This document shows, one piece after another, positions 1 to 64,000 of a stretch of 64,000 bases of DNA. Location: NCBI GenBank assembly GCA_903873415.1, contig CAIQOK010000067.1, forward strand, positions 13,967 to 77,966, written 5' to 3'. Under the pieces are notes generated by a model, which made no database searches, was not told the origin of the DNA, and saw nothing but the letters and a program-made list of their open reading frames with translations. A program made the translations under genes and the position numbers. The DNA comes from an uncultured Verrucomicrobiota bacterium (GTDB lineage: Bacteria; Verrucomicrobiota; Verrucomicrobiia; Limisphaerales; CAIQOK01). Numbering within the stretch: position 1 is the stretch's first letter; the number at the start of each line of letters is the position of its first letter.

Positions 1-2799
1 GGGGAGTTCATCCCCTTTGCGCACAAACCAAGTCAACCGATGTATGATCGCCTGGTTGGCGACGCTGTCATACAGCACGAAGTATTCATTGCCGGCCAGC
101 AAGACGCTGCGGCCCAGATACTCCGGGGCAGCGTAGGCCGCGGGACCCTGCCGCGGCACAAGCTCCGCAAACTGGCCCGTGCCCAGATCATACAATGGGC
201 GGGAAAGCACGTTCATTCCGATGGAACGGAACACTCCGTTCTTATAAACGCCGAAAGTCGTGCAAAAGTCGGTGTCCTGATCGTCCCGGTCGCCGACGTC
301 CTCCGGCCCTGTATGGCTATAAGACTTGCCACCGGCGTAGAAGTATAAAATGCCGCATCCGCCCTCTCCCGCCCGGCCCCAGCGGTAATTCGATCCTTCG
401 TCCACCTGCTGGAGATGGATCGACAGTTCATTGGGGGTGCCCACCGAAGCCCGCAGGACAATGCCGTAGCCTGTGAACTTGGAGCTGCGCAGGTGCGGAT
501 TAGTGCCCCGGTTGTCCTCGAGCCTAGAGTTGCCGCGCTGCGATTTTCCTCGATCCGACGGGCCCTCCGCATCGGGATCGGTGGGGCGTGATGCCCACAT
601 GGCGTGTTCGGCGGCCATGGGAGCGTAACGCTGCAGACATGCGCCCAGATACCAGAGCGATCGGGGTGGAAAACGCTGTTCGGAGTGCGCGCCCTGAGGC
701 GGATGAACGCGCAAGGGTCCTTTGCCCGGCGCCACCACCCCCCAATCGCGCCCTTGATCCACCCGCGTGAGATTGGCAAAACCCGCTTCAGACTCTCCGT
801 TGAACGGGGCGGACAGCGCGTTGACCAGCCAATCGGCCATCTCCGCCAGTTGGGGTGAGATGAACCGTTCCTGGTCGTCATACTCCCGCAGTAGAAACTC
901 CGTCCGCAATGAAGGCCGCAGAAAGGCCCATACGTAGGTGCCAAGGTTTTCGGTCCATCGACCGCCCCGGGCGTCCCAGGTTTTCACGCCGGGCCGCGTG
1001 TTGAAGCGGGTGTTCAATTCCACGCACTTCTCCCACATGTCCGCCCAGGTCGACGCCAGCGGGTGTTCCGGAAACAAGAATGACATTCCCGGCGGCACGG
1101 ATTTCACGTCAGCCAGAAAATTCGGGTGGCCGGCCAGCAGCGTGGCAAGCGGCATAAAATCCTCTGCGGCATGAACGTGGGCCATCAACAGAAAGAGCGC
1201 CGTGAGCCGGCGCCGCTGACGCACTGTCATCTGCGCGCTGCAATCGTTGAATGACTCGATCCACCCGGCCACCTGCCGGCTCGGGACCGGACTGAAGTTC
1301 ACAATGCTTCTGCCTGGGATGGGGCCGTGTCCGGCCATCTGACGCATGCCGGACACGGGCAGGGTGCAGACATAGGACGAGGTCATGATTCGTTCCTCCA
1401 GCGCGGCTGGATCCTGCGTTCTACCGGCAAAAAGAGCCGCCGGTCGCCGCGCCCCTTCCGGATACTCAAGCACCCAGTCCTTTATCAGGTCCAGGTTGAG
1501 GCTGCCGTAACGATTCTGCAAAAACAGGGTGTGCGATGTGAATGTCAGCGGAACCCCGTACGATGCCCCGTCCTGCTTCACAATCTGAAAACACTCCTCC
1601 AGCCGGCGCATGGCCTGCCGGTCCTTGGCATGGTCGTAAAAAGCAATGCACGTCGAGCGACGGCCGCGGGACAGCGGCCATTTCCAACAAAACTCGCCAT
1701 CCCGATAGTGGTAGCGCACCTCCAGAGTGGGCGATTCCACCTCGTAGGCATACTCGTGATCCTGCCACGCGTCCGCCTTGTTGATAAACACCCCCAAGGC
1801 GTCGGCCGACTTCTGGTTCCAAAAGTTTGCAAAGGTGCCAATGTGAAAATTCCCCGGCGCCCGTTCGTAGACCCCCAAGGCGAAGGGCAGCCGCCCCTCC
1901 GGCAGCTGCCGGGGCTCAAAAATCCAGGGCGCGTCGATGGGTTCCCAAGCATAATCATCGTAACCGCGCACTTGATCCGACAAGGGAAATGGATGATTGG
2001 GGGCCTGACGATGTGTCAGGCCTAATCCGGACCACGTCGAAGTCATTACTCCGCGCATTCCGGGCCGCAGCCCCTCCATGTCCTCCTCAAACCGAACGAA
2101 ATCCATTCCGCCCTCGCATTGGATTTTGGCGGCATACCGGCCGCCGCCTTTGGTCTCGTAGGTCAGCCCATAGGCTATAAACAAAGGCCCCGCAGCCAGA
2201 CGACGGGCGATGATCCGCACAACTTGGTCGCCGTCGAAACTGAGGCTGGAGGATCCAAACCATGAACCGCCGCGGGACACCTGCAGAATGGGGCCAGGCG
2301 CTTCACCGCGTATTGTCTGGGTTGCGGGGATACGGACCCGCATAACACCCGAATCGAGCACGATCGTCGGGCCTTCCCGATGCTCAGTCACCAGCGGCGG
2401 GCTGGCGAGCGGCGAAGCGACACCGGAAAGCACGAACTCGCGCCTCGCGCCGCTGGGCAGATCCGAAAAGAAATTGAGCGTCGCCCTTTGCACTCCGTCA
2501 TGATCCGACACCGAGTCAGAGAACTGAAAGGGAATCCGCTCCCCCGTGTCAACCCGCACCAGCTCCATCCGGTTCAGGTCCACTGAGGATTCGAACCGGA
2601 CCGGATAGCGGAGCAAGGTGCGCGGCCACCAATAAAAAGGATGTTCCAACCGATCCTGCAGCACAAAGCGGATACGCCCGGAACGGTCCGGCGCGGCTGC
2701 CCTGCCGGACCCTACCCTACCTTGGGCGGAAAGAATCCCCGCCGGAATGACAAAACCTGGCAAGGCGGCAAGGCTCAGACAAAAATCTCTACGATTCAC
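1..2799 (-). CDS. Large Tat-exported hypothetical protein, partial (3' end runs off the left edge, at least 933 codons). Absent from the supplied ORF track.
   Basis: Manual translation of the minus frame whose codons occupy 3k+1..3k+3 is open from 2799 to position 1. GTG start at 2799 follows an in-frame TAA (2818..2820). The N-terminus (V/M)NRRDFCLSLAALPGFVIPAGILSAQG looks like a twin-arginine signal. The sequence is protein-like throughout (e.g. YDDYAWEPIDAPWIFEPRQLPEG, WTENLGTYVWAFLRPSL, GILYFYAGGKSYSHTGPED). All track ORFs in 1..2799 lie in other frames and are R/P/G/W-rich shadows. Function not recognised. Confidence 0.8.
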   Translation of the reverse strand, partial: MNRRDFCLSLAALPGFVIPAGILSAQGRVGSGRAAAPDRSGRIRFVLQDRLEHPFYWWPRTLLRYPVRFESSVDLNRMELVRVDTGERIPFQFSDSVSDHDGVQRATLNFFSDLPSGARREFVLSGVASPLASPPLVTEHREGPTIVLDSGVMRVRIPATQTIRGEAPGPILQVSRGGSWFGSSSLSFDGDQVVRIIARRLAAGPLFIAYGLTYETKGGGRYAAKIQCEGGMDFVRFEEDMEGLRPGMRGVMTSTWSGLGLTHRQAPNHPFPLSDQVRGYDDYAWEPIDAPWIFEPRQLPEGRLPFALGVYERAPGNFHIGTFANFWNQKSADALGVFINKADAWQDHEYAYEVESPTLEVRYHYRDGEFCWKWPLSRGRRSTCIAFYDHAKDRQAMRRLEECFQIVKQDGASYGVPLTFTSHTLFLQNRYGSLNLDLIKDWVLEYPEGARRPAALFAGRTQDPAALEERIMTSSYVCTLPVSGMRQMAGHGPIPGRSIVNFSPVPSRQVAGWIESFNDCSAQMTVRQRRRLTALFLLMAHVHAAEDFMPLATLLAGHPNFLADVKSVPPGMSFLFPEHPLASTWADMWEKCVELNTRFNTRPGVKTWDARGGRWTENLGTYVWAFLRPSLRTEFLLREYDDQERFISPQLAEMADWLVNALSAPFNGESEAGFANLTRVDQGRDWGVVAPGKGPLRVHPPQGAHSEQRFPPRSLWYLGACLQRYAPMAAEHAMWASRPTDPDAEGPSDRGKSQRGNSRLEDNRGTNPHLRSSKFTGYGIVLRASVGTPNELSIHLQQVDEGSNYRWGRAGEGGCGILYFYAGGKSYSHTGPEDVGDRDDQDTDFCTTFGVYKNGVFRSIGMNVLSRPLYDLGTGQFAELVPRQGPAAYAAPEYLGRSVLLAGNEYFVLYDSVANQAIIHRLTWFVRKGDELP

Positions 2800-3707
2800 G
2801 CTGGAAATTCGATGGGCTTATTGCATCGGTGAAGATCGGGGATTTAAGATTCACGCCCCCCGCCGTTTTTCCGCGCTCAGCGCGCTTCGAGGAACAGTGG
2901 CTTCCAGTCTCATCAATCATGGAGCGATGGTGCTGGAAGCGGAGCCGCGCTGTCAACCTGCACTCGTTGCCGCTTTTGCAGGGCAGCGCGCCTGCGGCAT
3001 CGGCGTGCAAAGAAGTCCTCTATAAACTGGCATATAGGAGCTTGAAGCGGAGCACAGCACTGGCTTCCGCAGCCCTGGTTTTTCCGAATCCTGCTCTCCA
3101 GTCAGTGTTTTCGTAGTTTTACAAGCCCTCCCGCATGGGAATGCTCTCCCATAAAGGATGGCAGTCCAAGCGTCACAAACCATTTCTTCCGCCAGCGGCG
3201 ACGATCTTCTCCAAACCCTGCCTGTCATACCCAAGCGGCTTGCACCAATCGATCCCTCGCCGCCGAGCTTCTACAACGAAGCCCCCGTATCGATTACGGA
3301 TGACACATTCCGTCCCCCCGTCTGCATGTGCCCCCCGATCCGACCCTAATCTGCCGCCCCATCAGCGGTGAGCCGTGTCAACATCCGCGCGGGTGGAGAC
3401 GCCTTGGAGATGAACCTCTGCGAGGCCGGTTTGAGCGGTTGCCCGCTGCGCCCGAGACCGCCTTCAATCCTTCGCGCCCGGCAAAACCTCGGAGATTTTT
3501 CAACGCAAAATTTTCACCATCCAAAAACCGACATCCAAATCGCCCCGCGAAGCACACTGCAAGCCTGTCACCGGCGAAATCATCATCGGCAACGTGCCCG
3601 GCTCCGGTGGGCGGCCGTTGCAGCGCAAATGGCGGCAGCGCCTCGATCAAGCCGCCCCGTCAACTTCGGCCTTTTCACTTCCGCATTTTGCCTTAACTTC
3701 ACAGTTC

Positions 3708-4997
3708 ATGACGACCTTGATCGAGCAGATGACGCAACTGGCACGGCAGGCCAAAGAAGCGTCACGGGCCCTGGCCCGACTCACGACCGCCGAAAAAAAC
3801 TCCTGCCTGCTGGCGATGGCCAGCGCGCTGGAACAAAACGCCATCCCCATCAAGCAGGCCAACGCGCTCGACTTGGAAGCAGGAGTCAAAAGCGGTTTGC
3901 CGGCAGCCATGCTCGACCGGCTCAAACTCGACGACCAACGCATTCTCGACATGGCCTCGGGCCTGCGCGAGGTGGCCGCCCTCCCCGATCCCCTCGGCAA
4001 ACTGCTGGACGAACGCTTCCGCCCCAATGGTTTGAGACTCCGTAAAATCTCCACCCCCATCGGAGTCGTGGTGATTATTTATGAATCGCGTCCCAATGTG
4101 ACCGCCGATGCTGCCAGCCTCTGCTTCAAGTCGGGCAATGCGACAATTCTGCGCGGCGGAAAAGAGGCCCTCCATTCCAATCAAATCATCGCCCGGACCC
4201 TGATTGAGGCCGGCAAAGCGGCGCTTCAGCACTTCCCCGAAAACGCCATCCAAGTGGTGCCCACCACCGATCGACAGGCGGTGCCGGCGCTGCTCTCGCT
4301 CACGAAATATGTGGATTTGTGCATGCCCCGCGGCGGCGAGAGCCTGATCCGGGCGGTGACAGAATGCTCCAAGGTTCCGGTCATAAAGCATTTCAAGGGC
4401 GTTTGCCATGTGTTCGTGGATGCGGAGGCCGATCTGGGGATGGCGGAGCGGATTGTTCTGAACGCGAAGGTGCAGCGCCCCGCAGTTTGCAACGCGATGG
4501 AAACCTTGCTAATCGACCGTGTTGTTGCCGACACTTTCCTGCCGGCCGTTGCCCAAAGCCTAGCGGCGAAAAAAGTCCAACTTCGCGCGGATGTCGAAGC
4601 GGAGCTGATCCTGAAAAACACCGGCGCCAATACCTTGCTGGATGTGAAACCAGCCACCGAGGATGACTGGTTCACCGAATACAACGACTATATTCTGAAC
4701 ATCCGCATCGTTGACGGCGTGGCTGCGGCAATCGAGCATATCAATTTTTACGGATCGGGCCACTCCGAGAGCATCGTGACCCGGAACGAGGCCCGCGCAA
4801 ACCGATTTCTTGACGAAGTGGACTCGGCAGCGGTGTATTGGAACGCCTCCACCCGCTTCACCGACGGCGGGGAGTTCGGTATGGGAGCGGAAATAGGCAT
4901 CAGCACCGATAAAATTGGGGCGCGGGGCCCGATGGGGCTGGACGAATTGACCACCTACAAGTGGCTGGGCTTTGGCACCGGGCAGATCCGCACTTAA
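3708..4997 (+). CDS. proA: Gamma-glutamyl phosphate reductase
   Basis: MTTLIEQMTQLARQAKEASRALARLTTAEKN..., with colinear ProA hallmarks (IGVVVIIYESRPNVTADAASLCFKSGNATILRGGKEA, CNAMETLLI, GHSESIVT, NASTRFTDGGEFGMGAEIGIST). ATG at 3708. The 38-codon upstream extension in the track ORF is R/P-rich and rejected. Confidence 0.95.
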   Translation: MTTLIEQMTQLARQAKEASRALARLTTAEKNSCLLAMASALEQNAIPIKQANALDLEAGVKSGLPAAMLDRLKLDDQRILDMASGLREVAALPDPLGKLLDERFRPNGLRLRKISTPIGVVVIIYESRPNVTADAASLCFKSGNATILRGGKEALHSNQIIARTLIEAGKAALQHFPENAIQVVPTTDRQAVPALLSLTKYVDLCMPRGGESLIRAVTECSKVPVIKHFKGVCHVFVDAEADLGMAERIVLNAKVQRPAVCNAMETLLIDRVVADTFLPAVAQSLAAKKVQLRADVEAELILKNTGANTLLDVKPATEDDWFTEYNDYILNIRIVDGVAAAIEHINFYGSGHSESIVTRNEARANRFLDEVDSAAVYWNASTRFTDGGEFGMGAEIGISTDKIGARGPMGLDELTTYKWLGFGTGQIRT

Positions 4998-5028
4998 CGC
5001 GCCGCCGCCGGGCTGGAAAAAAACGCCG

Positions 5029-6465
5029 ATGCCATCCAAACCATCACTGATTAAGCCGTCTGTCCCGCCCTCGGCGGTGGCTGAAGGCGCGGCACGACAG
5101 GCCCTTGCCATTCGCGATTCCATGCCTTCGGGCGGTCTTTTTGCCGGCCAGCAATGGAGGATCTCCCCATCTCCGTTTCCGCTCGGTGAAACGCTTGCAA
5201 AGGAAATCGATTCCCTGGGCCGCGTGCTGCTGCAATTCTACCGCGCCGTCAACCTGCTCTATCGCAAAAGCGCCGAGGGCAGCCAGCCGGCTTGGATCGC
5301 ACAACTGCTGGACCGGGGCAAACCGGCGGAACTCATTGAATTGCAGCGCTCAAACGCCTTTAAAAACGAGGTCCCAAGAGTCATCCGCCCCGACCTCCTT
5401 CTCACGGAACACGGCCTGCACGTGACCGAACTGGATTCCGTTCCGGGCGGCATTGGATTGACGGCGTGGCTCAACCAGACCTATTCCAAAACGGACCAAG
5501 GAATGCCGTCGGTCGAAGTCATCGGCGGCCCGGACGGCATGCTCCGCGGATTTGAATCCATTTTCGATGGCGCATCCCAGGTCCACATCGTCGTATCTGA
5601 AGAGGCCTCGACCTACCGCCCCGAAATGCAATGGATGGCGGATCAACTGGGCAGTTCCCGATTCAACCTTCAGACCTCCAGTTTCCAAGGGTTTGCCGAT
5701 GGGGACGCGGTCTATCGTTTTTTTGAACTCTTCGATCTAGCCAGCGTGGCAAGTGCAAAAAGAATTTTCGAGCTGGCCGCCGCAAAGAAAATCCACCTGA
5801 CTCCCCCGCCCAAACCGCTCTTCGAGGAAAAACTGCTCTTCGCCCTGCTTTGGAACCGCAACCTGCAGCACTTCTGGCGGCAGGAATTGGGCGAGGCTTT
5901 TTTCAACCGTCTCCGCAGCTATTCACCCTACACCTGGGTCGTTGACCCATCCCCCTTACCGCCCCATGCCGCATTCCCCGGATTAAACCTGACAGACTGG
6001 CACCAGATCAAAGCCCTTTCCCAAAAGGAACGGGACCTGATCCTGAAGGTATCGGGCTTTTCGGAACTGGCTTGGGGTGCCCGAGGGGTGTATCTCGGAA
6101 GCGACCTCTCGCAAGCGGATTGGAGCGCGGCGGTGGATCACGCCATCGCCAGCTTTTCCGACTCCCCCTTTGTTTTGCAACGCTATGAAAAACCGCGGAT
6201 CATCAATGCGGAGTGGTTTGACTTCCAGAACAAGGTCAGGGTTGAGATGAAAGGCCGGGCCCGGCTCTGTCCCTATTATTTTGTCAGTGGCCAGGGGGAT
6301 GCGGCCCGTGCCAAACTAGGCGGAGTGCTGGCCACCATTTGTCCCGCCGAAAAAAAAATCATTCACGGTATGTCCGAAGCCATCCTAGCCCCGTGCTCCA
6401 GGAGCGAACCTTTGGAATCAAGAAAGCTTCGCGAAGAAATCCGGCCGGCAAACCAGACAAGTTAA
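5029..6465 (+). CDS. Uncharacterised protein, possibly with an ATP-grasp / glutathionylspermidine-synthase-like fold
   Basis: Long ORF with protein-like composition. Segments such as VIRPDLLLTEHGLHVTELDSVPGGIGLTAWL and LFEEKLLFALLWNRNL...FVLQRYEKP resemble the pre-ATP-grasp and ATP-grasp pattern of GSP-synthase-like enzymes (memory-based, weak). Start taken at ATG 5029, 32 nt after the proA stop; ATG 5122 is an alternative. Confidence 0.75.
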   Translation: MPSKPSLIKPSVPPSAVAEGAARQALAIRDSMPSGGLFAGQQWRISPSPFPLGETLAKEIDSLGRVLLQFYRAVNLLYRKSAEGSQPAWIAQLLDRGKPAELIELQRSNAFKNEVPRVIRPDLLLTEHGLHVTELDSVPGGIGLTAWLNQTYSKTDQGMPSVEVIGGPDGMLRGFESIFDGASQVHIVVSEEASTYRPEMQWMADQLGSSRFNLQTSSFQGFADGDAVYRFFELFDLASVASAKRIFELAAAKKIHLTPPPKPLFEEKLLFALLWNRNLQHFWRQELGEAFFNRLRSYSPYTWVVDPSPLPPHAAFPGLNLTDWHQIKALSQKERDLILKVSGFSELAWGARGVYLGSDLSQADWSAAVDHAIASFSDSPFVLQRYEKPRIINAEWFDFQNKVRVEMKGRARLCPYYFVSGQGDAARAKLGGVLATICPAEKKIIHGMSEAILAPCSRSEPLESRKLREEIRPANQTS

Positions 6466-6477
6466 CCCCACCAAACC

Positions 6478-7185
6478 ATGACCATTGCGGATCTGCGGAG
6501 AGAATACAAACTGGCCGAGCTCAGACGGGAAGATCTTTTTTCGGAACCTATTGCGCAATTCAAAGAGTGGTTTGAGCAGGCTTCGGGGGATCGGCGCAGC
6601 GGACGCGTCAGGCGCTTCTTCGTGGGCCTCTACGAATCATTGCTTCTGGTGCGGGGCTTCCAACCCACAGAAGTCAATGCCGCCGTTCTGGCCACTGCCG
6701 ACCAAACTGGAACCCCCTCCGCCCGGGTGGTTCTGCTCAAGGGGGTGGATGAGCGGGGCTTTCTCTTTTTCACCAATTACCAAAGCCGCAAGGGCCGGGA
6801 ACTGGGGCAAAACCCCAAAGCCGCCATGGTTTTCTACTGGGCAGATCAGGAGCGACAGGTGACCATTGCCGGAACGGTTGCCAAATTATCCGCGGCGGAA
6901 TCCCAGGCCTACTTCAAGAGCCGCCCGCGAGGCAGCCGGCTGGGAGCCTGGGTCTCAGACCAGAGCACTGTCATCCCAGACCGAGCCACTCTCGAAGAGC
7001 GCCTGCGGGAATTGGAGAAGGTCCACCCCGGCGAAGAAATTCCCATGCCCCCTTACTGGGGTGGTTATGTATTACGCCCCGAACGGATCGAATTCTGGCA
7101 GGGCGGCCGCAGCCGGTTGCATGATCGGTTTTGCTATTCACGACAAACCAATCAGGACTGGCGAATTGAGCGGCTCTCGCCCTAA
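6478..7185 (+). CDS. pdxH: Pyridoxamine 5'-phosphate oxidase
   Basis: Colinear with PdxH: LRREY, ARVVLLKGVDERGFLFFTNYQSRKGREL, NPKAAMVFYW, SRPRGSRLGAWVSDQS, PPYWGGYVLRPERIEFWQGGRSRLHDRF. Contains an extra segment of about 23-28 aa near the N-terminus (see findings). Confidence 0.95.
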   Translation: MTIADLRREYKLAELRREDLFSEPIAQFKEWFEQASGDRRSGRVRRFFVGLYESLLLVRGFQPTEVNAAVLATADQTGTPSARVVLLKGVDERGFLFFTNYQSRKGRELGQNPKAAMVFYWADQERQVTIAGTVAKLSAAESQAYFKSRPRGSRLGAWVSDQSTVIPDRATLEERLRELEKVHPGEEIPMPPYWGGYVLRPERIEFWQGGRSRLHDRFCYSRQTNQDWRIERLSP

Positions 7186-7773
7186 TCCTCCTTGGCGGAT
7201 TAATAATGGCGGGATCGACGCCCCTCCAAACCGGACATGTGGTTTTGCCGCATCCAGCTTTCCTGTCGGTGTTTCCCCCTCACTACTGGAGCCATTGAGC
7301 CTGAAGTCTTGTCGGTCGAAGGTCCATGCTCTGCCAACCACAACCACACGGTCTGCTCTTGGCATTGGACAGGTCGCTTCAGTATGCCTTCAGTCCAAAC
7401 ACTCCATTCCATCCGGTCCGTCGGGTTCCAGGATTCCACAGCTGTTTAGGGCAGGTCGCGCCAAGCCCTTTTCTGGCCAGTAACAACGGTTTTTTCTCGG
7501 CTGCTGGTTCTTTTACGCCTTCACTTCCCTGCGTCTTTTGGCCAAGGGGCGTTACCCGCATCATCGCTACCACAGACACTCCTGCCTGCGGCTTGACCGG
7601 TCCGAAGAGCGTCCATCATTGTCCGCGCCGATCCTAGCATCCTCTTAAATCCATCGTATGGGTATTCATGGTTCGTTGGCTTGCCCAATACAGGTGAGGC
7701 GGGACGCAAAGCAGATCGAGGGGTGACCCGACCGGCTGTCTGGAAGCGGCTGGGGAGAAATTCAAGCAGAAAG

Positions 7774-7779
7774 AGGAGG
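7774..7779 (+). promoter_or_regulatory. Shine-Dalgarno AGGAGG, 5 nt upstream of ATG 7785
   Basis: Sequence aagAGGAGGcccaaATG read directly. Confidence 0.6.
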
Positions 7780-7784
7780 CCCAA

Positions 7785-8516
7785 ATGAAGCAGATGCAAA
7801 ATGGAATCGCTGTCGCTTTGCTCACGGTCCCCATGCTCATTCAAGCGGGGGCGGGTTCCCAAGCGGCTGAAAACCTCAGCGCTTGCGGCGGCGCCCCAGC
7901 ACCAGCGGCATGTTTGTCCACGGCCGGTATTGCTCCCGGTTTTGCAGTGATGAACGCGCCGGCTTGCGGATTTCCACCCGACGGCAGGGTTTCAACCCGA
8001 TGCATTTACCTCATCCCCCACGCCTTGAATTCCGACCCGATGCTAATAATTCAAGACACTGCGGACCGGGGATGGATGGTCACTAAGGTTGGCGATAGGG
8101 GTGCGAATCCAGAAGGTCCATATGTATTCGGGCCGACCGGGGACAAACAGCCCTTCGCCCCAAAAAGATTGAATCAGGCACTCTCCGACGTGGCCATAGC
8201 GAGTCTGTTTACTGGCAGCAAAGGCGTAATCCACTTCAGCGCGGACGGACCGGAAGAAGGTGGCAGAAGATTCAGCGAGTTATCACCTGGGCGCTGTTTG
8301 TTGAAGGACCAGTCTTCGTTGGATCCGCATGCGGTTTCCGCCCAGATCCTCCTCATGGAACTGGGCGGAGCGGAATGCTTGCCTGCAGCCAAATCCCTGA
8401 AGTCCGCGGACTTGAGCATGTTTTTTCCGGAACCGGCAACGATTCTCGCCGGCGCCCTCGTGCTTCTGCCTTTTGGGGCGAGCACGTTGCGCAGTATCCG
8501 CAGACGCCTGCAGTAG
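7785..8516 (+). CDS. Secreted PEP-CTERM sorting-domain protein
   Basis: N-terminal signal peptide (IAVALLTVPMLIQAGAG). The C-terminus FFPEPATILAGALVLLPFGASTLRSIRRRLQ has the PEP motif (8427..8435), a hydrophobic helix and a basic tail. Confidence 0.85.
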   Translation: MKQMQNGIAVALLTVPMLIQAGAGSQAAENLSACGGAPAPAACLSTAGIAPGFAVMNAPACGFPPDGRVSTRCIYLIPHALNSDPMLIIQDTADRGWMVTKVGDRGANPEGPYVFGPTGDKQPFAPKRLNQALSDVAIASLFTGSKGVIHFSADGPEEGGRRFSELSPGRCLLKDQSSLDPHAVSAQILLMELGGAECLPAAKSLKSADLSMFFPEPATILAGALVLLPFGASTLRSIRRRLQ

Positions 8517-8919
8517 CCGGCAAGACAGCGTTTACCGGCGCACTGTTCATCCCTGCAGTCCGAGCTGCTGGCAGCACATTACCGGAATCCCTCATTCTTG
8601 GATAAACCAGACAAACAGCGGGCCTCTGAACGGAAGAATGCGCGGCAAATAGGCGCCAAGTCGTTCACTATCTTATCCGCCCTACCCCACATCCGTATGG
8701 AAGGCGCGGCCGTGATCAACTGCGAACCACGAACGGAGGAACGCGGGATGCGCCTTGGCCCAATGCGCTTGAACCCAAATGAATGGAGGTCTTTGGGAAA
8801 AGCTTCTGTTTTTGGGGTTTCTAAACCCGGATTCAAGGGGCCTTCTGCGCCATCCTTAATGCAGCGCGGCCGGTTGGCCGGAGTGCTGATTCCAGTCCGC
8901 CCGAGGTCAGGACAAGCGG

Positions 8920-9858
8920 CTATTTCAGGGGCATACCCGGCTCGGCTTTGCCGTTGGTGGTCAGAATTTGGAAGTGGTGGACCCCGGCGGCCAATGGATG
9001 CTCGCTGGTCCAGACGATTTTGTTTTCAGGGGTGACCTCGACCATGGAGATCCCCTTGCTGGCGGCGTGACTGCCGGCCACGGTGTTGCCGTTGGCCAGA
9101 CGCTGGGATCCGCACGGGTCTTTGAACAAGCCGCCCACATCCGGGTTGGTGACTTTCCAGACGACCTCGCCCTTGGGATTAAACTCGGCCACCTTGTTCC
9201 CGTGGGTGAGGGAAACGACGGTGTTGCCGTTATCAAGCCGGATGGCAGTGAAAGGCCAATTCTCGGCCTTGCGCCCGCCCAACTCCTCCAGATCCGTTTT
9301 CAGCACCCGCACCACTTTGCCCTCGGGCGAGTATTCCTTCACGGCGAAGGCCAGAAGATGAGGCACGAGAAAGTTCCCGTTGCGCAGCTGCCGGGCCATG
9401 CGGGTCTGCATATGGGCATTATCCGTTTCCGGTTGGAGCGGGACCTCCAAAACAACCTCCCCCCTGGGGTTCACCTCCAAAAGCCTGGGACGCCCCCCCA
9501 ACTCGGTGACCAGGGTGTTGCCGTTATAAAGCCGCTGGACCGTGCCGATCTCGCTATTGACGGGGTTGCGTTTATAGGAAAACACCACCTTTTTGTCGCG
9601 CGTGACTTCCTCCACACGATCACTGTAAGCGATGAGAACATTGCCATCGGGCAAGACGAAACCATCCCGGGATCCGTCGGCGTATTGCCAGAAAGTCGAT
9701 CCATCTTCGCCAATGATGGCGGTCTTACCGCCCAGGACCAGATAGGAATGGCGGATCAAAGGTGTTGATGAGGTGTCGGCAGACCTGATGCTGGCGGAGC
9801 CGCAGGCCAGAGCCAAAAGAAAAAGGACGGAACGGAATGGAATTGAATGCATGTCCAC
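8920..9858 (-). CDS. Secreted beta-propeller repeat protein
   Basis: Signal peptide (FRSVLFLLALACGSASIRSA). Recurrent blade-like motifs (LPDGNVLIAY, LYNGNTLVTE, LRNGNFLVPH, LDNGNTVVSL, LANGNTVAGS). GTG at 9858, with ATG 9852 as an alternative start. Confidence 0.8.
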   Translation of the reverse strand: MDMHSIPFRSVLFLLALACGSASIRSADTSSTPLIRHSYLVLGGKTAIIGEDGSTFWQYADGSRDGFVLPDGNVLIAYSDRVEEVTRDKKVVFSYKRNPVNSEIGTVQRLYNGNTLVTELGGRPRLLEVNPRGEVVLEVPLQPETDNAHMQTRMARQLRNGNFLVPHLLAFAVKEYSPEGKVVRVLKTDLEELGGRKAENWPFTAIRLDNGNTVVSLTHGNKVAEFNPKGEVVWKVTNPDVGGLFKDPCGSQRLANGNTVAGSHAASKGISMVEVTPENKIVWTSEHPLAAGVHHFQILTTNGKAEPGMPLK

Positions 9859-10190
9859 GACTTAGCCGAAAACGCTCACCGGCGAAAGAAATTATTCCAT
9901 CTATTCGGCCGGCGGCTGATCTTATGCTCTTATGATTTTGTGGTGCAAAACCCCGTGAATCCAGCCAAGGCCGGGCCCGGCGGGTTCCTGTGTGATTTGC
10001 GCAGGGGCCCATTGCGAAACCGAAGTGCGGCGGGGATTGGAGGCATACCCCGGGCCCGAAAAAACCCTGAAAGTGGGACTGGCAACCGCACGGGGCGGGC
10101 TGCTATAACTCAGGCGCAGCAACTGTCCCGGCCTAAACCATTTCCAGCACAGTGCCTGAACCGGTCCGGACAAAGCGGCTCAAAACCTAT

Positions 10191-12068
10191 ATGCACTTGA
10201 AATTAATCGATTGGGTGATCGTGACGGTCAGCGTCCTCATCTGCTTTGTCCCCGCCCTTTTCTTTGGCAAGCGGGCCGGAAAGAGCACGTCGGAATTTTT
10301 CGCATCCGGCCGCTCGGTGCCTTGGTGGTTGGCGGGCCTCTCAATGGTGGCCACCACATTCAGCAGCGACACCCCCAATTGGGTCACCGAACAGGTCCGG
10401 AAATTCGGGGTGGCGGGCAACTGGCAATGGTGGGCTTTCGTGCTGACGGGCGTGTCCACGGTGTTTTTCTTCGCCCGGCTTTGGCGCCGCTCGGGCGTGA
10501 TGACCGATCTGGAATTCTACGAAATCCGCTACTCAGGCAAGGCCGCTTCGCTGGTGCGCGGGTTTCGCGCCATCTATCTGGGCCTCTTCTTCAACTGCTT
10601 CATCATGGGCATGGTGACTTTGGCCGGATGCAAAATCGCCAACATCCTCTTCGGCATGCCGCCCTGGCAAACCATTCTCTTCTGCGGCCTGTTCAATGTC
10701 GTCTTCGCCGCCCACTCCGGATTATGGGGTGTGCTGGTCATCGACATGGTGCAGTTCTTCATCAAGATGACGGCCGTGGTGGCGGCAGCCTACTTCGGGC
10801 TGAAGGAAGTGGCCCACAAGACGGGCGTGGGGGACAGCGCGTTTGCCGGCCTCAAACAACTGGTTGCCACCCTGGGCACCCGGCAGGTCAACCTCCTCAA
10901 CGATGGCACCCCGGTCATGTCCGCCATCAACGGCATGGGCCAGCCGGTGCTGGACATCCTGCCCAACTTCTCGCTCGACCTGGCGCTGATGATCTTTCTG
11001 GTCCCCATCGCCATCGGCTGGTGGGCCAACTGGTATCCGGGGGCCGAACCGGGCGGCGGCAGCTACATCGCCCAGCGCATGCTGGCCTCCAAATCCGAGA
11101 AGGATTCCCTGGGCGGAACCCTCTTTTTCAACCTTGCTCATTACGTGCTGCGTCCCTGGCCTTGGATCATCACCGCCCTGTGTTCCATCATTATTTTCCC
11201 CGAATTGAAGGACATCCAGCTCGCCTTTCCGGAAGCGGACCCGAAACTCATCGGGCATGACAGTGCTTTTCCGGCCATGCTCAAGTTCCTGCCCACCGGG
11301 TTTGTCGGACTGATGGTCGGAGGCCTCATCGCCGCAAGTTCCTCGACGATCCTGACCCATCTCAATTGGGGTTCCTCATACCTGGTGCATGATTTCTACC
11401 GGCGCTTCATCTCGTCATCGGCCACTGAGCGGCATTATGTCAATGTGGGCCGGGCCTGCACAGTGGGGCTTTACATCGTGGCAGCCTTGCTCAGCCAAGT
11501 GATGAGCTCGGCGCAAGAGGCCTTTGAAATCCTGATTTCCATCGGCGCGGGCACCGGCCTGCTCTACCTGCTTCGCTGGTTCTGGTGGCGGATCAACGCC
11601 TGGTGCGAGGTGGTGGCGATGGTGAGTTCCTTTGCAATTTCGGTGACGTTTTTCGTGATGAAAAAAACCGGACACCCGCTCCCCTTCGCCCAAACGGTGA
11701 TCGGCTCGGTCGTCTTCACCACAATCTGCTGGGTGATTACCGCCTTCGTGTCCGCACCGACGCAACGGGAGAAGCTGGTGGCGTTCTACAGAAAAGTGCA
11801 TCCCGCCGGTCCGGGGTGGAGCAAAGTGCGCCAAGATGCCGGGGTGACGGAGGCCGAGGCGGCACAACACGGCGATCACATGGGCATGGCCACTGTCGGC
11901 TGGATTTCCGGCTGCGCCGTCATCTGGTCTTCGCTCTTTGCCATCGGCAACTTTCTCTACGGCCGGACCCAGTCGGCCCTGATTCTTTCGGGGGTGTTTG
12001 TGGTCAGCGGAACCGTCCTCCTTTACGTCGTCAACCACCTCTGGGACCGCAAGCCCAACCAACCCTGA
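10191..12068 (+). CDS. Sodium:solute symporter family transporter
   Basis: MHLKLIDWVIVTVSVLICF...GKSTSEFFASGRSVPWWLAGLSMVATTFSSDTP is a typical SSF N-terminus. Many hydrophobic segments run throughout. ATG at 10191. Confidence 0.9.
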   Translation: MHLKLIDWVIVTVSVLICFVPALFFGKRAGKSTSEFFASGRSVPWWLAGLSMVATTFSSDTPNWVTEQVRKFGVAGNWQWWAFVLTGVSTVFFFARLWRRSGVMTDLEFYEIRYSGKAASLVRGFRAIYLGLFFNCFIMGMVTLAGCKIANILFGMPPWQTILFCGLFNVVFAAHSGLWGVLVIDMVQFFIKMTAVVAAAYFGLKEVAHKTGVGDSAFAGLKQLVATLGTRQVNLLNDGTPVMSAINGMGQPVLDILPNFSLDLALMIFLVPIAIGWWANWYPGAEPGGGSYIAQRMLASKSEKDSLGGTLFFNLAHYVLRPWPWIITALCSIIIFPELKDIQLAFPEADPKLIGHDSAFPAMLKFLPTGFVGLMVGGLIAASSSTILTHLNWGSSYLVHDFYRRFISSSATERHYVNVGRACTVGLYIVAALLSQVMSSAQEAFEILISIGAGTGLLYLLRWFWWRINAWCEVVAMVSSFAISVTFFVMKKTGHPLPFAQTVIGSVVFTTICWVITAFVSAPTQREKLVAFYRKVHPAGPGWSKVRQDAGVTEAEAAQHGDHMGMATVGWISGCAVIWSSLFAIGNFLYGRTQSALILSGVFVVSGTVLLYVVNHLWDRKPNQP

Positions 12069-12072
12069 AGCG

Positions 12073-13161
12073 ATGATGCAAGCGAAACACGACATCCGCG
12101 CCGTGGTGCGGCAGTTTCATATTGCGGGTGAATTTCTCAGCGCCCAGCCTTACGGGACGGGCCACATCAACGACACCTACTGCGCGCTTTTCAATCAAGG
12201 CGGCACCCAGGTTCGCTACCTCTTCCAGCGGATTAACCATCAGGTGTTCAAGCAACCGTTGGCATTGATGGAGAATGTGGAAAGGGTCACGTCGCATCTG
12301 GCTGGCAAGGCGGCGGCCGGACCGGATCCCAGCCGGCGTGTTCTGACATTGATTCCAGCCCGGAGCGGGGCGGGATATTTCACCGACTCCGCCGGAGAGG
12401 TCTGGCGCTGATATATCTTCATTGAAGGCGCTCGCGGCTACGATGCAGTGGAGACCCCGCAGCAGGCAGAAGCCGCAGCCCGAGCGTTCGGTCAATTCCA
12501 GAAACTGCTCTCGGATTTGCCCGCACCGCGCCTGCACGACACCATTCAAGACTTCCACCACACCCCAAAGCGATTCACCGCACTGGAACAGGCCATTGCA
12601 CTCGACGCAGCGAACCGGGCGTCCCTGGCAAAACCGGAGATAGCCTTCGCCCTGCGCCACAAGGCCATGTGCAGCACCCTGCTTGGTGCCGGCCTGCCGG
12701 AACGCGTCACGCACAACGACACCAAATTCAACAACGTCCTGCTGGATGATGCCACCGGCGAGGGGATGTGCGTGATTGATTTGGACACGGTGATGCCCGG
12801 ACTGGCGCTCTATGATTTCGGGGACATGGTGCGGACGGCTACCAGCCCGACGAAGGAGGACGAGTGCAATCTGGCTCTGGTGCGAATGCAGTTTCCCATG
12901 TTCAAGGCTCTGGCCCGGGGTTATCTCTCCAGCGCAGGGGAATTCCTCACCCCGGCCGAGAAATCCTTTCTTCCCTTCGCCGGCAAGCTCATCACCTTCG
13001 AAATCGGGATCCGGTTCCTGACGGATTTCCTGACCGGAGACAATTATTTCAAGGTGCACCGCAACGGCCACAATCTGGACCGTTGCCGCACCCAGTTTAA
13101 ACTGGTGGAATCCATCGAGGAACAGGAAGAGGCGATGAACAAACTTGTGGAAGGATTGTGA
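12073..13161 (+). pseudogene. N-acetylhexosamine 1-kinase-like (NahK/LnpB-type, APH fold) gene interrupted by one in-frame TGA at 12409..12411
   Basis: Track ORFs 11998..12411 and 12448..13161 are in the same frame. Reading through gives ...GEVWR*YIFIEGARGYDAVETPQQA..., colinear with NahK (remembered ...GAWRVYKFIEHT...). Kinase motifs are present (YGTGHINDTY, VTHNDTKFNNVLLD, IDLDTVMPGLALYDFGD). ATG 12073 lies 4 nt after the transporter stop. Confidence 0.8.
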
Positions 13162-13982
13162 TGACGGCCCGGCTACCGCGACGCGACGCCCTGAAAGAGA
13201 TCAGTGCGGCGGCCCTCCTGGCATTGGGCCTATGGCCCGGCAGCCTGCACGCCGGGATTTTCAACCGCCACCGCGACTTTAAATACATCGTCGTCAACGA
13301 CCTTCACTATCTGGATGACGAATGCGGGCGCTGGCTCGAAGGTGTGGTTCGACAAATGCGCGGCGCCCAAGCCGAGCTTTGCCTGGTGGTGGGGGATCTC
13401 TCCGATTCCGCCCGGCGCAGCGATCTGGGTGCCACGAATGAAATCCTCAAGGGCCTGGGCATTCCGTTTTATCCGGTCATCGGCAATCACGACCACCTCA
13501 CCCAAACCGACCGCAGCTCCTATGAGGACGTGTTTGCATCAAGGCTTAATTATCATTTCGAACATCGGGGATGGCGGTTCATCGGGCTGGATTCCTGTGA
13601 CGGGCAGAAGGCGAGCAAGACCACGGTGTCGTCAGAAACACTTTCCTGGCTGGACAACCAACTGCCGCGGCTGGAGAAACGCCAGCCCACAGTCCTGTTC
13701 ACCCACTTCCCCCTGGGAGCGGGGGTGAAGTATCGCCCTAGAAATGCCGATGCCGTATTGGAGAGATTCCGCGAATTCAACCTTCAGGCTGTCTATAATG
13801 GACACTTTCACGGCTTCACCGAGAGCCGGGCCGGGAAAACCATTTTGACCACCAACCGCTGCTGCGCCCTGAAGCGTAACAACCACGACGGGACCAAGGA
13901 AAAGGGCTATTTCATTTGCAGCGTCACCAACGGAATCCTCCGGCGCGAGTTCGTCCAATACCCCGTCCCCGCTCCAACCTGA
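13158..13982 (+). CDS. Tat/Sec-exported calcineurin-like metallophosphoesterase
   Basis: N-terminus MMTARLPRRDALKEISAAALLALGLWPGSLHA (RR signal). Metallophosphoesterase motifs are VVNDLHY, VVGDLSD and GNHDH. The start overlaps the upstream stop (GTGATGA). Confidence 0.85.
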   Translation: MMTARLPRRDALKEISAAALLALGLWPGSLHAGIFNRHRDFKYIVVNDLHYLDDECGRWLEGVVRQMRGAQAELCLVVGDLSDSARRSDLGATNEILKGLGIPFYPVIGNHDHLTQTDRSSYEDVFASRLNYHFEHRGWRFIGLDSCDGQKASKTTVSSETLSWLDNQLPRLEKRQPTVLFTHFPLGAGVKYRPRNADAVLERFREFNLQAVYNGHFHGFTESRAGKTILTTNRCCALKRNNHDGTKEKGYFICSVTNGILRREFVQYPVPAPT

Positions 13983-13990
13983 CCACACCC

Positions 13991-14905
13991 ATGCGAATTC
14001 TTATCACCGGCGCCGCCGGATTCATCGGAAGCCACCTCGTGGAGCATTTCCAAGGCTCTGCAGAAATCCGGGTGCTGGACAACCTGCGCTCGGGACACCG
14101 GCGCAACCTGGCCCCGTTCAAACACGAGTTCTTCGAGGCTTCTATCCTTGACCGCGACGCCGTGCGCAGGGCTGTGGACGGGGTGGACTATGTTTTCCAC
14201 CTGGCGGCGATGATCAGTGTGCCGGAATCCATGAGCAAGCCCGTGGAATGCAATGAAATCAACACCACCGGCACGCTGGTGGTGTTGGAGGAGGCGGCGC
14301 GGGCCGGGGTGAAAAAGCTGATCCTGAGCAGTTCCGCTGCGATTTATGGCGACAACCCCGTGGTGCCCAAGGTGGAGATCATGCCGCCCGAACCCAAAAG
14401 TCCTTACGCCATCACCAAGCTGGACGGGGAGTTTTATTGCAAGATGTTCGCCGACACCGGCCGACTGCAGACGGCCTGCCTGCGCTACTTCAATGTGTTC
14501 GGCCCGCGCCAGGACCCTAAAAGTCAGTATGCCGCCGCCGTGCCTATTTTTCTCGAACGAGCGATCAAGCAGCTGCCCATCACGATTTACGGGGACGGCG
14601 AACAAACGCGCGACTTCATCTATGTGAAAGACATCGTGGCAGCCAATGTGTTTTTCGCCGCCCATTCCCCCGCCACCGGCGTCTTCAATGTCGCCTACGG
14701 CCAGCGCATCACCATCCGCGAACTGGCACGGGAGATCTGCGCCATCACCGGATCGAAGTCGGAGATCCTCTTTGCCCCGGAGCGGGCGGGGGATGTGAGG
14801 CATTCACTGGCGGATGTCGGCAAGCTGCGGGCGGCGGGCTTTGAGCCGGCGGGCAGCATATCGGCCGGGCTACGGGCGACGGTGGCGGGCTTAATCGGCC
14901 CTTAA
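13991..14905 (+). CDS. NAD-dependent epimerase/dehydratase (UDP-hexose or UDP-HexNAc 4-epimerase-like, extended SDR)
   Basis: MRILITGAAGFIGSHL (GxxGxxG), SPYAITK (YxxxK), DGEQTRDFIYVKD. ATG at 13991, 8 nt after the upstream stop. Confidence 0.9.
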   Translation: MRILITGAAGFIGSHLVEHFQGSAEIRVLDNLRSGHRRNLAPFKHEFFEASILDRDAVRRAVDGVDYVFHLAAMISVPESMSKPVECNEINTTGTLVVLEEAARAGVKKLILSSSAAIYGDNPVVPKVEIMPPEPKSPYAITKLDGEFYCKMFADTGRLQTACLRYFNVFGPRQDPKSQYAAAVPIFLERAIKQLPITIYGDGEQTRDFIYVKDIVAANVFFAAHSPATGVFNVAYGQRITIRELAREICAITGSKSEILFAPERAGDVRHSLADVGKLRAAGFEPAGSISAGLRATVAGLIGP

Positions 14906-16483
14906 CCGGGAATTGTCCGCCACAAATTTGTTCCAAAGTCCCCGCTCGACATAAAGTTCCATGAACACTCCGCCCCGCAGCTCATAAAGCCCTGTCATCA
15001 GCCATGCCTTGTTGGACTTCTCGTCCAGCGCGGCTCCAAGCCGGGTGGAGACAAGGACAATAGGAGCGTAGGGATCCTGGGGTAATTGCTCCCACCACCC
15101 CACCTGTTTGTAGGCGCGCATATACCAAGGCAAAGGCCAGTAACTGTCGGGTGAAACCACCTTCACGACCGTGTCATGCCCGGCATTTGAAAAACGGGTG
15201 ATCGCCTCCACCTGTTCCACAAGTTCGCGACAGCCTTGAGCTGTCTGGGAATAGACATAAGGGTTTCGCGGGTTGGCACATTGTTCCACCGAAACCATCC
15301 GGGCCTGCCATGCCAGATGCCCGGCGCCAAGCACCATGCCAAAAAAGAGAAGAACCCTCAGCCACCGCGTCCGGCACAACCGCATCAGGCTGGCTGCTCC
15401 CAAGCCGGCCAAGAGAATCATTCCCAGCCAGAAATTCAACAGGCACCAGGTGGTCTTGTAGGAAATAAAACTGTAAAGAGCAGTCAGGCAGAGGGTGTGG
15501 ACCGCCAGAAACCGGGCCAGGCCCGGATGAAAACCCCAGACCCGGCGGTTGGAAAACGAAGCCACACAGCCCCCAACGGCCAGAACCAGAATCAGTGCCT
15601 CACTGCGCAGGGTGCCGCGCACAGGATGAAACCAGATCAAGCGCTCCAAATAAAAACCCCATGAGTGCAGGTGCGGCGAAGCCCCCGCAGCGCGATGAAA
15701 CCAAGGCCGGAAGGTTTTAAAGGAGTCGAGCAACCCCCCGGGATTTGTGCCGAAAGAGGTGAAGAAAATTTCGGCCACCACAAAAGCCGCCACCAGGGCC
15801 AAAGCGCCATGACGCAGAAATCTTCCACCCCAGACGTGAACACCAACGATGCCCTCAGAGGAGGCCTTTCCACCTGCAAGAGCCGGGCTGCGGTCATCCC
15901 AGAATCTGCAAACCAACAAAGCCGGTCCGGCCGCCGCCAAAGAGAGAACAAAAGTCTCTTTCGTAGCCCCCATCAAACCCAGCCCGCACCCGGCCAGCAA
16001 AGCCCAACCCGGATGCGGTGACCGCAGGTAGCGCCATGCTGAAACCAAGGTGAGCAGGGTGAAAAAAACCAAGGGCATTTCATGGATGAAATAGCGGCTG
16101 TAAAAAACCTGGGCAGGAGAAACGGCTAGAAACAGCCCGGCCCAAATGCAGGCAGCAAAACCCAATCCATCCGTCAGGAACATCAGTAAGAGGACCAGAG
16201 CTGTGCCGCAGGCCACAGTGACCCAGCGCAATTCGGAATCCGTCAGGTCCGCCTGGGTTTTGGCCGGGCTCAGCCAGAGAAAGGGAAGAGAAAGGTAATG
16301 AAGAGTGGGGCCGTGATATTCGTCGGGGTCGTAGCGGTAGATGCCCGACTCCCAGAGCGTGGCGAGCTTGCTCGCATTGACCGCCTCGTCATTGTGAAGC
16401 GGGCGCACCCCGAGTTGGGGGGCGCGCAGGACCAGAGCCACCGCCAGCAGCAGCAGCCAGACCCATGCGCGCCCACAACTCAT
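14891..16483 (-). CDS. GT-C fold membrane glycosyltransferase-like protein (ArnT/PMT-related, resembles the TIGR03663-type family)
   Basis: Polytopic membrane protein. It has an early loop motif PLHNDEAVNA and YDPDEYHGPTLHYLSLP. ATG 16483 overlaps the TGA of the upstream gene (ATGA). The 3' end overlaps the convergent epimerase gene by 15 nt. Confidence 0.8.
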   Translation of the reverse strand: MSCGRAWVWLLLLAVALVLRAPQLGVRPLHNDEAVNASKLATLWESGIYRYDPDEYHGPTLHYLSLPFLWLSPAKTQADLTDSELRWVTVACGTALVLLLMFLTDGLGFAACIWAGLFLAVSPAQVFYSRYFIHEMPLVFFTLLTLVSAWRYLRSPHPGWALLAGCGLGLMGATKETFVLSLAAAGPALLVCRFWDDRSPALAGGKASSEGIVGVHVWGGRFLRHGALALVAAFVVAEIFFTSFGTNPGGLLDSFKTFRPWFHRAAGASPHLHSWGFYLERLIWFHPVRGTLRSEALILVLAVGGCVASFSNRRVWGFHPGLARFLAVHTLCLTALYSFISYKTTWCLLNFWLGMILLAGLGAASLMRLCRTRWLRVLLFFGMVLGAGHLAWQARMVSVEQCANPRNPYVYSQTAQGCRELVEQVEAITRFSNAGHDTVVKVVSPDSYWPLPWYMRAYKQVGWWEQLPQDPYAPIVLVSTRLGAALDEKSNKAWLMTGLYELRGGVFMELYVERGLWNKFVADNSRLRAD

Positions 16484-17172
16484 TGGCCGGGGATTGCGTA
16501 AACTTCCAGTTCCTGCCAGCAATTCAAGGCGCTGAGATTACTTCCCTTGGTATAGCCGCGGACATAGCGGGCTTTGACACCCTTGGCATCCACCGACCGG
16601 CCCCAGTGGCGCTCGAAGTACTCACGGTCCGTGCCGGCACCCAGCCCGGCGGCGTTCTGCATGTCGTTATTGTAGAGCGTGGTCACTCCAACCTTGAATT
16701 CCGGATCATCCGAGACCTGGACGATCACCCCATGCATAACTTGGATGTAACGATGATCATGCCACATGGCAATAGCCTGGATCGGGAGGGATGCGCCCAG
16801 ATCGACCTGCACCCACTGGGCACCCTTCTTCATCTCAATGGTGTCGTAGTCGTAGGCTTCCTTCTTGCCGTCAGTCAACTGGTTGAGTTCGCCGGTAAAC
16901 GGCTTGACACTGCTCGTCACGGGCTTGCCGAGGGCGACATTCTTGACCCCCTTGAGCACCCGCAAGGCGGCAGGCGCCTTGTCCGTGTTGGGTTCGATGG
17001 TCGCCCCGCCGGGCAATTCCGTCGGCGTCCCCTTTAAGGTGGGCGAAGGCAGCTTGAGCGGCAGGGCCTCTGTGGCCCCCGACGATTGCGCCATTGCCCG
17101 ATCCGCCGAAAGCGCCGCTCCAAGCAGCAGCCCCAGCACCAACCCATGAAGGGATCTCAGGTTTGACATCAT
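16480..17172 (-). CDS. Secreted F5/8 type C (discoidin, CBM32-like) domain protein
   Basis: Signal peptide MMSNLRSLHGLVLGLLLGAALSADRAMA. Discoidin pattern NVALGKPVTSS...LTDG...WVQVDLG...IVQVSDD...ARYVR. ATG ATG at 17172. Confidence 0.8.
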   Translation of the reverse strand: MMSNLRSLHGLVLGLLLGAALSADRAMAQSSGATEALPLKLPSPTLKGTPTELPGGATIEPNTDKAPAALRVLKGVKNVALGKPVTSSVKPFTGELNQLTDGKKEAYDYDTIEMKKGAQWVQVDLGASLPIQAIAMWHDHRYIQVMHGVIVQVSDDPEFKVGVTTLYNNDMQNAAGLGAGTDREYFERHWGRSVDAKGVKARYVRGYTKGSNLSALNCWQELEVYAIPGQ

Positions 17173-17191
17173 AGCAGCAAGTCTACGGATT

Positions 17192-18574
17192 TCAGGACAG
17201 CGGAAGCGTGCCGTAAGTGATGGCTTGGATTTCCTTGCCTTCACCGTTGGTGATCTTGCGGCTCTTCTCGTCGAAGAGGCAGGTCATGTTGAGGCGCTGG
17301 GACATTTCGGCCAACGAAATGACCGTCTGCACACGGATGGCCAGATCGATATTCGCGTTGGGCGCCTTGCCGGTGCGGATGCACTCAAACCAGTTCTTCT
17401 CGTGAACCCGGATGTCTTCGGGCTGCAGTCCGGTGAGGGTCAACGGATCAATGTCTTCGGACCACTCCTTCTCGGGCACCAGCTCCACGCGCTCGCCGCT
17501 GCTGCCAATGTTCAACGTGGCCTTGTGGCCGTAGACGGTGAACCCTGGGCTCTTCGCGTTCACGCTGCTGCAGGTGATGGTAATCATGTAGCCGCTGGGG
17601 AATTCCGCCAGCAACTGGATATGCTCCATCACGTCGCGTTCCGTTTGGCCTTTGACCTGAAGATCGGCATGCACGTTCTTGGTGCCGATGCTCGTGACGC
17701 GCACGGGGAACTCCGGGTTGCCCGAGGCCAGCATGAGGGGGTGCAAGCGGTGCGGAACCAAGTCGCCCAGCAATCCGGCGCAGTAGGGGAAATACTTCCG
17801 CCAGCGGTGGAAATGCTCCGGGGTGAAGGGAACCTTCTTGTTCACCGGCCCGAGCCAGCGGTTCCAATCAATGTTCTCCGGCTTGGATTCGTCTTCGATA
17901 GGGTAGTTCCATTCGCCCCCGATGCTGTTGCGGCAGTAGAAGCCCTGCGCCCAGACAAGCTGGCCGATCTTACCCTCGCGCACCATCTGGCCGCACTTGT
18001 GCCAGCCGTCGGCCGAGGTGCCCTGCGAGCCGACCTGAAAAATCTTCCCGGTGCGCTTGACCGTGTCATAGACCTTGTACGCTTCGCCCAAATACCGGGA
18101 CATGGGCTTTTCGCAGTAGACATGCTTGCCGGCCTCCAAGGCGGCTATGGTGATGGGCGCGTGCATCGGATCATGCGTGGCCACGACCACGGCATCGATG
18201 TCTTTGCGCTCAAGGAGCTTCTCGTATTCAAGATAGATGTCTGAATTCTTGAGCTCGGCTTTGTCCTTGGCCCAGTCGCGCCGCTTGTTGAAGAGGTCAC
18301 TGGCGGCGCGCACCTGCACGTTGTTGGCCGCCGAGTTCATGTGGATGCCCTGCAAATGGTCTTTGCCGATGCCAAAGCCCACGCCGATACAACCGATGCC
18401 GATGCGGTCATTGGCGCCGATCACATTGCCGGCGGAAGGGGCCTGATTCTGGCCGTAGACCGGGGTTTTGAAAATGTTGCCCACGGCGACCGCTGCGGCC
18501 AGAGTGGAACTCTTTTTGATGAACTCCCGGCGCGTGCCGGGGCTGATCGGGGATGTTGGGTTGTCTTGGTTCAT
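17192..18574 (-). CDS. Tat-exported Gfo/Idh/MocA family oxidoreductase
   Basis: ATG 18574. MNQDNPTSPISPGTRREFIKKSSTLAAAVAVG is a twin-arginine signal, followed by Rossmann segment IGIGCIGVGFGIG and VYCEKPM. The 200-codon upstream extension of the track ORF is R/G-rich and rejected. Confidence 0.9.
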   Translation of the reverse strand: MNQDNPTSPISPGTRREFIKKSSTLAAAVAVGNIFKTPVYGQNQAPSAGNVIGANDRIGIGCIGVGFGIGKDHLQGIHMNSAANNVQVRAASDLFNKRRDWAKDKAELKNSDIYLEYEKLLERKDIDAVVVATHDPMHAPITIAALEAGKHVYCEKPMSRYLGEAYKVYDTVKRTGKIFQVGSQGTSADGWHKCGQMVREGKIGQLVWAQGFYCRNSIGGEWNYPIEDESKPENIDWNRWLGPVNKKVPFTPEHFHRWRKYFPYCAGLLGDLVPHRLHPLMLASGNPEFPVRVTSIGTKNVHADLQVKGQTERDVMEHIQLLAEFPSGYMITITCSSVNAKSPGFTVYGHKATLNIGSSGERVELVPEKEWSEDIDPLTLTGLQPEDIRVHEKNWFECIRTGKAPNANIDLAIRVQTVISLAEMSQRLNMTCLFDEKSRKITNGEGKEIQAITYGTLPLS

Positions 18575-19130
18575 AATGTGAATTTTAGTTTGAGGTTGCG
18601 CGCTCCTAAAGCCGGCGGTCAATTCAATCCGGCGCCGTTGCTGTAACGGGTCACGGTTCCACCGGAGTTGGCACGATGATTTGGCATCATTTGATTGAAC
18701 GCTTTCTGGCGTTAAAAAAACACGGGGGCCGCGAGAAAGCCAGAACATTTTCAAGACCGCCCGACTCAAATGTGTCAAAACCGCGCATCCCCCCCCGAGC
18801 CTCCGCGCACAGCTCCGATCCCCTATCCACCCCCGTATTACACGCATTTGAGTCGGAGCATCCGAAAAATGTAAGATTGACCCTGCCGCCGCCTCCCTGC
18901 ATAAATCAAGCTCATCGACATGCGCAAGACCGCCAACGACTTTCGTTTGGACACCCGACCGGCCGGACCCGCTCCGGCCGTCCCTGTCGCGGGCCCATCC
19001 CTGACGTTCATGCGCCAGGCTGCCAGCGGTTCTGACAGCCATAGAACCCGGATCTCCACATTGAAGGCGGCCGCACCCTTCGCCGCGTTCCACTAAACAT
19101 CCCAACAAACCAAATTCATAAACAACCACA

Positions 19131-20213
19131 ATGAGCACCAAGATTGGCATTATCGGCGCGGGCGGCATGCTCCGCTACCACGCGGCCGGATTCAGATCCG
19201 CCGGCGCGAACATCGTCGCCCTGTGCGACGTCAACCAAGAGTCGGCCCGCAAGGCTGCCGATCGCGAAGGCATCCCCGCCATCTTTGGCGATGTGTCCAA
19301 AATGCTCAAGGAATGCCCCGACATGGAGGCGGTGTCGATCATCGTCCCCAATAAATATCATGCGCCCTTAGCCTTGCAGGCGCTCAAGGCCGGACGGCAT
19401 GTGTTCTGCGAAAAGCCCCCGGCCACCAACGCCCGCGACATCCGGACCATGCTCGCCGCCGCCACCAAGGCGAAAAAGACGCTGATGTTCAACTTCAACA
19501 ACCGCGCCCGCCCCGAGGCCCAAGCCATGATGGACTACATCCGCGCAGGCCAGGTCGGCCGCATCAATTCCGCGCAGGCCAAATGGATCCGCCGCACCGG
19601 CATCCCCGGCTTCGGCGGCTGGTTCACCACCAAGGAGCTTTCCGGCGGCGGCCCGCTCATCGACTTGCTGCACATGCTCGACTTGGCCCTCTATTTCATG
19701 GGCTATCCCGAGCCCGATTACGTGGCCGCCCAGACCTTCAACGACTTCATCACCGACAAATCGTTCAAGGGACCCTGGGGCATTCCCGATGTCGCCAAAG
19801 GCGAGACGGACGTGGAAAACGCCTGCCACGGATTCATCCGCTTTAAAACCGGCCAGATCATCTCGCTGCAAATCTCCTGGGCGGAAATGGTCAAGCGGGA
19901 GGAAGTCTCGGTGGCCTTCCAAGGCACCAAGGCCGGCGGTCTGGTGCAGCGACTCTTCGCCAGCGATGGACTGGACGACACCTCTCTGGACACCTGCGAA
20001 CTTTATGTCCAGGAAAACGGCCGCTCTGTCAACCGCAGCATCACCGTGCCTGCCGATGCCGACATGGGCCGACTGGCCTCGGCGGCCAACTTCGTGCACA
20101 CCTTGGAGAAACGCGCCGAACCGCTCAACACACCGGATCAGGCACTCACTCTGATGCGCATCATCGACGCGGCCTACGCCTCATCCAGCACCGGCAAGCC
20201 GGTGAAGTGTTAA
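19131..20213 (+). CDS. Gfo/Idh/MocA family oxidoreductase (cytoplasmic)
   Basis: MSTKIGIIGAGGMLRYH..., VFCEKPPA. Confidence 0.9.
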   Translation: MSTKIGIIGAGGMLRYHAAGFRSAGANIVALCDVNQESARKAADREGIPAIFGDVSKMLKECPDMEAVSIIVPNKYHAPLALQALKAGRHVFCEKPPATNARDIRTMLAAATKAKKTLMFNFNNRARPEAQAMMDYIRAGQVGRINSAQAKWIRRTGIPGFGGWFTTKELSGGGPLIDLLHMLDLALYFMGYPEPDYVAAQTFNDFITDKSFKGPWGIPDVAKGETDVENACHGFIRFKTGQIISLQISWAEMVKREEVSVAFQGTKAGGLVQRLFASDGLDDTSLDTCELYVQENGRSVNRSITVPADADMGRLASAANFVHTLEKRAEPLNTPDQALTLMRIIDAAYASSSTGKPVKC

Positions 20214-20267
20214 CCCTCAAAATCTAAATGGAGATTTCGAAACTGAACATCACCCACCTCAATTGCT

Positions 20268-21434
20268 ATGAATCTAAAACGTAAACTTCGCATGGGCATG
20301 ATCGGCGGCGGACGCGGGGCCTTCATCGGCACCGTCCACCGCATGGCCGCTTCCTTGGACGGCAAGATAGAACTCGTGGCCGGCTGCTTTTCAGCAGACC
20401 CTGAAAAATCCAAAGCCTCGGGCGAGGATTTTTTCCTGAATTCCTCCCGGGTCTACGGCACCTACCAGGAAATGGCAGCCAAGGAGGCCGCCCTCCCCGC
20501 CGACCAGCGCGTCGATTTCGTCAGCATCGTCACCCGCAACAACACCCATTTCGCCATCGCCAAGGCCTTTCTCGAAGCCGGCTTCAATGTCATCTGCGAC
20601 AAACCCCTGACATTCAATCTGGCCGAAGCCAAGAAGCTCCGCTCCATCGTTCAAAAGAGCGGCAAGGTCTTCGCCCTCACCCACAACTACACCGGCTATC
20701 CAATGGTCAAGGAAGCCCGGGAAATGGTGCGCTCAGGCAAGTTGGGACGCCTGATGAAAGTCGTCGTCGAATACCCCCAGGGCTATGCCATCACCGCACT
20801 GGATGAGAAAGGCGTCAGCAAGATAGCCAACTGGCGGATGGATCCGAGCGTGGCCGGTGCCTCCAACTGCATGGCCGACATCGGCACCCATGCCGAAAAC
20901 CTGGCCCGCTATATCACCGGCCTGGAGATTGAATCAATCGTGGCTGAGCTTTCCACCTTCATTCCCGGCCGGCCGCTGGACGACGACGGCAACTGCCTGA
21001 TCCGTTACAAGGGCGGGGCCAAGGGGATTTTGTACGCGTCCCAGGTTTCCAACGGCGACGAGAACAACCTGAACATCCGCGTCTACGGCACCAAGGCCTC
21101 GCTGGAATGGCATCAGGAGGACCCCAACGAATTGATCGTGAAAGTGGTGAATCAGCCCCGCTCGGTCTACCGCCGCGGCAATAGCTATTTGAGCGCCGCA
21201 GCCCAGTCCAACACCCGCACCCCGTTTGGCCACCCGGAGGCGTTCATCGAAGCCTTCGCCAATGTCTATCTCGCCGCAGCCACAGCCATCGCCGACGAGG
21301 TTTCCGGACGGAAACTCAAAGGCCCCTACGACTTCCCCACCATCGAAGATGGGGTGCATGGAATGGCTTTCATAGAGACGGTGGTCAAGTCGGCCAAGTC
21401 GAATTCCAAGTGGACAAAGTTCGCCAATGTCTGA
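20268..21434 (+). CDS. Gfo/Idh/MocA family oxidoreductase (cytoplasmic)
   Basis: LRMGMIGGGRGAFIGTVHR..., VICDKPLT. C-terminal alpha/beta domain typical of the family. Confidence 0.9.
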   Translation: MNLKRKLRMGMIGGGRGAFIGTVHRMAASLDGKIELVAGCFSADPEKSKASGEDFFLNSSRVYGTYQEMAAKEAALPADQRVDFVSIVTRNNTHFAIAKAFLEAGFNVICDKPLTFNLAEAKKLRSIVQKSGKVFALTHNYTGYPMVKEAREMVRSGKLGRLMKVVVEYPQGYAITALDEKGVSKIANWRMDPSVAGASNCMADIGTHAENLARYITGLEIESIVAELSTFIPGRPLDDDGNCLIRYKGGAKGILYASQVSNGDENNLNIRVYGTKASLEWHQEDPNELIVKVVNQPRSVYRRGNSYLSAAAQSNTRTPFGHPEAFIEAFANVYLAAATAIADEVSGRKLKGPYDFPTIEDGVHGMAFIETVVKSAKSNSKWTKFANV

Positions 21435-22401
21435 AATGATAAACAAAATGAGAAAAACACTGATCCCTTTCCTCGCTGGTGTGGTCCTAGCCTGTCAGGT
21501 TGTAAGCCCGGTTCGGGCCGCCGCCGCCGCCAAAAAAATACTGGTCGTCACCACCACCACGGGCTTCCGCCACAGCGGCTCCATCGCTTCCTCCCAGAAA
21601 GTCCTGCCCCAGCTTGCCGAGCAGAGCAACGGGGCGTTCACCTTCGAGTTTGTCAACCAGCCCAAGGGCAAGCCCGGCGGCCCGCACAAGCCCAAAGACC
21701 TCCCTCCGGGTGCCACTACCGAACAGCAGGCATCCCACAAAGCTGCCTTGGAGCAGTTCTCCAAGGAACAGTCAACCTATGAAGCCGACGAGGCCAAGTG
21801 GAATGAAACCCTCAAGCAGGCACTCATGAAACTCAGCCCTGATTCCCTCAAGAACTACGACGCGGTCATGTTCGCCAATACCACCGGCGACCTGCCCATC
21901 CCCGACAAGGAAGGCTTCCTGAATTGGATCAAGGCGGGCGGAGCGTTCATCGCCGTCCATTCCGCTTCCGACACCTTCCACGGCTGGCCGGGCTACATCG
22001 ACATGCTCGGCGGAGAGTTTCTGACTCACGGCGCGCAAGTGGGCGTGGAATGTTTAAACGTAAACCCTGGACATCCTGCAAACCAAAAACTGGGCCGCAG
22101 CTGGGTTATTTCCCAGGAGGAAATCTACCGGTTCAAGAATTATAATGGCACCAAGGTCAACGACCTGCTCTTTCTGGACAAACATCCCAACGACAAGACC
22201 CCCGGACATTATCCTGTTTCCTGGTCAAAAAATTACGGCAAGGGACATGTGTTCTACACATCCCTTGGGCACCGTGAGGACATCTGGGACGCAGATCCGG
22301 CAATGAAGGACCGCAAAAACCCGGTGGAAGTCAGCCTGGCTTATCAGGCCCACTTGGTGGGCGGAATCAAATGGGCGCTGGGATTGGCGGACTCCAAGTA
22401 G
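21427..22401 (+). CDS. Secreted ThuA-like (trehalose-utilisation family) protein
   Basis: Signal peptide, KKILVVTTTTGFRHSGSI, FIAVHSASDTF, GHVFYTSLGHRED. The start overlaps the upstream stop (ATGTCTGA); ATG 21448 is an alternative. Confidence 0.85.
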   Translation: MSEMINKMRKTLIPFLAGVVLACQVVSPVRAAAAAKKILVVTTTTGFRHSGSIASSQKVLPQLAEQSNGAFTFEFVNQPKGKPGGPHKPKDLPPGATTEQQASHKAALEQFSKEQSTYEADEAKWNETLKQALMKLSPDSLKNYDAVMFANTTGDLPIPDKEGFLNWIKAGGAFIAVHSASDTFHGWPGYIDMLGGEFLTHGAQVGVECLNVNPGHPANQKLGRSWVISQEEIYRFKNYNGTKVNDLLFLDKHPNDKTPGHYPVSWSKNYGKGHVFYTSLGHREDIWDADPAMKDRKNPVEVSLAYQAHLVGGIKWALGLADSK

Positions 22402-22431
22402 GCCGCAGCTCAATCAGGCAGCTTTTTGTTC

Positions 22432-22464
22432 GGCCCGGAAGGAAAAACCTCTCCGGGCCTTTTG
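22432..22464 (+). terminator. Rho-independent terminator candidate after the ThuA-like gene
   Basis: GGCCCGGA (22432..22439), a 12-nt loop, TCCGGGCC (22452..22459), then TTTT. Confidence 0.6.
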
Positions 22465-23065
22465 CTGGCCACCAAAAAACACCCCAGCCGGACGCCTTTC
22501 CGGATTCAACTTATTCGAATCCCTTTGATATCCCCTTGGCCCGTCTCCAATGAAATAGTTCAGTTTTTTCACGCGAAGCTTTCATCTACACCGGGCAGGC
22601 GGATCGGGAATGGGAATCAAACATCCTGCTGGATCGGGCTGGAAGCTCGCGGATTTTCGCACCCAACACCTCCTGATAAACCGGTTTCTCGAAGAGGGCA
22701 TCAATTTCCAACGTATCCGACCGGCGGATGCCTTCAAACTGGCCGATTTTGATCCGCCCGATGACACCCACGCGACATCAACCGCATCGAATGCTACCGG
22801 AGGAAGAACGGGGGCATGCGCGCTTCCGCCACCTCACCAGCGCACCCAATTGGCGCAGCTATTATCTGCCGTTCATCCTCGCCTGGCGCCGCAACGTGGG
22901 CGATATCACTGAAGCCGTGACTATCCCATCCATCGCCTCCTCGAAAGCCTGATGCTGTCATCCGAGATGCTTCGACTCGTTGCGCAATGGGTCACTCGCG
23001 ACCCCAAATGCGTCCATTACAAGGAGCAGATTGCAAGTCACCAAGCTGGACCATCTGGCCGGAGG

Positions 23066-23887
23066 TTAAGCAGGCGTGGCGAGCTTGGGAAAAAAAGCAT
23101 GAGCAGCGGCGCAAGTGCTCTCGCTTAACTCGCCAATCGAGCAGCCCTTGACCTGCCGCACCACCTCTGCGAGCTCCTTTACAAAAGCGGGCTCGCACCG
23201 CCGCCCTCGATGCGGCACCGGCGCGAGAAATGGACTGTCGGTTTCCAGCATGAAACAACCCAGAGGGGCTGCGGCAATCGAGTCCCTCACATTTTGGCCG
23301 TTCTTGAACGTGGCGATGCCGGTAAAACTCACCAACCCGCCCAAAGCCAGCACCCGGGCCAGGGCATCGCGGTCGCCGGCAAAACAGTGAAAGACGCCGC
23401 GTGTTTTGCCGGAAAAACCGATCATCTGCGACAATGTGTCCTCAAAACAATCGCCCCGCTGATGAATCACACAGTTCAATGCGGTTTCGGCGGCGACTTC
23501 AAGATGCTGGCGGAAGAGTATTCCCTGCCTGGCCTTATACCGCTGATCCTCAGTTTCCCCGCCCATTTGCCGGGTGCTGGGGAGTCGGTGGTAATCCAAC
23601 CCCGTCTCCCCCAAAGCCACCACCTTGGGATGCCGCGCCAATTCGCGCAATTGCGGACGAATATCGTCCGGAGCCTCGAGAGCGGCGGAGGGATGCCATC
23701 CGACAGCAGCGAACAAACCGGGATATTGCTCCGCCAACCCAATGGCGCGACGGCTGCTTTCAAGGTCCGTGCCGATGGATATGATTTTGGTTATGCCTGC
23801 TTCGAGAGCGCGGGCGAGAGTCGCCGGCAGGTCGCCGGCAAAATCCGGAGAATCCAAGTGCGCGTGAGTGTCGTAAAAAGGTGTCAT
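23066..23887 (-). CDS. tatD: TatD family metal-dependent hydrolase/DNase
   Basis: MTPFYDTHAHLD..., VALGETGLDYH, CVIHQRGD, VFHCFAG, LETDSPFLAP. ATG at 23887. Confidence 0.9.
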   Translation of the reverse strand: MTPFYDTHAHLDSPDFAGDLPATLARALEAGITKIISIGTDLESSRRAIGLAEQYPGLFAAVGWHPSAALEAPDDIRPQLRELARHPKVVALGETGLDYHRLPSTRQMGGETEDQRYKARQGILFRQHLEVAAETALNCVIHQRGDCFEDTLSQMIGFSGKTRGVFHCFAGDRDALARVLALGGLVSFTGIATFKNGQNVRDSIAAAPLGCFMLETDSPFLAPVPHRGRRCEPAFVKELAEVVRQVKGCSIGELSESTCAAAHAFFPKLATPA

Positions 23888-24276
23888 GTAAAAAAACGCA
23901 GTCCGGCACAGCGCCAGGAACAAATGGGATGAACACAAGAATCATGAAGCCTTGGCTTTTCAATTTCCACTTTCAACATTTTAAGCTTTGAACAAGCCGC
24001 TCGACGCCCATCGCCGGAGTGGCCGCTGACCGGTCAGATCCCGGGCATCCCGGGATCAAGCGCCTGTTCAAGGGCCGGTTGAGAGCATGAATCGGTTTTG
24101 ATTTGCGCCGAGTTTTCACTATCGCTTTTGAAAAGCAATCTGTTTCGGCTCGGGCGTTTTTAGGGGGAGTTTTTTGGTGTTTTGGAGCGCCAGTCCAAAC
24201 TGGTTAGGGGCGATGTGAACTTCAACCTGCGGCGGAAAGTCCTGCATGTGTAGTCGCATCCAGGCCTAAGTCAAAC

Positions 24277-25524
24277 TCAAGGCTGAGGGGCAGCCGGTCC
24301 GGGGAGGAGCATTCGTAACGCGGCCGACAACCGGTCCCGCGCCCAGTCGAGACGCTCCCGGGCATCGGGATCGGACACTGCGGGGCGCAATGCCTCTAAA
24401 AAACGGATTTGGGCCGAGATACGTTGGGGTGGAACGCCGAGCAGACCGTCCCGCGTTCTTAAAGCCTGACCTCCCGCTGAACCCGCATACAATCCCGTCT
24501 GCAGTCCCGTCCCGGCACCGGGCTGCGGGGTGAGTCCTGCCAGCTCGGCCGGCTCCAATCGATCTCCCGACAGGGCTTGAGCCAGGCGCGCCCAGGAAAG
24601 AGGGCTGATGACCTGGGCGTCCAGAGCGTCCCGGAAGGCCGCTTGGGCACGATCGTTTTCCAAGGTCAATTCGGCCAACTGCCCGACTGCGGCACGGCTC
24701 AACTCACCCTCACTGACGGTGTCGTGCTTGAGGGCCGCCGCGCGCAACCAGTCCACCCCGCTGCCACCGGTCAAGCCGGACAGAGTCCAAGCCGAATAAT
24801 CCGGCCATGCCTGGCCGGCGGCGAGCAGCTCGGCTCCAATACTGGAATCCCCAAAGGCCCGCACTAAAACAAAGAGCGGTGCCACTTCCTGCGGCTGGGA
24901 ATGACTGCCCAAGGCCCCGGCCAAAGCCTGCCGGGTGGCGTGGAGAATTTCGGGGCGATACTCTCCAGGCGACAGGGTGTCGAGCCAGCGCGCTGTCAGC
25001 GCCACCTCCATCGGATCGGACACCTGATACAGCTGGGCCTTAAGGGTGTCGCGGGCTACGGCATCACCGGAGGCTGCACACCGTCCCAAAACATCCAAGA
25101 GAACCAATCTCAGGGTTGGATACCCGGCCGCTGCGGCGAGGGTGGGCGGGAGTGGCACTGTTTCAATGCCGGCCATGAACCGGGCAATACCGGCTAATCC
25201 CCCTACTCCGCTTTCCTGCAAACGCATCAGCGCATTCATCCACTCGACGGCACTGACCTCTCCGTCAGCCTTGCTGGCGAGCGCGAAAATTTCATCCAGA
25301 ACAGATCCGGCTGCCGCTCGCGCCTGAAAGACCCGAGTCGGTTCAGAATCAACCGGCACCCGTGCCGCTGCGCTAGGGTCAACGGGCGGCTCCACAGGCG
25401 GCTTCAAGCGGTGGCGGGTCATGATCGCCAAAAAGAGGATCAAAGCAGAAGCCACACCGGGCACCATCCATCTGTTCAGCGCACCGCGTTGCGAACGGGT
25501 TGGAGCCGGACTATTCATCGCCAA
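24277..25524 (-). CDS. Membrane-anchored hypothetical protein (Ala/Leu-rich helical)
   Basis: Long ORF with one N-terminal TM (WMVPGVASALILFLAIM). No family recognised. TTG at 25524, or ATG at 25518. Confidence 0.6.
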   Translation of the reverse strand: MAMNSPAPTRSQRGALNRWMVPGVASALILFLAIMTRHRLKPPVEPPVDPSAAARVPVDSEPTRVFQARAAAGSVLDEIFALASKADGEVSAVEWMNALMRLQESGVGGLAGIARFMAGIETVPLPPTLAAAAGYPTLRLVLLDVLGRCAASGDAVARDTLKAQLYQVSDPMEVALTARWLDTLSPGEYRPEILHATRQALAGALGSHSQPQEVAPLFVLVRAFGDSSIGAELLAAGQAWPDYSAWTLSGLTGGSGVDWLRAAALKHDTVSEGELSRAAVGQLAELTLENDRAQAAFRDALDAQVISPLSWARLAQALSGDRLEPAELAGLTPQPGAGTGLQTGLYAGSAGGQALRTRDGLLGVPPQRISAQIRFLEALRPAVSDPDARERLDWARDRLSAALRMLLPGPAAPQP

Positions 25525-25837
25525 GTCCGTTGTTGAAAGTCCGAACGTTCTTGGAGAATCGCGGCGTCACCGAATCCATGGAGCCGCTGGCAACTCTTAC
25601 CAGCGCGAGTAATTGATGGGTCAAGGGAATGCGCGAATCACTCCCTGCGAAAGACGGCGCGCGCCAACTCGAATTTCGTGTCGCAATCATTGTTCCATAA
25701 ACTTTTCAGCCTGCTCTTTGGGCGGGCAGGCACGATGCGCTTGAGAGCAATCAGGATCCGACCTGGGAGAGAATTTCTGAGAATTCAGCCGCAGGACAGG
25801 AAAAAATGAAAACCCGGTCAGGCGTCACCAGAGCTCT

Positions 25838-25873
25838 GGATCCACCGGATCCACCGGATCCACCGGATCCCCC
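25838..25873. repeat. Tandem 9-bp repeat GGATCCACC, 3 perfect copies plus 1 degenerate copy
   Basis: ctGGATCCACCGGATCCACCGGATCCACCGGATCCCCCgcc read directly. It is intergenic, 29 nt beyond the stop of the DUF2237 gene. Confidence 0.9.
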
Positions 25874-25901
25874 GCCCTGCTCCCGGGGAAACCAGTGGCG
25901 G

Positions 25902-26261
25902 TCACTTCAAAGCATGCGCTTGCAAATCAGCCAGATCCACAAATTCCAAGGCTGAGATCTGGCAGGCGGCCAGAATCACTGACGGAGCGCATCCGTCCGC
26001 CAACGACTCCCGCCAGCGCTCCACACACAGGCACCAACGGTCGCCCGCCTTCAAGCCGGGAAAACCATGCTCAGGCCGCGGCGTGATCAAGTCGTTGCCA
26101 CGCAGGCGGGAATACTCGAGAAACGAGTCGGTCACCTCGGCACAGACGGTGTGCAGACCATGATCGTCAGAACCAGTCCGGCAGAAGCCGTCTCGATAAA
26201 ACCCGGTCATTGGGCTGGTGCAGCAGGGCTCAAGCCGACCGCCTAAAACATTTGTTCTCAT
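25902..26261 (-). CDS. DUF2237 family protein
   Basis: NVLGGRLEPCCTSPMTGFYRDGFCRTGSDDHGLHTVCAEVT...GNDLITPRPEHGFPGLKAGDRWCLCVERW matches the remembered DUF2237 pattern. Confidence 0.85.
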   Translation of the reverse strand: MRTNVLGGRLEPCCTSPMTGFYRDGFCRTGSDDHGLHTVCAEVTDSFLEYSRLRGNDLITPRPEHGFPGLKAGDRWCLCVERWRESLADGCAPSVILAACQISALEFVDLADLQAHALK

Positions 26262-26375
26262 AGAATAAATCCAAACAAAAATGCATTTTCAAGGAGTCTT
26301 AACGGCCATGGGCCCGGTTGAGGCTGGCAGCCCGAGGCGCGGACTCGAATCCTAAATTTTAATAGTGGCTCGGGA

Positions 26376-29300
26376 TCAATCCACAGTAAACTGCACAAAT
26401 CCCAGACGTCCGGCTGACACGGTGATCTTCTGCCTGACCCCGAGGACATCGATGTAATAGTCGGCAGCCGCAGCCGGATGGGTGTAACTCAGTTTGAAGG
26501 CTCCGTTGGCATCCGTTGTGGCAGTGCCTATCAAGTTGGTTGAGGCATTGTAGAGACTGACCCCAAGTCCGGGCCGAGGTGCGCTCTCGAAGAGGGTGGA
26601 ATAGTTCACCTGCCCAATGAAGCCGGGGTTGGCGTAGACAACATTGGTGCTCTGTACCGGTGAGAGATAGCGCGACTGCATGGCCTTTTCCCCATTCCAA
26701 TAAATGCCGTTTGTATAGGATTTATAACTTGGGATGGACAAGCCGGCGGAGAGGGTGCTGGTGGTTCCGGTGGCGGCCTTGGTTGTGGCATTCATGGCCC
26801 AACCATTTGTTCCCTTCCATGCATAATCCAGATGCACCACGATGGCCAGCACGCCGTTGGTCGGCACAACACCTGCCAAGGTGAAGGTCGTCAGGTTGCT
26901 GGCCGTTGTCGGGGCACCCACAGAGAACCCGGTCGTGATGTCTCCACCCAAAGTGACGACGCTGTTTGTCGCCGTGGCGGTGACACGCGTAAAGAGCGCA
27001 TCGTAGCCGCCGTAGACGCTTACCGGCTTGATCCCGGAGAGCATGAGGGGCAGCGGGATGCTTAATGTGGCAGTGACAGAGGTGCCCGGGGTGTCGGAAT
27101 AACCCGCCAGATAATAGAGCTGGCCTGGATTCGCTGCGGCCAATTGATAAGTATTTGTCACCTGCGCGTCCTGCTCAAACAAAAGTGCGAACTCCGTACC
27201 CGTGCGGTTCGTGTCGGCGTCAAAGGAGTTCAAGGCGCCCGTGGCGACGACATTTTGAAACCAGAGTGCAGAGCGCAGTATGTTGAGCGACCCGGCCTTG
27301 TTGGTGATCGAGTAATTCGCGGCGACCCCGTTGGTTGGTGTGATGGGGTAGGCGCCGGGGGCGCTATTGGTGGCGGCCGTGGTGTTGAAGGCAACCGGCG
27401 AAGTAAGCACGGCGGCAGTGTCGGAGTTGACAAACCCGGCATAACTCGCCGAAAAAACAGGGTTCACCGCTCCGGCCACCTTCTGCTTGTTGTCGGCAGT
27501 GATGATGAGCGGGGCCTTGGTAATCACCAGCGAGCCGTTCGTGGTGGCGATGGTATAGTTTGTGTTCACACCGGGGACGACCGTGATCACATTGGTGCCT
27601 ACTCCTGAGGTGGGAGTGGCTGTGGTGGCAAAGGTATAGTTGAGGGTGTCGCCGTTGACCAAGCCAATGGCGGTGGCAGTGAAGATCGGATTGGTGGCAC
27701 CGTAGGCGCGGGTGAATTTCCCGCCGGTCAGCCCGGCGGCCTTGGGAGACACTGTCAGCAAGCCGTTGGTGATGGATATGGAATAATTGGTGTTCGCCCC
27801 CGGGACGACTGTTATATCATAAATACCCACTGGCGAGTTGGTTGCGGCGGTCGTGGTGAGCGTGTAGATGATCGCACTCCCGCCGGTAATCTGGCCCTTA
27901 ACGGTGGCGCGAAGAACCGGATTGGTGGCCCCATAGGCGCGCGTGAGATTTGTGCCGACGATGGATGCCGAGGCCGGGTTTACCACAAGAATATTAGTCG
28001 CGCCGCCGAAATAATTTGTGTTAGTGACTTTGCCGACGACCGTGTAGCTGCCGGCATTGGTCGGGGCAGCGGTCAGACCATTGTAGCTCAACGCGACAGC
28101 CACGTTGGTTGGAGATGTTATCACCGTCACCGCCCGTGCGGTGGCACTATAGGTCTGCACCAGATTGCTCAGGGTGACGGCCACCGGAAGACTGGACACA
28201 ATGGAGAGGGTTCCATTGGTCGCCGAGACCAGGTAATTGGTATTGCTGCCGAGAGTGACGGTGATGGGGTAAACACCAGCTGCTGAATTTGTAAGGGCTG
28301 TGGTTGAAAGTGTGTAGCTGACCACGCTGCCGCCGGGAACCTGCCCCGTCACCACGGCGGTCAAGACGGGATTGGTTGTTCCGAAGAGCCGGCTCTGGTT
28401 GTTTGCCACCACGAAGGCCGGAGCACGGGCAATCACCAGAGTGTTGGTGACAACGGCCACGTAGTTTGTGTCGTTTACAGTTGCAACCACGCTATAACTC
28501 CCAGCGTTGGTGGGAGCGCTGCCAGAACCAGAATAGGTCAAAACACAGGCGAGATTGACAGGGACGGTGACCGCCAAAGCCGGCTTGGCGGCGCCGTCAT
28601 AGGTCTGCGCAAGGTTTGTAATGGATATTGTTGCTGCGGCTTTGGAGACCGTCAGTAGGCCGTTGCTAATTGCGGGCGAATAATTAGGGTTCGACCCAAG
28701 AGTGACGGTAATGGGATAAACACCAACAACAGAGTTGCTATCTGCCGCTGTTGCAAGCGCGTAATTCAAGGTGTCGCCGCCCGGAACCAAGCCGACAACC
28801 GTGGCAGTAAATGTTGGATTTGCGGCACCATAGGCGCGGGAAGTATTCACCGCCGCAACGGAGGCAGCCTTGGGGGTGACCGTCAGAGTCCCAACGCTGC
28901 CCGTCAGGCTGTAGCTTGAATTTGTCAAGACGGGAACCACGTAGATGGGGTAGATCCCCGCACCGGAGAGAGGTGTCGCAGTCGTCGCCAGTGTGTAGGT
29001 CAAATTAGTCACTGGCATCACCCCGGAGGAAGTGAAAACCGGTAAAGGATCCCCGTAGGCTTTATTCGTATTATTCACCGTGACGGCAACGATCTGAGGA
29101 TCGACCGTAAGAGAGCCATTTGTGGCAGAAATGCTGTAATTAGGATTGTTGCCCAGGGTGATGCTGATCGGGTAAACACCCACGCTGGAATTCGACGCCG
29201 CGCTCGATGCCAATGTGTAGGTGATGACAGTTCCACTGGGCACCTGACCGTTTACCACGGCGGAAAACTGGGGGTTGGAAGTGGAATAAGCCCTGTTTGT

Positions 29301-32300
29301 ATTCACTGCCACCACCGAAGCGGAATGCGGAATAACGGTCATCACGGCCTGAACCGGGGTCACTGCATAGTTTGAATTAACGCCAGGCAAAACAGTGATC
29401 GGATAAGCACCCACGCTCGAGAGATTCGTGGCAGTAGTGGATAGGGTGAAAACAACAGGATCACCACCCGGCGGCACTCCGCTGACAACGGAGGTAAGGG
29501 AAGGGTTGGGATCCCCATAAGTCTTGCTGCCCGCCTGCGCTGTCACGGTCACAGGCTGTGGTTCTACCGTGAGGAGAGCGCCCTGACTGGTGAAACTATA
29601 GTTGGGGTTGCTGCCGGGTATGACATTCAATGGGTATGAACCAACGGGGGAAAAAGCAGTCGCGGTTGTTGTCAGCGTATAACTCAGCGGAGCTCCGTTT
29701 ACGGGCTGGCCACTTACAACGGCATTGAAGACTGGGTTTAACATCCCGTAGGGGCGGTTTACAGCCACAGCGCTCACCGATGCGGCACGGGGAGTCACGC
29801 TTAGAGTTCCGGGAGCCGTCGTGATCGCATAATTCGCATTGGTTCCGCAGGAAACGACAACCGGGTAGATTCCAACGTCAGACAGACTGTTGGCGGCGAC
29901 ATTGAGCATATAGCTGATGTCATCTCCATGCGCAGGACGCCCACTGACCTGTGCTGTGAGAGACGGGTTGTCATCGCCGTAGGCACGCGTGAGATTATCG
30001 GCCTGGATCGTTATGGGAGCCGGAATGACGACGAGCGTGTTCGTGGTGAAGGCCTGGTAGTTTGTATCAGACACGCCCGCCACGACGTCATAGGAGCCGG
30101 CGGCAACAGGAGGGTTTGTCGAGCCATTGTAGGTTAGCTGAACGGCAAGGTTTGTGGGATCGGTCAGAGCAGCCGCAAGGCGAGGGGTGCCGTCATACGT
30201 CTGAAGCAGATTTGTCAAAGCCACCACTGCGGCGGCGGGTTGAATAACGAACGTCGCATTCGTGGCTCCTTGATAATTGGCGTCATGAATGTTTGCCGCC
30301 ACCGCGTAAACACCGGCACAGACTGGAGCGCCCAAAGACCCGTTGTAGGTCAGCTCTGCAATGAGTCCTTCGGGAACCGTGGACACTGCCGGGCTTTGAG
30401 GCAGTCCACTGTAGATCGCGCTGAGCCCACTCAAAGCCACGGAAGCGAAAGCCTTTCCGATCACCAATGTGGCCGAAGCGCTGCCCTGATAATTTGAATC
30501 GCTTATAGTGGCGGTCACGGCGTAATCACCCCGGTTCGTGGGAGGAGATGCGCTGCCATTGTAGTTCACATCCACAGCCAGGCCGGAGGGAACAGTCGCA
30601 GCAGTAACACTGATGCCGCTGGCGTTGTAGGTTTGGTTCAGCCCACCAAGACTGACAGTCGCCGGTGCTTTGGCAACCCGCAGGGTGGCGGTCATGCTGC
30701 CCGTGTAATTGGGATCCACCACAGTGCCGGCAACTATGTAGTTACCCGCCGCCAATGGAGCGGCTGTCCCTCCATTATAAGTCAGGTCCACCGTTAGCCC
30801 CGCAGGAATAGTGGCTGCGACCACCGGCAATGGGATGCCATTAAAAACCTGCTCCAGATTTCCAAATGTTAACGAAGCAGATGCTTTATTGACGGAAATG
30901 TCCGCCGCAAAGGCAATGGGTGAGTAGTTGACTATATCCGCAGGGGTAAAGACCACCGGGACATTAGTCGTTCCTACATGAGGCTGCTGGCCGGGATTAA
31001 CGAAGGAAAAAGTCCCTTGTAAAGGCTCTCCGCTTGAATTAGTCACCACACCATCGCTAAAAGCAGCCAGCCCAAGAGACTGTCCATAGATCAGCGCCGA
31101 GACGCCCGGGAGTGCGGCCAGAAGAGGCACTTGCCGTGAGATTTCGTATCCGACCAGAGGCACTGGCTGAACAAGGGCATAATTTCCTGACCGGTCGCCT
31201 GTCAGGGAAAGGTTAGATACCGTCACGATCAAGTTGGTGCCGGCATTGGCCCTCTCGAACTGTGCGGAATAGCCGTTGGTGGCAAGCCTGACAAAGGGCG
31301 TGTCACTTCCTAGAACGCCCGAGAGCACAACTCCATTGCTCTGGATCGTCGCCCGGGTGGAGGCATCATAAACCTTGGATTGGGCGGTCAGTCCGGCGAT
31401 CACGGCGACAGGTGCGGGATGAATTAATCCATTCTGGATCAAGGGTTGGGCGGCAAGCAGGTAATTGGTGGCAACATCACTTTCTCCAAGCCTATAAGCG
31501 ACCGGAGTAACCGGCCAACTGCCCGCATCAGCACTGCTGAAAACGCCACTCCCCGGCACAAAGCTCACCCCGTCCCCGGGAATAGCGCCGGAAATCACTC
31601 CTCCGCTAAGCGCTGCGGAATCGGTACCGTCGTAGACCTTGTCGGCCGCAAACACATTGGTTATTGTCACCAAACGAGGTGTGATCGTCGCGTTGGCGAC
31701 GACCGGTTGGGAGACCAGATAGTAGTTGGTGGAGCGACCGCCGGGTCCGAGCCCGTAACCGCTGGCGACGACAGCACGGTTACCCACGTTTGGCCCATCG
31801 AATATCCCTGTGCCGGGAGTGAACGTCAAAGCATCGCCCTGAAGGACGCCGGAGAGAACTCCACCGTTTAAGGCGGCAACCGGCGTTCCATCATAGGCCT
31901 TGTTGGCGGCTGCCACGTCCGTTATTGCAACCGGTGCCCGGGAAACCGTAAGGCTGGCCGACTGGTAATGAACGCTGTAGTTATCTAGGCCAGCCCCCTG
32001 CGCATCACTCACAAGTATTTCGTATTTCCCGACAGGAGCGATGGCATCCGAACCCCGGCTCTGAATACTTACACTGGACAACAAGTCGCCGTTGGTTAGA
32101 CCGGACGCCACATACTCGGTTCCGCTAAAGTGAATCGCGCGCCCATAAACCTTGTTGGTTGACAGCGCGGTAATGAATAACGGTCTCCGTCCGACCTGGA
32201 CTTCGACGCCCAATTTGACTGAGGCATAGTGCAGCCGGTCTGTCGGAGTGAACACCACTTCCACGTTGGTCACGCCGGCTGCCGGCTTGAGGTTCGGCTC

Positions 32301-35300
32301 AGTGAACTCGAAGATGCCTGGGATGACCAGAGCGCTGGCGGCGTTTGTAAAGCCCCCTCCGGTCAGAGTCGAGTCGGCGAGCTTTTGCCCGTAGCTGATC
32401 GGTCCGGCTAGCGGCAGCGCCGCCAGACCCGGCAGAGCCGCATTCACCACAACCCTCACAACCGTGGCTGTAGGACCATAATTCGTGGTGTCGGCAGGAA
32501 TGAACGCCACCGGGGCATTTGTTTCACCTGCGTCAGGAATTTCGCGCGGTGTGACGAAGACGAAATCACCAGGAACGGCAAGGCCTGAAGTATTTGTGAC
32601 CTCTCCACCGGCAAGAATGGAATCCAGAAAAGCCTGTCCATAGGTTAATGCTGACGCGGTTGGTATGCGTACGATAGTCGGTGTCTGACGTGCTATGGGA
32701 ACGACAACACTCATTTCAACCGACTCGTAATGAATGGAATCGGTGGGGCTGAATATCACCGATGCAGTTGCCTCAGGTGCTTGAGGGAACGACGCCGGAA
32801 AGGCGAAGGCGAATGTTCCATCCACCTTCACGCCATTGGCCGAATTGGTCATCCATCCACCGCTAAGCATTGAATCAGAGAGAGATTTTCCGTAGGTGAT
32901 GGGGGTTGGCGCAGGCAACTCAGCCATGACCGGATTGGCACGGCCGACGGTCACTTCTATTTTGAATGTCAGGTTCGAGTAATTCAAAGTGTCTTCAGGG
33001 GCGAACAACACATCCACGCCGGTCAGCCCAACGTCAGGAATGGTGTCCGGAGAGACAAAGCTCAAACGACCGGTCACCACCGCTCCCTGCCGATTGGTGG
33101 CCATCCCTCCGGTCAGTGCGGCATTCGCTAAAGACTGGCCATATGCCAGGGCAGTTGCCGAAGGCAAGACCGCCAAGGCCGCGGTTTGGGGCGAAATCGT
33201 GGCCCCGACGATAGTCACGGGCTGAATCAGAACGTAGTTGGAAGACAGGTCCCCGCATAAAGACAGGTTCGTCACGGTGACGGAATGATTGGTCGATGCG
33301 TCGACGCCGTCGAAGTGGGCCAGATAAGCGTTGGTTGAAAGAAAGACGCCGTTGGCATCGCCATCCAAGAGGCCGGAGAATATCACGCCATTGGTCTGCA
33401 AAGTGGCGGCCGATGTCCCGTCATAGACCTTCTCGTCCACGCTCAATCCGGCCTCCAATGTGAGGGCCGCAGGAGTTACGGCGAGCGTCGCCGGATAATA
33501 GCTTATGAGATAGTTATCGAGTCCAACCCCTTGTGCACCAGATGGGAAGAGAGAATATCTCCCTGCCGGCGCCTGCTTTACATCCCCGGGCGAACTAAGG
33601 TCAATCTTTGTGACTGTGTCGCCAGAAACAAGGCCTTCCGCGGTGAATCCGGTTGCGCTGAAGATCGCCGTTTGGCCGTAAATTTTGGAGACGTTTAAGG
33701 CCTGGATCGAGAGCGGCCGGCGGGTTACGGCCAGCGGAACTTCAAAAAAGAGCGGCTGGTAATTGACGGAGTCGGTTGCTATGAAAACAACGGCTGCACT
33801 CGCAATCCCAGCCCGGGGCATGGTTTCAGGGCTGACGAAACCAAAGTTACCGCTGATTAATTGACCGGCCTGATTGGTTACGGATCCTCCGGTAAAAATG
33901 GAAGTGCCGAATGTCTCGCCATAAGTGATGCCCGAAACGGCGGGCGCGGAAGACACTCCCAGAGGCTGGGGTAAAATCGCAGCACCGCTCAACCGCAACG
34001 GCTGGACCAGCGTGTAGTTCGTAGCCAAATACCCCGTCAGACTCAGGTTTGTCACCGTCACCCAATCATTGCTTCCGGCCCCGGGCTGATCGAAAGTGGC
34101 GGAATATCCGTTTGTGGACAGGAACACTTGGTTGTTGTCCGGCTCAAACAATCCCTCCAAGACAACGGAGTTGCTTTGAATGGTGGCGCTGATCGTGCCG
34201 TCGTAGAGCTTGGTTTCCGCGGATAACCCGGCGCTCACGCTGACCAGCGCCCGATGGACTGTCAATGTGCCGGAAAGATAGCTGATGAGGTAATTTTCAA
34301 CGCCTACACCCGCAGCCTGCCCGGGCACCAGGGCATAAGATCCTACCGGGGCGGAATTCGTCGTCCCAGGGCTGAGCAAAACCACATTGGTCACCGTATC
34401 CCCCGGCATCAGCCCGGCGGCGGTAAAAGCCCGGACTGGAAGACTGAGATTCTGCCCATAACTCTTGTCCATACTAAGGGCGGTGATGATCAGCGGCGCC
34501 TGTGCCACAGCCAGAGGCACCGTGCCATTAACGGAAAGATAGTCGGTGCTGTCGTCAGGGGTGAAGACAAACGGGACGTTGATAATACCGGCGGCAGGCA
34601 GTGCTTGCGGGGTTGCAAAGGCGAAGCGGCCGCCGACAATCTTCCCGGACAAATTTGTGACACTTCCACCGGACAAAACCGATGCGGCCAGAGATTGGCC
34701 GTAAGCCAATCCTGAAGCCGAAGGGGCTTTGGCGACGGCCACGCTTTGCGGCAGGATGGACGCACCGGAGAGGTCCAACGGCTGGAGGAGTGTATAATTG
34801 GTGGATTGATCCCCCGTAATGGAAAGGCCGGTGACAGAGACCACCGCAGTGGTGCTTGCCCCGACGCCGTCAAAGCTCGCCCTATAACCATTGGTGGATA
34901 GAAATACCGAATTGGTGTCTGCATCCAGCAAGCCCGCCAGCACGACCGCATTACTCTGGATGGTGGCGTTGGATGTGCCGTCGTAGAATTTGGATTCGGG
35001 GATCAAACCGCTTGCCACTGTGATCAAGGCCGGCTCAACCTGAAGCGTTGCAGGAATATACGTCGTGGAATAATTCGCCAGTCCACTGCCCTGCGCGGCA
35101 CCGGCCGATACGGCATACTGGCCCACCGGGGCTCTGCTGACCGCTCCCTCGCTGCTCAGGGTTACATGGGACACACTGTCGGACCCGATCAAACCTAAGG
35201 CGGTGAATTCCGTTCCTTCAAAGGCAATCGTTTCACCGTAGACCTTGTTGGCGGGGTTGGCCTCGATCGTGAGAGGCGCGGGGGCGACATCCACGGAAAC

Positions 35301-38300
35301 GCGGACGGACAAGTTATCATAGTTCAGGGCGTCCTCGGGCTGGAAGCTGAGCAGGACGTTGGTGATTCCCGCATTCGGTTGGGCGGCCGGATCTGGAAAT
35401 GCGAAGGCTCCTGGCAGAGTGGTTCCGGCGGCGTTCGTCACGCCACCTCCGCTCAAAACCGCACTCCCAAATGACTGACCATAACCCAGCAACGAGACGG
35501 CGGGCAGATCGGAGACCGAGGGTATCTGCCTAGCCACGTCGACATTAACAGTAATAGTCGATGTGGTGTAGTTGTTCGTAATAGTTGGCGTGAATATTAC
35601 AGAGGCAATCGCCAAACCCGCGTTGGGTACGACAGCCGGATCGGTGAATTCGAATGTGCCCTGGACGCCGGCCCCGGCGGCATTGGTTGCCGAACCCGTG
35701 CCCAAGAGCGATGAACTGAAGCTTTGGCCGTAAGTCAAACCGGAAGCTCTGGGTGCCAACCAAACCACGGGGGTCTGTTTGCCCACAACCATACTAACAA
35801 CACAGGTGACCGGATTATAATTTCCAGCATCAGCCGGTGTGAATATCACTGAGGCATTTGTCAGGCCTCCATCGGGCACGATGGATGAATCGGTGAAAAC
35901 AAAGCTGCCCGCGAGACTTACCCCAGAACTATTCGTCACCGATCCTCCGCTCAACAGCCCTGCGCCAAAATTCTGGCCATAGACAAGACCTTGGGCCATT
36001 GGGGCGGTCGACAGCACCGGCGTCTGCCTTAGGACAAGCACGGTAGAAAATGCGGTCGCCGTTTTGTAGTTGCCCTCATCCGCAGGGGTAAAGGTGACCG
36101 CGGCATTTGTGGTCCCGGCATTGGGCACACCCGCCGGATCGGCGAACGCAAACGTTCCCGCTACTCCAGCCCCAAATGCATTCGTTGCCAGCCCGCCACT
36201 CAGCGACACCGACCCGAAGCACTGACCATAGGTCAGGTCCGTAACCGACGGAGCGGCTGAAACGGTAGGGGTTTGCTTATCCACTGTTACAGCGACCGTC
36301 ACGGAAGCGGTTTTATAATTAGCCAATTCGGTCGGCGTAAATACCGCTTGCACATTCGTCGTTCCAGCGGCGGGTATGAGTGTCGGATCAAGAAATGAAA
36401 AACTGCCCGCCACGTTCTCTCCCAAGGCGTTCGTTGCAGCCCCGCCACTCAATAAAGCCGCGCTCAAATTCTGGCCATAGGTTAGACCTGATGATTTTGG
36501 AGCGGACGCAACCACTGGGATCTGCCTGACTACCACTACATTGACCGCAGTGGTGGCGCTGTTATAGTTCGAGAAATCTGTGGCGTCAAACCTGACCACG
36601 CCGTTTGTCACCCCCGCCCAAGGCACCCACGCCGGATCAACGAATGCAAAACCGCCCGGAACACTCTCCCCTGCGGCATTGGTCACAGCCCCGCCGCTCA
36701 AAAGCGCCTGGCTTAAGCTCTGGCCATAGACCAAATCCGAGGACTGGGGCGGAACCGATACGACCGGGGTCTGCTTTGCCACGCTCACAGTCACGGCGGC
36801 CATCGCCGCGGTGTAATTGGCCGTGTCTGACGGGGTGAATCGCACTGGGGTATTCGTGGTGCCCGCGTTAGGCACGCCCGAAGGATCAGCGAAAGCAAAA
36901 GTCCCGTCGACAATTGCCCCTGCAGAATTAACCGCGGAACCACCGGTCAGCGCCACCGAGCCGAACCTTTCTCCATAGGTCAAACCCAAATCCTGCGGGC
37001 CGGACAAAACCACAGGAGTCTGCTTGTCTACGCTCACATCCACGGTAGTGTCGGCCAGATTATAGCTGTCCGGATCCGAGGGGATAAACCTGATCGCAAC
37101 ATTGGTTGTCCCAGCATAGGGAACCCCTAGTGGATCACTGAATACAAATTTCCCCGTGACGATTGTCCCGGCATTATTGGTCACCAAACCTCCGCTCAAA
37201 ACCGATGAGCTGAAACTCTGCCCAAAAACCAGAGGCGAAGCCGCCGGCAGAACCATCTGGACGGGTGCGAAAGAGGCCACCAGAGATACGGATGCACTGG
37301 CGGGGAACCGGTAGATTGCCGCGTTGGTCACCAAAACTCCGCCCTGTCGCCAGCCCAGAAACCCATAGCCAAGGGCGGGGATAGCCATCGCTTTGACCGG
37401 CGATCCATAGAGATAAACTCCACCGCCGGAAACCACACCGCCCTCTGAGGAAACGCTTAGCGACACCGTCTCCAGCGGCAGAAAGGTGGCCAGCAAGGTC
37501 GAATTGGAGGTCACGGTGAACGTGTAGGTCGGGGAGGTGCCCACCACGTTGGTCGCCGAGGCCAGAGCCGCACCCTGAAGCCAGCTCACGAACCCATAGC
37601 CTGGCTTGGGCGTCGCCACCGCCGTCAGGTTCGTGCCCGCAGGGTAGGACGCCAGGGAACTGAGATTGACACTCCCGCCGGCAAAGGGCGAGCAACCGAC
37701 CTTGACCGTGAGATTGGAGACCACAAAGTTGGCGGTCAACGTCCGGTTAGTCGTAGCGGTAAAGGCATAAGGGTTGGCCGAGCTCAACGCCACCCCGTTC
37801 TCCGTCCAGTTGGCAAACTGATAGCCCAAGTTTGGGGTTGCCAAGAGGCTCGAGCTTATCCCCACCGAATACGCCCCCGTCCCCAAGACGCTGCCTCCCG
37901 ATGCGGGAGCAACTCCCGCCGTGATGGTGCAGGATGCGCCCCCGGCACGCCCCACCCTGATGTTGTCCAGGAGAAAATCATAGGCCTGCCCCGTCGCGGG
38001 CGCAGGGACCACATTCGGCACGCTGATCCGCACCAGATTAAAGGGTGTCGGGGAAGAGAAACTCAGCTTGCCCTGAGGCCAAGGGTCCGTCGGATCCGGC
38101 CCTCCCCCATAAAGACCGGTGGCACTCGCGCTTCCAACCGGAGGATTGGAAGGCGAGTTGGTAAAGGCCTGCAAATAAATCGGGGTCTCCAGATCCACGT
38201 TTTGGGAGACTTGGATGGTGGCGAAAGAAAAACTGATATTGGTCACCATTTCGCTGAATCGGATTTCCAACACCGACCCCAAAGCACCTGCGGGATACAG

Positions 38301-38615
38301 AAACTGATTGGTAAAACTCGAGACGGGATAGCCGGTGAAATAGGCGGTCTGGACCGTAAAATTGCCGCTGGAGGCGCTGAAATGGGCGGTGACTCCACCC
38401 GCTGTTTGATCCAGAGGCAGGCCCTTGTTGACCGCCAGCGCCGGCGACCCCGTGTCGAAATCGATCAAGGCCGACTGGGACAGGGCGGGGAGCACTCCAG
38501 CGAGCATGACACCCCAAAAAAGGATTGCCATGGCAATCCAAGATGCTGTTTCTGAGCTTACTTTTTTATTCGGAAGAGTCATTCTACTGCTTAATGTGTG
38601 ATCAACGTTACCCAT
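26376..38615 (-). CDS. Giant (4,079 aa) secreted, repeat-modular, fibre/adhesin-like protein
   Basis: Uninterrupted 12,240-nt ORF. N-terminal hydrophobic signal or anchor (WIAMAILFWGVMLAGVLPALSQSA). About 44 tandem beta-type modules (InlB-B-like, MBG-like, YDG-like and two unnamed types). C-terminal CarboxypepD_reg/Cna-B-like sandwich. Start at ATG 38615, or ATG 38582 (MTLPNKK). Confidence 0.9.
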   Translation of the reverse strand: MGNVDHTLSSRMTLPNKKVSSETASWIAMAILFWGVMLAGVLPALSQSALIDFDTGSPALAVNKGLPLDQTAGGVTAHFSASSGNFTVQTAYFTGYPVSSFTNQFLYPAGALGSVLEIRFSEMVTNISFSFATIQVSQNVDLETPIYLQAFTNSPSNPPVGSASATGLYGGGPDPTDPWPQGKLSFSSPTPFNLVRISVPNVVPAPATGQAYDFLLDNIRVGRAGGASCTITAGVAPASGGSVLGTGAYSVGISSSLLATPNLGYQFANWTENGVALSSANPYAFTATTNRTLTANFVVSNLTVKVGCSPFAGGSVNLSSLASYPAGTNLTAVATPKPGYGFVSWLQGAALASATNVVGTSPTYTFTVTSNSTLLATFLPLETVSLSVSSEGGVVSGGGVYLYGSPVKAMAIPALGYGFLGWRQGGVLVTNAAIYRFPASASVSLVASFAPVQMVLPAASPLVFGQSFSSSVLSGGLVTNNAGTIVTGKFVFSDPLGVPYAGTTNVAIRFIPSDPDSYNLADTTVDVSVDKQTPVVLSGPQDLGLTYGERFGSVALTGGSAVNSAGAIVDGTFAFADPSGVPNAGTTNTPVRFTPSDTANYTAAMAAVTVSVAKQTPVVSVPPQSSDLVYGQSLSQALLSGGAVTNAAGESVPGGFAFVDPAWVPWAGVTNGVVRFDATDFSNYNSATTAVNVVVVRQIPVVASAPKSSGLTYGQNLSAALLSGGAATNALGENVAGSFSFLDPTLIPAAGTTNVQAVFTPTELANYKTASVTVAVTVDKQTPTVSAAPSVTDLTYGQCFGSVSLSGGLATNAFGAGVAGTFAFADPAGVPNAGTTNAAVTFTPADEGNYKTATAFSTVLVLRQTPVLSTAPMAQGLVYGQNFGAGLLSGGSVTNSSGVSLAGSFVFTDSSIVPDGGLTNASVIFTPADAGNYNPVTCVVSMVVGKQTPVVWLAPRASGLTYGQSFSSSLLGTGSATNAAGAGVQGTFEFTDPAVVPNAGLAIASVIFTPTITNNYTTSTITVNVDVARQIPSVSDLPAVSLLGYGQSFGSAVLSGGGVTNAAGTTLPGAFAFPDPAAQPNAGITNVLLSFQPEDALNYDNLSVRVSVDVAPAPLTIEANPANKVYGETIAFEGTEFTALGLIGSDSVSHVTLSSEGAVSRAPVGQYAVSAGAAQGSGLANYSTTYIPATLQVEPALITVASGLIPESKFYDGTSNATIQSNAVVLAGLLDADTNSVFLSTNGYRASFDGVGASTTAVVSVTGLSITGDQSTNYTLLQPLDLSGASILPQSVAVAKAPSASGLAYGQSLAASVLSGGSVTNLSGKIVGGRFAFATPQALPAAGIINVPFVFTPDDSTDYLSVNGTVPLAVAQAPLIITALSMDKSYGQNLSLPVRAFTAAGLMPGDTVTNVVLLSPGTTNSAPVGSYALVPGQAAGVGVENYLISYLSGTLTVHRALVSVSAGLSAETKLYDGTISATIQSNSVVLEGLFEPDNNQVFLSTNGYSATFDQPGAGSNDWVTVTNLSLTGYLATNYTLVQPLRLSGAAILPQPLGVSSAPAVSGITYGETFGTSIFTGGSVTNQAGQLISGNFGFVSPETMPRAGIASAAVVFIATDSVNYQPLFFEVPLAVTRRPLSIQALNVSKIYGQTAIFSATGFTAEGLVSGDTVTKIDLSSPGDVKQAPAGRYSLFPSGAQGVGLDNYLISYYPATLAVTPAALTLEAGLSVDEKVYDGTSAATLQTNGVIFSGLLDGDANGVFLSTNAYLAHFDGVDASTNHSVTVTNLSLCGDLSSNYVLIQPVTIVGATISPQTAALAVLPSATALAYGQSLANAALTGGMATNRQGAVVTGRLSFVSPDTIPDVGLTGVDVLFAPEDTLNYSNLTFKIEVTVGRANPVMAELPAPTPITYGKSLSDSMLSGGWMTNSANGVKVDGTFAFAFPASFPQAPEATASVIFSPTDSIHYESVEMSVVVPIARQTPTIVRIPTASALTYGQAFLDSILAGGEVTNTSGLAVPGDFVFVTPREIPDAGETNAPVAFIPADTTNYGPTATVVRVVVNAALPGLAALPLAGPISYGQKLADSTLTGGGFTNAASALVIPGIFEFTEPNLKPAAGVTNVEVVFTPTDRLHYASVKLGVEVQVGRRPLFITALSTNKVYGRAIHFSGTEYVASGLTNGDLLSSVSIQSRGSDAIAPVGKYEILVSDAQGAGLDNYSVHYQSASLTVSRAPVAITDVAAANKAYDGTPVAALNGGVLSGVLQGDALTFTPGTGIFDGPNVGNRAVVASGYGLGPGGRSTNYYLVSQPVVANATITPRLVTITNVFAADKVYDGTDSAALSGGVISGAIPGDGVSFVPGSGVFSSADAGSWPVTPVAYRLGESDVATNYLLAAQPLIQNGLIHPAPVAVIAGLTAQSKVYDASTRATIQSNGVVLSGVLGSDTPFVRLATNGYSAQFERANAGTNLIVTVSNLSLTGDRSGNYALVQPVPLVGYEISRQVPLLAALPGVSALIYGQSLGLAAFSDGVVTNSSGEPLQGTFSFVNPGQQPHVGTTNVPVVFTPADIVNYSPIAFAADISVNKASASLTFGNLEQVFNGIPLPVVAATIPAGLTVDLTYNGGTAAPLAAGNYIVAGTVVDPNYTGSMTATLRVAKAPATVSLGGLNQTYNASGISVTAATVPSGLAVDVNYNGSASPPTNRGDYAVTATISDSNYQGSASATLVIGKAFASVALSGLSAIYSGLPQSPAVSTVPEGLIAELTYNGSLGAPVCAGVYAVAANIHDANYQGATNATFVIQPAAAVVALTNLLQTYDGTPRLAAALTDPTNLAVQLTYNGSTNPPVAAGSYDVVAGVSDTNYQAFTTNTLVVIPAPITIQADNLTRAYGDDNPSLTAQVSGRPAHGDDISYMLNVAANSLSDVGIYPVVVSCGTNANYAITTAPGTLSVTPRAASVSAVAVNRPYGMLNPVFNAVVSGQPVNGAPLSYTLTTTATAFSPVGSYPLNVIPGSNPNYSFTSQGALLTVEPQPVTVTAQAGSKTYGDPNPSLTSVVSGVPPGGDPVVFTLSTTATNLSSVGAYPITVLPGVNSNYAVTPVQAVMTVIPHSASVVAVNTNRAYSTSNPQFSAVVNGQVPSGTVITYTLASSAASNSSVGVYPISITLGNNPNYSISATNGSLTVDPQIVAVTVNNTNKAYGDPLPVFTSSGVMPVTNLTYTLATTATPLSGAGIYPIYVVPVLTNSSYSLTGSVGTLTVTPKAASVAAVNTSRAYGAANPTFTATVVGLVPGGDTLNYALATAADSNSVVGVYPITVTLGSNPNYSPAISNGLLTVSKAAATISITNLAQTYDGAAKPALAVTVPVNLACVLTYSGSGSAPTNAGSYSVVATVNDTNYVAVVTNTLVIARAPAFVVANNQSRLFGTTNPVLTAVVTGQVPGGSVVSYTLSTTALTNSAAGVYPITVTLGSNTNYLVSATNGTLSIVSSLPVAVTLSNLVQTYSATARAVTVITSPTNVAVALSYNGLTAAPTNAGSYTVVGKVTNTNYFGGATNILVVNPASASIVGTNLTRAYGATNPVLRATVKGQITGGSAIIYTLTTTAATNSPVGIYDITVVPGANTNYSISITNGLLTVSPKAAGLTGGKFTRAYGATNPIFTATAIGLVNGDTLNYTFATTATPTSGVGTNVITVVPGVNTNYTIATTNGSLVITKAPLIITADNKQKVAGAVNPVFSASYAGFVNSDTAAVLTSPVAFNTTAATNSAPGAYPITPTNGVAANYSITNKAGSLNILRSALWFQNVVATGALNSFDADTNRTGTEFALLFEQDAQVTNTYQLAAANPGQLYYLAGYSDTPGTSVTATLSIPLPLMLSGIKPVSVYGGYDALFTRVTATATNSVVTLGGDITTGFSVGAPTTASNLTTFTLAGVVPTNGVLAIVVHLDYAWKGTNGWAMNATTKAATGTTSTLSAGLSIPSYKSYTNGIYWNGEKAMQSRYLSPVQSTNVVYANPGFIGQVNYSTLFESAPRPGLGVSLYNASTNLIGTATTDANGAFKLSYTHPAAAADYYIDVLGVRQKITVSAGRLGFVQFTVD
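27252..29993 (-). repeat. Array of ten ~77-aa MBG(YGX)-like modules with two interspersed type B modules (aa about 2875-3788)
   Basis: Recurrent N..RAYG..NP.(F/L)TA.V.G...G......Y.L.T.A...S.VG.YPI.V..G.N.NY.I....G.LTV.P. Confidence 0.6.
29994..30857 (-). repeat. Four consecutive ~72-aa 'type B' modules (aa about 2587-2874)
   Basis: ..L.Q.Y(N/D)G.......T.P.GL.V.LTYNGS...P..AG.Y.V.A...D.NY.G....TL.I.., four times in a row. Two more copies are interspersed downstream. Confidence 0.6.
32913..35252 (-). repeat. Three copies of a ~260-aa super-repeat [MBG-like, YDG-like, type A] (aa about 1122-1901)
   Basis: APLTIEANPANKVYGE.. / ALITVASGLIPESKFYDGTSNATIQ.. / AKAPSASGLAYGQ.., then the same order twice more (APLIITALSMDKSYGQ.., RPLSIQALNVSKIYGQ..). 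Confidence 0.6.
35253..37244 (-). repeat. Eight consecutive copies of the ~83-aa 'type A' module (aa about 458-1121)
   Basis: Recurrent ..L.YGQ.....LSGG..TN..G..V.G.F.F.DP...P.AG.TN....F.P.D..NY......V.V...KQTP.V, segmented by eye. Confidence 0.6.
37245..37919 (-). repeat. Three InlB-B-repeat-like modules in the giant protein (aa about 233-457)
   Basis: CTITAGVAPASGGSVLGTGAYSVG...GYQFANWTENG...TLTANF; VKVGCSPFAGGSV...GYGFVSWLQG...TLLATF; LSVSSEGGVVSGGGVY...GYGFLGWRQGG...SLVASF. Confidence 0.6.
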
Positions 38616-38868
38616 TCGCAGAGGCCTTCTAGCAGAGCGAAACAGATCTTAGAACCATGTGGCAGTTAATACGTTTGAGAGTGTTGACCCTTGTCGGCAC
38701 ATTGTCCAGCGCGACATTTCCCCTTTCGCATCCGTAGTGTTACGGAATAAAGAGGCGCCTTTCCGGCCCCATTCCCCCGCCTTAATCCTATACGGGTGAC
38801 GGAATGGAACCCGGCTGGTCAATTCCTCCGGGCCGAGCCTTCTTGCTGCCCCCCGAATCCCTCCGGCT

Positions 38869-39897
38869 CTAAGCAAACTGAGGATGAGCCCGCAGCCTGG
38901 CCATGGAGGAGTCGCTCAACGGCTCGGTCCGATACACCGGGTCGGTCATCGGCTCGGCGCTATGGGAGCGAGCGGCCCGTTCCAGCCAGCGCGGTCCCAG
39001 CGGTTCGACAATCATTGCGGGGTCATTGGATGCAATGGTGGTTTCCTCTTTCTCCCCGGTGGCATGGCCTGCGCCCACATAAAACCCGGCCAAGAGGAGG
39101 GTCACACGCAGAATCGTGCTGCGGGAATAAGTGGACAGGGCGCAGGGCCTTTGGGAATCGAGCAAACCGAACAAATTGCTGAACAGGGGCAGAGTCCACA
39201 TCACCGGATTTCTGGCCGGAGAATAGGCGTCGAACAACACCGCATGCGGGGCCGGCCACCGTTGGGCCTTTGCCGCCGCGACCTGCGCAGAGACAAGGGA
39301 GGGAAAGTCCCCGTGGTGAAACTCCCAGTTTACCGTCTGCGGTCCATCCTCAAACGCCACACGCCGGGCACCCAAAAAGTCCCGGACCCGATCCTCGTAG
39401 CCGCCGAAGTAGCCCAGATCACGGGCATTCGTCAAAGCGAACTCGAGCGGCTCGCCGGTGCGATCGAAACTAAGGATGCGCAACCGGCAGGGAATATCGC
39501 GCGTGGCCTTCAGGACGGTGAGCGTGTTGGCAGCCGCCCCCAGCCCCACGTCCCAGATCACAAATTCGCCGGCGTGCCGCAGCAACCGCTGGCGCAACTG
39601 CAACTGGTTGACATAGAGCGCCTGCGCCTCCGCAACAGGACCGACAACGGGATGAAAAGTCTCCTCATCCACCAGGGAACGAACGGAACAGATTCCATTG
39701 TTCAAGCGGACCAATTGAAAGCGGGTATCCGATAGCACACGCCAGTCTGCGGCGAACCGGACCAATGGAAAAGAAAAACCCTCATTCCGCTGCCCTTTGC
39801 TCACGGGAGTCAACGGCGGCCCTTCTGGTGTTCTATAAGGCGGGATCAGGCCGGATTGCTCCGGCACTTTTAAAACGCACCAAATTTCACCGGGCAC
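38869..39897 (-). CDS. MnmC-family SAM-dependent methyltransferase domain protein (tRNA mnm5s2U-type, methyltransferase domain only)
   Basis: EFVIWDVGLGAAANTL, RLRILSFDR and HAVLFDAYSPARNPVMWTLPLF match the remembered MnmC N-terminal domain pattern (DAxFLDGFAPAKNPDMWT). GTG start at 39897; there is no upstream in-frame ATG. Confidence 0.75.
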   Translation of the reverse strand: MPGEIWCVLKVPEQSGLIPPYRTPEGPPLTPVSKGQRNEGFSFPLVRFAADWRVLSDTRFQLVRLNNGICSVRSLVDEETFHPVVGPVAEAQALYVNQLQLRQRLLRHAGEFVIWDVGLGAAANTLTVLKATRDIPCRLRILSFDRTGEPLEFALTNARDLGYFGGYEDRVRDFLGARRVAFEDGPQTVNWEFHHGDFPSLVSAQVAAAKAQRWPAPHAVLFDAYSPARNPVMWTLPLFSNLFGLLDSQRPCALSTYSRSTILRVTLLLAGFYVGAGHATGEKEETTIASNDPAMIVEPLGPRWLERAARSHSAEPMTDPVYRTEPLSDSSMARLRAHPQFA

Positions 39898-39975
39898 TTT
39901 AACGGGGGGCTGCTCCAGCGGTATCTGTGGGTCTTTCCGATGTGATTGCCGGCCCCCGCCAAAGCCTTTGGGCGG

Positions 39976-40013
39976 AAAAAATGGCGGCTGACATCAATGC
40001 CAGCCGCCATTTT
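39976..40013 (-). terminator. Rho-independent terminator ending the 5-gene minus-strand operon
   Basis: On the minus strand: AUGGCGGCUG, a 10-nt loop, CAGCCGCCAU, then UUUUU. The 10-bp stem is perfect and lies 54 nt after the stop at 40067. Confidence 0.8.
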
Positions 40014-40066
40014 AACTGAACCTGCTCCAGCCGGCCGTGGATACGGGCAAAGGGTGAAGTTGAAGG

Positions 40067-41332
40067 TTAGAACTTGTTCTTCCGATAGGAGCCCATGACC
40101 GGCGCATCCGGGTTAACCTCGGGTCCGAAGTAACGCAGGCAGACCAGCGGTTCGGTCTGGCTGGTGTTTTCAAAGGTCACACCCGCCTTGGCACCGTCCT
40201 CCGTGCAGAAATATTCGTCCTCGGTCAACTCATGGAAGCGAATGAGCTTTGGACTGACCAATGGCTGCCCGTTGATCCTGCCGCTGCCCTGAACGCAGAT
40301 CAGGCCATAGGCACCGGTATCCTTGATGGTCGCCTTGGTGCCAGGATCCACGGTGAGTTCCTTGGCGGTAAAATACTGTTTTCCATCCACCTTCCCATAG
40401 ACAATCCAACGGTCCACAAAACCGTCCTTGCGGGTATCGGCAACGGGCACGGGCTCCAGATAGTGGTTGTCCTTGAAATTCGGGTCCACGTTCTTGTCCC
40501 AGTCGAGCTGGTCGACAATGAAGTCGATGTCCTTGTGCTTGTTCTTTGGCATGTCCTTGACAAGCAGGCGCCAAGGCACCTCGCGGCCTTCGACCAGGTT
40601 TTGGTACATGCCGAAAACGTCGCTGCCCCACTGCGGCTCATAAGTGCAGAGGCTGCCCGGGGCGTGAAGGATACACGGATCGATCAGCCAGCCGGACCCG
40701 ACTTTGAGACGATAGGCCTTGGAGAGATCGAGAATGCCGTTGTCACCCTTGTTCCAATTTTCGATGCACTTGCGGACCTGGGCTTTGGTGGTACCGGGTT
40801 CGAAGCCCATGAAGGTGTAGGGGAAGTTGTTTCCGACATTGTTGTGCTGGGGCGGGAAGTAGTACGACTCGGGCTTGCCTTCCTGGCCGACAAGCTTGGC
40901 CTGAGCTGCGCTCTGGTGCATGTGATGGGGAATAGGCCCCATGTTGTCGAAGAATTTGGAATACACCGGCCACTTGCCGTATTTCTTCCAAGTGGCGCTC
41001 CCGATGAGTGTCGCGCCGCTGTCTTCCACCGCTTTGCGCAGGGTGAAACGCTCGGAGCCAACCACGCAGTAATTCAGGCCTTCATCGGCCGCCCGGCCCT
41101 CATTGGCCGTCTCAGTGGTGGAGGCAAACCAGCGTTCGTCAATTCCTCCCCGGTTCAGGCCGTAGGCATAGGTGTCGTCGGGATGCAGTTTGATGCGCAA
41201 GCCGGGCTGGAGGAAAGATCGAGGCACCCAGGCCGGAGCGAGCCGCAGCAATCCGCCGGTGCGGGAAAGTTCGGCGGCGACTTTGGACTGGGTGTTACCC
41301 TTGGTGACTTTGAGTTGAGAAATGGTATTCAT
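40067..41332 (-). CDS. Cupin-fold sugar isomerase-like protein (type I phosphomannose-isomerase-like, uncharacterised)
   Basis: Long clean ORF. KWPVYSKFFDNMGPIPHHMHQ and LHAPGSLCTYEPQ resemble PMI-type metal-binding segments (memory-based). Confidence 0.6.
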   Translation of the reverse strand: MNTISQLKVTKGNTQSKVAAELSRTGGLLRLAPAWVPRSFLQPGLRIKLHPDDTYAYGLNRGGIDERWFASTTETANEGRAADEGLNYCVVGSERFTLRKAVEDSGATLIGSATWKKYGKWPVYSKFFDNMGPIPHHMHQSAAQAKLVGQEGKPESYYFPPQHNNVGNNFPYTFMGFEPGTTKAQVRKCIENWNKGDNGILDLSKAYRLKVGSGWLIDPCILHAPGSLCTYEPQWGSDVFGMYQNLVEGREVPWRLLVKDMPKNKHKDIDFIVDQLDWDKNVDPNFKDNHYLEPVPVADTRKDGFVDRWIVYGKVDGKQYFTAKELTVDPGTKATIKDTGAYGLICVQGSGRINGQPLVSPKLIRFHELTEDEYFCTEDGAKAGVTFENTSQTEPLVCLRYFGPEVNPDAPVMGSYRKNKF

Positions 41333-41377
41333 GAATAATTCAGATTATTTAGACAAACTGGATTCTACTGGCAAGGA

Positions 41378-44062
41378 TTACGGTTTGAAATTCAACGCAT
41401 CCGGCTTGCCCGCAGCGCTGATGTAGGCCAGCAGATCAAGGATCTCGTCCTCCGTGAAGTTGTTCACCAGGCCGTTGGGCATGGGCGAAAGTTTGGAGGC
41501 AGTCCGGCTCGCAATGTCGGCCAGACGGACTTCTTCAAGCGTCTCGGCTGAGAGAGGATTGGGCATGAGAACCAGCCGCTGGGCATTCACATCGATAATG
41601 CGGCCAGAGAGGCTTTCCCCGTCTTTCTTCACAATGTTATAGGTCAGGAATTGATCGGAAACGACCTTGGAAGGCTCGATGATCGACTCGAGAATGTCGT
41701 GGAGCGAATACTTGCTGCCGGCGCCGGCCAGCTCGGGCCCGACCGCTCCGCCGTGATTTCCCATGCGGTGGCATACGATGCACTGGGCATCGTTGAAAGC
41801 GGATTTGCCGCTTTCGAAATTGCGGCCGCTCTTGGCTTTCTCGAGCAGCGGGGCCAAATCAGCCACCGTCCAAGCCTTGACAAATTTGTGATCGCGCACC
41901 TGTTTCCAAGCCGGCTCACCAATGTGCTCGTCCAGAAGCGGCTTCAGCCCCACCAGTTCCGCCGGGCTGAGCGTGTCCATGGCATCCTTGCGGATGTTGA
42001 TGATGTATTTGCCATAGCTGGCTCCGTCCGCATAGTCGTGGTCGGCGTCCTTAAACCACTGCAGCAATTGGGCCGGATGCTGCGAGTGAAGGGAATCCTG
42101 TTTGCGGAACTGGGTGAACCAGGCGAAATATTTGCTGCGTTGGTCCATCGTCCAGCCGGTCTTCAGGTTGCGGAGATGATAAATGTAATAAGTCTGCTCC
42201 TCGAGCGTGGTCGCTTTGGAAACCAGCTCCAAGGTCTTGCCGATGACGCCGGGTGCCTCCAGGAAAATGAGAACCTGAGCCAGCTCGCGATTGACCCGGT
42301 CGCTGGCAGTGGGATAGAGGGCATTCCATTTTTGAACCGAGGCCGCAATGGTGGACTGATCCGGGCGGCCCTGACGGATGAAACTCAAGTGCAGCACCCG
42401 CAGTTTTGCCAGTTGCAGATCCTCGGGCAGTGTTTTGAGGGAGAATTTACGGAGAGATTCCAACAGGTCCTTCTGTGTTTCCTTCCCGCCGCAACGGGCC
42501 AAGGCAAGCAGGGCCGTCAAACCACCTCGGGGATCGGCTTCGGCCAGCGCGCGATCTTTCCACGAGTCGACGGGCTGGGTTTCAATGGCAACCCTGGCCG
42601 CATTGCGTAGAAACGGATCTTCACTGCGCAAACTCGGCCAGACAAAGTCCACAGCCTTGGGATCGGCTTTCATCTGGAAAGCCTCCAGCTTGTGACGCAA
42701 GTCGCGGGCCGCTGACGCGTTCCGGTCCGCCTTGGGAACGACATTCAAGGCGCTGCGCAAGGCCCGGTCACCGGTGAAGCTCACCCGATACAGGCCCGAC
42801 TGGGTGCCGCGGCCGCCGGTGATGAAATACATGGCCCCGTCGCGGCCGAACTCCATATCCGTCAGATTGAGCGGCTTGCCTTTGACAAAGAGCTCGTAAT
42901 CCGCCGAGTAGCTGGAACCCTGCTCCTTCAGGTTGACGGCGTAAAGACGGCCATAGGACCAGTCCATTACATACAGGGCCTGCTGGTATTTCTTGGGGAA
43001 CTTGCTCTTGGTGCCAAACTTCACCCCTGTGGGACAGCCGATACCGGTGTTCACGGCGGGAGGCAGACTGTCCGCATAATAGTCCGGCCATTTTCCAGCC
43101 CCGCTGCGCCAGCCATAGTCGCCGCCGGGGATCGCATGAATCACGCGGATCGGACGATACCAAGGCAAACCCCAGTCCCACTCCATGTCACTGTCGTAGG
43201 TGAACATTTCCCCGCTGGAACTGAACGCGAAATCATAGGAATTGCGGAAGCCCGCCAGAACCAATTCCCAGTTTTTTCCTTCCGCATCCGTCCTCAAAAT
43301 ATGCCCTCCGGGAGCTAGAATCCCCGCGGCATGACCGTTGGCGTCCCATTGCCTCGGCAGCAGGAGGTCTTCCTGATAATTCTTGTGGGGGGAGTTGGGC
43401 GAAACACCCTCAGGCAACTTCGTATGGTTACCGTTCATCACATAAATCATCCCGTCCGGCCCCTCGACAACGGCATGATAACCATGCTCGCCCTCGCCAC
43501 CGATACGTTTTAAAAAGTGCACTTCATTGGTGTCGAACTGGTCGTTGCGGTTCGAGTCGATCAACCGGTAGAGTCCGGTGCCTTCGGGACCGTGGGCATT
43601 GGCATACAAACTGTCATGGGCCCAGCACAACCCCATTGCCTGATGAATCCCGGCGGCAATCGGCTCCACCAGCGCCACCTGTCCCTTTTTGTCCAAAGTC
43701 AGGCGCAGCATCGGCCGGTCATCCTGTTGCGGAGAGATAATCAGCCGGCCTTTGGGATCAACCGCCATGCAAATCCACGACCCCTCCCCAGCGTCGGCTG
43801 AGCGGAGCAATTCCACCTTGAATCCCGGCAGGGTGGTCAGGGATTCCGCGGCGGTGGCCAACTGCCCATCCACCGGTGGGCGGGCCTTGGCCTTCTTTTG
43901 CGCATTGGGGGCCGCCGTAGACCCAACCACAGCCAGCGTCAGAACGCCGCAAACAAGGATCTGCAGTGATTTTCTGGCAACGACAACGCGTCGTGTCAGG
44001 TCAAAAGACTGTTTGGAGTTTCGCATGAGAAGAGATTCTAAATTGGGAATTTTATATTTCAA
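41378..44062 (-). CDS. Secreted 'membrane-bound dehydrogenase' beta-propeller + HEAT-like repeats + c-type haem-binding domain protein (Pirellula/Verrucomicrobium type)
   Basis: Signal or anchor segment (ILVCGVLTLAVVGSTAA). Propeller-type region (GSWICMAVDPKGRLIISPQ...), a helical repeat region, and C-terminal CIVCHRMGNHGGAVGPEL (CxxCH). Alternative start at ATG 44026. Confidence 0.85.
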   Translation of the reverse strand: MKYKIPNLESLLMRNSKQSFDLTRRVVVARKSLQILVCGVLTLAVVGSTAAPNAQKKAKARPPVDGQLATAAESLTTLPGFKVELLRSADAGEGSWICMAVDPKGRLIISPQQDDRPMLRLTLDKKGQVALVEPIAAGIHQAMGLCWAHDSLYANAHGPEGTGLYRLIDSNRNDQFDTNEVHFLKRIGGEGEHGYHAVVEGPDGMIYVMNGNHTKLPEGVSPNSPHKNYQEDLLLPRQWDANGHAAGILAPGGHILRTDAEGKNWELVLAGFRNSYDFAFSSSGEMFTYDSDMEWDWGLPWYRPIRVIHAIPGGDYGWRSGAGKWPDYYADSLPPAVNTGIGCPTGVKFGTKSKFPKKYQQALYVMDWSYGRLYAVNLKEQGSSYSADYELFVKGKPLNLTDMEFGRDGAMYFITGGRGTQSGLYRVSFTGDRALRSALNVVPKADRNASAARDLRHKLEAFQMKADPKAVDFVWPSLRSEDPFLRNAARVAIETQPVDSWKDRALAEADPRGGLTALLALARCGGKETQKDLLESLRKFSLKTLPEDLQLAKLRVLHLSFIRQGRPDQSTIAASVQKWNALYPTASDRVNRELAQVLIFLEAPGVIGKTLELVSKATTLEEQTYYIYHLRNLKTGWTMDQRSKYFAWFTQFRKQDSLHSQHPAQLLQWFKDADHDYADGASYGKYIINIRKDAMDTLSPAELVGLKPLLDEHIGEPAWKQVRDHKFVKAWTVADLAPLLEKAKSGRNFESGKSAFNDAQCIVCHRMGNHGGAVGPELAGAGSKYSLHDILESIIEPSKVVSDQFLTYNIVKKDGESLSGRIIDVNAQRLVLMPNPLSAETLEEVRLADIASRTASKLSPMPNGLVNNFTEDEILDLLAYISAAGKPDALNFKP

Positions 44063-44245
44063 CCCTTCAATCGCTTAAAGAGAAAAAATCTGTGTTTTTC
44101 AAGACCACAACCGCCCGCGCAACCGGTTGGCCCTTCGCGTGGAAACAAGGTTCAATCCCGGCACGAAGGACCCCTGCAACCCTTGCGGGCACGCCAGGGT
44201 CAGAACCCGGTCAAACAACCGGGATCAAACCGGACTTTCGAGGCC

Positions 44246-45256
44246 TTACTTTGACTCAAGAGGAACAACGGCCGGACGCAAGGCAGGTTTGTCGGAGGGC
44301 AGATCTGCGCTCGAGGGTGCAGGAAGGGTCACTTTGCCAGTGGCGGCCCACTCCGCGCCACGAGCCAGCGTTACCTGGAATCCAAGACCGTTCATCGCCT
44401 GCGGACTGTGGCCCAGTGCTGTGTGGAAAACACGTCCCTTTCCGAAACGGATTGCCATGAGCAAAGGTTCATTCTCGCGCGTCTGCGGGGAGAAGGCTGT
44501 GGCCAGAACGCTTAGATTTTCCGCCGGACCGCGCAGCCTGGCATACAACTCGTCCCCGGGATGGATCCACTTGTCAGGCAAACCACTGAGAATTGGATGC
44601 GTCGGATTTCGCGCCTCCAGCAGAATGGGGTCCTGAGATCCATGCGTCCCACCTGCACCGGGCGAATTGTCGCGAATCAGTTTGCCCTCACGCCACCGGA
44701 GCATGGGACCGGATTTCTCATTGCGCCCGCCCCAACCGCCGACCCCGATCATCTGGTTGTATTCGGGCCAATCAGGAAATGAATTGTCGGCGGCATGCAC
44801 CGAGACGAAGCCGCCGCCATCGCGGATAAACCTGACGAAAGCTTCGCGAACCTGGGTGGGCCAGGCCTCGCCGTTGTAGTTGCCAACGACCACGTCGCAA
44901 TTGTCAAACGCGGGCCGCCACTGTTTCCAAGTTTCCCCGCTGGTTTTTTGAAAACCAGCCAGGTCGCTCTTCCATTTGGCGAGGGACTGGGCATAGGCCG
45001 CCTGTTGATCCGGAGTGGGCGTCCCCTTGGGCAAACGAGGCTCGCGGGGTGCCGAAGGCGGCGTGGTAAACACCGTCACCTTGAAACGCCCGGACTCCTC
45101 CAGAATCCATTTGAGCACCGGAGTGGTGTGCTTCCAGTCATGGTTGTTCTGGCCGTCGATGATGAGAGCCCGCAAGGGCTGCGACGCCTGGGCATTCAGG
45201 CAGACAGGCGACAGGACCGCGAGGGCGAGAATGCATTTCAACGCTTTGATTTTCAT
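44246..45256 (-). CDS. Secreted ThuA-like protein
   Basis: Signal peptide (ILALAVLSPVCLNAQA), LRALIIDGQNNHDWKHTTP, GGGFVSVHAADNSF, GRVFHTALGHS. Confidence 0.85.
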   Translation of the reverse strand: MKIKALKCILALAVLSPVCLNAQASQPLRALIIDGQNNHDWKHTTPVLKWILEESGRFKVTVFTTPPSAPREPRLPKGTPTPDQQAAYAQSLAKWKSDLAGFQKTSGETWKQWRPAFDNCDVVVGNYNGEAWPTQVREAFVRFIRDGGGFVSVHAADNSFPDWPEYNQMIGVGGWGGRNEKSGPMLRWREGKLIRDNSPGAGGTHGSQDPILLEARNPTHPILSGLPDKWIHPGDELYARLRGPAENLSVLATAFSPQTRENEPLLMAIRFGKGRVFHTALGHSPQAMNGLGFQVTLARGAEWAATGKVTLPAPSSADLPSDKPALRPAVVPLESK

Positions 45257-45286
45257 GCAATCAGGAGTGGAAAAAGTATGGGCTCT

Positions 45287-46018
45287 TTAATCGGCGTGGG
45301 GATTCAAACGGCGCACCCAAACCCTGCGGAAACGCACCGGGTTGCCGTGATCCTGCAGATACAATGGACCCTTCTCCACAATGCCGCGCAGCGGCGAGGC
45401 CGTGGTGCCTTCGATCATCACGGGAATATCATCCTGAATCAGGACGCCGTTTTGCAGGACGGTGAAGGAGCCGGCCTTGATTTTCCCGTCCGCCAGCCTT
45501 TTTGGAGGGTGGAAAACTATGTCGTAGGACTGCCATTCAGCGGGCTTGCGGCAGACATTGACCAGCGGGGCGTTGTTTCCATAAAAGGCGCCGCACTGTC
45601 CGTTTGGATAGGTCTTGTTATTATAGCAGTCGAGCACCTGGATTTCGTAACGGCCCATGAGATAGACGCCGCTGTTTCCGCGCCCCTGCCCTTCGCCTTT
45701 GACCGGCAACGGCTCGGCCCACTCCACATGCACCTGGCAGTCGGCAAACTCCTCCTTCGAAAAAATCCCGCCCGGAGGCGTGCTCTCCGCAATTCCATTC
45801 ACCAGCTTCCATGTAGGTTCCGGATGCTTCTCACCCCGGAATTGCGACAGATCCTTGCCGTCAAACAGGACAACCGCATCAGCCGGAATACCTCCGGGCG
45901 GTCCGGGATCGATCACCGTCGGTTGCGGCTCTTCCGCCCGGGCACCCACGGGAGTGAGGGCCAAGAGCAGCAGGCTGAGGATGGCGAAATGGCGGAGGTT
46001 TTTTTTAGGCGTGTTCAT
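45287..46018 (-). CDS. Secreted DUF1080 (3-keto-disaccharide hydrolase family) protein
   Basis: Signal peptide, FDGKDLSQFRG, NSGVYLMGRYEIQVLD, GPLYLQDHGNPVRFRRVWVRRL. Confidence 0.85.
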   Translation of the reverse strand: MNTPKKNLRHFAILSLLLLALTPVGARAEEPQPTVIDPGPPGGIPADAVVLFDGKDLSQFRGEKHPEPTWKLVNGIAESTPPGGIFSKEEFADCQVHVEWAEPLPVKGEGQGRGNSGVYLMGRYEIQVLDCYNNKTYPNGQCGAFYGNNAPLVNVCRKPAEWQSYDIVFHPPKRLADGKIKAGSFTVLQNGVLIQDDIPVMIEGTTASPLRGIVEKGPLYLQDHGNPVRFRRVWVRRLNPHAD

Positions 46019-46045
46019 GGGACTGGGAACAAATGAGGTGTTTTG

Positions 46046-48508
46046 TTAATTCTTGGGGGCGGCCGGCAATGGCAGCTCGGCGGTAAAAGCCAACCCGGGA
46101 TCGCCGCGGCGGGCCAATGATTGGCAAAGAGTGAGCAGGCTCGGCTTCAACTTGTGGCTCGTGGTTTTACCGTTGAGTTCCAACTTCACCGGCTTGGAGA
46201 AATCAATCAACCGTTCATCCAGCAAAATGGAGGCCGATGCCGCCCCGGGTGACGCCGTGACCGTCAGTGTGTTCTCGCGGCAGTTCACGTTGAACTTCTC
46301 TCCCCGCTCCGGCTCACCGACCCTCAGCCAGAAGAAGTCATGGATCACTTTGTCGGTCATGACCCAAGTCAACTCCCGCGGCACCGGGTTGCGCACCGCG
46401 GCATACATGTCGGCTATGCTGTCCCGGTCCGGCAGCCCCGAATGGGGATGATCGGCGATGATCTGGACTGTGACCGGATAAATGTCGGTGCGGTCACCGC
46501 GCAGCTTCTGGATCTGCTGCTTGAGTTCCTGGGCGTGGATGTTGCGCCGATACGCGCTGTCGTTGCCGCCCACCATGGTGATGAAGGGGGTGTTGCGAAG
46601 GGTGTCCGGAACCGCTCCATCGGCCAGCGCCGCGGCACTGGCATGAATGGCCGCAAAATGATCAGGCATCTTCGGCCCCATCGCATAGGCACCATATCCG
46701 CCGTGGGAATACCCCATGATAAACACCTTGTCAGGATCCACATCGCCGCACAGCAGGAATTGTCTGACCAGATTAGCCATGAGCGGATAGGCATAACCGG
46801 TATAAAAACCGTTCCAAGTGTTGTCCGGAGCGCGCAGGGCCACGTAAAGATAACCGCCCGCTTCGGGATGATCACGGTAGTAAATCTGCATGTGCCTCCA
46901 CTGGCTGTCGTTGAGCTCCTGCGGTGCTCCGCCGCCCCCGTGCATGGCAACAAACAAAGCCCAACCCTTCGCCGGGCGCGTGCCCACCGTCTTCACGGTG
47001 TAAGGACTGACATGCTCCTGGAAGCGGACCTTCTTTTCCGCGAAATTCTGGCGCAGTGTGCCGTGGTTGGTTGCCGCCAGAAACCCCTCCCAAGCCGCCT
47101 GCCGGACGGCGGATTCATTCTTGCGCAACAGCTTTTCAAGAGACGAAGAAAACTTCCAGCCTGACTGCTGATTGCTGGTGGCATTGAAATAACCCAACAG
47201 AGCGGCCTTGAGCTTGGCCTCATTGGCGGGCGTCAGCGACTCGGTCACCGCAGGCGGCACATGGCAGACCTGGGCAACGGCCGGCACTTCGGGAATTCCG
47301 GTCATGAAAACGTTCAGCAGGTCTTCACCTCCGGCTCCGGTGGTGTAGAACTGGCGGCGTTTGCTTCCGTTCAACTCGGCCTCGACCACGTAGGTTCGCC
47401 GGGCGGCCAGATCAAATGAAAGATGAAAATTGATGTCCGCCGACGGATCTTTGCTGACCCCTTCAAAACGAACTGCGGGGTTTGCTGTGTCAGTCACGGT
47501 GACTTTCGCCACCACCCGCTCTCCCACGGGACGATCGAACACCTGCAGGTTGAGCTTCACCTTGCTCGCATCGGAGGTTTTGGCCTTGGACTTGGCCGCA
47601 TACCGCTCGGTCACGTTGACCGCGGCGACGTATTCCACCCCGCGTGCCCAGGACAGCGGAAAGCTAAGCCCGGTCTTCTGAAAGCTGCTGGCATAGATCG
47701 CGTGCTCAGGCGAGTCCTTGACGGCTTGAGAGGCGTTGCCCACAAACCAGCCCCTATCAAATCCTTTGGGATCGGCCTCCGCCGCGCCGGTGAAATGCCA
47801 CACGCCGTCCCAGATCTCCACCCATGTGTGATTGCCGCTGTTGTTGACCCAGAGCGGCGTGCCGGCGATGCGAGCCGGGACACCCACCGACCGGCAGGCG
47901 TCCACCAGTAGTATGGACAGGCCCGTGCATGTCGCCACCCCGGTGTCCATCGTTTCAAACGGACCCTGATCCGGGATCCGTCGTTTGCGGGAATATTTCA
48001 CATTGAGTTGGCGGAAGAGCTTTTGGTTGATGGCTTGGGCCGCCTCGGAGGTGGTCTTGCAATCCTTGACCAGCGGCAGGCAGAGGTCGTGAAGACGCTG
48101 GCGCCAGTTGTCCCGCTGCTCGTTCACACTGGCGTAAGGCAGCACATCGTTCAAGAAAACCTCTTCAGGAACCGACTTGGCCCAAGGCAATGCCGCGGCA
48201 ACCTCGTAGGCCAACGCCGTGTTGTGCCGGAGAAAAGCCGCGGAGAGCGATTCCAGATCGCACTGCGGCATGTTTTCCACCAGGAATTTCATGCCGGCGC
48301 GCTGGCTGGAGGGAGTCTGCTCCAGTGCCGCCACCAGCTCCGCCCGGTTGGTTCCTGCCTGATTCAGGATTTTTTCAATCCCGCCACCCCACCATGGCGC
48401 AGGGGATGCGGCATGGACTATGCCGACCGTAAGGAAAAAGGAGCAGAGAACCACCGAAGCCGATCGGCCCGCCAACTCCGCCAACCCGGAACATATTGTT
48501 TTCTTCAT
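46046..48508 (-). CDS. Secreted fusion protein: transglutaminase-like cysteine protease core + beta-sandwich + alpha/beta-hydrolase
   Basis: MKKTIC... signal. TGVATCTGLSILLVDACRSVGVPAR...GNHTWVEIW (Cys/His of a transglutaminase core). C-terminal VAMHGGGG...FIMGYSHGGYGA (GxSxG nucleophile elbow). ATG at 48508, with GTG 48532 as an alternative. Confidence 0.8.
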   Translation of the reverse strand: MKKTICSGLAELAGRSASVVLCSFFLTVGIVHAASPAPWWGGGIEKILNQAGTNRAELVAALEQTPSSQRAGMKFLVENMPQCDLESLSAAFLRHNTALAYEVAAALPWAKSVPEEVFLNDVLPYASVNEQRDNWRQRLHDLCLPLVKDCKTTSEAAQAINQKLFRQLNVKYSRKRRIPDQGPFETMDTGVATCTGLSILLVDACRSVGVPARIAGTPLWVNNSGNHTWVEIWDGVWHFTGAAEADPKGFDRGWFVGNASQAVKDSPEHAIYASSFQKTGLSFPLSWARGVEYVAAVNVTERYAAKSKAKTSDASKVKLNLQVFDRPVGERVVAKVTVTDTANPAVRFEGVSKDPSADINFHLSFDLAARRTYVVEAELNGSKRRQFYTTGAGGEDLLNVFMTGIPEVPAVAQVCHVPPAVTESLTPANEAKLKAALLGYFNATSNQQSGWKFSSSLEKLLRKNESAVRQAAWEGFLAATNHGTLRQNFAEKKVRFQEHVSPYTVKTVGTRPAKGWALFVAMHGGGGAPQELNDSQWRHMQIYYRDHPEAGGYLYVALRAPDNTWNGFYTGYAYPLMANLVRQFLLCGDVDPDKVFIMGYSHGGYGAYAMGPKMPDHFAAIHASAAALADGAVPDTLRNTPFITMVGGNDSAYRRNIHAQELKQQIQKLRGDRTDIYPVTVQIIADHPHSGLPDRDSIADMYAAVRNPVPRELTWVMTDKVIHDFFWLRVGEPERGEKFNVNCRENTLTVTASPGAASASILLDERLIDFSKPVKLELNGKTTSHKLKPSLLTLCQSLARRGDPGLAFTAELPLPAAPKN

Positions 48509-49014
48509 ATTGCTAACATCCAAAAACTCCACAAATAAAACGATCCTTCTACCAACGACCTATGAAACGCAAGATTCAATTGTCAGACAATCCCGGCAGT
48601 ATTGTCATGTGGCCAAATGAGTGAAAAGGCTGGGTTTTAAGAAACGCCAAACGCCCTGATCCGCCAATTCCAAGCTGCGGCACATTCCACCGGATTTTTT
48701 CAGTGGCATCCGCAGTTGGTCAGACATCAAACGCGCCATCAGCCCCCCGAAACCCACTGAAAACTGATCAGGGGAAGAGCGTAGCAGAATCATTGCGGCT
48801 TTACGGTAGCGACCCGGCCATTGACTCTTACTAATCCGATCGGGAAGCGCTTCTCATGCTTGAGCCGTGCCGTGCGCACATGGAATTGATCATTGCAAAC
48901 ACACGCTATTGACTCCCAAACGCGGTGCCGGCAGTGTTGCTCTTTAATGATTCATTCGCCAAACCCACCTGCGAGTCCTCGGGTAACTGAGGGCTTAAAA
49001 CAAATTCTTACAAG

Positions 49015-49659
49015 TTGAAAAACGGAACACGCTGGGTGGTTATTGATACGGAGACGGATGGCCTGTGCGCTCCGATCCATGTGTTGGAATTGTGCGGCCA
49101 ATTAATGGAAGGCTGGCAACCCCTCGGACAACCCTTCCGCATGCTCCTCAACCACAACGTACACATCCCCCACGACGCGGTGGCTGTGCACGGCTACGAC
49201 CGTGCTTACCTGCGGCAGCACGGCCAGGATCCCCGTCTGGTCCACAACGCTTTTCGTCAATACGCCCAAAACCATCCCTTGGTCGCCCATAATCTCAGCT
49301 ACGATTGGGACCGCTGCCTCAAACCCGAATGGGCCAGACTCGGAATCCCTGCGGCCGGACAGCGCGGCTTTTGCAGCATGATGCTCGCCCGCCGTCTCGT
49401 CCCCGAAGCACGTAGTTACCGTCTCGATCATCTCAAATCCCTTTTCCGCCTGACCGAGAGCCGCAGCCATCAGGCTCAGGCCGATGTCTTCACCGTTGTG
49501 GAGCTGTTTCAAAAAATCTACAAGTCCCGCCTTGAATCCGCCGGACTGAGCAGCTTTGATTCAGTCAGATCCTTCTCCACTCGCACCCCCCTCTCCAGAT
49601 GCCATGGCATCATCCGCGGCGAAACAAAACCATCTACCAAGCCAGGCTTGTTGAATTGA
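49015..49659 (+). CDS. DEDD-type 3'-5' exonuclease (DnaQ-like)
   Basis: RWVVIDTETDGL (ExoI), VAHNLSYDW (ExoII), HQAQADVF (ExoIII). The only in-frame start is TTG 49015, so the start is uncertain. Confidence 0.75.
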   Translation: MKNGTRWVVIDTETDGLCAPIHVLELCGQLMEGWQPLGQPFRMLLNHNVHIPHDAVAVHGYDRAYLRQHGQDPRLVHNAFRQYAQNHPLVAHNLSYDWDRCLKPEWARLGIPAAGQRGFCSMMLARRLVPEARSYRLDHLKSLFRLTESRSHQAQADVFTVVELFQKIYKSRLESAGLSSFDSVRSFSTRTPLSRCHGIIRGETKPSTKPGLLN

Positions 49660-49839
49660 TCCTTCATGCCTTTGCGAACAACACCTGATTAAGCTCCGCC
49701 CTGACGATTTATCCAATGCTCCCAATCCACCCGCAGCGCTGGGCTATAGGGACCGTTCACCGTCTGCCAGCCCCGGCATCGCGGCAGACAGCAGGCTGCG
49801 TTTTAGACAGCCCGCCGGAGGATGCAAAACGATTCTCCA

Positions 49840-51252
49840 TCACCGCCGGTCAGCAGCCCAGGCAGCCATATAACGTTCGCGAAACCCGGCCCGTTCTGCG
49901 GCGCTCGTCAGGCAACGGTCCCAATCCAGTTTGGGCCGAACCCCGATTTTCGGCGTGGTCCATTTCCCCCCCCGATAACACCGTTCCAGCCGTTCAAATT
50001 CCCGGCCCCAGGCCTTGACCTCCTCCCCCACGGTGAGCAGGCCCGTCAACTGGCTCACATCACCGGACTGGGGGTGATCATGCAGGCCCCAGTTGATCCA
50101 ACCGCAGGCCAGGCCCGCGGTGGATTCCACCAGCTGCCGGCACCATTGCGCCTGTTGCGTCTGGGTGGCAGGGGCGAAATTGCCGAAAGTCAGCCTGCCT
50201 CCGCCATACCAACCGAATTCTGCCAGCACCACCGGTTTGCCGGGACGCGCCACCTCGCGCACCACCCCTTCCAGATAGGCGAGATTCCGCTCATCATCAC
50301 CCGGTCCATATTGATAGAAGCCATTGGCGAAGGGATAAAAATGAATTTCCAGAAAGTCGACCCAGCGTGCGACCTGTTCAGGACGAAACCCCGAATACTG
50401 CCATCCCGCAGCCAATTGCCAGGGAATGGACCATTGGATCAAACCCACGGTCGCCAGAGCCTGCGGGTCGGCGGCCTTGATGGCGACGGCTTGGCGCCGG
50501 GTCCAGTCCGCGGCAATCTGCTCGCGGAAATGCTGGAAATCGAGCAACGGCGCGCTGCCCGGTTGATCCTCCCGGGGCGGAATAGGAATGCGCCCCCACA
50601 GCGGCCCTTGATTGGTCAGGCCCCAAGCAGCGGCAAGCCTGCCCGCCTCGACATAGTGCTGTTCAAGCCAGAGGTTCCATTTCAGCCGCATTGGCCCAGT
50701 GTCCCAGCGGATCTCCGGCTCGTTGACCAGATCGTAAGCGAAAATAACCGATCGCCCCCGGTAACGCGCGGCGAACTGGCGCCAAAACTCCTCCGCGCTG
50801 CGCAGAACCACCTCGTCGGCATAGCGATCTTCTTTAGCCCAGTCTGGCAAACCTTCCCAGTGATCCGGCCCGGTGGGATGAACATAGATTCCAGACTCTT
50901 CCGCGATATCAAGAAACCGGTCGAACTTGGCCAGGCCCTCGGAGGAGAGGCGGTTGGTTTCCATTTGAAAGGAACCGTAACTCAGGAAGACCCGGACACA
51001 ATTCACCCCCAATTCCTTCATCCGGTTGAAATCGCGGCGGGTCGCCTCAGGATCGAACTGTTTCCATACCTGCGGCGCCCAGCCCGTGCCGGGCTGGTAA
51101 TAGCTCACGCCAAAGGGAACGAAGGGCTTGCCGCGCGCAGTGACAAAACCGCGCCCATCAGCCGAGAGACGGACCCGGGGAAGCGGCGCGGCTGCAATGG
51201 GCAGGAGAGTGGAAACCAGCAGGACCATCAAGGCCAGACTTCGTATATTCAT
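49840..51252 (-). CDS. Secreted clan GH-A glycoside hydrolase (GH5-like)
   Basis: Signal peptide MNIRSLALMVLLVSTLLPIAAA. GVNCVRVF, acid/base motif LVNEPE, nucleophile motif VVLAEFGW. ATG at 51252. Confidence 0.8.
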   Translation of the reverse strand: MNIRSLALMVLLVSTLLPIAAAPLPRVRLSADGRGFVTARGKPFVPFGVSYYQPGTGWAPQVWKQFDPEATRRDFNRMKELGVNCVRVFLSYGSFQMETNRLSSEGLAKFDRFLDIAEESGIYVHPTGPDHWEGLPDWAKEDRYADEVVLRSAEEFWRQFAARYRGRSVIFAYDLVNEPEIRWDTGPMRLKWNLWLEQHYVEAGRLAAAWGLTNQGPLWGRIPIPPREDQPGSAPLLDFQHFREQIAADWTRRQAVAIKAADPQALATVGLIQWSIPWQLAAGWQYSGFRPEQVARWVDFLEIHFYPFANGFYQYGPGDDERNLAYLEGVVREVARPGKPVVLAEFGWYGGGRLTFGNFAPATQTQQAQWCRQLVESTAGLACGWINWGLHDHPQSGDVSQLTGLLTVGEEVKAWGREFERLERCYRGGKWTTPKIGVRPKLDWDRCLTSAAERAGFRERYMAAWAADRR

Positions 51253-51343
51253 TTGAGTGCAAACAAGAAGGAAAAACCTCACGGACTTCACCCCTGCATT
51301 GGAGCAGCGCTCCGCGGCACCAATCCCGGCCAAACCCGATTTG

Positions 51344-54300
51344 TCACTCCTTATCCAAACAATTCCGGATGGTGGAGGCCAGTTCGGAGATTTGATAGGG
51401 TTTGGGGATAAAGTTGACGCCCCGGTGCAGCGGAAAATCCGCTCCGGCAACCTCGGCGCTGTAACCGCTGGAATAGATGACTTTCAAGTTTGGCTCCTGG
51501 CTCTGGAGATTGGCAGCCAGCTCCCGGCCGTTCATTCCATCGGGCAATACCATGTCCGTGAGAAGAAGCCGGATAGCTGCCCGGTTCTGGCTCCAAAGCT
51601 GCAGGGCACTGCTCCCGTTCGCAGCCTCGATAATGCGATATCCAAGAAAACTCAGGGTGCTCCGGACCACCAGCCGCAAGCTGGAATCATCCTCAACCAG
51701 TAGGATGGTCTCACTCCCTCCGCGCATCGGCGGACTGGGCTGCAAAGCGAATTGGGAGGGGACCGGGTGGGTGAGCAGAGGAAGGTAGATTCGAAACTGG
51801 CTACCGCAGCCCGGAGTGCTGGAAACATCAATCCAGCCCTGGTGCTGCTGGATAATGCCGAAGACCGTGGCCAGTCCCAAGCCGGTGCCTTTGCCTACAT
51901 CCTTGGTGGTAAAAAACGGCTCGAATATCCGGGGCAGCACTTCGGGATCAATCCCGCATCCGCTATCGCTCACCGTCAGACAGGCAAATGGACCGGAGCG
52001 GCTCAGGGTCGATTGAGCCTCCGCCGCCGGGGGGAACTCCACGCGCGTGGTGGTGATGGTCAATTGCCCCCCTTTAGGCATGGCATCGCGGGCATTCAAG
52101 GTCAGATTCATCAGCACCTGGTCTAGCATCCCTGAATCCGCATGAACAAACAGGGGCTGGGAATGGCATTGAGTAACCATCTGAACATTCTCGCCCAGCA
52201 TCCGGTGAAGCATCTTGGTGATATGAGCGACAATCCCGTTCAAATCCAAGTCGCGCAACTGGAGGTTTTGCCGGCGGCTGAAGGTGAGCAGCTGCTGGGT
52301 GAGATTGGCGGCCCGTTGCGCGGCCCGTTCAATCTCGGCGGCAAGCTCCATCTGCGCGGGAGGCAGGCCGCAGCTGGATAGCAGCAGGCCGGCCTGAAGC
52401 TGAATCACGGCCAGGATGTTGTTGAAGTCATGGGCCACGCCCCCGGCCAGTTGCCCCACAACCTCCATTTTCTGGGACTGACGAAATTGCTCCTCCAGCT
52501 TGAGGCGCTCGGTCACGTCCTCCGCCGTGCCCACGATTCGCTGCAATTCCCCGGCCTCGTTGCGAACCGGAAATGCGCGGTCATGAATCCAGAGCAGCTC
52601 ACCATCGGGCCGGATAATCCGGTAGGTTTCATCGTAGCTCCCGTCGGCCTGCTTGGTCTCGGCGGCCCGCCGCACAAACTCCCTATCCTCCGGATGCACC
52701 GCCTCCAGCCACGAGCGGGGGGCCGCATAAAGGCTGGCACACGATCGCCCCCAAATGGCTTCAAAAGCAGGGCTGATGTAGAGCATTCGTTGCTTGCCGG
52801 GATCGGTGACCCAGAACACCTCGCGAATACTCTCGGCCAGTTCACGGAAGCGCGCCTCGCTTTGGCGCAAGACCTCCTCGGCCTGCTTCCGGGCGGTGAT
52901 ATCACGCACGATTATCGACACGCCAATCATGCAGCCAGCGGAGTCTTTGATGGAGGAGATCGTCGCCGCCACGTTAATGCAAGTCCCGTCCTTTCGGATC
53001 CGGAGGGTTTCAAACTGGCTGATCCGTTCGCCGGCCTGAATCCGCCGGATAATTTCATCCTCCTCACCGATGCGATCGGGGGGAAAGATTCCCACAAGGG
53101 ACCTGCCGAGCATCTCCTGCTCCGAGTATCCAAAGACCCGCTGGGCCGCGGCATTCCAGCTGGTCACCAATCCCTGGGGCGTCTTGCTGATGATGGCGTC
53201 TTCCGATGAATCGATCAGGGCGCAAGAGCGGGTCAACTCCAGTTCCGTCTGCTTGCGCCCGGTGATATCCCGGATGATTCCGACATAGTGAGTGACCTGG
53301 CCATCCTTATCCCGCAGCGGGGCGATCATCAGGTCATTCCAAAACGGGGTTCCGCTCTTGTGGTAATTGAGGATTTCACCGGAAAAGATCTGCTCGCTCT
53401 TGAAGGCCGCACGTATCCTGGCCACAAGCTGTGGATCCGTGCCGGGCCCCTGAAGAAAATCACAATTCCGACCAATCGCATCCTCCTCAAAATAGCCCGT
53501 GATGGCGGTGAAGGCGCTATTGACCGAAATGATCTTCCGGTCGGCGCCTGCGATCACCACTCCTTGGGAGATGGCTTTAAGGGCGCTGTCGCTGAGCCTC
53601 AGGGCCTGCTCCGCCTGCTTGCGCTCGGTCAGATCCATGTTGGCCCCCACCACGCGGACCGCCCGGCCCTCAGGATCCCGAACCACCCAACCCCGTGCCA
53701 GGATGGGCACATAATGGCCGGCGCGGTGACGCATCCGGGCCTCAAACTCATAGTTGCAACCCTGCCCGGCCAGGACCGAGGATACATACTGCTCAATCCG
53801 CACCGCATCTTCCGGATGGAGAAGCTCCAGCCACAACTGGGGGCCTGCCTTCAGTGCATAGGGTTCGTAGCCAAGCATCTGAAACCAGCGTGCTGAATAA
53901 TAAGCTTCGTTCCGGATCAAATCCCGGTCCCACACCCCGTCGCGCGAACCTTCAAGCACCAGGCGCAGCCGCTCCTCGGACTGCTGCAGTTTTAATTCCG
54001 TCTGGTGTTTGTAAAAGGCCATCTCCAGCACGGTGCGCAGCTCCCGTTCGGAAAAGGGCTTGATGATGTAGCCAAAAGGCTTGGCCAGCTTGGCCAGGGC
54101 CAGCGTGTCATCGTTGGCAAACGCCGTCAGAAAAATGACCGGCAGGGAAAACCGCTCCCGGATAATCTGAGCGGCGGTGATGCCGTTCATCGGGCCCGCC
54201 AGCTGAATGTCCATTAAGACCAGATCGGGCTTGAGTTCCGCCACAAGGTCCAGAGCCTTTTCCCCTTGAGTGGCATGCCCGGCCACTGCGTAATCCAGAT

Positions 54301-54385
54301 CGATCAACTGCATCTGAACGTCGCGGGCGACAACGACCTCATCCTCCACGATCAGGATCCTGAGTTTATGAGCTGGGGGGGTCAT
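51344..54385 (-). CDS. Hybrid sensor kinase: REC - 4 PAS (second one LOV-like) - HisKA - HATPase_c - REC
   Basis: ATG 54385 (MTPPAHKLRILIVEDE). N-terminal receiver (DLVLMDIQL, IIKPF). PAS/PAC segments. H-box VAHDFNNIL, N-box LNARDAM, G-boxes DSGCGI and GTGLGL. C-terminal receiver (ILLVEDD, LLLTDMVLPDGMNG). Confidence 0.9.
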   Translation of the reverse strand: MTPPAHKLRILIVEDEVVVARDVQMQLIDLDYAVAGHATQGEKALDLVAELKPDLVLMDIQLAGPMNGITAAQIIRERFSLPVIFLTAFANDDTLALAKLAKPFGYIIKPFSERELRTVLEMAFYKHQTELKLQQSEERLRLVLEGSRDGVWDRDLIRNEAYYSARWFQMLGYEPYALKAGPQLWLELLHPEDAVRIEQYVSSVLAGQGCNYEFEARMRHRAGHYVPILARGWVVRDPEGRAVRVVGANMDLTERKQAEQALRLSDSALKAISQGVVIAGADRKIISVNSAFTAITGYFEEDAIGRNCDFLQGPGTDPQLVARIRAAFKSEQIFSGEILNYHKSGTPFWNDLMIAPLRDKDGQVTHYVGIIRDITGRKQTELELTRSCALIDSSEDAIISKTPQGLVTSWNAAAQRVFGYSEQEMLGRSLVGIFPPDRIGEEDEIIRRIQAGERISQFETLRIRKDGTCINVAATISSIKDSAGCMIGVSIIVRDITARKQAEEVLRQSEARFRELAESIREVFWVTDPGKQRMLYISPAFEAIWGRSCASLYAAPRSWLEAVHPEDREFVRRAAETKQADGSYDETYRIIRPDGELLWIHDRAFPVRNEAGELQRIVGTAEDVTERLKLEEQFRQSQKMEVVGQLAGGVAHDFNNILAVIQLQAGLLLSSCGLPPAQMELAAEIERAAQRAANLTQQLLTFSRRQNLQLRDLDLNGIVAHITKMLHRMLGENVQMVTQCHSQPLFVHADSGMLDQVLMNLTLNARDAMPKGGQLTITTTRVEFPPAAEAQSTLSRSGPFACLTVSDSGCGIDPEVLPRIFEPFFTTKDVGKGTGLGLATVFGIIQQHQGWIDVSSTPGCGSQFRIYLPLLTHPVPSQFALQPSPPMRGGSETILLVEDDSSLRLVVRSTLSFLGYRIIEAANGSSALQLWSQNRAAIRLLLTDMVLPDGMNGRELAANLQSQEPNLKVIYSSGYSAEVAGADFPLHRGVNFIPKPYQISELASTIRNCLDKE
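53261..53587 (-). other. LOV-like PAS domain inside the hybrid kinase (Cys codon TGT at 53462..53464)
   Basis: QGVVIAGADRKIISVNSAFTAITGYFEEDAIGRNCDFLQGPGTDPQLVARIRAAF...ILNYHKSGTPFWNDLMIAPLRDKDGQVTHYVGIIRDITGRK is colinear with remembered YtvA and phototropin LOV sequences (G.NCRFLQG, NY.K.G..FWN, DIT). Confidence 0.65.
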
Positions 54386-54473
54386 AACAAAAAAGGAGGG
54401 GACCGCCGAAACGGAGCCGGAGCCGCTCCCGGTGCGGATGTCGAAAAACCGGATAATCCAGGGTGTGTCAGGC

Positions 54474-57035
54474 TCATTTGGCGGGGGTGGCCGGCAGATT
54501 CGCGGCCAGCGGGGTGAAGGTGACACTAAAGGAGGCCGCCGGCCTGGCAATCAGTTCCAGCCGGCCGCCAAGTTGCATCGTCAAATCGGAAACCAACTGC
54601 AGGCCCAGAGTCTGGGCCCGCGTGGGATCAAAGTCTGGCGGCAACCCCACGCCACTATCGCTAACCAGCAGGCGGAATTCCGGCCCGCCATCCACCGGCT
54701 GGAGCTCAACCCGAATTACGCCACTCTGCTTGTCAGGGAAGCCGTGTTTGAGCGCATTGGAGATGAGCTCATTGACCAGAAGGCCGCAGGGCAATGCTTG
54801 ATCCATCACCACGTGCACCGAAGCAAGGTTCAGCTCGAGGGAGACCTGACTCGGCCATACCACCAAGGAACGGAAGCAATGGGTGCTGAGCTGCTTGAGG
54901 TATTTTCCCAGATCCACCGCTGCCAGATTTTCGGACCGGTAGAGCGATTCGTGCAGAAGCGCCATGGACCGGATGCGGCCGTGCATGTCCCCCAACACCG
55001 TCTTGGTATCCGGATCCGGACTGCGGCCGGTTTCCAGACGGAGCAGGCTGTTGATAATCTGAAGGTTGTTTTTGACCCGGTGATGCACCTCCTTGAGCAA
55101 TGCGTCCTTCTCCAGAAGGGAAAACTGCAGAGCCTGCTCGGCCTGCTCACGAGCAAAAAGCTCCTGGCGCAGAAGCACGTTGGTCTCCACCAGATTCTCC
55201 CGGGCCTGCGAGAGCCCCTCCCGCGCGCCATCCAGCCCGACGGCTGCCCTTGCAATCTCATCTTGGAGACGGTTGAAATTCAGAGCCATGTCCCCCACCT
55301 CATCGCGGGAGAAGACCTTGACGGGGAGAATCTGGAAACGGGTTTGCGCGGCCTTCAGGTCGCCCGCTGCCAGGGCGCGCATGGCCTTGGTGAACTCCGA
55401 CAGGGTGCCGCCCACCAAGCTGTTGGCCGCCTTGGACACCTCCACCGCCGAGTGGGCTATCATCCCTGGCAGTATCAATCCCACCCCGATAGTGAGCAGG
55501 GCTACGATGACGAAAATGTCTTCCAGCAATACGATGAGGGCGTTGTTCTGGGTGGGGACATGGCTAACGGCGATAAGATAACCACCTGCGTCGAGCAAGA
55601 GCACAAGCAGCATGGCCCCGGTGAGTTTCAGATGGAGAGTGCGGGCCAAGCCAGACAGGCCTTGCTTGCGACGATCCGAGAATTTCCGCCAAGCATACAG
55701 CGCCGAACCGGAATAGGCAAAGGCTATGCCGATCAGCACGGTGGGCAGTCCGAACTGCTCAAACCCCAACACCACCGTCAGCCCCCAGGCCGCGGCGGCG
55801 AAAAGTCCCAGCGCAATGGTTCCGCGCGGGGCGCGGTAGGGGCGCGGCAGATCCGGCTCATTGTGCCGCAACAACCACACCGCCACATTGGGCATGGCAA
55901 TGCCAATCAAATAGGTCAGATTGGCCGCGGCGATCAGCCAGACCGGATCCCCGATAAACAGGAAGCCAATGGACATAGAGGCGGTCAGGAGGGTTGCAAA
56001 CCAAGGGGCATCGGCGCGGTTGCGCAAGGCCAGGGATTCCGGCAGGAGACCGTCCTCGGCGAGCTGCGCCAGAACGCGGGATGCGCCCGCCAAGGGGGCC
56101 AGCGTCCCGTGCAGCATGTTAAAGGTCATAAACCAAATGGCAGCCCCCTTGGCAAAAGCCCCAAACAGCGGCGCAAAGGTGGGCCCCAATTCCATGGCCA
56201 GATCCTTGCCCATCGGCTCCGCCCCGATGGTGCCCAGCCAGACCACGGGCAGGATGATGAAGTAAAGCCCGGCCAGTGCGGCGCTGGCAAAAACCGCGCG
56301 GGGCACGTTTCGGTTGGGATCAATCGTCTCACCCACATGCGAGGTGGCCTGCTCGAAAGCGGGGGCGGCAAATCCCACCAGATAGAGCCCGGCCATCACG
56401 CTGGTCAACTGCCCGAACCAGCCCGGAAACGGCACCGTCAAATGAAAGTTCAGCGCCTGATGCCAGTCCACTTTGCCGCTGACAACAGGGATCAATGCGG
56501 AGAGAAAAGCCAAGATTCCCGAGGCGGTTGCCACGGGCATGGCCAAACGCATGACCCATTTGACCCCGCACAAATTCACAAAGGTGAACAAAAGCACAAT
56601 GCACGTTGCCAGCAGCGGCACGGGACACCCGGGGAAATACCATTGATGCAGGGCAGAAGCAGAAAGCAGGGCGGTCAAGCCGCAGGTCGGCACCCACCCC
56701 CACCAGTAACATACTCCGGTGAGATTTGCCAGAACGGGACTGTAAGGACGAAACGCCTCTGCGCAAGTGGCCGAGATGCCCCCGACGCGATTGGGATACA
56801 TGAGAACCAATTCAAGCCATCCGGGCGTGGCGGCCCAACTCAGGAGTAATCCCACAATCAACAGGGGCACCGCCGCGCTGCCCTGACCAGGAATGGCCCC
56901 CTGACCAATGAATAAAGCACCCAGAAGAAAGAGGCTTTGGTTGATCCCGCCCATGGCCACGGCCGTGGTGCCGAACCAACCCACCGTGCGAGGATGCAGG
57001 AGCGACCCGCCGGTTACGAATGAGCTTTTATTCAT
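54474..57035 (-). CDS. Fusion of an APC-superfamily amino-acid-permease-like domain with a HAMP + HisKA_2-type histidine kinase
   Basis: About 450 aa of polytopic permease-like sequence (GINQSLFLLGALFIG..., WGWVPTCG...). Two further TM segments follow, then a HAMP-like segment (FSRDEVGDMALNFNRLQDEI), a coiled coil and H-box EVHHRVKNNLQII. ATPase motifs are ELISNALKHGFP, DSGVGLP and LGLQLV. Confidence 0.85.
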   Translation of the reverse strand: MNKSSFVTGGSLLHPRTVGWFGTTAVAMGGINQSLFLLGALFIGQGAIPGQGSAAVPLLIVGLLLSWAATPGWLELVLMYPNRVGGISATCAEAFRPYSPVLANLTGVCYWWGWVPTCGLTALLSASALHQWYFPGCPVPLLATCIVLLFTFVNLCGVKWVMRLAMPVATASGILAFLSALIPVVSGKVDWHQALNFHLTVPFPGWFGQLTSVMAGLYLVGFAAPAFEQATSHVGETIDPNRNVPRAVFASAALAGLYFIILPVVWLGTIGAEPMGKDLAMELGPTFAPLFGAFAKGAAIWFMTFNMLHGTLAPLAGASRVLAQLAEDGLLPESLALRNRADAPWFATLLTASMSIGFLFIGDPVWLIAAANLTYLIGIAMPNVAVWLLRHNEPDLPRPYRAPRGTIALGLFAAAAWGLTVVLGFEQFGLPTVLIGIAFAYSGSALYAWRKFSDRRKQGLSGLARTLHLKLTGAMLLVLLLDAGGYLIAVSHVPTQNNALIVLLEDIFVIVALLTIGVGLILPGMIAHSAVEVSKAANSLVGGTLSEFTKAMRALAAGDLKAAQTRFQILPVKVFSRDEVGDMALNFNRLQDEIARAAVGLDGAREGLSQARENLVETNVLLRQELFAREQAEQALQFSLLEKDALLKEVHHRVKNNLQIINSLLRLETGRSPDPDTKTVLGDMHGRIRSMALLHESLYRSENLAAVDLGKYLKQLSTHCFRSLVVWPSQVSLELNLASVHVVMDQALPCGLLVNELISNALKHGFPDKQSGVIRVELQPVDGGPEFRLLVSDSGVGLPPDFDPTRAQTLGLQLVSDLTMQLGGRLELIARPAASFSVTFTPLAANLPATPAK

Positions 57036-57421
57036 GCTTGCCGTATCTGCAATCGAAGTAGATAGCTAAAACTCTGCGCGGATACCCACTTGTTGTCAAC
57101 AAGGCCGTCCCCATTCCCCTGCCCGGCCGGGAGGCGACTGCAAATCTCCCAAGCTCTGCAATCCGAAAAACCCCAAGACCGGAAACCCCTGCGAAATCCA
57201 AGCACCACAACTGAATAAGCATAGCAAATCCAAAGCCAATCCCCTCGAACCCGCAAAAGGCTTTTCAATACCCAGAGGGAATCCGGATTTCAAAAAACAC
57301 CCGACCAATGGGGCATATCCTCATCGGCTCAAGGAAGCAGTGACTTGACTGAAAAAGAGTGGCTACAAAGCCGTTGCTGTCAGGCAGGTTGAAACCACCC
57401 GGCTGTCTGACCCGTTTTAAT

Positions 57422-58660
57422 TCACCCTGACAGCGGAGATGTATGATCGCCATTCACTCCTTTGATTGCCCGCAACAGACCTTGGGCTGCGGCTTGGGCA
57501 AAGACGGGATCATTGATGGCGCAGTCCAACTCCCTCACCTCAATATCCGGACGAAGCCGGGACTTGAGAGTGGAGTAGAGCGCATTATCGGCCACCGGGT
57601 CATGAAAAGGCCCGCCAGGCGCGCCGATACCACTCCCTCCGCGCAGCGGCAAAAGCACCAGGACCGATCCGGTGGATCCGTTGAGTTTATCTGCCAGAAC
57701 AGCACCAAGTTGCGCGCACTCCTCCGGACTGGTGCGCATGAGGGTCACCTGCGGATTGTGCTGATAGAATTTTCGGCCGGCGAATTTTGAAGGCACCGTG
57801 GAACGCTCGCCGAAATTAACCATGTCGAGGCATCCGGTGGAAACCACCGCCGGCACGCCGTGGCGCGCGGCGGCTTCCAAGCGCGTCGCCCCCGCCGCAA
57901 GCACTCCTCCCACCAGTTCATCGGCCCACTCGGTGGTCGTCACGTCCAGCACCCCCGCAACCAGACCGGTTTCAATCAGAGATTCCATGGTGCGCCCACC
58001 CGTGCCAGTGGCGGCAAAGACGAGAACCTCATAACCGGCCGCCTCAAGGATTTTCCGCGCCTGCTCAACGCATGCGGTGGTGTTTCCGAACTGACTGGCC
58101 ACGATCACCGGTTTGTCACCGACCGGCGGCAGGGGTTGCTCTACCATCCCGCAGATGGCACCCGCCGCGCGGGCCAGAAGCATGCGGGAGAGGCGGTTCA
58201 GCCCGGCCACATCCACGATGCTCGGAAACATCACGATGTCCTTAACGCCGACATACGGTGCCACGTTGCCACTGGCCAGCGTGGAAACCATGAGCTTCGG
58301 GAAACCGACCGGCAACGCGCGCATGGCCGCCGTGGCGATCGCCGTGCCGCCCCCTCCGCCCAGCGAAATGACTCCGTCAATCCGCCTCTCCTCAACCAAC
58401 CGTGCAAGCAGGACCGGCGCACCCTCAGACATCGCCGTCACCGCCTGACCCCGATCCCGTTTGGCCGCAAGCCCCGCTGCATCCAGTCCGATGGCTGCGG
58501 CCACTTCGGTCCTGGAGATATCGGGATTAATCCCGGGCACACCCAAGGTCCCCACATCAATGATCAGGACTTGATGGCCGCGCTGACGAATGAGCTCAGC
58601 CACGAAGCCGTGCTCGGCTCCCTTGGTGTCCATCGTCCCCAGAATGGCAATCGTTTTCAT
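57422..58660 (-). CDS. UPF0261 / Tm-1-like ATP-binding protein
   Basis: MKTIAILGTMDTKGAEHGFV..., ISLGGGGGT, PKLMVSTLASG. ATG at 58660. Confidence 0.8.
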   Translation of the reverse strand: MKTIAILGTMDTKGAEHGFVAELIRQRGHQVLIIDVGTLGVPGINPDISRTEVAAAIGLDAAGLAAKRDRGQAVTAMSEGAPVLLARLVEERRIDGVISLGGGGGTAIATAAMRALPVGFPKLMVSTLASGNVAPYVGVKDIVMFPSIVDVAGLNRLSRMLLARAAGAICGMVEQPLPPVGDKPVIVASQFGNTTACVEQARKILEAAGYEVLVFAATGTGGRTMESLIETGLVAGVLDVTTTEWADELVGGVLAAGATRLEAAARHGVPAVVSTGCLDMVNFGERSTVPSKFAGRKFYQHNPQVTLMRTSPEECAQLGAVLADKLNGSTGSVLVLLPLRGGSGIGAPGGPFHDPVADNALYSTLKSRLRPDIEVRELDCAINDPVFAQAAAQGLLRAIKGVNGDHTSPLSG

Positions 58661-58707
58661 GGCGTCACGCGGCCGGGACTTGAAACCGGGCGCGCAGGAA
58701 ACTCCGG

Positions 58708-61700
58708 TCACTTGCCCGCAGACCAGAGAACTGCGTTGCGCAGAATGCGCATATAAGCCTCATGATTGTGCGCATCGCCGTCGTGTCCCAGGGTAATGCC
58801 CACAACGCGGCCTTTGGCCTGGTCCACCGTGAAGACCTGAGGATAATCCTTGCCGTCATGGGGCGAGTGCGCCGTGGCGAGGACCTTGACCGGAGGCCCC
58901 TGCGAATCGATTTCAAAGTGGTAAAGCTCGTCCTTGAGCGTGAACTTTGCCGGCACCCCCAGCATCAGCGGATGTGTGGGGGCGGATACCTGCACGTCGA
59001 ATTGGCCGTATTTGTCGTGACCGTGTGAGCCGCCCCCGATAAGGCTGCGGTTGTATTCGGGCCAATCCCGCCAGTTGTACCAAAGGCCGGGATGCAACCC
59101 GATGATTCCCCTGCCCTGTTCCAGATGGTGGAAGATGGCCGCCTTGGTGGCGGCATCGGTGAAGGGCTTGTTGTTGGAGATGATCAGCACATCCACCCCG
59201 CCGATTATGTCCGCCAAGCCGCCGGTGGTTTCCGTGTAGTTTGCGCTGATACCTCCCCCTTCGTTGAGGTTCCTGACATCAGCTCCATTGAACCAGCGCT
59301 CGAAATCATGACTCGATCCGCCGCCGATGATCAGTGTTTTCAAACCGCCGCCCCACTTGAACACGGGCACGGGGGACGCGCTGGAACTCCCGGACCCAAC
59401 CGGCAAGGCTGGACCGCCCTCACCCAGCTCGGCGGTGATGGCCACGAAAGTGGGGGCCACCTCATTTCCGTAACTGGAGATTGTCAGCTTCTCCACCATG
59501 CCGCGCTGCTTGAGCGCCTTGACGAAGTAACGCACCTGCCGCCCCTGTTGAAGGAGTTGATCGAGATTTTCCAGCGCTTCCGAGCCGGGCACATCGATAT
59601 GGGCTATGTAATCGGCGATCTCGACGCCGTTGCGCAGAACAATCTCCTCAATCGCACCACCGGCAAAGTGAACCAACACCTTGGCTGCCGGCTCATTATT
59701 CTTTCCGCCCGGAAACCCCCAACCGGCCACACCGCCCAGAAAATGCAGCTTGGTGGCCGGCAAACCCACCTTGACCTCAACCTGACGAGGATAGGTCTGG
59801 GACAGGCCGGTGCCGCCTTGGAGGACAATCACGTTCTTGCCCGTGGCGGTGCGTTGGGGATTGATGACATCAAAGGACACCTCGCGATGCTTAACGGCGC
59901 CCCAGCGTTTGAAACGCAATGATTCTTCCCGTGATTCAATGGATTGATAAATCCCCCGCGCCGTGCTGGCGGTGAAGGCCGATGTGAGGTCCAGCATGCG
60001 GAACCGGCGCTCGTCGGCGCAAAGGTAGGAGAGCAAATCACGCAACCCCTCAGCCCCAAGCTGCTCAAAGCCCTCAGGCATGAGGGAACGGGTCGTGTCC
60101 CGACGCGTCTTGATGTTGTCCTTGCGTATCTCCATCTCCCCGGTCTGATTGCGAAGAACCACCACCTTGCCGTTCTCCCGCAGCACAATGCCATCAAAGC
60201 TCAGATCGTCCTTGGTTTCGATGCTGACGGTATAGAAATTCGGTTCAACCACGCGGTTTGGATCCACAATATGAACCAGCAGCTCCCCGGGGCCATGCGC
60301 GCCCATCCCGTTGAGATTGGGGGCGAAGTTGGCCCCCTGCCCCTTGAAATTGTGGCAGGGGGTGCACGACTGGGAAAATATCCGGGCCCCATTGGTCACA
60401 TTGCCCGGCTTGACAACCTCGGGCCGCAGCTTGGCTATCAGCAGGTCCTTCTCCTTATGCTCCGGTCCGCTCAATTGGTCGATGACGCGGTTGGCCTCCG
60501 CAGCCACAGCGGGATCGGCATGAGTCCGTAGCCGATAGAGATTTGCCAGGCCGAGCAGGGCCGGATCAAGCTTGTGCTCCGCCAGAGCGGCAACCACCGC
60601 CGCCGACCAATCGGCCCGGCGGATCAATTGCCCGAACGCGGCTTCACGCAACTCGAAGGATAACCTGGGCAAAGCCGAAACCAAGGTCCGGCCGACAGCC
60701 GGCTCAGCGATCGCACCAAGGGCCTGAATGACCCTGATCTGCAATGCGGGACTGGCATCACCGGCCACCAGCGAGGCCACCGCCGGCAAAATCCCCGGGT
60801 CCACAGCGCGCACCCCGAGCAAATCGGCGGCGAGTTGCCCGCGCTGGGCATCCGCCAAAGACTTGTCCAACAATTGGGCCTCCAATCGCGTGATGGTTGG
60901 GCGAATTGTGGCGCCGAGCTGGCCGGCCAGATTCCATTCACCAACCAGCGGCATGGCCGCTCCGGCCGTGAGATCCGAGGCGAGCAGCCGGCCCAGAGCG
61001 ACGGCCAAAGCGGAATCGGCAACGGGTTTGACATCATGCCGCAAGTTGGCCCGGAGCGACTGAAGTGCCAGCGCCTTGTATTCGTCCACAGCCGGGGGCT
61101 GGTCAGCCAGCACAACCAACAAGGCCCGAACGGATTCCGGGTTGTTTTGATTGGCCACCTGCCGGGCCAGATGCGTGATCATGGATGCCGCCAACGCTGG
61201 GTTCCCGGCTGAAAGAGCCGCGCTGAGATACAACAGCGGCGCCTTGACCGTCATTGCCAGCGCCGCAGTCTCAAGATGGGGGTTTTTGAAGGAGGGCCAT
61301 GCCTCAACCAAGGCCGCCGCCAGGGCCGCATTAGGCGTCAACGTGCCACATCCTATCAGCGCCCAGACCCGAACCCGTTGATCCGGATCAGCCAGCAGGG
61401 AGCGAATCACTTCAATCGGGGGGGTAACAGCGGAGTTGTCCTGCTCGGCTCCGATCCGCAATGCGTTTTTACGAATCAGCGCCTCGGGATCCCGGATGGC
61501 ACCGGCAAGCAGTTCAGGTTTGAGGAGGTTGAGATTATGCAAAACCCAGAGGGCCTGCATGCGTCCATAACCCGTGCGGGCCTTGCCGGCCTTGGCATTG
61601 AGCGCATCCTCAGCACCCCGCCCGGCCCCCTCGCTCAAGAGACGGTTGGCCGTCGTGCGCACCCATCCATTGGGATGATCCAGCATTTCCACCAGACCAG

Positions 61701-63810
61701 CGGGATTCTTCACGTCCAGATCAAAGACGGGCAAGGGGCGGGATTCGTTGTGCTGAATGCGGTAGATCCGGGTGAAATGGTGATCCCGGTCGGGCCGGGT
61801 GGATGCGTTCCGCGCGCCATGGGCCGGGCCGCGGGTGTCGTTGTGAACGGCGATCTGGTTGTACATATCCACCAGATAAACCGCGCCGTCGGGACCGACC
61901 CGGCTGTGGATGGGCTTGAACCAATAGTCTGTGCTGGTCAGAAATTCCGTCTGTTTACGACCCTCTTCCTTCCGCCCCTGATACGTCACGCCCACCGGGT
62001 CGAGAAATTCATGATGCATCAGCCAGACCGTGGGCTCGTGAATGAAAAAGGACCATGAGGGTCCCTGCCATTTGGCTGGCCAAGCCCCGCCATCATAAAT
62101 GCACGCACCAGCTGCGGCGGTGAACGCACCAACCCAATCAATCTGGAGATAAGGCTGACGGGTTTCCTGACGCGAGGGGAAGACCTTGTTTTGCTCGATA
62201 ATGGGTTGGACCGCGCGCACCCCGGGCATTCCCGCAAGACTCACCACTTTTTCGGGCAGCACCATGTGCAACATGGGCTCGCCGCAGGTGGCCGAGCTGT
62301 AGAAAATCTCCCCGTCCGGAGCGATCTCACAACCCCAAGTGTTGCACGAACTAACGGCCACCTGCTCCAGAGCGGAACCGTCCGGTCGGAACCGATACAG
62401 TCCCGCTGAGATGTGGCCGAATTTTTTCTTTCCGTCCCCCGATGTCACATTCCCGGAACTATAACCCACCGACCCATACACCCATCCGTCCGTGCCCCAG
62501 CGCAGATTGCTCGTCACTGAATGGGTGTCGCCCGTCCCCCAGCCAGTAAACAGCACCTCCACCTTGTCAGCCTTGCCGTCCCCGTCAGTGTCCCGGGCCC
62601 AAAGGGTGTCCGGGGCCTGACTAATGATGGCCCCGTCCTTATACAGCACCATTGAGGTCGCCAGCTCCAACCCGTCCGCGAAAACGGTCTTCTTATCCAT
62701 GATGCCGTCCCCATTTGCGTCCTCGAGAATCGAAACTCGATCGCGGTTGGCCCGCGGTTCACGCCCGCCGATCGGATAGCGGCTCGGATCGCGCAGGCGC
62801 CAGGGGGTTACCCGGGAATCATTCTTATTGATGTCACGTCCGCCGGGATATTCCGGAGTCTCCACGACCCAGAGCCGGCCGCGCGCATCCCAATCCAGCG
62901 ACATTACTTTTTCGGCGATGTTTTCATCCGCAACGAGGGAAATATTAAACTCGGGATGGAGATTGAAAGTCTTGAGCGCGTCTTTGGCGGAAAGCGGTCC
63001 GCCCGGAGGATAAAGCAAAGAGCCCAGCTCCTCTTTGGTGCAAAACTCGTCGACGTTCTCACGCTTGCCGGCCCAGGCAATGCCCCGCATCAGCACCGCG
63101 CGATAGTGCAGGGTGTTGAACACGTCAAAATCGTGGCCAGGCAGACTGACAAAAGCCCGATAGGGCACCTTGCCCTCAGCCGCTGTTTTCTCATAAGTCC
63201 AGATTTGCGGGGCGATGACATGGACATTGTAAAAGCTGGCCGCCAACACCCCGATTTCCGGGGACAGATCCATGCCGGCGTAGATCTCGTCCTTCCAGTC
63301 AAAATTGGAGATGCCGTGGCTGATGGGATGCTGTTGATCCAGCCAGCAGATGCCCACTTCGCCCTCCTGCCATTTGGTGGCCTTGTCCGCCGGCAACTCC
63401 GCCGTCGGCCAGCGCCACGCCCCTCCGATGGTGTCCTTGCACCACTGATACTGGTCACCGCTGACGACTCCATCATGCAAAACAACCAAGCCGCCGCCGC
63501 GTCTGAGGAATCTTTCGAGCTCAACCCTCTGCTCTCCGGCAATCTTCATCCCATCGGCCGCATAAATGACCACCACGTCGCTGCGGCCGAGTTGTTCCGC
63601 TGTGGGAAACTCCAGCGCCCCCTCCACTCTCATGCCGCGCCCGGTTAGGAGCGCCTTCCACTCGTTTAGAAAACGGGGGTGATCGTGCTGGTTTGGACCA
63701 TGGGTTTTGGCGCCGCCACGAATAAAAACATGCAACGGTTCGGAGGCGGAGACGGACCACGCGCACGCCAGACAGGCTGACAACAACAGGAGTTTAAAGA
63801 TGTGTTTCAT
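58708..63810 (-). CDS. 1,700-aa secreted fusion: ThuA-like - beta-propeller dehydrogenase - HEAT repeats - c-type haem domain - unknown ~200-aa domain - ThuA-like
   Basis: Signal peptide MKHIFKLLLLSACLACAWSVSA. N-terminal ThuA-like (LHVFIRGGAKTHGPNQHDH...LVVLHDG). Dehydrogenase region (DARGRLWVVETPEYPGG...). Long helical repeat region. CTPCHNFKGQG (CxxCH). C-terminal ThuA-like (LKTLIIGGGSSHDFERW...IIGLHPG...VGITLGHDGDAH). Confidence 0.9.
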   Translation of the reverse strand: MKHIFKLLLLSACLACAWSVSASEPLHVFIRGGAKTHGPNQHDHPRFLNEWKALLTGRGMRVEGALEFPTAEQLGRSDVVVIYAADGMKIAGEQRVELERFLRRGGGLVVLHDGVVSGDQYQWCKDTIGGAWRWPTAELPADKATKWQEGEVGICWLDQQHPISHGISNFDWKDEIYAGMDLSPEIGVLAASFYNVHVIAPQIWTYEKTAAEGKVPYRAFVSLPGHDFDVFNTLHYRAVLMRGIAWAGKRENVDEFCTKEELGSLLYPPGGPLSAKDALKTFNLHPEFNISLVADENIAEKVMSLDWDARGRLWVVETPEYPGGRDINKNDSRVTPWRLRDPSRYPIGGREPRANRDRVSILEDANGDGIMDKKTVFADGLELATSMVLYKDGAIISQAPDTLWARDTDGDGKADKVEVLFTGWGTGDTHSVTSNLRWGTDGWVYGSVGYSSGNVTSGDGKKKFGHISAGLYRFRPDGSALEQVAVSSCNTWGCEIAPDGEIFYSSATCGEPMLHMVLPEKVVSLAGMPGVRAVQPIIEQNKVFPSRQETRQPYLQIDWVGAFTAAAGACIYDGGAWPAKWQGPSWSFFIHEPTVWLMHHEFLDPVGVTYQGRKEEGRKQTEFLTSTDYWFKPIHSRVGPDGAVYLVDMYNQIAVHNDTRGPAHGARNASTRPDRDHHFTRIYRIQHNESRPLPVFDLDVKNPAGLVEMLDHPNGWVRTTANRLLSEGAGRGAEDALNAKAGKARTGYGRMQALWVLHNLNLLKPELLAGAIRDPEALIRKNALRIGAEQDNSAVTPPIEVIRSLLADPDQRVRVWALIGCGTLTPNAALAAALVEAWPSFKNPHLETAALAMTVKAPLLYLSAALSAGNPALAASMITHLARQVANQNNPESVRALLVVLADQPPAVDEYKALALQSLRANLRHDVKPVADSALAVALGRLLASDLTAGAAMPLVGEWNLAGQLGATIRPTITRLEAQLLDKSLADAQRGQLAADLLGVRAVDPGILPAVASLVAGDASPALQIRVIQALGAIAEPAVGRTLVSALPRLSFELREAAFGQLIRRADWSAAVVAALAEHKLDPALLGLANLYRLRTHADPAVAAEANRVIDQLSGPEHKEKDLLIAKLRPEVVKPGNVTNGARIFSQSCTPCHNFKGQGANFAPNLNGMGAHGPGELLVHIVDPNRVVEPNFYTVSIETKDDLSFDGIVLRENGKVVVLRNQTGEMEIRKDNIKTRRDTTRSLMPEGFEQLGAEGLRDLLSYLCADERRFRMLDLTSAFTASTARGIYQSIESREESLRFKRWGAVKHREVSFDVINPQRTATGKNVIVLQGGTGLSQTYPRQVEVKVGLPATKLHFLGGVAGWGFPGGKNNEPAAKVLVHFAGGAIEEIVLRNGVEIADYIAHIDVPGSEALENLDQLLQQGRQVRYFVKALKQRGMVEKLTISSYGNEVAPTFVAITAELGEGGPALPVGSGSSSASPVPVFKWGGGLKTLIIGGGSSHDFERWFNGADVRNLNEGGGISANYTETTGGLADIIGGVDVLIISNNKPFTDAATKAAIFHHLEQGRGIIGLHPGLWYNWRDWPEYNRSLIGGGSHGHDKYGQFDVQVSAPTHPLMLGVPAKFTLKDELYHFEIDSQGPPVKVLATAHSPHDGKDYPQVFTVDQAKGRVVGITLGHDGDAHNHEAYMRILRNAVLWSAGK

Positions 63811-64000
63811 TTGGGCTATGGAAAATCAGAGGCCTCACTATAAGGAAACCAGGCGCGAAGCAACATCGCTCATTTGCGTCAAGGCCGGCAGGCTTCCAAA
63901 CCCAACTGCGGCCGCAGCGACACCCAGGGCTCCTCTTTGGAAACGTCAACCAACTCCGGTTCGGCCGCCTGGGAAGGCGAGAGAATGGCCAGAAACACCA

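Follow-up and report, generated by a model that had tools for sequence, protein, structure and literature searches.

A hybrid histidine kinase gene from an uncultured Verrucomicrobiota bacterium raises the question of whether a LOV-like domain can lack two residues typical of blue-light sensors and still respond to light. The gene lies in a stretch of DNA of 64,000 nucleotides, all of which was analysed and which is referred to here as the window. The first-pass annotation of the window described the second PAS domain of the kinase as either a divergent flavin-binding photosensor or a LOV-derived PAS domain with a changed ligand. The frame was right and the residues were correctly assigned, but the novelty of the domain was overrated. 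The domain belongs to the already described class of natural glutamine-less LOV receptors and is probably still a light sensor, not one of a new kind. The fuller reading preferred here is that it binds flavin, forms a cysteine adduct, has a weakened phosphate clamp, and feeds a multi-input hybrid kinase; we give this about an even chance of being correct.

The kinase is encoded on the minus strand, and the LOV-like domain is the second of its four PAS domains. The minus-strand translation of positions 53261-53587 is SALKAISQGVVIAGADRKIISVNSAFTAITGYFEEDAIGRNCDFLQGPGTDPQLVARIRAAFKSEQIFSGEILNYHKSGTPFWNDLMIAPLRDKDGQVTHYVGIIRDIT, an exact match to the peptide quoted in the first-pass annotation, while the plus-strand translation of the same positions is an unrelated sequence. 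The peptide is contained in an open reading frame at 51344..54550(-), which has 1068 codons counted from a TTG in the ORF list. The true start is probably the ATG at 54385 (M56 in the numbering of this mechanical ORF), because members of the same 90%-identity cluster that hardly differ from this product are annotated with a length of 1013 amino acids, beginning with MTPPAHK. Residue numbers throughout are those of the longer mechanical ORF, and this applies also to the "aa 320-435" of the first-pass annotation. Pfam gives the domain order REC-PAS-PAS_9-PAS-PAS_3-HisKA-HATPase_c-REC, in agreement with the earlier placement of the domain. The protein has the features of a hybrid sensor histidine kinase: an H-box histidine, a HATPase_c domain, and an acceptor aspartate in both receivers (Table 1). 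Glycoside hydrolase and ThuA-type genes are among the neighbours of the kinase gene. Another neighbour, a UPF0261 gene, has counterparts with up to 80% identity in Verrucomicrobia MAGs; with the Akkermansiaceae labels of the kinase orthologues described below, this identifies the host as a Verrucomicrobiota bacterium.

Table 1. Features of the hybrid histidine kinase gene, with positions in the window and residue numbers of the mechanical ORF.
Feature	Position	Strand	Basis
Hybrid histidine kinase gene, probable start to stop	51344..54385	-	ORF list, Pfam; mechanical ORF runs upstream to TTG 54550
N-terminal receiver (aa 65-175), acceptor Asp in LMDIQL	54026..54358	-	Pfam Response_reg and sequence reading
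PAS domain 1 (aa about 200-310)	53621..53953	-	Pfam PAS_3/PAS_11 stretches
N-terminal flanking helix, A'alpha-like (aa 305-328), joining PAS1 to the LOV core	53567..53638	-	AF2 helix, model residues 3-24
LOV-type PAS domain (aa 329-430)	53261..53566	-	Pfam PAS_9; PDB phmmer; AF2; Foldseek
GRNCDFLQG motif (aa 360-368), Gln367 retained	53447..53473	-	HMMER/MAFFT alignments and reading
Cys363 (TGT) at adduct position	53462-53464	-	HMMER and MAFFT alignments
Asp364 (GAT) replacing phosphate-binding Arg	53459-53461	-	Alignments and reading
Arg380 (AsLOV2 R467), second phosphate-binding Arg, F-alpha helix; retained	53411..53413	-	Alignment and reading
Asn395 (NYHK) to Asn405 (FWN), flavin-ring H-bonding pair; both retained	53336..53368	-	Alignment and reading
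Ile426-Arg427, last beta strand; Ile at active-site Gln position, Arg a signature of the Gln-less clade	53270..53275	-	Alignment and reading
PAS domain 3 (aa 444-556)	52883..53221	-	Pfam PAS/PAS_4
PAS domain 4 (aa 590-676)	52523..52783	-	Pfam PAS_3
Kinase core: HisKA (aa 699-762, H-box VAHDFNN) and HATPase_c (aa 805-925)	51776..52456	-	Pfam; H-box read directly
C-terminal receiver (aa about 945-1060), acceptor Asp in LLLTDMVL	51371..51718	-	Pfam Response_reg, second stretch, and reading

The second PAS domain is a true LOV-type domain by both fold and family. When residues 308-440 were searched against all PDB chains with phmmer, the top match was the LOV domain of Chloroflexus aggregans Cagg_3753 (6rhg, E=1e-29). 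It was followed by MrLOV (9vf7), phototropin LOV1 and LOV2, YtvA, EL222, aureochromes, and the Brucella LOV-HK. Of the 60 best matches listed, almost every one, and all of the strongest, is a LOV protein, an agreement far above what chance would give. An AF2 model of the domain, built from a 26-sequence alignment, has a mean pLDDT of 88.4 and the usual LOV succession of helices and strands together with flanking helices. When this model was compared with the PDB by Foldseek, each of the best 50 matches was a LOV domain; CagFbFP superposes with an rmsd of 0.9 A over 104 columns, and MrLOVe has a TM value of 0.85. The loop between strands A-beta and B-beta is shorter by three residues, which is no anomaly because the Chloroflexus LOV domain has the same loop. 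The match to true LOV domains, the alignment of the cysteine with their adduct cysteine, and the uniform structural matches all argue for a photosensor.

A relationship to redox sensors can also be detected. The domain could be a flavin-containing PAS domain that chiefly senses redox state or oxygen, as NifL or MmoS does, with light sensitivity being incidental. The NifL model scores 119 bits over residues 333-453, the FAD-binding PAS domain of MmoS (3ewk) is found by phmmer with E=9.5e-20, and LOV receptors have been suggested to descend from redox-active flavoproteins (PMC9098866). The glycoside hydrolase and ThuA-type neighbours also suggest that the host lives as a heterotroph and is not phototrophic. 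However, the E-value for MmoS falls short of those for true LOV domains by about ten orders of magnitude, and the NifL score is far under the model cut-off of 242, which leaves the domain outside that family. The domain also retains the adduct cysteine, which NifL- and MmoS-type domains are not known to have. We consider this third option improbable, and weaker than the main rival discussed below.

The residues that contact the flavin ring are intact, while one phosphate contact and the active-site glutamine have been replaced. Residues 322-430 of the minus-strand product include GRNCDFLQG…NYHKSG..FWN…YVGIIRDIT. Residues Gln367, Arg380, Asn395, and Asn405 correspond to Q454, R467, N482, and N492 of AsLOV2, and all four of these flavin contacts are kept. 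The arginine that normally follows the cysteine and contacts the FMN phosphate (AsLOV2 R451) is Asp364 in HMMER alignments to solved LOV domains, and Ile426 falls on the glutamine of the last strand (Q513). The alignment to curated LOV domains that the first-pass annotation had called for also places Cys363 on the adduct cysteine. Thus the presence of the cysteine, the FLQ glutamine, the downstream arginine, and both asparagines was confirmed, and so were the changes from arginine to aspartate and from glutamine to isoleucine, the second of which had been reported only as apparent. Misalignment of the cysteine was considered and rejected, since three independent alignments agree. A sequencing error behind the aspartate was rejected as well, since the GRNCDFLQG motif occurs in nine further called proteins from independent assemblies.

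The domain is invariant among strain variants. Eight or more metagenome or MAG contigs of independent origin encode the exact or near-exact protein, and all of these keep GRNCDFLQG and YVGIIRDIT. There are no amino acid differences within residues 329-430, while each full-length variant has five to eight differences elsewhere. The sole amino acid polymorphism within residues 305-440 is A313S, in the flanking helix. Because all variants keep the motif with no change in residues 329-430, Asp364 is real and fixed.

Loss of the active-site glutamine is already known from natural LOV receptors. This glutamine is generally dispensable for LOV signalling (Dietler et al. 2022, PMC9098866), and about 350 natural receptors that lack it have been collected, mostly with leucine or isoleucine at the site and also with serine or threonine (PMC9098866). 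The change to isoleucine, called non-canonical in the first-pass annotation, is therefore of a described type. Blue-light output has been shown for a single natural member of this LOV-deltaQ class: a LOV-deltaQ-GGDEF protein from Mesorhizobium, assayed with a reporter in E. coli, acted as a cyclase repressed by blue light (PMC9098866). The class was defined by the presence of at least eight of nine residues (G59, N61, C62, R63, F64, L65, Q66, N94, and N104 of YtvA) and by the absence of glutamine at Q123 (PMC9098866); the same list of nine was reused in a later paper of the field. The domain studied here has G, N, C, D, F, L, Q, N, and N at these positions, which is eight of nine, with isoleucine at the glutamine site. 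Together with the published blue-light response of the glutamine-less LOV-GGDEF protein, this argues for a photosensor. According to the literature, the phosphate contact is not required for photochemistry, although the arginine cluster has an influence on how well FMN is retained and on the kinetics of recovery. The first-pass annotation had added that it was not aware of characterised LOV kinases in this lineage, and our literature search likewise found no characterised Verrucomicrobial LOV protein; however, a 2014 survey shows Verrucomicrobia among the phyla of its LOV/BLUF species histogram, according to the legend of Fig. 5 (PMC4844311).

Relatives of the domain form a glutamine-less clade in which most members keep the flavin-binding residues. 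PAS stretches from exhaustive representative, full-length, and profile searches were re-scored locally against the query domain, because the representative search ranked proteins by summed multi-PAS scores, and twelve key columns were read. The glutamine-less set (n=55) was defined by a score of 100 bits or more, absence of the glutamine, and a basic residue at the next position; the canonical set has 94 members. The glutamine position is occupied by T, I, M, V, S, A, L, or N, followed by the basic residue, and the consensus of the set is SQGV…D..I.S.N.AF…G..C.FLQGP.TD…IR…FSGEILNYRKDG..FWN…THF.G[VI][T/I/M/V/S/A]RDIT.RK. In a midpoint-rooted neighbor-joining tree without bootstrap, which took in the glutamine-less members scoring at least 105 bits, these members form one clade apart from the canonical domains, and the query is inside it. 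In AsLOV2 numbering, Cys450 is kept in 84% of the glutamine-less set and 99% of the canonical set, Gln454 in 82% and 98%, Arg467 in 78% and 98%, Asn482 in 96% and 100%, and Asn492 in 96% and 99%. For Arg451, the residue beside the cysteine, the values are 49% and 94%. Loss of this arginine is thus less novel than the first-pass annotation had supposed, although the aspartate itself is rare. The residue after the cysteine in the 46 Cys-bearing glutamine-less members is R in 24, A in 6, K in 5, S in 4, and Q in 2, while D, N, G, I, and H occur once each; the single D is that of the query.

The cysteine and the FLQ glutamine tend to be kept or lost together. This glutamine is present in 42 of the 46 Cys-bearing members and in three of the nine that lack the cysteine (Fisher p=5e-4, not corrected for phylogeny), suggesting two states, one flavin-competent and one decayed, with the query in the competent state. 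The ten clade members that were examined are always multi-PAS proteins and have HisKA, HisKA_2/HWE kinase, GGDEF, GGDEF-EAL, or LuxR-type HTH outputs. Judged by domain content, this is the usual repertoire of bacterial LOV effectors. The retention of Cys450, Gln454, Asn482, and Asn492 in the clade, the competent state of the query, the typical effectors, and the invariance of residues 329-430 among strains are further reasons for reading the domain as a photosensor. A basic residue that might compensate for the absent arginine was found at residue 378 only (5/17 versus 0/29, p=0.0045), and this is not significant over 136 positions.

The closest relatives of the kinase provide a case for a domain that no longer binds flavin. 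Proteins of the same architecture with about 52% identity, labelled Akkermansiaceae, were found in the full-length search. At the LOV-like domain, orthologues P0019, P0021, and P0022 have NCAFLQ…VTRD, P0023 has TCRLLQ, P0081 has NYRFLQ…VTHD, P0025 has NPGFLW…VIRD, P0024 has SYRFLH, and P0020 has SFGFLH together with R467E. Across this kinase lineage, which comprises the query and its same-architecture orthologues, the glutamine is never present, the arginine is usually gone, and the cysteine has been lost several times, so that selection for photochemistry looks relaxed. In a word-indexed homologue search, the domain alone retrieved 17 canonical LOV sequences, all short fragments, and none of the orthologues. 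Scanning of species genomes with the full protein returned kinase-core relatives only and no locus with an orthologous LOV-like domain; in one of these loci (L002), 60% identity is confined to residues 681-1068.

The main rival reading is thus a LOV-derived PAS domain that does not bind flavin and serves as a structural or dimerisation spacer, or as the site for another small ligand, in a multi-PAS sensor, with the cysteine as a leftover. The repeated loss of the cysteine in P0020, P0025, P0081, and P0024, accompanied by losses of the FLQ glutamine and once by R467E, counts against a photosensor and favours such a spacer. The arginine beside the cysteine is also usually gone from the orthologue group, where A, G, or D takes its place. 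The aspartate codon GAT is one step from the alanine (GCT) and glycine (GGT) codons of the orthologues and two steps from arginine, which suggests that the arginine was lost before the aspartate arose and that the aspartate may be drift after this loss. On the other hand, the query has its cysteine and every polar residue that contacts the ring, the wider clade keeps the cysteine and it travels with Q454, the core has no amino acid polymorphism in the population, and flavin-bound LOV structures can be overlaid on the predicted fold at 0.9 A. Moreover, the LOV-like domain is 51-53% conserved relative to the orthologues, which equals the level of the whole protein, while PAS3 is lower at about 30%, and this too speaks for a photosensor. 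The spacer reading is possible but somewhat unlikely in our judgment.

Aspartate beside the adduct cysteine is rare, yet it appears from the genomes scanned to have recurred independently in five other lineages, including otherwise intact LOV receptors. The query is the only one of 118 tabulated Cys-bearing LOV-like domains to have it. This rarity and the negative charge of aspartate, placed where the FMN phosphate is normally clamped, count against the preferred photosensor reading and in favour of a domain without flavin, and Asp364 may be a slightly harmful change, not an adaptive one. When one genome for each of 185,579 species was scanned for exact matches to G-x-N-C-D-F-L-Q-G, 16 stretches were obtained, five of which are genuine LOV-like domains. 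The other 11 are not LOV-like: those that can be read as protein are EAL domains, and most are out-of-frame chance matches. By comparison, there are at least 120 matches to the canonical motif GxNCRFLQG. Frigoribacterium has the NCD motif in a short LOV protein in which the glutamine and all other residues are canonical, and a haloarchaeon has it in a REC-LOV-GAF-HTH protein that retains the glutamine. The Halomonas domain belongs to a LOV-GGDEF-EAL protein with a change from glutamine to leucine and R467N, while a Flavobacteriaceae bacterium (GF1) has a PAS-LOV-GAF-PAS-kinase with NCD and the same change to isoleucine as the query, at 42% identity. The fifth, from Burkholderiales (L165), is clearly degenerate, and this one case in five weighs against a photosensor; the occurrence of NCD in the otherwise canonical domains of Frigoribacterium and the haloarchaeon, and with isoleucine in Flavobacteriaceae, supports one. 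The change from arginine to aspartate might even be adaptive, if the pocket favours flavin without the phosphate, as riboflavin or one of its derivatives, or if adduct lifetime and redox potential are tuned. The domain would then represent, with the five other NCD lineages, a LOV variant defined by cofactor specificity and signalling without the glutamine. This is a very doubtful proposal.

If the domain is a photosensor of the glutamine-less class, its action can be outlined from known LOV receptors. The flavin would most likely be held through ring contacts with Q367, N395, and N405, with R380 binding the phosphate. Blue light would produce an adduct between Cys363 and the flavin C4a atom, and the resulting protonation of N5 would be relayed to the beta sheet with no glutamine involved, by the water-mediated route proposed for glutamine-less LOV receptors. 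From there the signal would pass along the flanking helices and, by way of the two PAS domains downstream, reach the HisKA/HATPase core, from which phosphate would be transferred to the C-terminal receiver. Asp364 would take away one of the two arginines that clamp the phosphate. Its expected effect is a lower affinity for FMN or a preference for non-phosphorylated flavin, and it may also alter the lifetime of the adduct.

The domain would be informative whether or not it binds flavin. If it photocycles, it is a Verrucomicrobial addition to the natural glutamine-less LOV class, which is still almost untested, and the arginine beside the adduct cysteine is also dispensable. It would in that case be a natural scaffold for relating phosphate clamping to cofactor choice and adduct lifetime, with some use for the engineering of optogenetic tools and flavin-based fluorescent proteins. 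If no flavin is bound, the orthologue series NCD, NCA, NYR, NPG, and SFG would record how a photoreceptor degenerates step by step into an ordinary PAS module. Both outcomes would refine current knowledge and not overturn it. The change from glutamine to isoleucine belongs to the class described in 2022 and loss of the arginine is common in the clade; only the specific aspartate is unusual.

Comparison with known systems places the domain closest to LOV receptors. The FAD-binding PAS domains of the redox sensors NifL and MmoS resemble it in having a PAS fold and a flavin pocket and are recognisably similar in sequence, but this similarity is far weaker than that of LOV domains. The best matches in both sequence and structure are the LOV domain of Cagg_3753, the parent of CagFbFP (6rhg), and Meiothermus ruber MrLOV (9vf7/9vf8), with 46-51% identity in the Foldseek alignments and rmsd values of 0.9-1.5 A. 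Their host proteins are multi-sensor histidine kinases like that of the query, and Cagg_3753 shares the short A-beta/B-beta loop (AGAD..). Unlike the query, both have canonical NCRFLQ and the glutamine of the last strand. The LOV-deltaQ receptors (PMC9098866), such as the Mesorhizobium loti LOV-deltaQ-GGDEF-EAL protein WP_140774521.1, resemble the query in having eight of the nine residues including the adduct cysteine, a hydrophobic residue at the glutamine site (leucine and isoleucine predominate in the set), and fusion to a bacterial signalling effector. In contrast to them, the query also lacks the arginine beside the cysteine, having aspartate instead, and its domain comes second among the four PAS domains of a hybrid kinase that has a receiver at each end. 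The PAS-LOV-GAF-PAS-HisKA-HATPase protein of Flavobacteriaceae bacterium GF1 (AP035880.1, locus L172) has both replacements, with GKNCDFLQG and isoleucine in place of the glutamine (IAIIND). It keeps R467, N482, and N492, and it too is a multi-sensor histidine kinase. However, it comes from another phylum, and is only 42% identical. It has asparagine rather than arginine after the isoleucine and may therefore lie outside the clade of the query.

The gene directly upstream of the hybrid kinase gene encodes a fusion of a transporter and a kinase, as judged from its domain content (amino-acid permease, HAMP, HisKA_2/HWE and HATPase). The two genes are co-oriented, with 88 nt between the end of the transporter-kinase gene and the ATG at 54385 of the hybrid kinase gene. 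The longer open reading frame, which begins at TTG 54550, runs into the 3' end of the transporter-kinase gene. In near-identical proteins the start is called at M56 (1013 aa) or at V68/M68 (1001 aa). The two genes also adjoin each other in a metagenome contig (L001), and in the loci of the Akkermansiaceae orthologues the hybrid kinase gene has no adjoining transporter-kinase gene. The fusion protein is a candidate partner that could phosphorylate the N-terminal receiver of the hybrid kinase.

In the Akkermansiaceae loci, a pair of IS66-family transposase genes adjoins the kinase gene at its 3' end, and according to the gene calls overlaps it there; further transposase genes lie close by. Other genes of the window include a giant open reading frame and genes for DUF7133-HEAT-ThuA, ThuA, and cytochrome-c-domain proteins; gene sets like the latter are common in genomes of Planctomycetota and Verrucomicrobiota.

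Features of the window and of the Akkermansiaceae orthologue loci
Feature	Location	Strand	Remark
Giant ORF	window 26376-38615	-	4079 codons
Cytochrome-c-domain protein	window 41378-44062	-	
Second ThuA-domain protein	window 44246-45256	-	
Mechanical 5' extension of hybrid kinase ORF	window 54386-54550	-	TTG 54550 start; from ORF list
Transporter-kinase fusion	window 54474-57035	-	
DUF7133-HEAT-ThuA protein	window 58708-63810	-	1700 aa
IS66-family transposase gene pair	L082 8878-10306		
IS66-family transposase gene pair	L083 3936-5364		
IS66-family transposase gene pair	L084 4893-6321		

P0140 (735 aa) carries three LOV-like domains in tandem (312-441, 437-562, and 555-686), each with the Cys but lacking the last-strand Gln, and their motifs are, in order, NCR..NR, NCK..TR, and NCK..TR. 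Two members of the Gln-less clade, P0274 (261-393) and P0035 (126-255), have G-[RQ]-D-Y-C, which places a Cys one residue closer to the C-terminus than the normal adduct position; both have also lost the FLQ Gln.

The motif G-x-N-C-D-F-[LF]-Q-G is also found in EAL-domain proteins unrelated to PAS or LOV (L166, L168, and L177), and therefore searches for LOV domains by motif only call for caution. Flavobacteriaceae bacterium GF1 has a complete genome (AP035880.1, locus L172) that encodes a PAS-LOV-GAF-PAS-HisKA-HATPase kinase. The LOV domain of this kinase has the same pair of NCD and Gln-to-Ile substitutions as the query domain, and if the strain can be obtained, it would make a tractable comparator.

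Follow-up and report, generated by a model that had tools for sequence, protein, structure and literature searches.

An APC permease-like domain fused to a HisKA_2 histidine kinase in an uncultured Verrucomicrobiota bacterium, and the bacterial family of its sensor module

Few transporter-kinase fusions have been studied, and the path from the motion of a transport fold to the kinase is unresolved. A gene in the window (the whole stretch of 64,000 nucleotides analysed here, from an uncultured Verrucomicrobiota bacterium) raises two questions in this respect: whether a complete transporter and a histidine kinase are indeed joined in one protein, and, if so, what the transporter part does for the kinase. 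According to the ORF list of the window, the gene product of 853 aa is encoded by a single ORF with an ATG start codon (Table 1). The gene encodes one protein joining a complete amino-acid-transporter-like domain to a signalling kinase. The initial annotation had likewise treated the two halves as one gene, and they are continuous, with neither a frameshift nor an assembly split, in many independent assemblies including a finished genome.

Table 1. Features of the fusion gene and its surroundings (positions in the window; residues refer to the fusion protein)
Feature	Residues and details	Positions	Strand	Basis
Whole gene: APC-like sensor, TM hairpin, HAMP, HisKA_2, HATPase_c kinase	coordinates include the stop codon	54474..57035	(-)	ORF list, Pfam, full-length homologues
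12-TM APC/LeuT-fold permease-like input domain	aa ~16-457	55665..56990	(-)	Pfam AA_permease_2 1.9e-30, AF2, Foldseek, PDB profile matches
TM13-TM14 hairpin	aa 467-522	55470..55637	(-)	hydropathy, AF2 helices, conservation, translation
HAMP domain	aa 523-597; AS1 from P523, connector 557-578, AS2 'SRDEVGDMALNFNRLQDEI'	55245..55469	(-)	Pfam, AF2, translation
Signalling coiled coil	aa 598-640	55116..55244	(-)	continuous helix 579-671
HisKA_2 dimerisation/phosphoacceptor domain	aa 641-723; phosphoacceptor H652 at 55080..55082	54867..55115	(-)	Pfam 1.1e-25, 4r39 alignment
HATPase_c catalytic domain	aa 745-842; N/G1/G2 boxes	54510..54803	(-)	Pfam, Foldseek, conserved residues
Upstream intergenic region, presumed promoter region	386 bp	57036..57421	(-)	GC about 0.53 vs about 0.60
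Likely phosphorelay partner, hybrid kinase	REC, PAS, LOV, PAS, PAS, HisKA, HATPase_c, REC	51344..54385	(-)	Pfam/NCBIfam

Domain architecture of the fusion protein

The first ~450 aa had been taken for a complete APC-type permease, an assignment on which Pfam HMMs and a high-confidence fold model agree. AA_permease_2 (PF13520) matches aa 19-425 with 106.6 bits (cut-off 27), covering model positions 2-405 of 427, and AA_permease (PF00324) matches with 48 bits (cut-off 24.6). Both hydropathy and AlphaFold2 (AF2) secondary structure place 12 helices within aa 20-457. The AF2 model of the sensor (aa 1-645; pLDDT 91.4, pTM 0.87) was built on a diverse alignment and as a monomer; it was used instead of a full-length model on a shallow alignment, which had a pLDDT of 68.8 and poor TM-scores. 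In Foldseek comparisons, target-normalised TM-scores over ~450 columns were 0.80 for AdiC, 0.78 for BasC, 0.77 for LAT1 and 0.76 for GkApcT, the overall range for these four being 0.72-0.80, with an rmsd of 3.7-4.0 to AdiC. Thus, aa ~16-457 belong to the APC permease family and adopt its 12-TM LeuT fold.

Profile searches against the PDB with a trimmed alignment of the permease-like domain retrieved xCT, y+LAT and LAT1. The similarity of TM4-TM12 reached E-values of 7e-15 to 1e-10 for SLC7-type and GkApcT chains and of about 1e-5 for ApcT and BasC; AdiC was matched by fold alone. A 27-sequence profile of TM1-3 (aa 12-135) had no PDB match at E<=1. Mapping of pocket residues by aligning TM1-3 to solved APC transporters was abandoned, because whole-domain profiles align from TM4 onward only.

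The APC signature motifs are kept, namely, E-L-x4-P-x2-G-G, F-E in TM6, the NP-x-(K/R)-N-x-P loop and SR...Q-L-x-x-D-G-L-L-P in TM8. TM1, broken at residues 31-33 in the AF2 model at the conserved G29-G30-x-N32 (here G29-G30-I31-N32), has the motif GG(S/I)NQS as opposed to the canonical APC G-S/T-G, and TM3 has many aromatic residues (CYWWGW). TM6 carries GFAAPAFE...VGETIDPNRNVP and forms one unbroken DSSP helix (206-231) in the model; its P225 is kept in 40 of the 43 aligned sequences (the sensor fragment from the window and 42 family representatives), at a position occupied by Gly in other APC members. Given the non-canonical TM1 motif and a TM1-3 segment unmatched in solved APC transporters, an alpha-amino acid is not assured as the ligand. 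No NCBIfam equivalog was found for the domain: the best model, TMAO permease, scored 106 bits against a cut-off of 690, and the next-best APC match, TIGR00909, 73 bits against 557. The permease-like domain therefore appears to fall outside any named, functionally defined APC subfamily.

The remainder of the protein was also read correctly from the beginning: the two additional TM segments, the HAMP domain, the coiled coil, the HHRVKNNLQ-type HisKA_2 H-box and the ATPase domain are all found where they had been placed, as judged from hydropathy, Pfam, AF2 and the translation. TM13 (467-491) and TM14 (498-522) are separated by a periplasmic loop of ~6 residues, and the hairpin has conserved intramembrane residues D482, G485, Y486, E505 and D506. 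TM14 runs on into the HAMP helix AS1 as one AF2 helix (498-556), followed by the connector and a second helix from 579, with P523 and the DEVG motif present. HAMP thus follows the last TM helix directly, as in HAMP-containing transmembrane receptors. Pfam matches HAMP (PF00672) at aa 546-594 with 27.4 bits (cut-off 25) and in 36 of the 43 family sequences.

A single AF2 helix (579-671) carries the H-box HHRVKNNL (aa 651-658, window 55062..55085), which aligns to EVQHRVKNHL of the EL346 kinase (4r39). HisKA_2 (PF07568) matches aa 649-723 with 90 bits (cut-off 22.3) and HATPase_c (PF02518) aa 752-842 with 35.7 bits (cut-off 26.4). The ATPase motifs, comprising the N box (N755/N760), G1 (D793-x-G795-x-G797) and G2 (G811-L-Q-L), are nearly invariant in homologues, and Foldseek links the kinase half to the EL346 HisKA_2 kinase with an E-value of 5.6e-10. 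These matches identify the kinase half as a probable HisKA_2/HWE-type histidine kinase with intact catalytic motifs.

The downstream hybrid kinase and the spread of the sensor module

The next gene on the same strand starts at the ATG at 54385, 88 bp past the stop codon of the fusion gene, and encodes a hybrid kinase of 1013 aa with four PAS-type domains, one of which is LOV. A REC-first hybrid kinase directly follows on the same strand at all 13 distinct HisKA_2-type loci, at distances of -82 to +65 bp and frequently with a 4-bp overlap. Moreover, in a sister protein (P0063) the same sensor is fused straight to a transmitter which shares 50% identity with the downstream kinase of the window across 386 aa. 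The hybrid kinase is therefore the likely phosphorelay partner of the fusion kinase, as judged by gene order and domain fusion. All-against-all ORF clustering of 85 loci revealed no other recurring neighbours, and gene context was dropped as a clue to the ligand, there being no conserved neighbour apart from the REC-first kinase. None of the unrelated neighbours in the window (UPF0261, a giant DUF7133-ThuA protein and a GH5 enzyme) is conserved. No sigma-70 consensus site was found in the 386-bp upstream region, promoter and terminator scans around the fusion gene gave output no better than shuffled sequence, and no such signal decides for or against co-transcription of the fusion gene with the downstream kinase. 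Small ORFs upstream of the fusion gene are candidates for CbrX-like peptides, none of them with supporting evidence, and no CbrX-like peptide was identified at the window locus.

A search with the sensor module against 1.84 billion representatives yielded 1470 proteins at E<=1e-3, and relatives are present in 421 of the 185,579 species-representative genomes scanned, finished and long-read assemblies included. All end-to-end matches to the sensor query, down to ~30% identity, span aa ~14-620 (permease, TM13/14 and HAMP), and the module (aa ~14-625) retains 30-80% identity across phyla. In the representative search the clade was met almost only fused to signalling outputs, and none of its members could be demonstrated to be a complete unfused permease, short matches stopping at alignment edges. 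The short matches look like contig-truncated fragments. Outputs joined to the sensor include HisKA_2 or HisKA kinases, hybrid kinases, GGDEF/EAL, HD-GYP and PP2C; in the set of 43 aligned sequences these were HATPase_c (27), HisKA (12), GGDEF (11), EAL (8), GAF (4), HD-GYP (2) and SpoIIE (1). All ten distant members that were looked up are metagenome-derived, with no cultured model organism among them; elsewhere in the family, Verrucomicrobia bacterium IMCC26134 (CP011265) and Undibacterium arcticum KCTC 42986 are carriers in culture. JGI automated annotation already names such proteins 'sensor histidine kinase/amino acid transporter'; this label, the wide spread of the family and the likely partner in the next gene go beyond the initial annotation.

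Conservation peaks in the pocket-lining helices TM1, 2, 3, 6, 8 and 10 (0.60-0.68) and in TM13/14 (0.65), compared to 0.45-0.55 in the scaffold helices of the permease-like domain, and it drops from 0.46 to 0.08 past ~aa 625, where family members swap outputs. Homologue alignment A1 is invariant as far as R612. Judged by sequence comparison, the sensor module forms a distinct APC clade. The fusion protein belongs to a widespread, unstudied bacterial family, in which a transporter fold seems to serve for sensing nutrients or solutes.

Signal transfer and alternative readings

It had also been suggested that the permease module acts as a 'transceptor' gating the kinase. The comparative evidence strengthens this mechanism, because the module has been shuffled onto many outputs, the pocket helices and TM13/14 are the most conserved and the phosphorelay partner is conserved; the gating itself we still infer. 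Our preferred reading, to which we assign a probability of roughly 0.7, is that ligand occupancy or conformation of the permease-like domain gates the kinase via TM13/14 and HAMP, and that the phosphoryl group then passes to the receiver of the partner. The fusion protein would be a dimeric membrane sensor histidine kinase with a complete APC transporter-like module of SLC7/LAT-like LeuT fold as its input. A small solute would bind the central pocket of TM1, 3, 6, 8 and 10, or, alternatively, the outward/inward rocking accompanying binding or transport would serve as the signal. The change in the pocket would be handed to the tightly conserved TM13-TM14 hairpin and then to the canonical HAMP domain. 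Going by what is known of HAMP domains, this one would, together with the coiled coil, toggle the HisKA_2 kinase between kinase-on and kinase-off, with autophosphorylation of H652. Since gene order is conserved and domain fusions occur, the phosphoryl group may then move from H652 to the receiver at the N-terminus of the hybrid kinase encoded next, which, having PAS and LOV sensors of its own, would relay the integrated signal onward.

One variant of ligand-dependent gating is that the APC-like domain is a pure receptor, which binds the ligand but has lost transport. We regard this as a real possibility, although not the more probable variant. The near-exclusive occurrence of the clade as a fusion to signalling outputs agrees with such a loss, as does the divergence of TM1-3, too great for a sequence match to any solved transporter, and Ks-Amt5 provides a precedent for binding without translocation. 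On the other hand, the fold retains both of its halves, all canonical APC signature motifs are still in place, and the SLC5 domain of CbrA does transport; receptor and transporter are not separable from sequence alone.

It is unlikely that no specific solute is involved, i.e. that the domain reports pH, proton-motive force or membrane state, or serves mainly as an anchor or dimerisation scaffold, with sensing left to the PAS and LOV domains of the partner. E208 of AdiC has been linked to pH sensing, and E228 of the fusion protein stands in the alignment where APC transporters have their conserved TM6 glutamate; the four PAS-type domains of the partner, LOV among them, and the lack of a conserved metabolic gene nearby point in the same direction. 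However, a mere anchor would not leave the pocket-lining helices the most conserved at 30-80% identity, the HisKA_2-type proteins are without any other input domain, and the module also drives GGDEF/EAL, HD-GYP and PP2C outputs that have no LOV partner.

Even less probable is the reverse direction of control, in which the attached kinase or HAMP module would regulate the permease, a working transporter, as its output. Some transporters are indeed controlled by cytoplasmic regulatory domains, but the order of membrane module, HAMP and DHp/CA is that of an input followed by a transmitter, the module is also paired with GGDEF, EAL, HD-GYP and SpoIIE, enzymes with downstream targets of their own, and the conserved REC-first partner comes after the gene. 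Finally, a frameshift or chimeric assembly joining a permease gene and a kinase gene can be practically dismissed, because an identical 853-aa protein is found on 3 contigs from different sources, full-length homologues number in the hundreds, the ORF is unbroken in the finished genome CP011265 and in contigs of 0.77, 1.28 and 5.17 Mb (loci L039/L042/L046/L072), and base composition is smooth over the junction. The 5.17-Mb contig was pilon-polished and, going by record and contig names, long reads were used to polish at least one of these assemblies.

Returning to solute-gated signalling, the odds are about even for a broader claim: that the ~610-residue unit of the APC-like 12-TM domain, TM13/14 and HAMP is an undescribed self-contained input module. 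Derived from a transporter and possibly without transport activity, this unit would act as a receptor for a solute. Its signal would reach histidine-kinase phosphorelays, the turnover of c-di-GMP and PP2C phosphatase pathways, and its hosts would be several hundred species from fresh water and soil that belong to the Verrucomicrobiota, Planctomycetota, Proteobacteria and Acidobacteriota. The solute may perhaps be an organic cation or amine, in view of the aromatic-rich TM3 and the non-canonical TM1.

Relation to known transporter-linked kinases and significance

Full-text literature searches found no published functional description of an APC-permease-kinase fusion, in agreement with the initial annotation, which named no characterised one. 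The fusions described there are CbrA (SLC5-STAC) and Ks-Amt5 (Amt), and TCDB additionally has a sensor-kinase-MFS class. CbrA/CrbS-type kinases, like the fusion protein, combine an N-terminal complete LeuT-fold transporter domain and a histidine kinase in one polypeptide, and both are proposed 'transceptors'; the 2026 paper on the CbrA structure calls CbrA "a rare transceptor", with the coupling of transport and signalling in it still unresolved. They differ in the transporter part (APC/SLC7-like with 12 TMs versus SLC5(SSS) with 13 TMs in CbrA), in the coupler (two-TM hairpin and HAMP versus STAC four-helix bundle and PAS) and in the kinase type (HisKA_2 versus HisKA). No Pfam match to SSF or STAC was found in the fusion protein. 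By domain content it thus appears to work like the CbrA-type family without being a member of it.

Ks-Amt5 of Candidatus Kuenenia stuttgartiensis, for which the response regulator is unknown, similarly makes use of a transporter fold as the input part of a histidine kinase fused to it. That fold, however, is the trimeric Amt fold, for which the fusion protein has no Pfam match, and Ks-Amt5 is without a HAMP, PAS or STAC coupler, whereas here a canonical HAMP domain follows a dedicated TM hairpin. In LysP-CadC, DctA-DcuS and BceAB-BceS the state of a transporter is likewise read through contacts of membrane helices, LysP itself being an APC permease, but these are separate proteins, in contrast to the covalently fused transporter-like domain and two-helix anchor of the fusion protein. 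As in the TM13-14 hairpin, the two TM helices of BceS-type kinases are joined by a minimal outer loop, and BceS also came up as a structural match; the kinase subtype differs. More generally, the TM13-14 hairpin resembles the two-helix anchor of transporter-dependent 'intramembrane-sensing' kinases, and the fusion kinase may likewise rely on the transporter-like domain joined to it in cis.

SLC7/LAT-type and related APC transporters (xCT, y+LAT1/2, LAT1, BasC, GkApcT, AdiC) share with the fusion protein the fold and the signature motifs that follow TM2, occupy and follow TM6, and close TM8, yet identity is only 17-22%, and the fusion protein has two extra TMs and a signalling C-terminus. EL346 and other HisKA_2/HWE kinases (PhyK-like) resemble it in the H-box HRVKN, in how the N/G1/G2 boxes are shaped and in structure; EL346 is a soluble protein that takes its input from LOV, whereas the input here is a 14-TM membrane module with HAMP. 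What appears to be new is the APC-type transporter-kinase fusion, the principle of a transporter-kinase 'transceptor' being already known from CbrA and Ks-Amt5.

The family adds to the few studied fusions one from another transporter family, the SLC7-like APC permeases, with the fold of the human drug targets LAT1 and xCT. Since a dedicated two-helix hairpin leads into a textbook HAMP domain, the question of coupling becomes approachable with the existing HAMP toolkit, and the joining of one sensor to kinase, GGDEF/EAL, HD-GYP and PP2C outputs provides natural domain swaps. The sensor module could serve as a portable part for synthetic biology. The family may also show which signals are perceived by the Verrucomicrobiota and methylotrophs of fresh water and soil, which are abundant yet little studied. 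If the domain should prove to bind without transporting, it would be the second bacterial carrier turned receptor after Ks-Amt5.

Architecture and authenticity of the fusion gene

The fusion gene is an unbroken ORF of smooth base composition throughout, preceded by an intergenic region of 386 bp with lower GC, and all five domains of its 853-aa product exceed the curated Pfam cut-offs. Hydropathy and predicted secondary structure place 12 helices in aa 20−457, followed by TM13 and TM14, which are connected by a linker of about six residues. After TM14, secondary structure prediction gives the helix-connector-helix of HAMP and a single unbroken helix that bears the H-box. The ATPase domain has its N, G1 and G2 boxes, which are conserved in homologues, and the kinase half resembles the HisKA_2 kinase EL346 in both sequence (7.9e−19) and structure. 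Every element described in the initial annotation was thus recovered in place by the ORF listing, Pfam, hydropathy, secondary structure prediction and translation. High GC is the most likely reason for the antisense ORF (805 aa), whose translation abounds in G, R, Q and P.

Features of the fusion protein and of the genes in the window
Feature	Residues (aa)	Window position	Strand	Basis
Fusion gene	1−853	54474..57035	−	ORF listing
TM1-3	12−135	56631..57002	−	family profile vs PDB
AA_permease_2	19−425			Pfam
AA_permease	41−373			Pfam
TM13	467−491			hydropathy, predicted secondary structure
TM14	498−522			hydropathy, predicted secondary structure
HAMP	546−594			Pfam
H-box helix	579−671			predicted secondary structure
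HisKA_2	649−723			Pfam
H-box HHRVKNNL	651−658	55062..55085	−	translation
HATPase_c	752−842			Pfam
Antisense ORF		54432..56849	+	
Partner kinase		51344..54385	−	
Partner LOV domain		53198..53587	−	
UPF0261 gene		57422..58711	−	Pfam
DUF7133-HEAT-ThuA gene		58708..63810	−	
Giant ORF		26376..38615	−	

The gene upstream encodes a UPF0261 (Tm-1-like) protein (both Pfam domains with E-values of 1e−64 to 1e−88), a neighbour that the fusion gene does not keep in other loci. The gene at 58708..63810 encodes a 1700-aa protein composed of DUF7133, HEAT repeats and a C-terminal ThuA domain, a type known from Verrucomicrobiota and Planctomycetota; a DUF7133 protein is also encoded near the fusion homologue in locus L004. 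The window also holds a giant ORF of 4079 aa.

Three contigs, up to 100.6 kb in length, encode the identical fusion protein, and near-identical copies occur on others. In all fetched loci, sensor and output form one continuous ORF, including those in the finished genome CP011265 (strain IMCC26134), a polished 5.17-Mb contig from Undibacterium arcticum and two more contigs (0.77 and 1.28 Mb). These records rule out an artefact and bear out the single-gene fusion proposed initially. Two peptide patterns specific to the family, run against one genome for each of 185,579 species, revealed 421 loci encoding relatives. Verrucomicrobiota dominate (Akkermansiaceae, Chthoniobacterales and Opitutae), the other carriers being Planctomycetota, Burkholderiales/Methylophilaceae, Alphaproteobacteria, Acidobacteriota, Omnitrophota and Polyangiaceae.

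A sensor module with varied outputs

Searching 1.84 billion representative proteins with aa 1−625 produced only 1470 matches at E≤1e−3 and 277 at E≤1e−30; the sensors form a distinct clade, and ordinary APC permeases lie too far off to be recovered. Every end-to-end match, at identities between 78% and about 30%, spans aa ~14−620, and therefore the permease-like domain, TM13/14 and HAMP occur together. Since these matches are 800−1540 aa long, they carry extra domains, whereas the shorter ones look like contig-truncated fragments. Among 43 aligned sequences (the sensor fragment of the window and 42 end-to-end representatives), Pfam identified HATPase_c in 27, HisKA in 12, GGDEF in 11, PAS types in about 10, EAL in eight, REC in six, GAF in four, HD-GYP-type HD_5 and Hpt in two each and SpoIIE in one. 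Closer homologues are likewise varied, with HisKA_2, PAS and HisKA_2, HisKA and REC with or without Hpt, or GGDEF and EAL (protein P0104).

In the diverse family alignment, conservation is 0.60−0.68 for the pocket-lining TM1, 2, 3, 6, 8 and 10, 0.65 for each of TM13 and TM14, 0.45−0.55 for the scaffold TM4, 5, 9, 11 and 12, and 0.08 beyond about aa 625. At the sequence level, this profile is characteristic of a mobile input module with exchangeable outputs, in which the ligand pocket and the coupling hairpin would be under selection. One MAG, AM_bin-1889, holds two paralogous sensors (L011 and L056), one of HisKA_2 type (73% identity) and one of 898 aa (56% identity). Their different outputs suggest that one signal class is wired to several pathways.

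Fold, ligand and proposed mechanism

A first full-length model based on a shallow alignment was mediocre (pLDDT 68.8); a second, covering aa 1−645 and using the diverse family alignment, had a pLDDT of 91.4 and a pTM of 0.87. In Foldseek searches of the PDB the latter matched AdiC, BasC, LAT1, y+LAT1, SLC7A10 and GkApcT with target-normalised TM-scores of 0.72−0.80 over ~450 columns, the best matches being outward-facing states. In the model, TM1 is broken at residues 31−33. Sequence profiles match xCT, y+LAT1/2, LAT1 and GkApcT (E-values of 7e−15 to 1e−10), aligned from TM4 to TM12. The APC signature E-L-x4-P-x-R-V-G-G follows TM2, with G85 and G86 invariant throughout the sensor family; TM6 has GFAAPAFE, followed by VGETIDPNRNVP, and this stretch aligns with the SLC7 motif G-W-D-x-L-N-x-x-T-E-E-x-x-N-P-x-x-N-x-P, and the end of TM8 bears S-R-x-x-x-Q-L-A-E-D-G-L-L-P. 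The complete APC fold shown by the model agrees with the initial reading of the N-terminal half as a permease, as do both Pfam permease domains.

TM1-3 are strongly conserved inside the sensor family and are the part most diverged from classical APC transporters. Their family profile matched no PDB chain by sequence at E≤1, although the modelled fold superposes on AdiC and LAT1. TM1 has GG(S/I)NQS where the canonical G-S/T-G is expected, and TM3 hosts the aromatic cluster CYWWGW. Given these changes and the unalignable TM1-3, the ligand need not be an α-amino acid; a tentative guess would be an organic cation or amine.

The hairpin has a minimal outer loop, HAMP is canonical and canonically positioned, and the coiled coil runs unbroken to an intact HisKA_2 kinase. 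TM13/14 look like the membrane anchor found in BceS and other intramembrane-sensing kinases that depend on a transporter. Solute binding in the central pocket, or rocking of the fold, would be the signal, which TM13/14 would read and HAMP would turn into on/off switching of the kinase. Besides an artefact, the alternatives considered were a pure receptor, a physical-state sensor or anchor, and the permease as output. The initial reading holds, as a proposed transceptor in which the pocket would couple through TM13/14 to HAMP.

The probable partner kinase and comparison with known systems

The ATG of the partner hybrid kinase lies 88 bp past the fusion-gene stop on the same strand, and its domain order is REC, PAS, LOV, PAS, PAS, HisKA, HATPase_c, REC. 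In all 13 distinct HisKA_2-type loci from other organisms, a same-strand ORF starts −82 to +65 bp from the sensor gene (with a 4-bp overlap in six) and opens with a receiver 47−62% identical to that of the window partner. Comparison of the fetched loci revealed no other conserved neighbours. Sister proteins, P0063 among them, have this sensor joined directly to a HisKA-HATPase-REC transmitter, 50% identical to that of the partner over 386 aa. The occurrence of sensor and transmitter as a fusion in some proteins and as neighbouring genes in others is an argument for placing the two window genes in a single pathway, where the N-terminal receiver of the partner is most likely the phosphorylation target of the HisKA_2 kinase. 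By contrast, in L020 and L021, where the sensor is on a non-HisKA_2 output, the next gene encodes a small single-domain receiver (125 and 168 aa); the L020 protein, P0094, has HisKA and HATPase_c without a receiver.

The partner LOV domain has the flavin-binding cysteine motif GRNCDFLQG and matches LOV domains of known structure from phototropins and from a multi-sensor hybrid kinase (phmmer, 1e−29); judged by sequence, it is a true blue-light domain. A regular-expression search found the motif in the window partner and in none of the partner kinases from other loci that were fetched, and therefore light input may be lineage-specific.

Transporter-kinase fusions have been characterised in two families, CbrA (SLC5, STAC coupler and PAS) and Ks-Amt5 (Amt and kinase without coupler; binding without transport); TCDB also lists a sensor-kinase-MFS fusion class, and separate transporter/sensor pairs (LysP-CadC, DctA-DcuS, BceAB-BceS) are well known. 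The fusion protein belongs to the APC family in the broad Pfam sense, the HisKA_2 kinases and the HAMP receptors; it is a member of neither characterised family, but probably works like them. Automated annotation labels proteins of this kind 'two-component sensor histidine kinase/amino acid transporter' or plain 'amino acid permease'. Our full-text literature search found no account of kinases or c-di-GMP enzymes fused to a permease of the APC family. What is new is a widespread modular sensor family with a distinctive TM-hairpin-plus-HAMP coupler and, beside its HisKA_2-type sensor, a conserved predicted phosphorelay partner.
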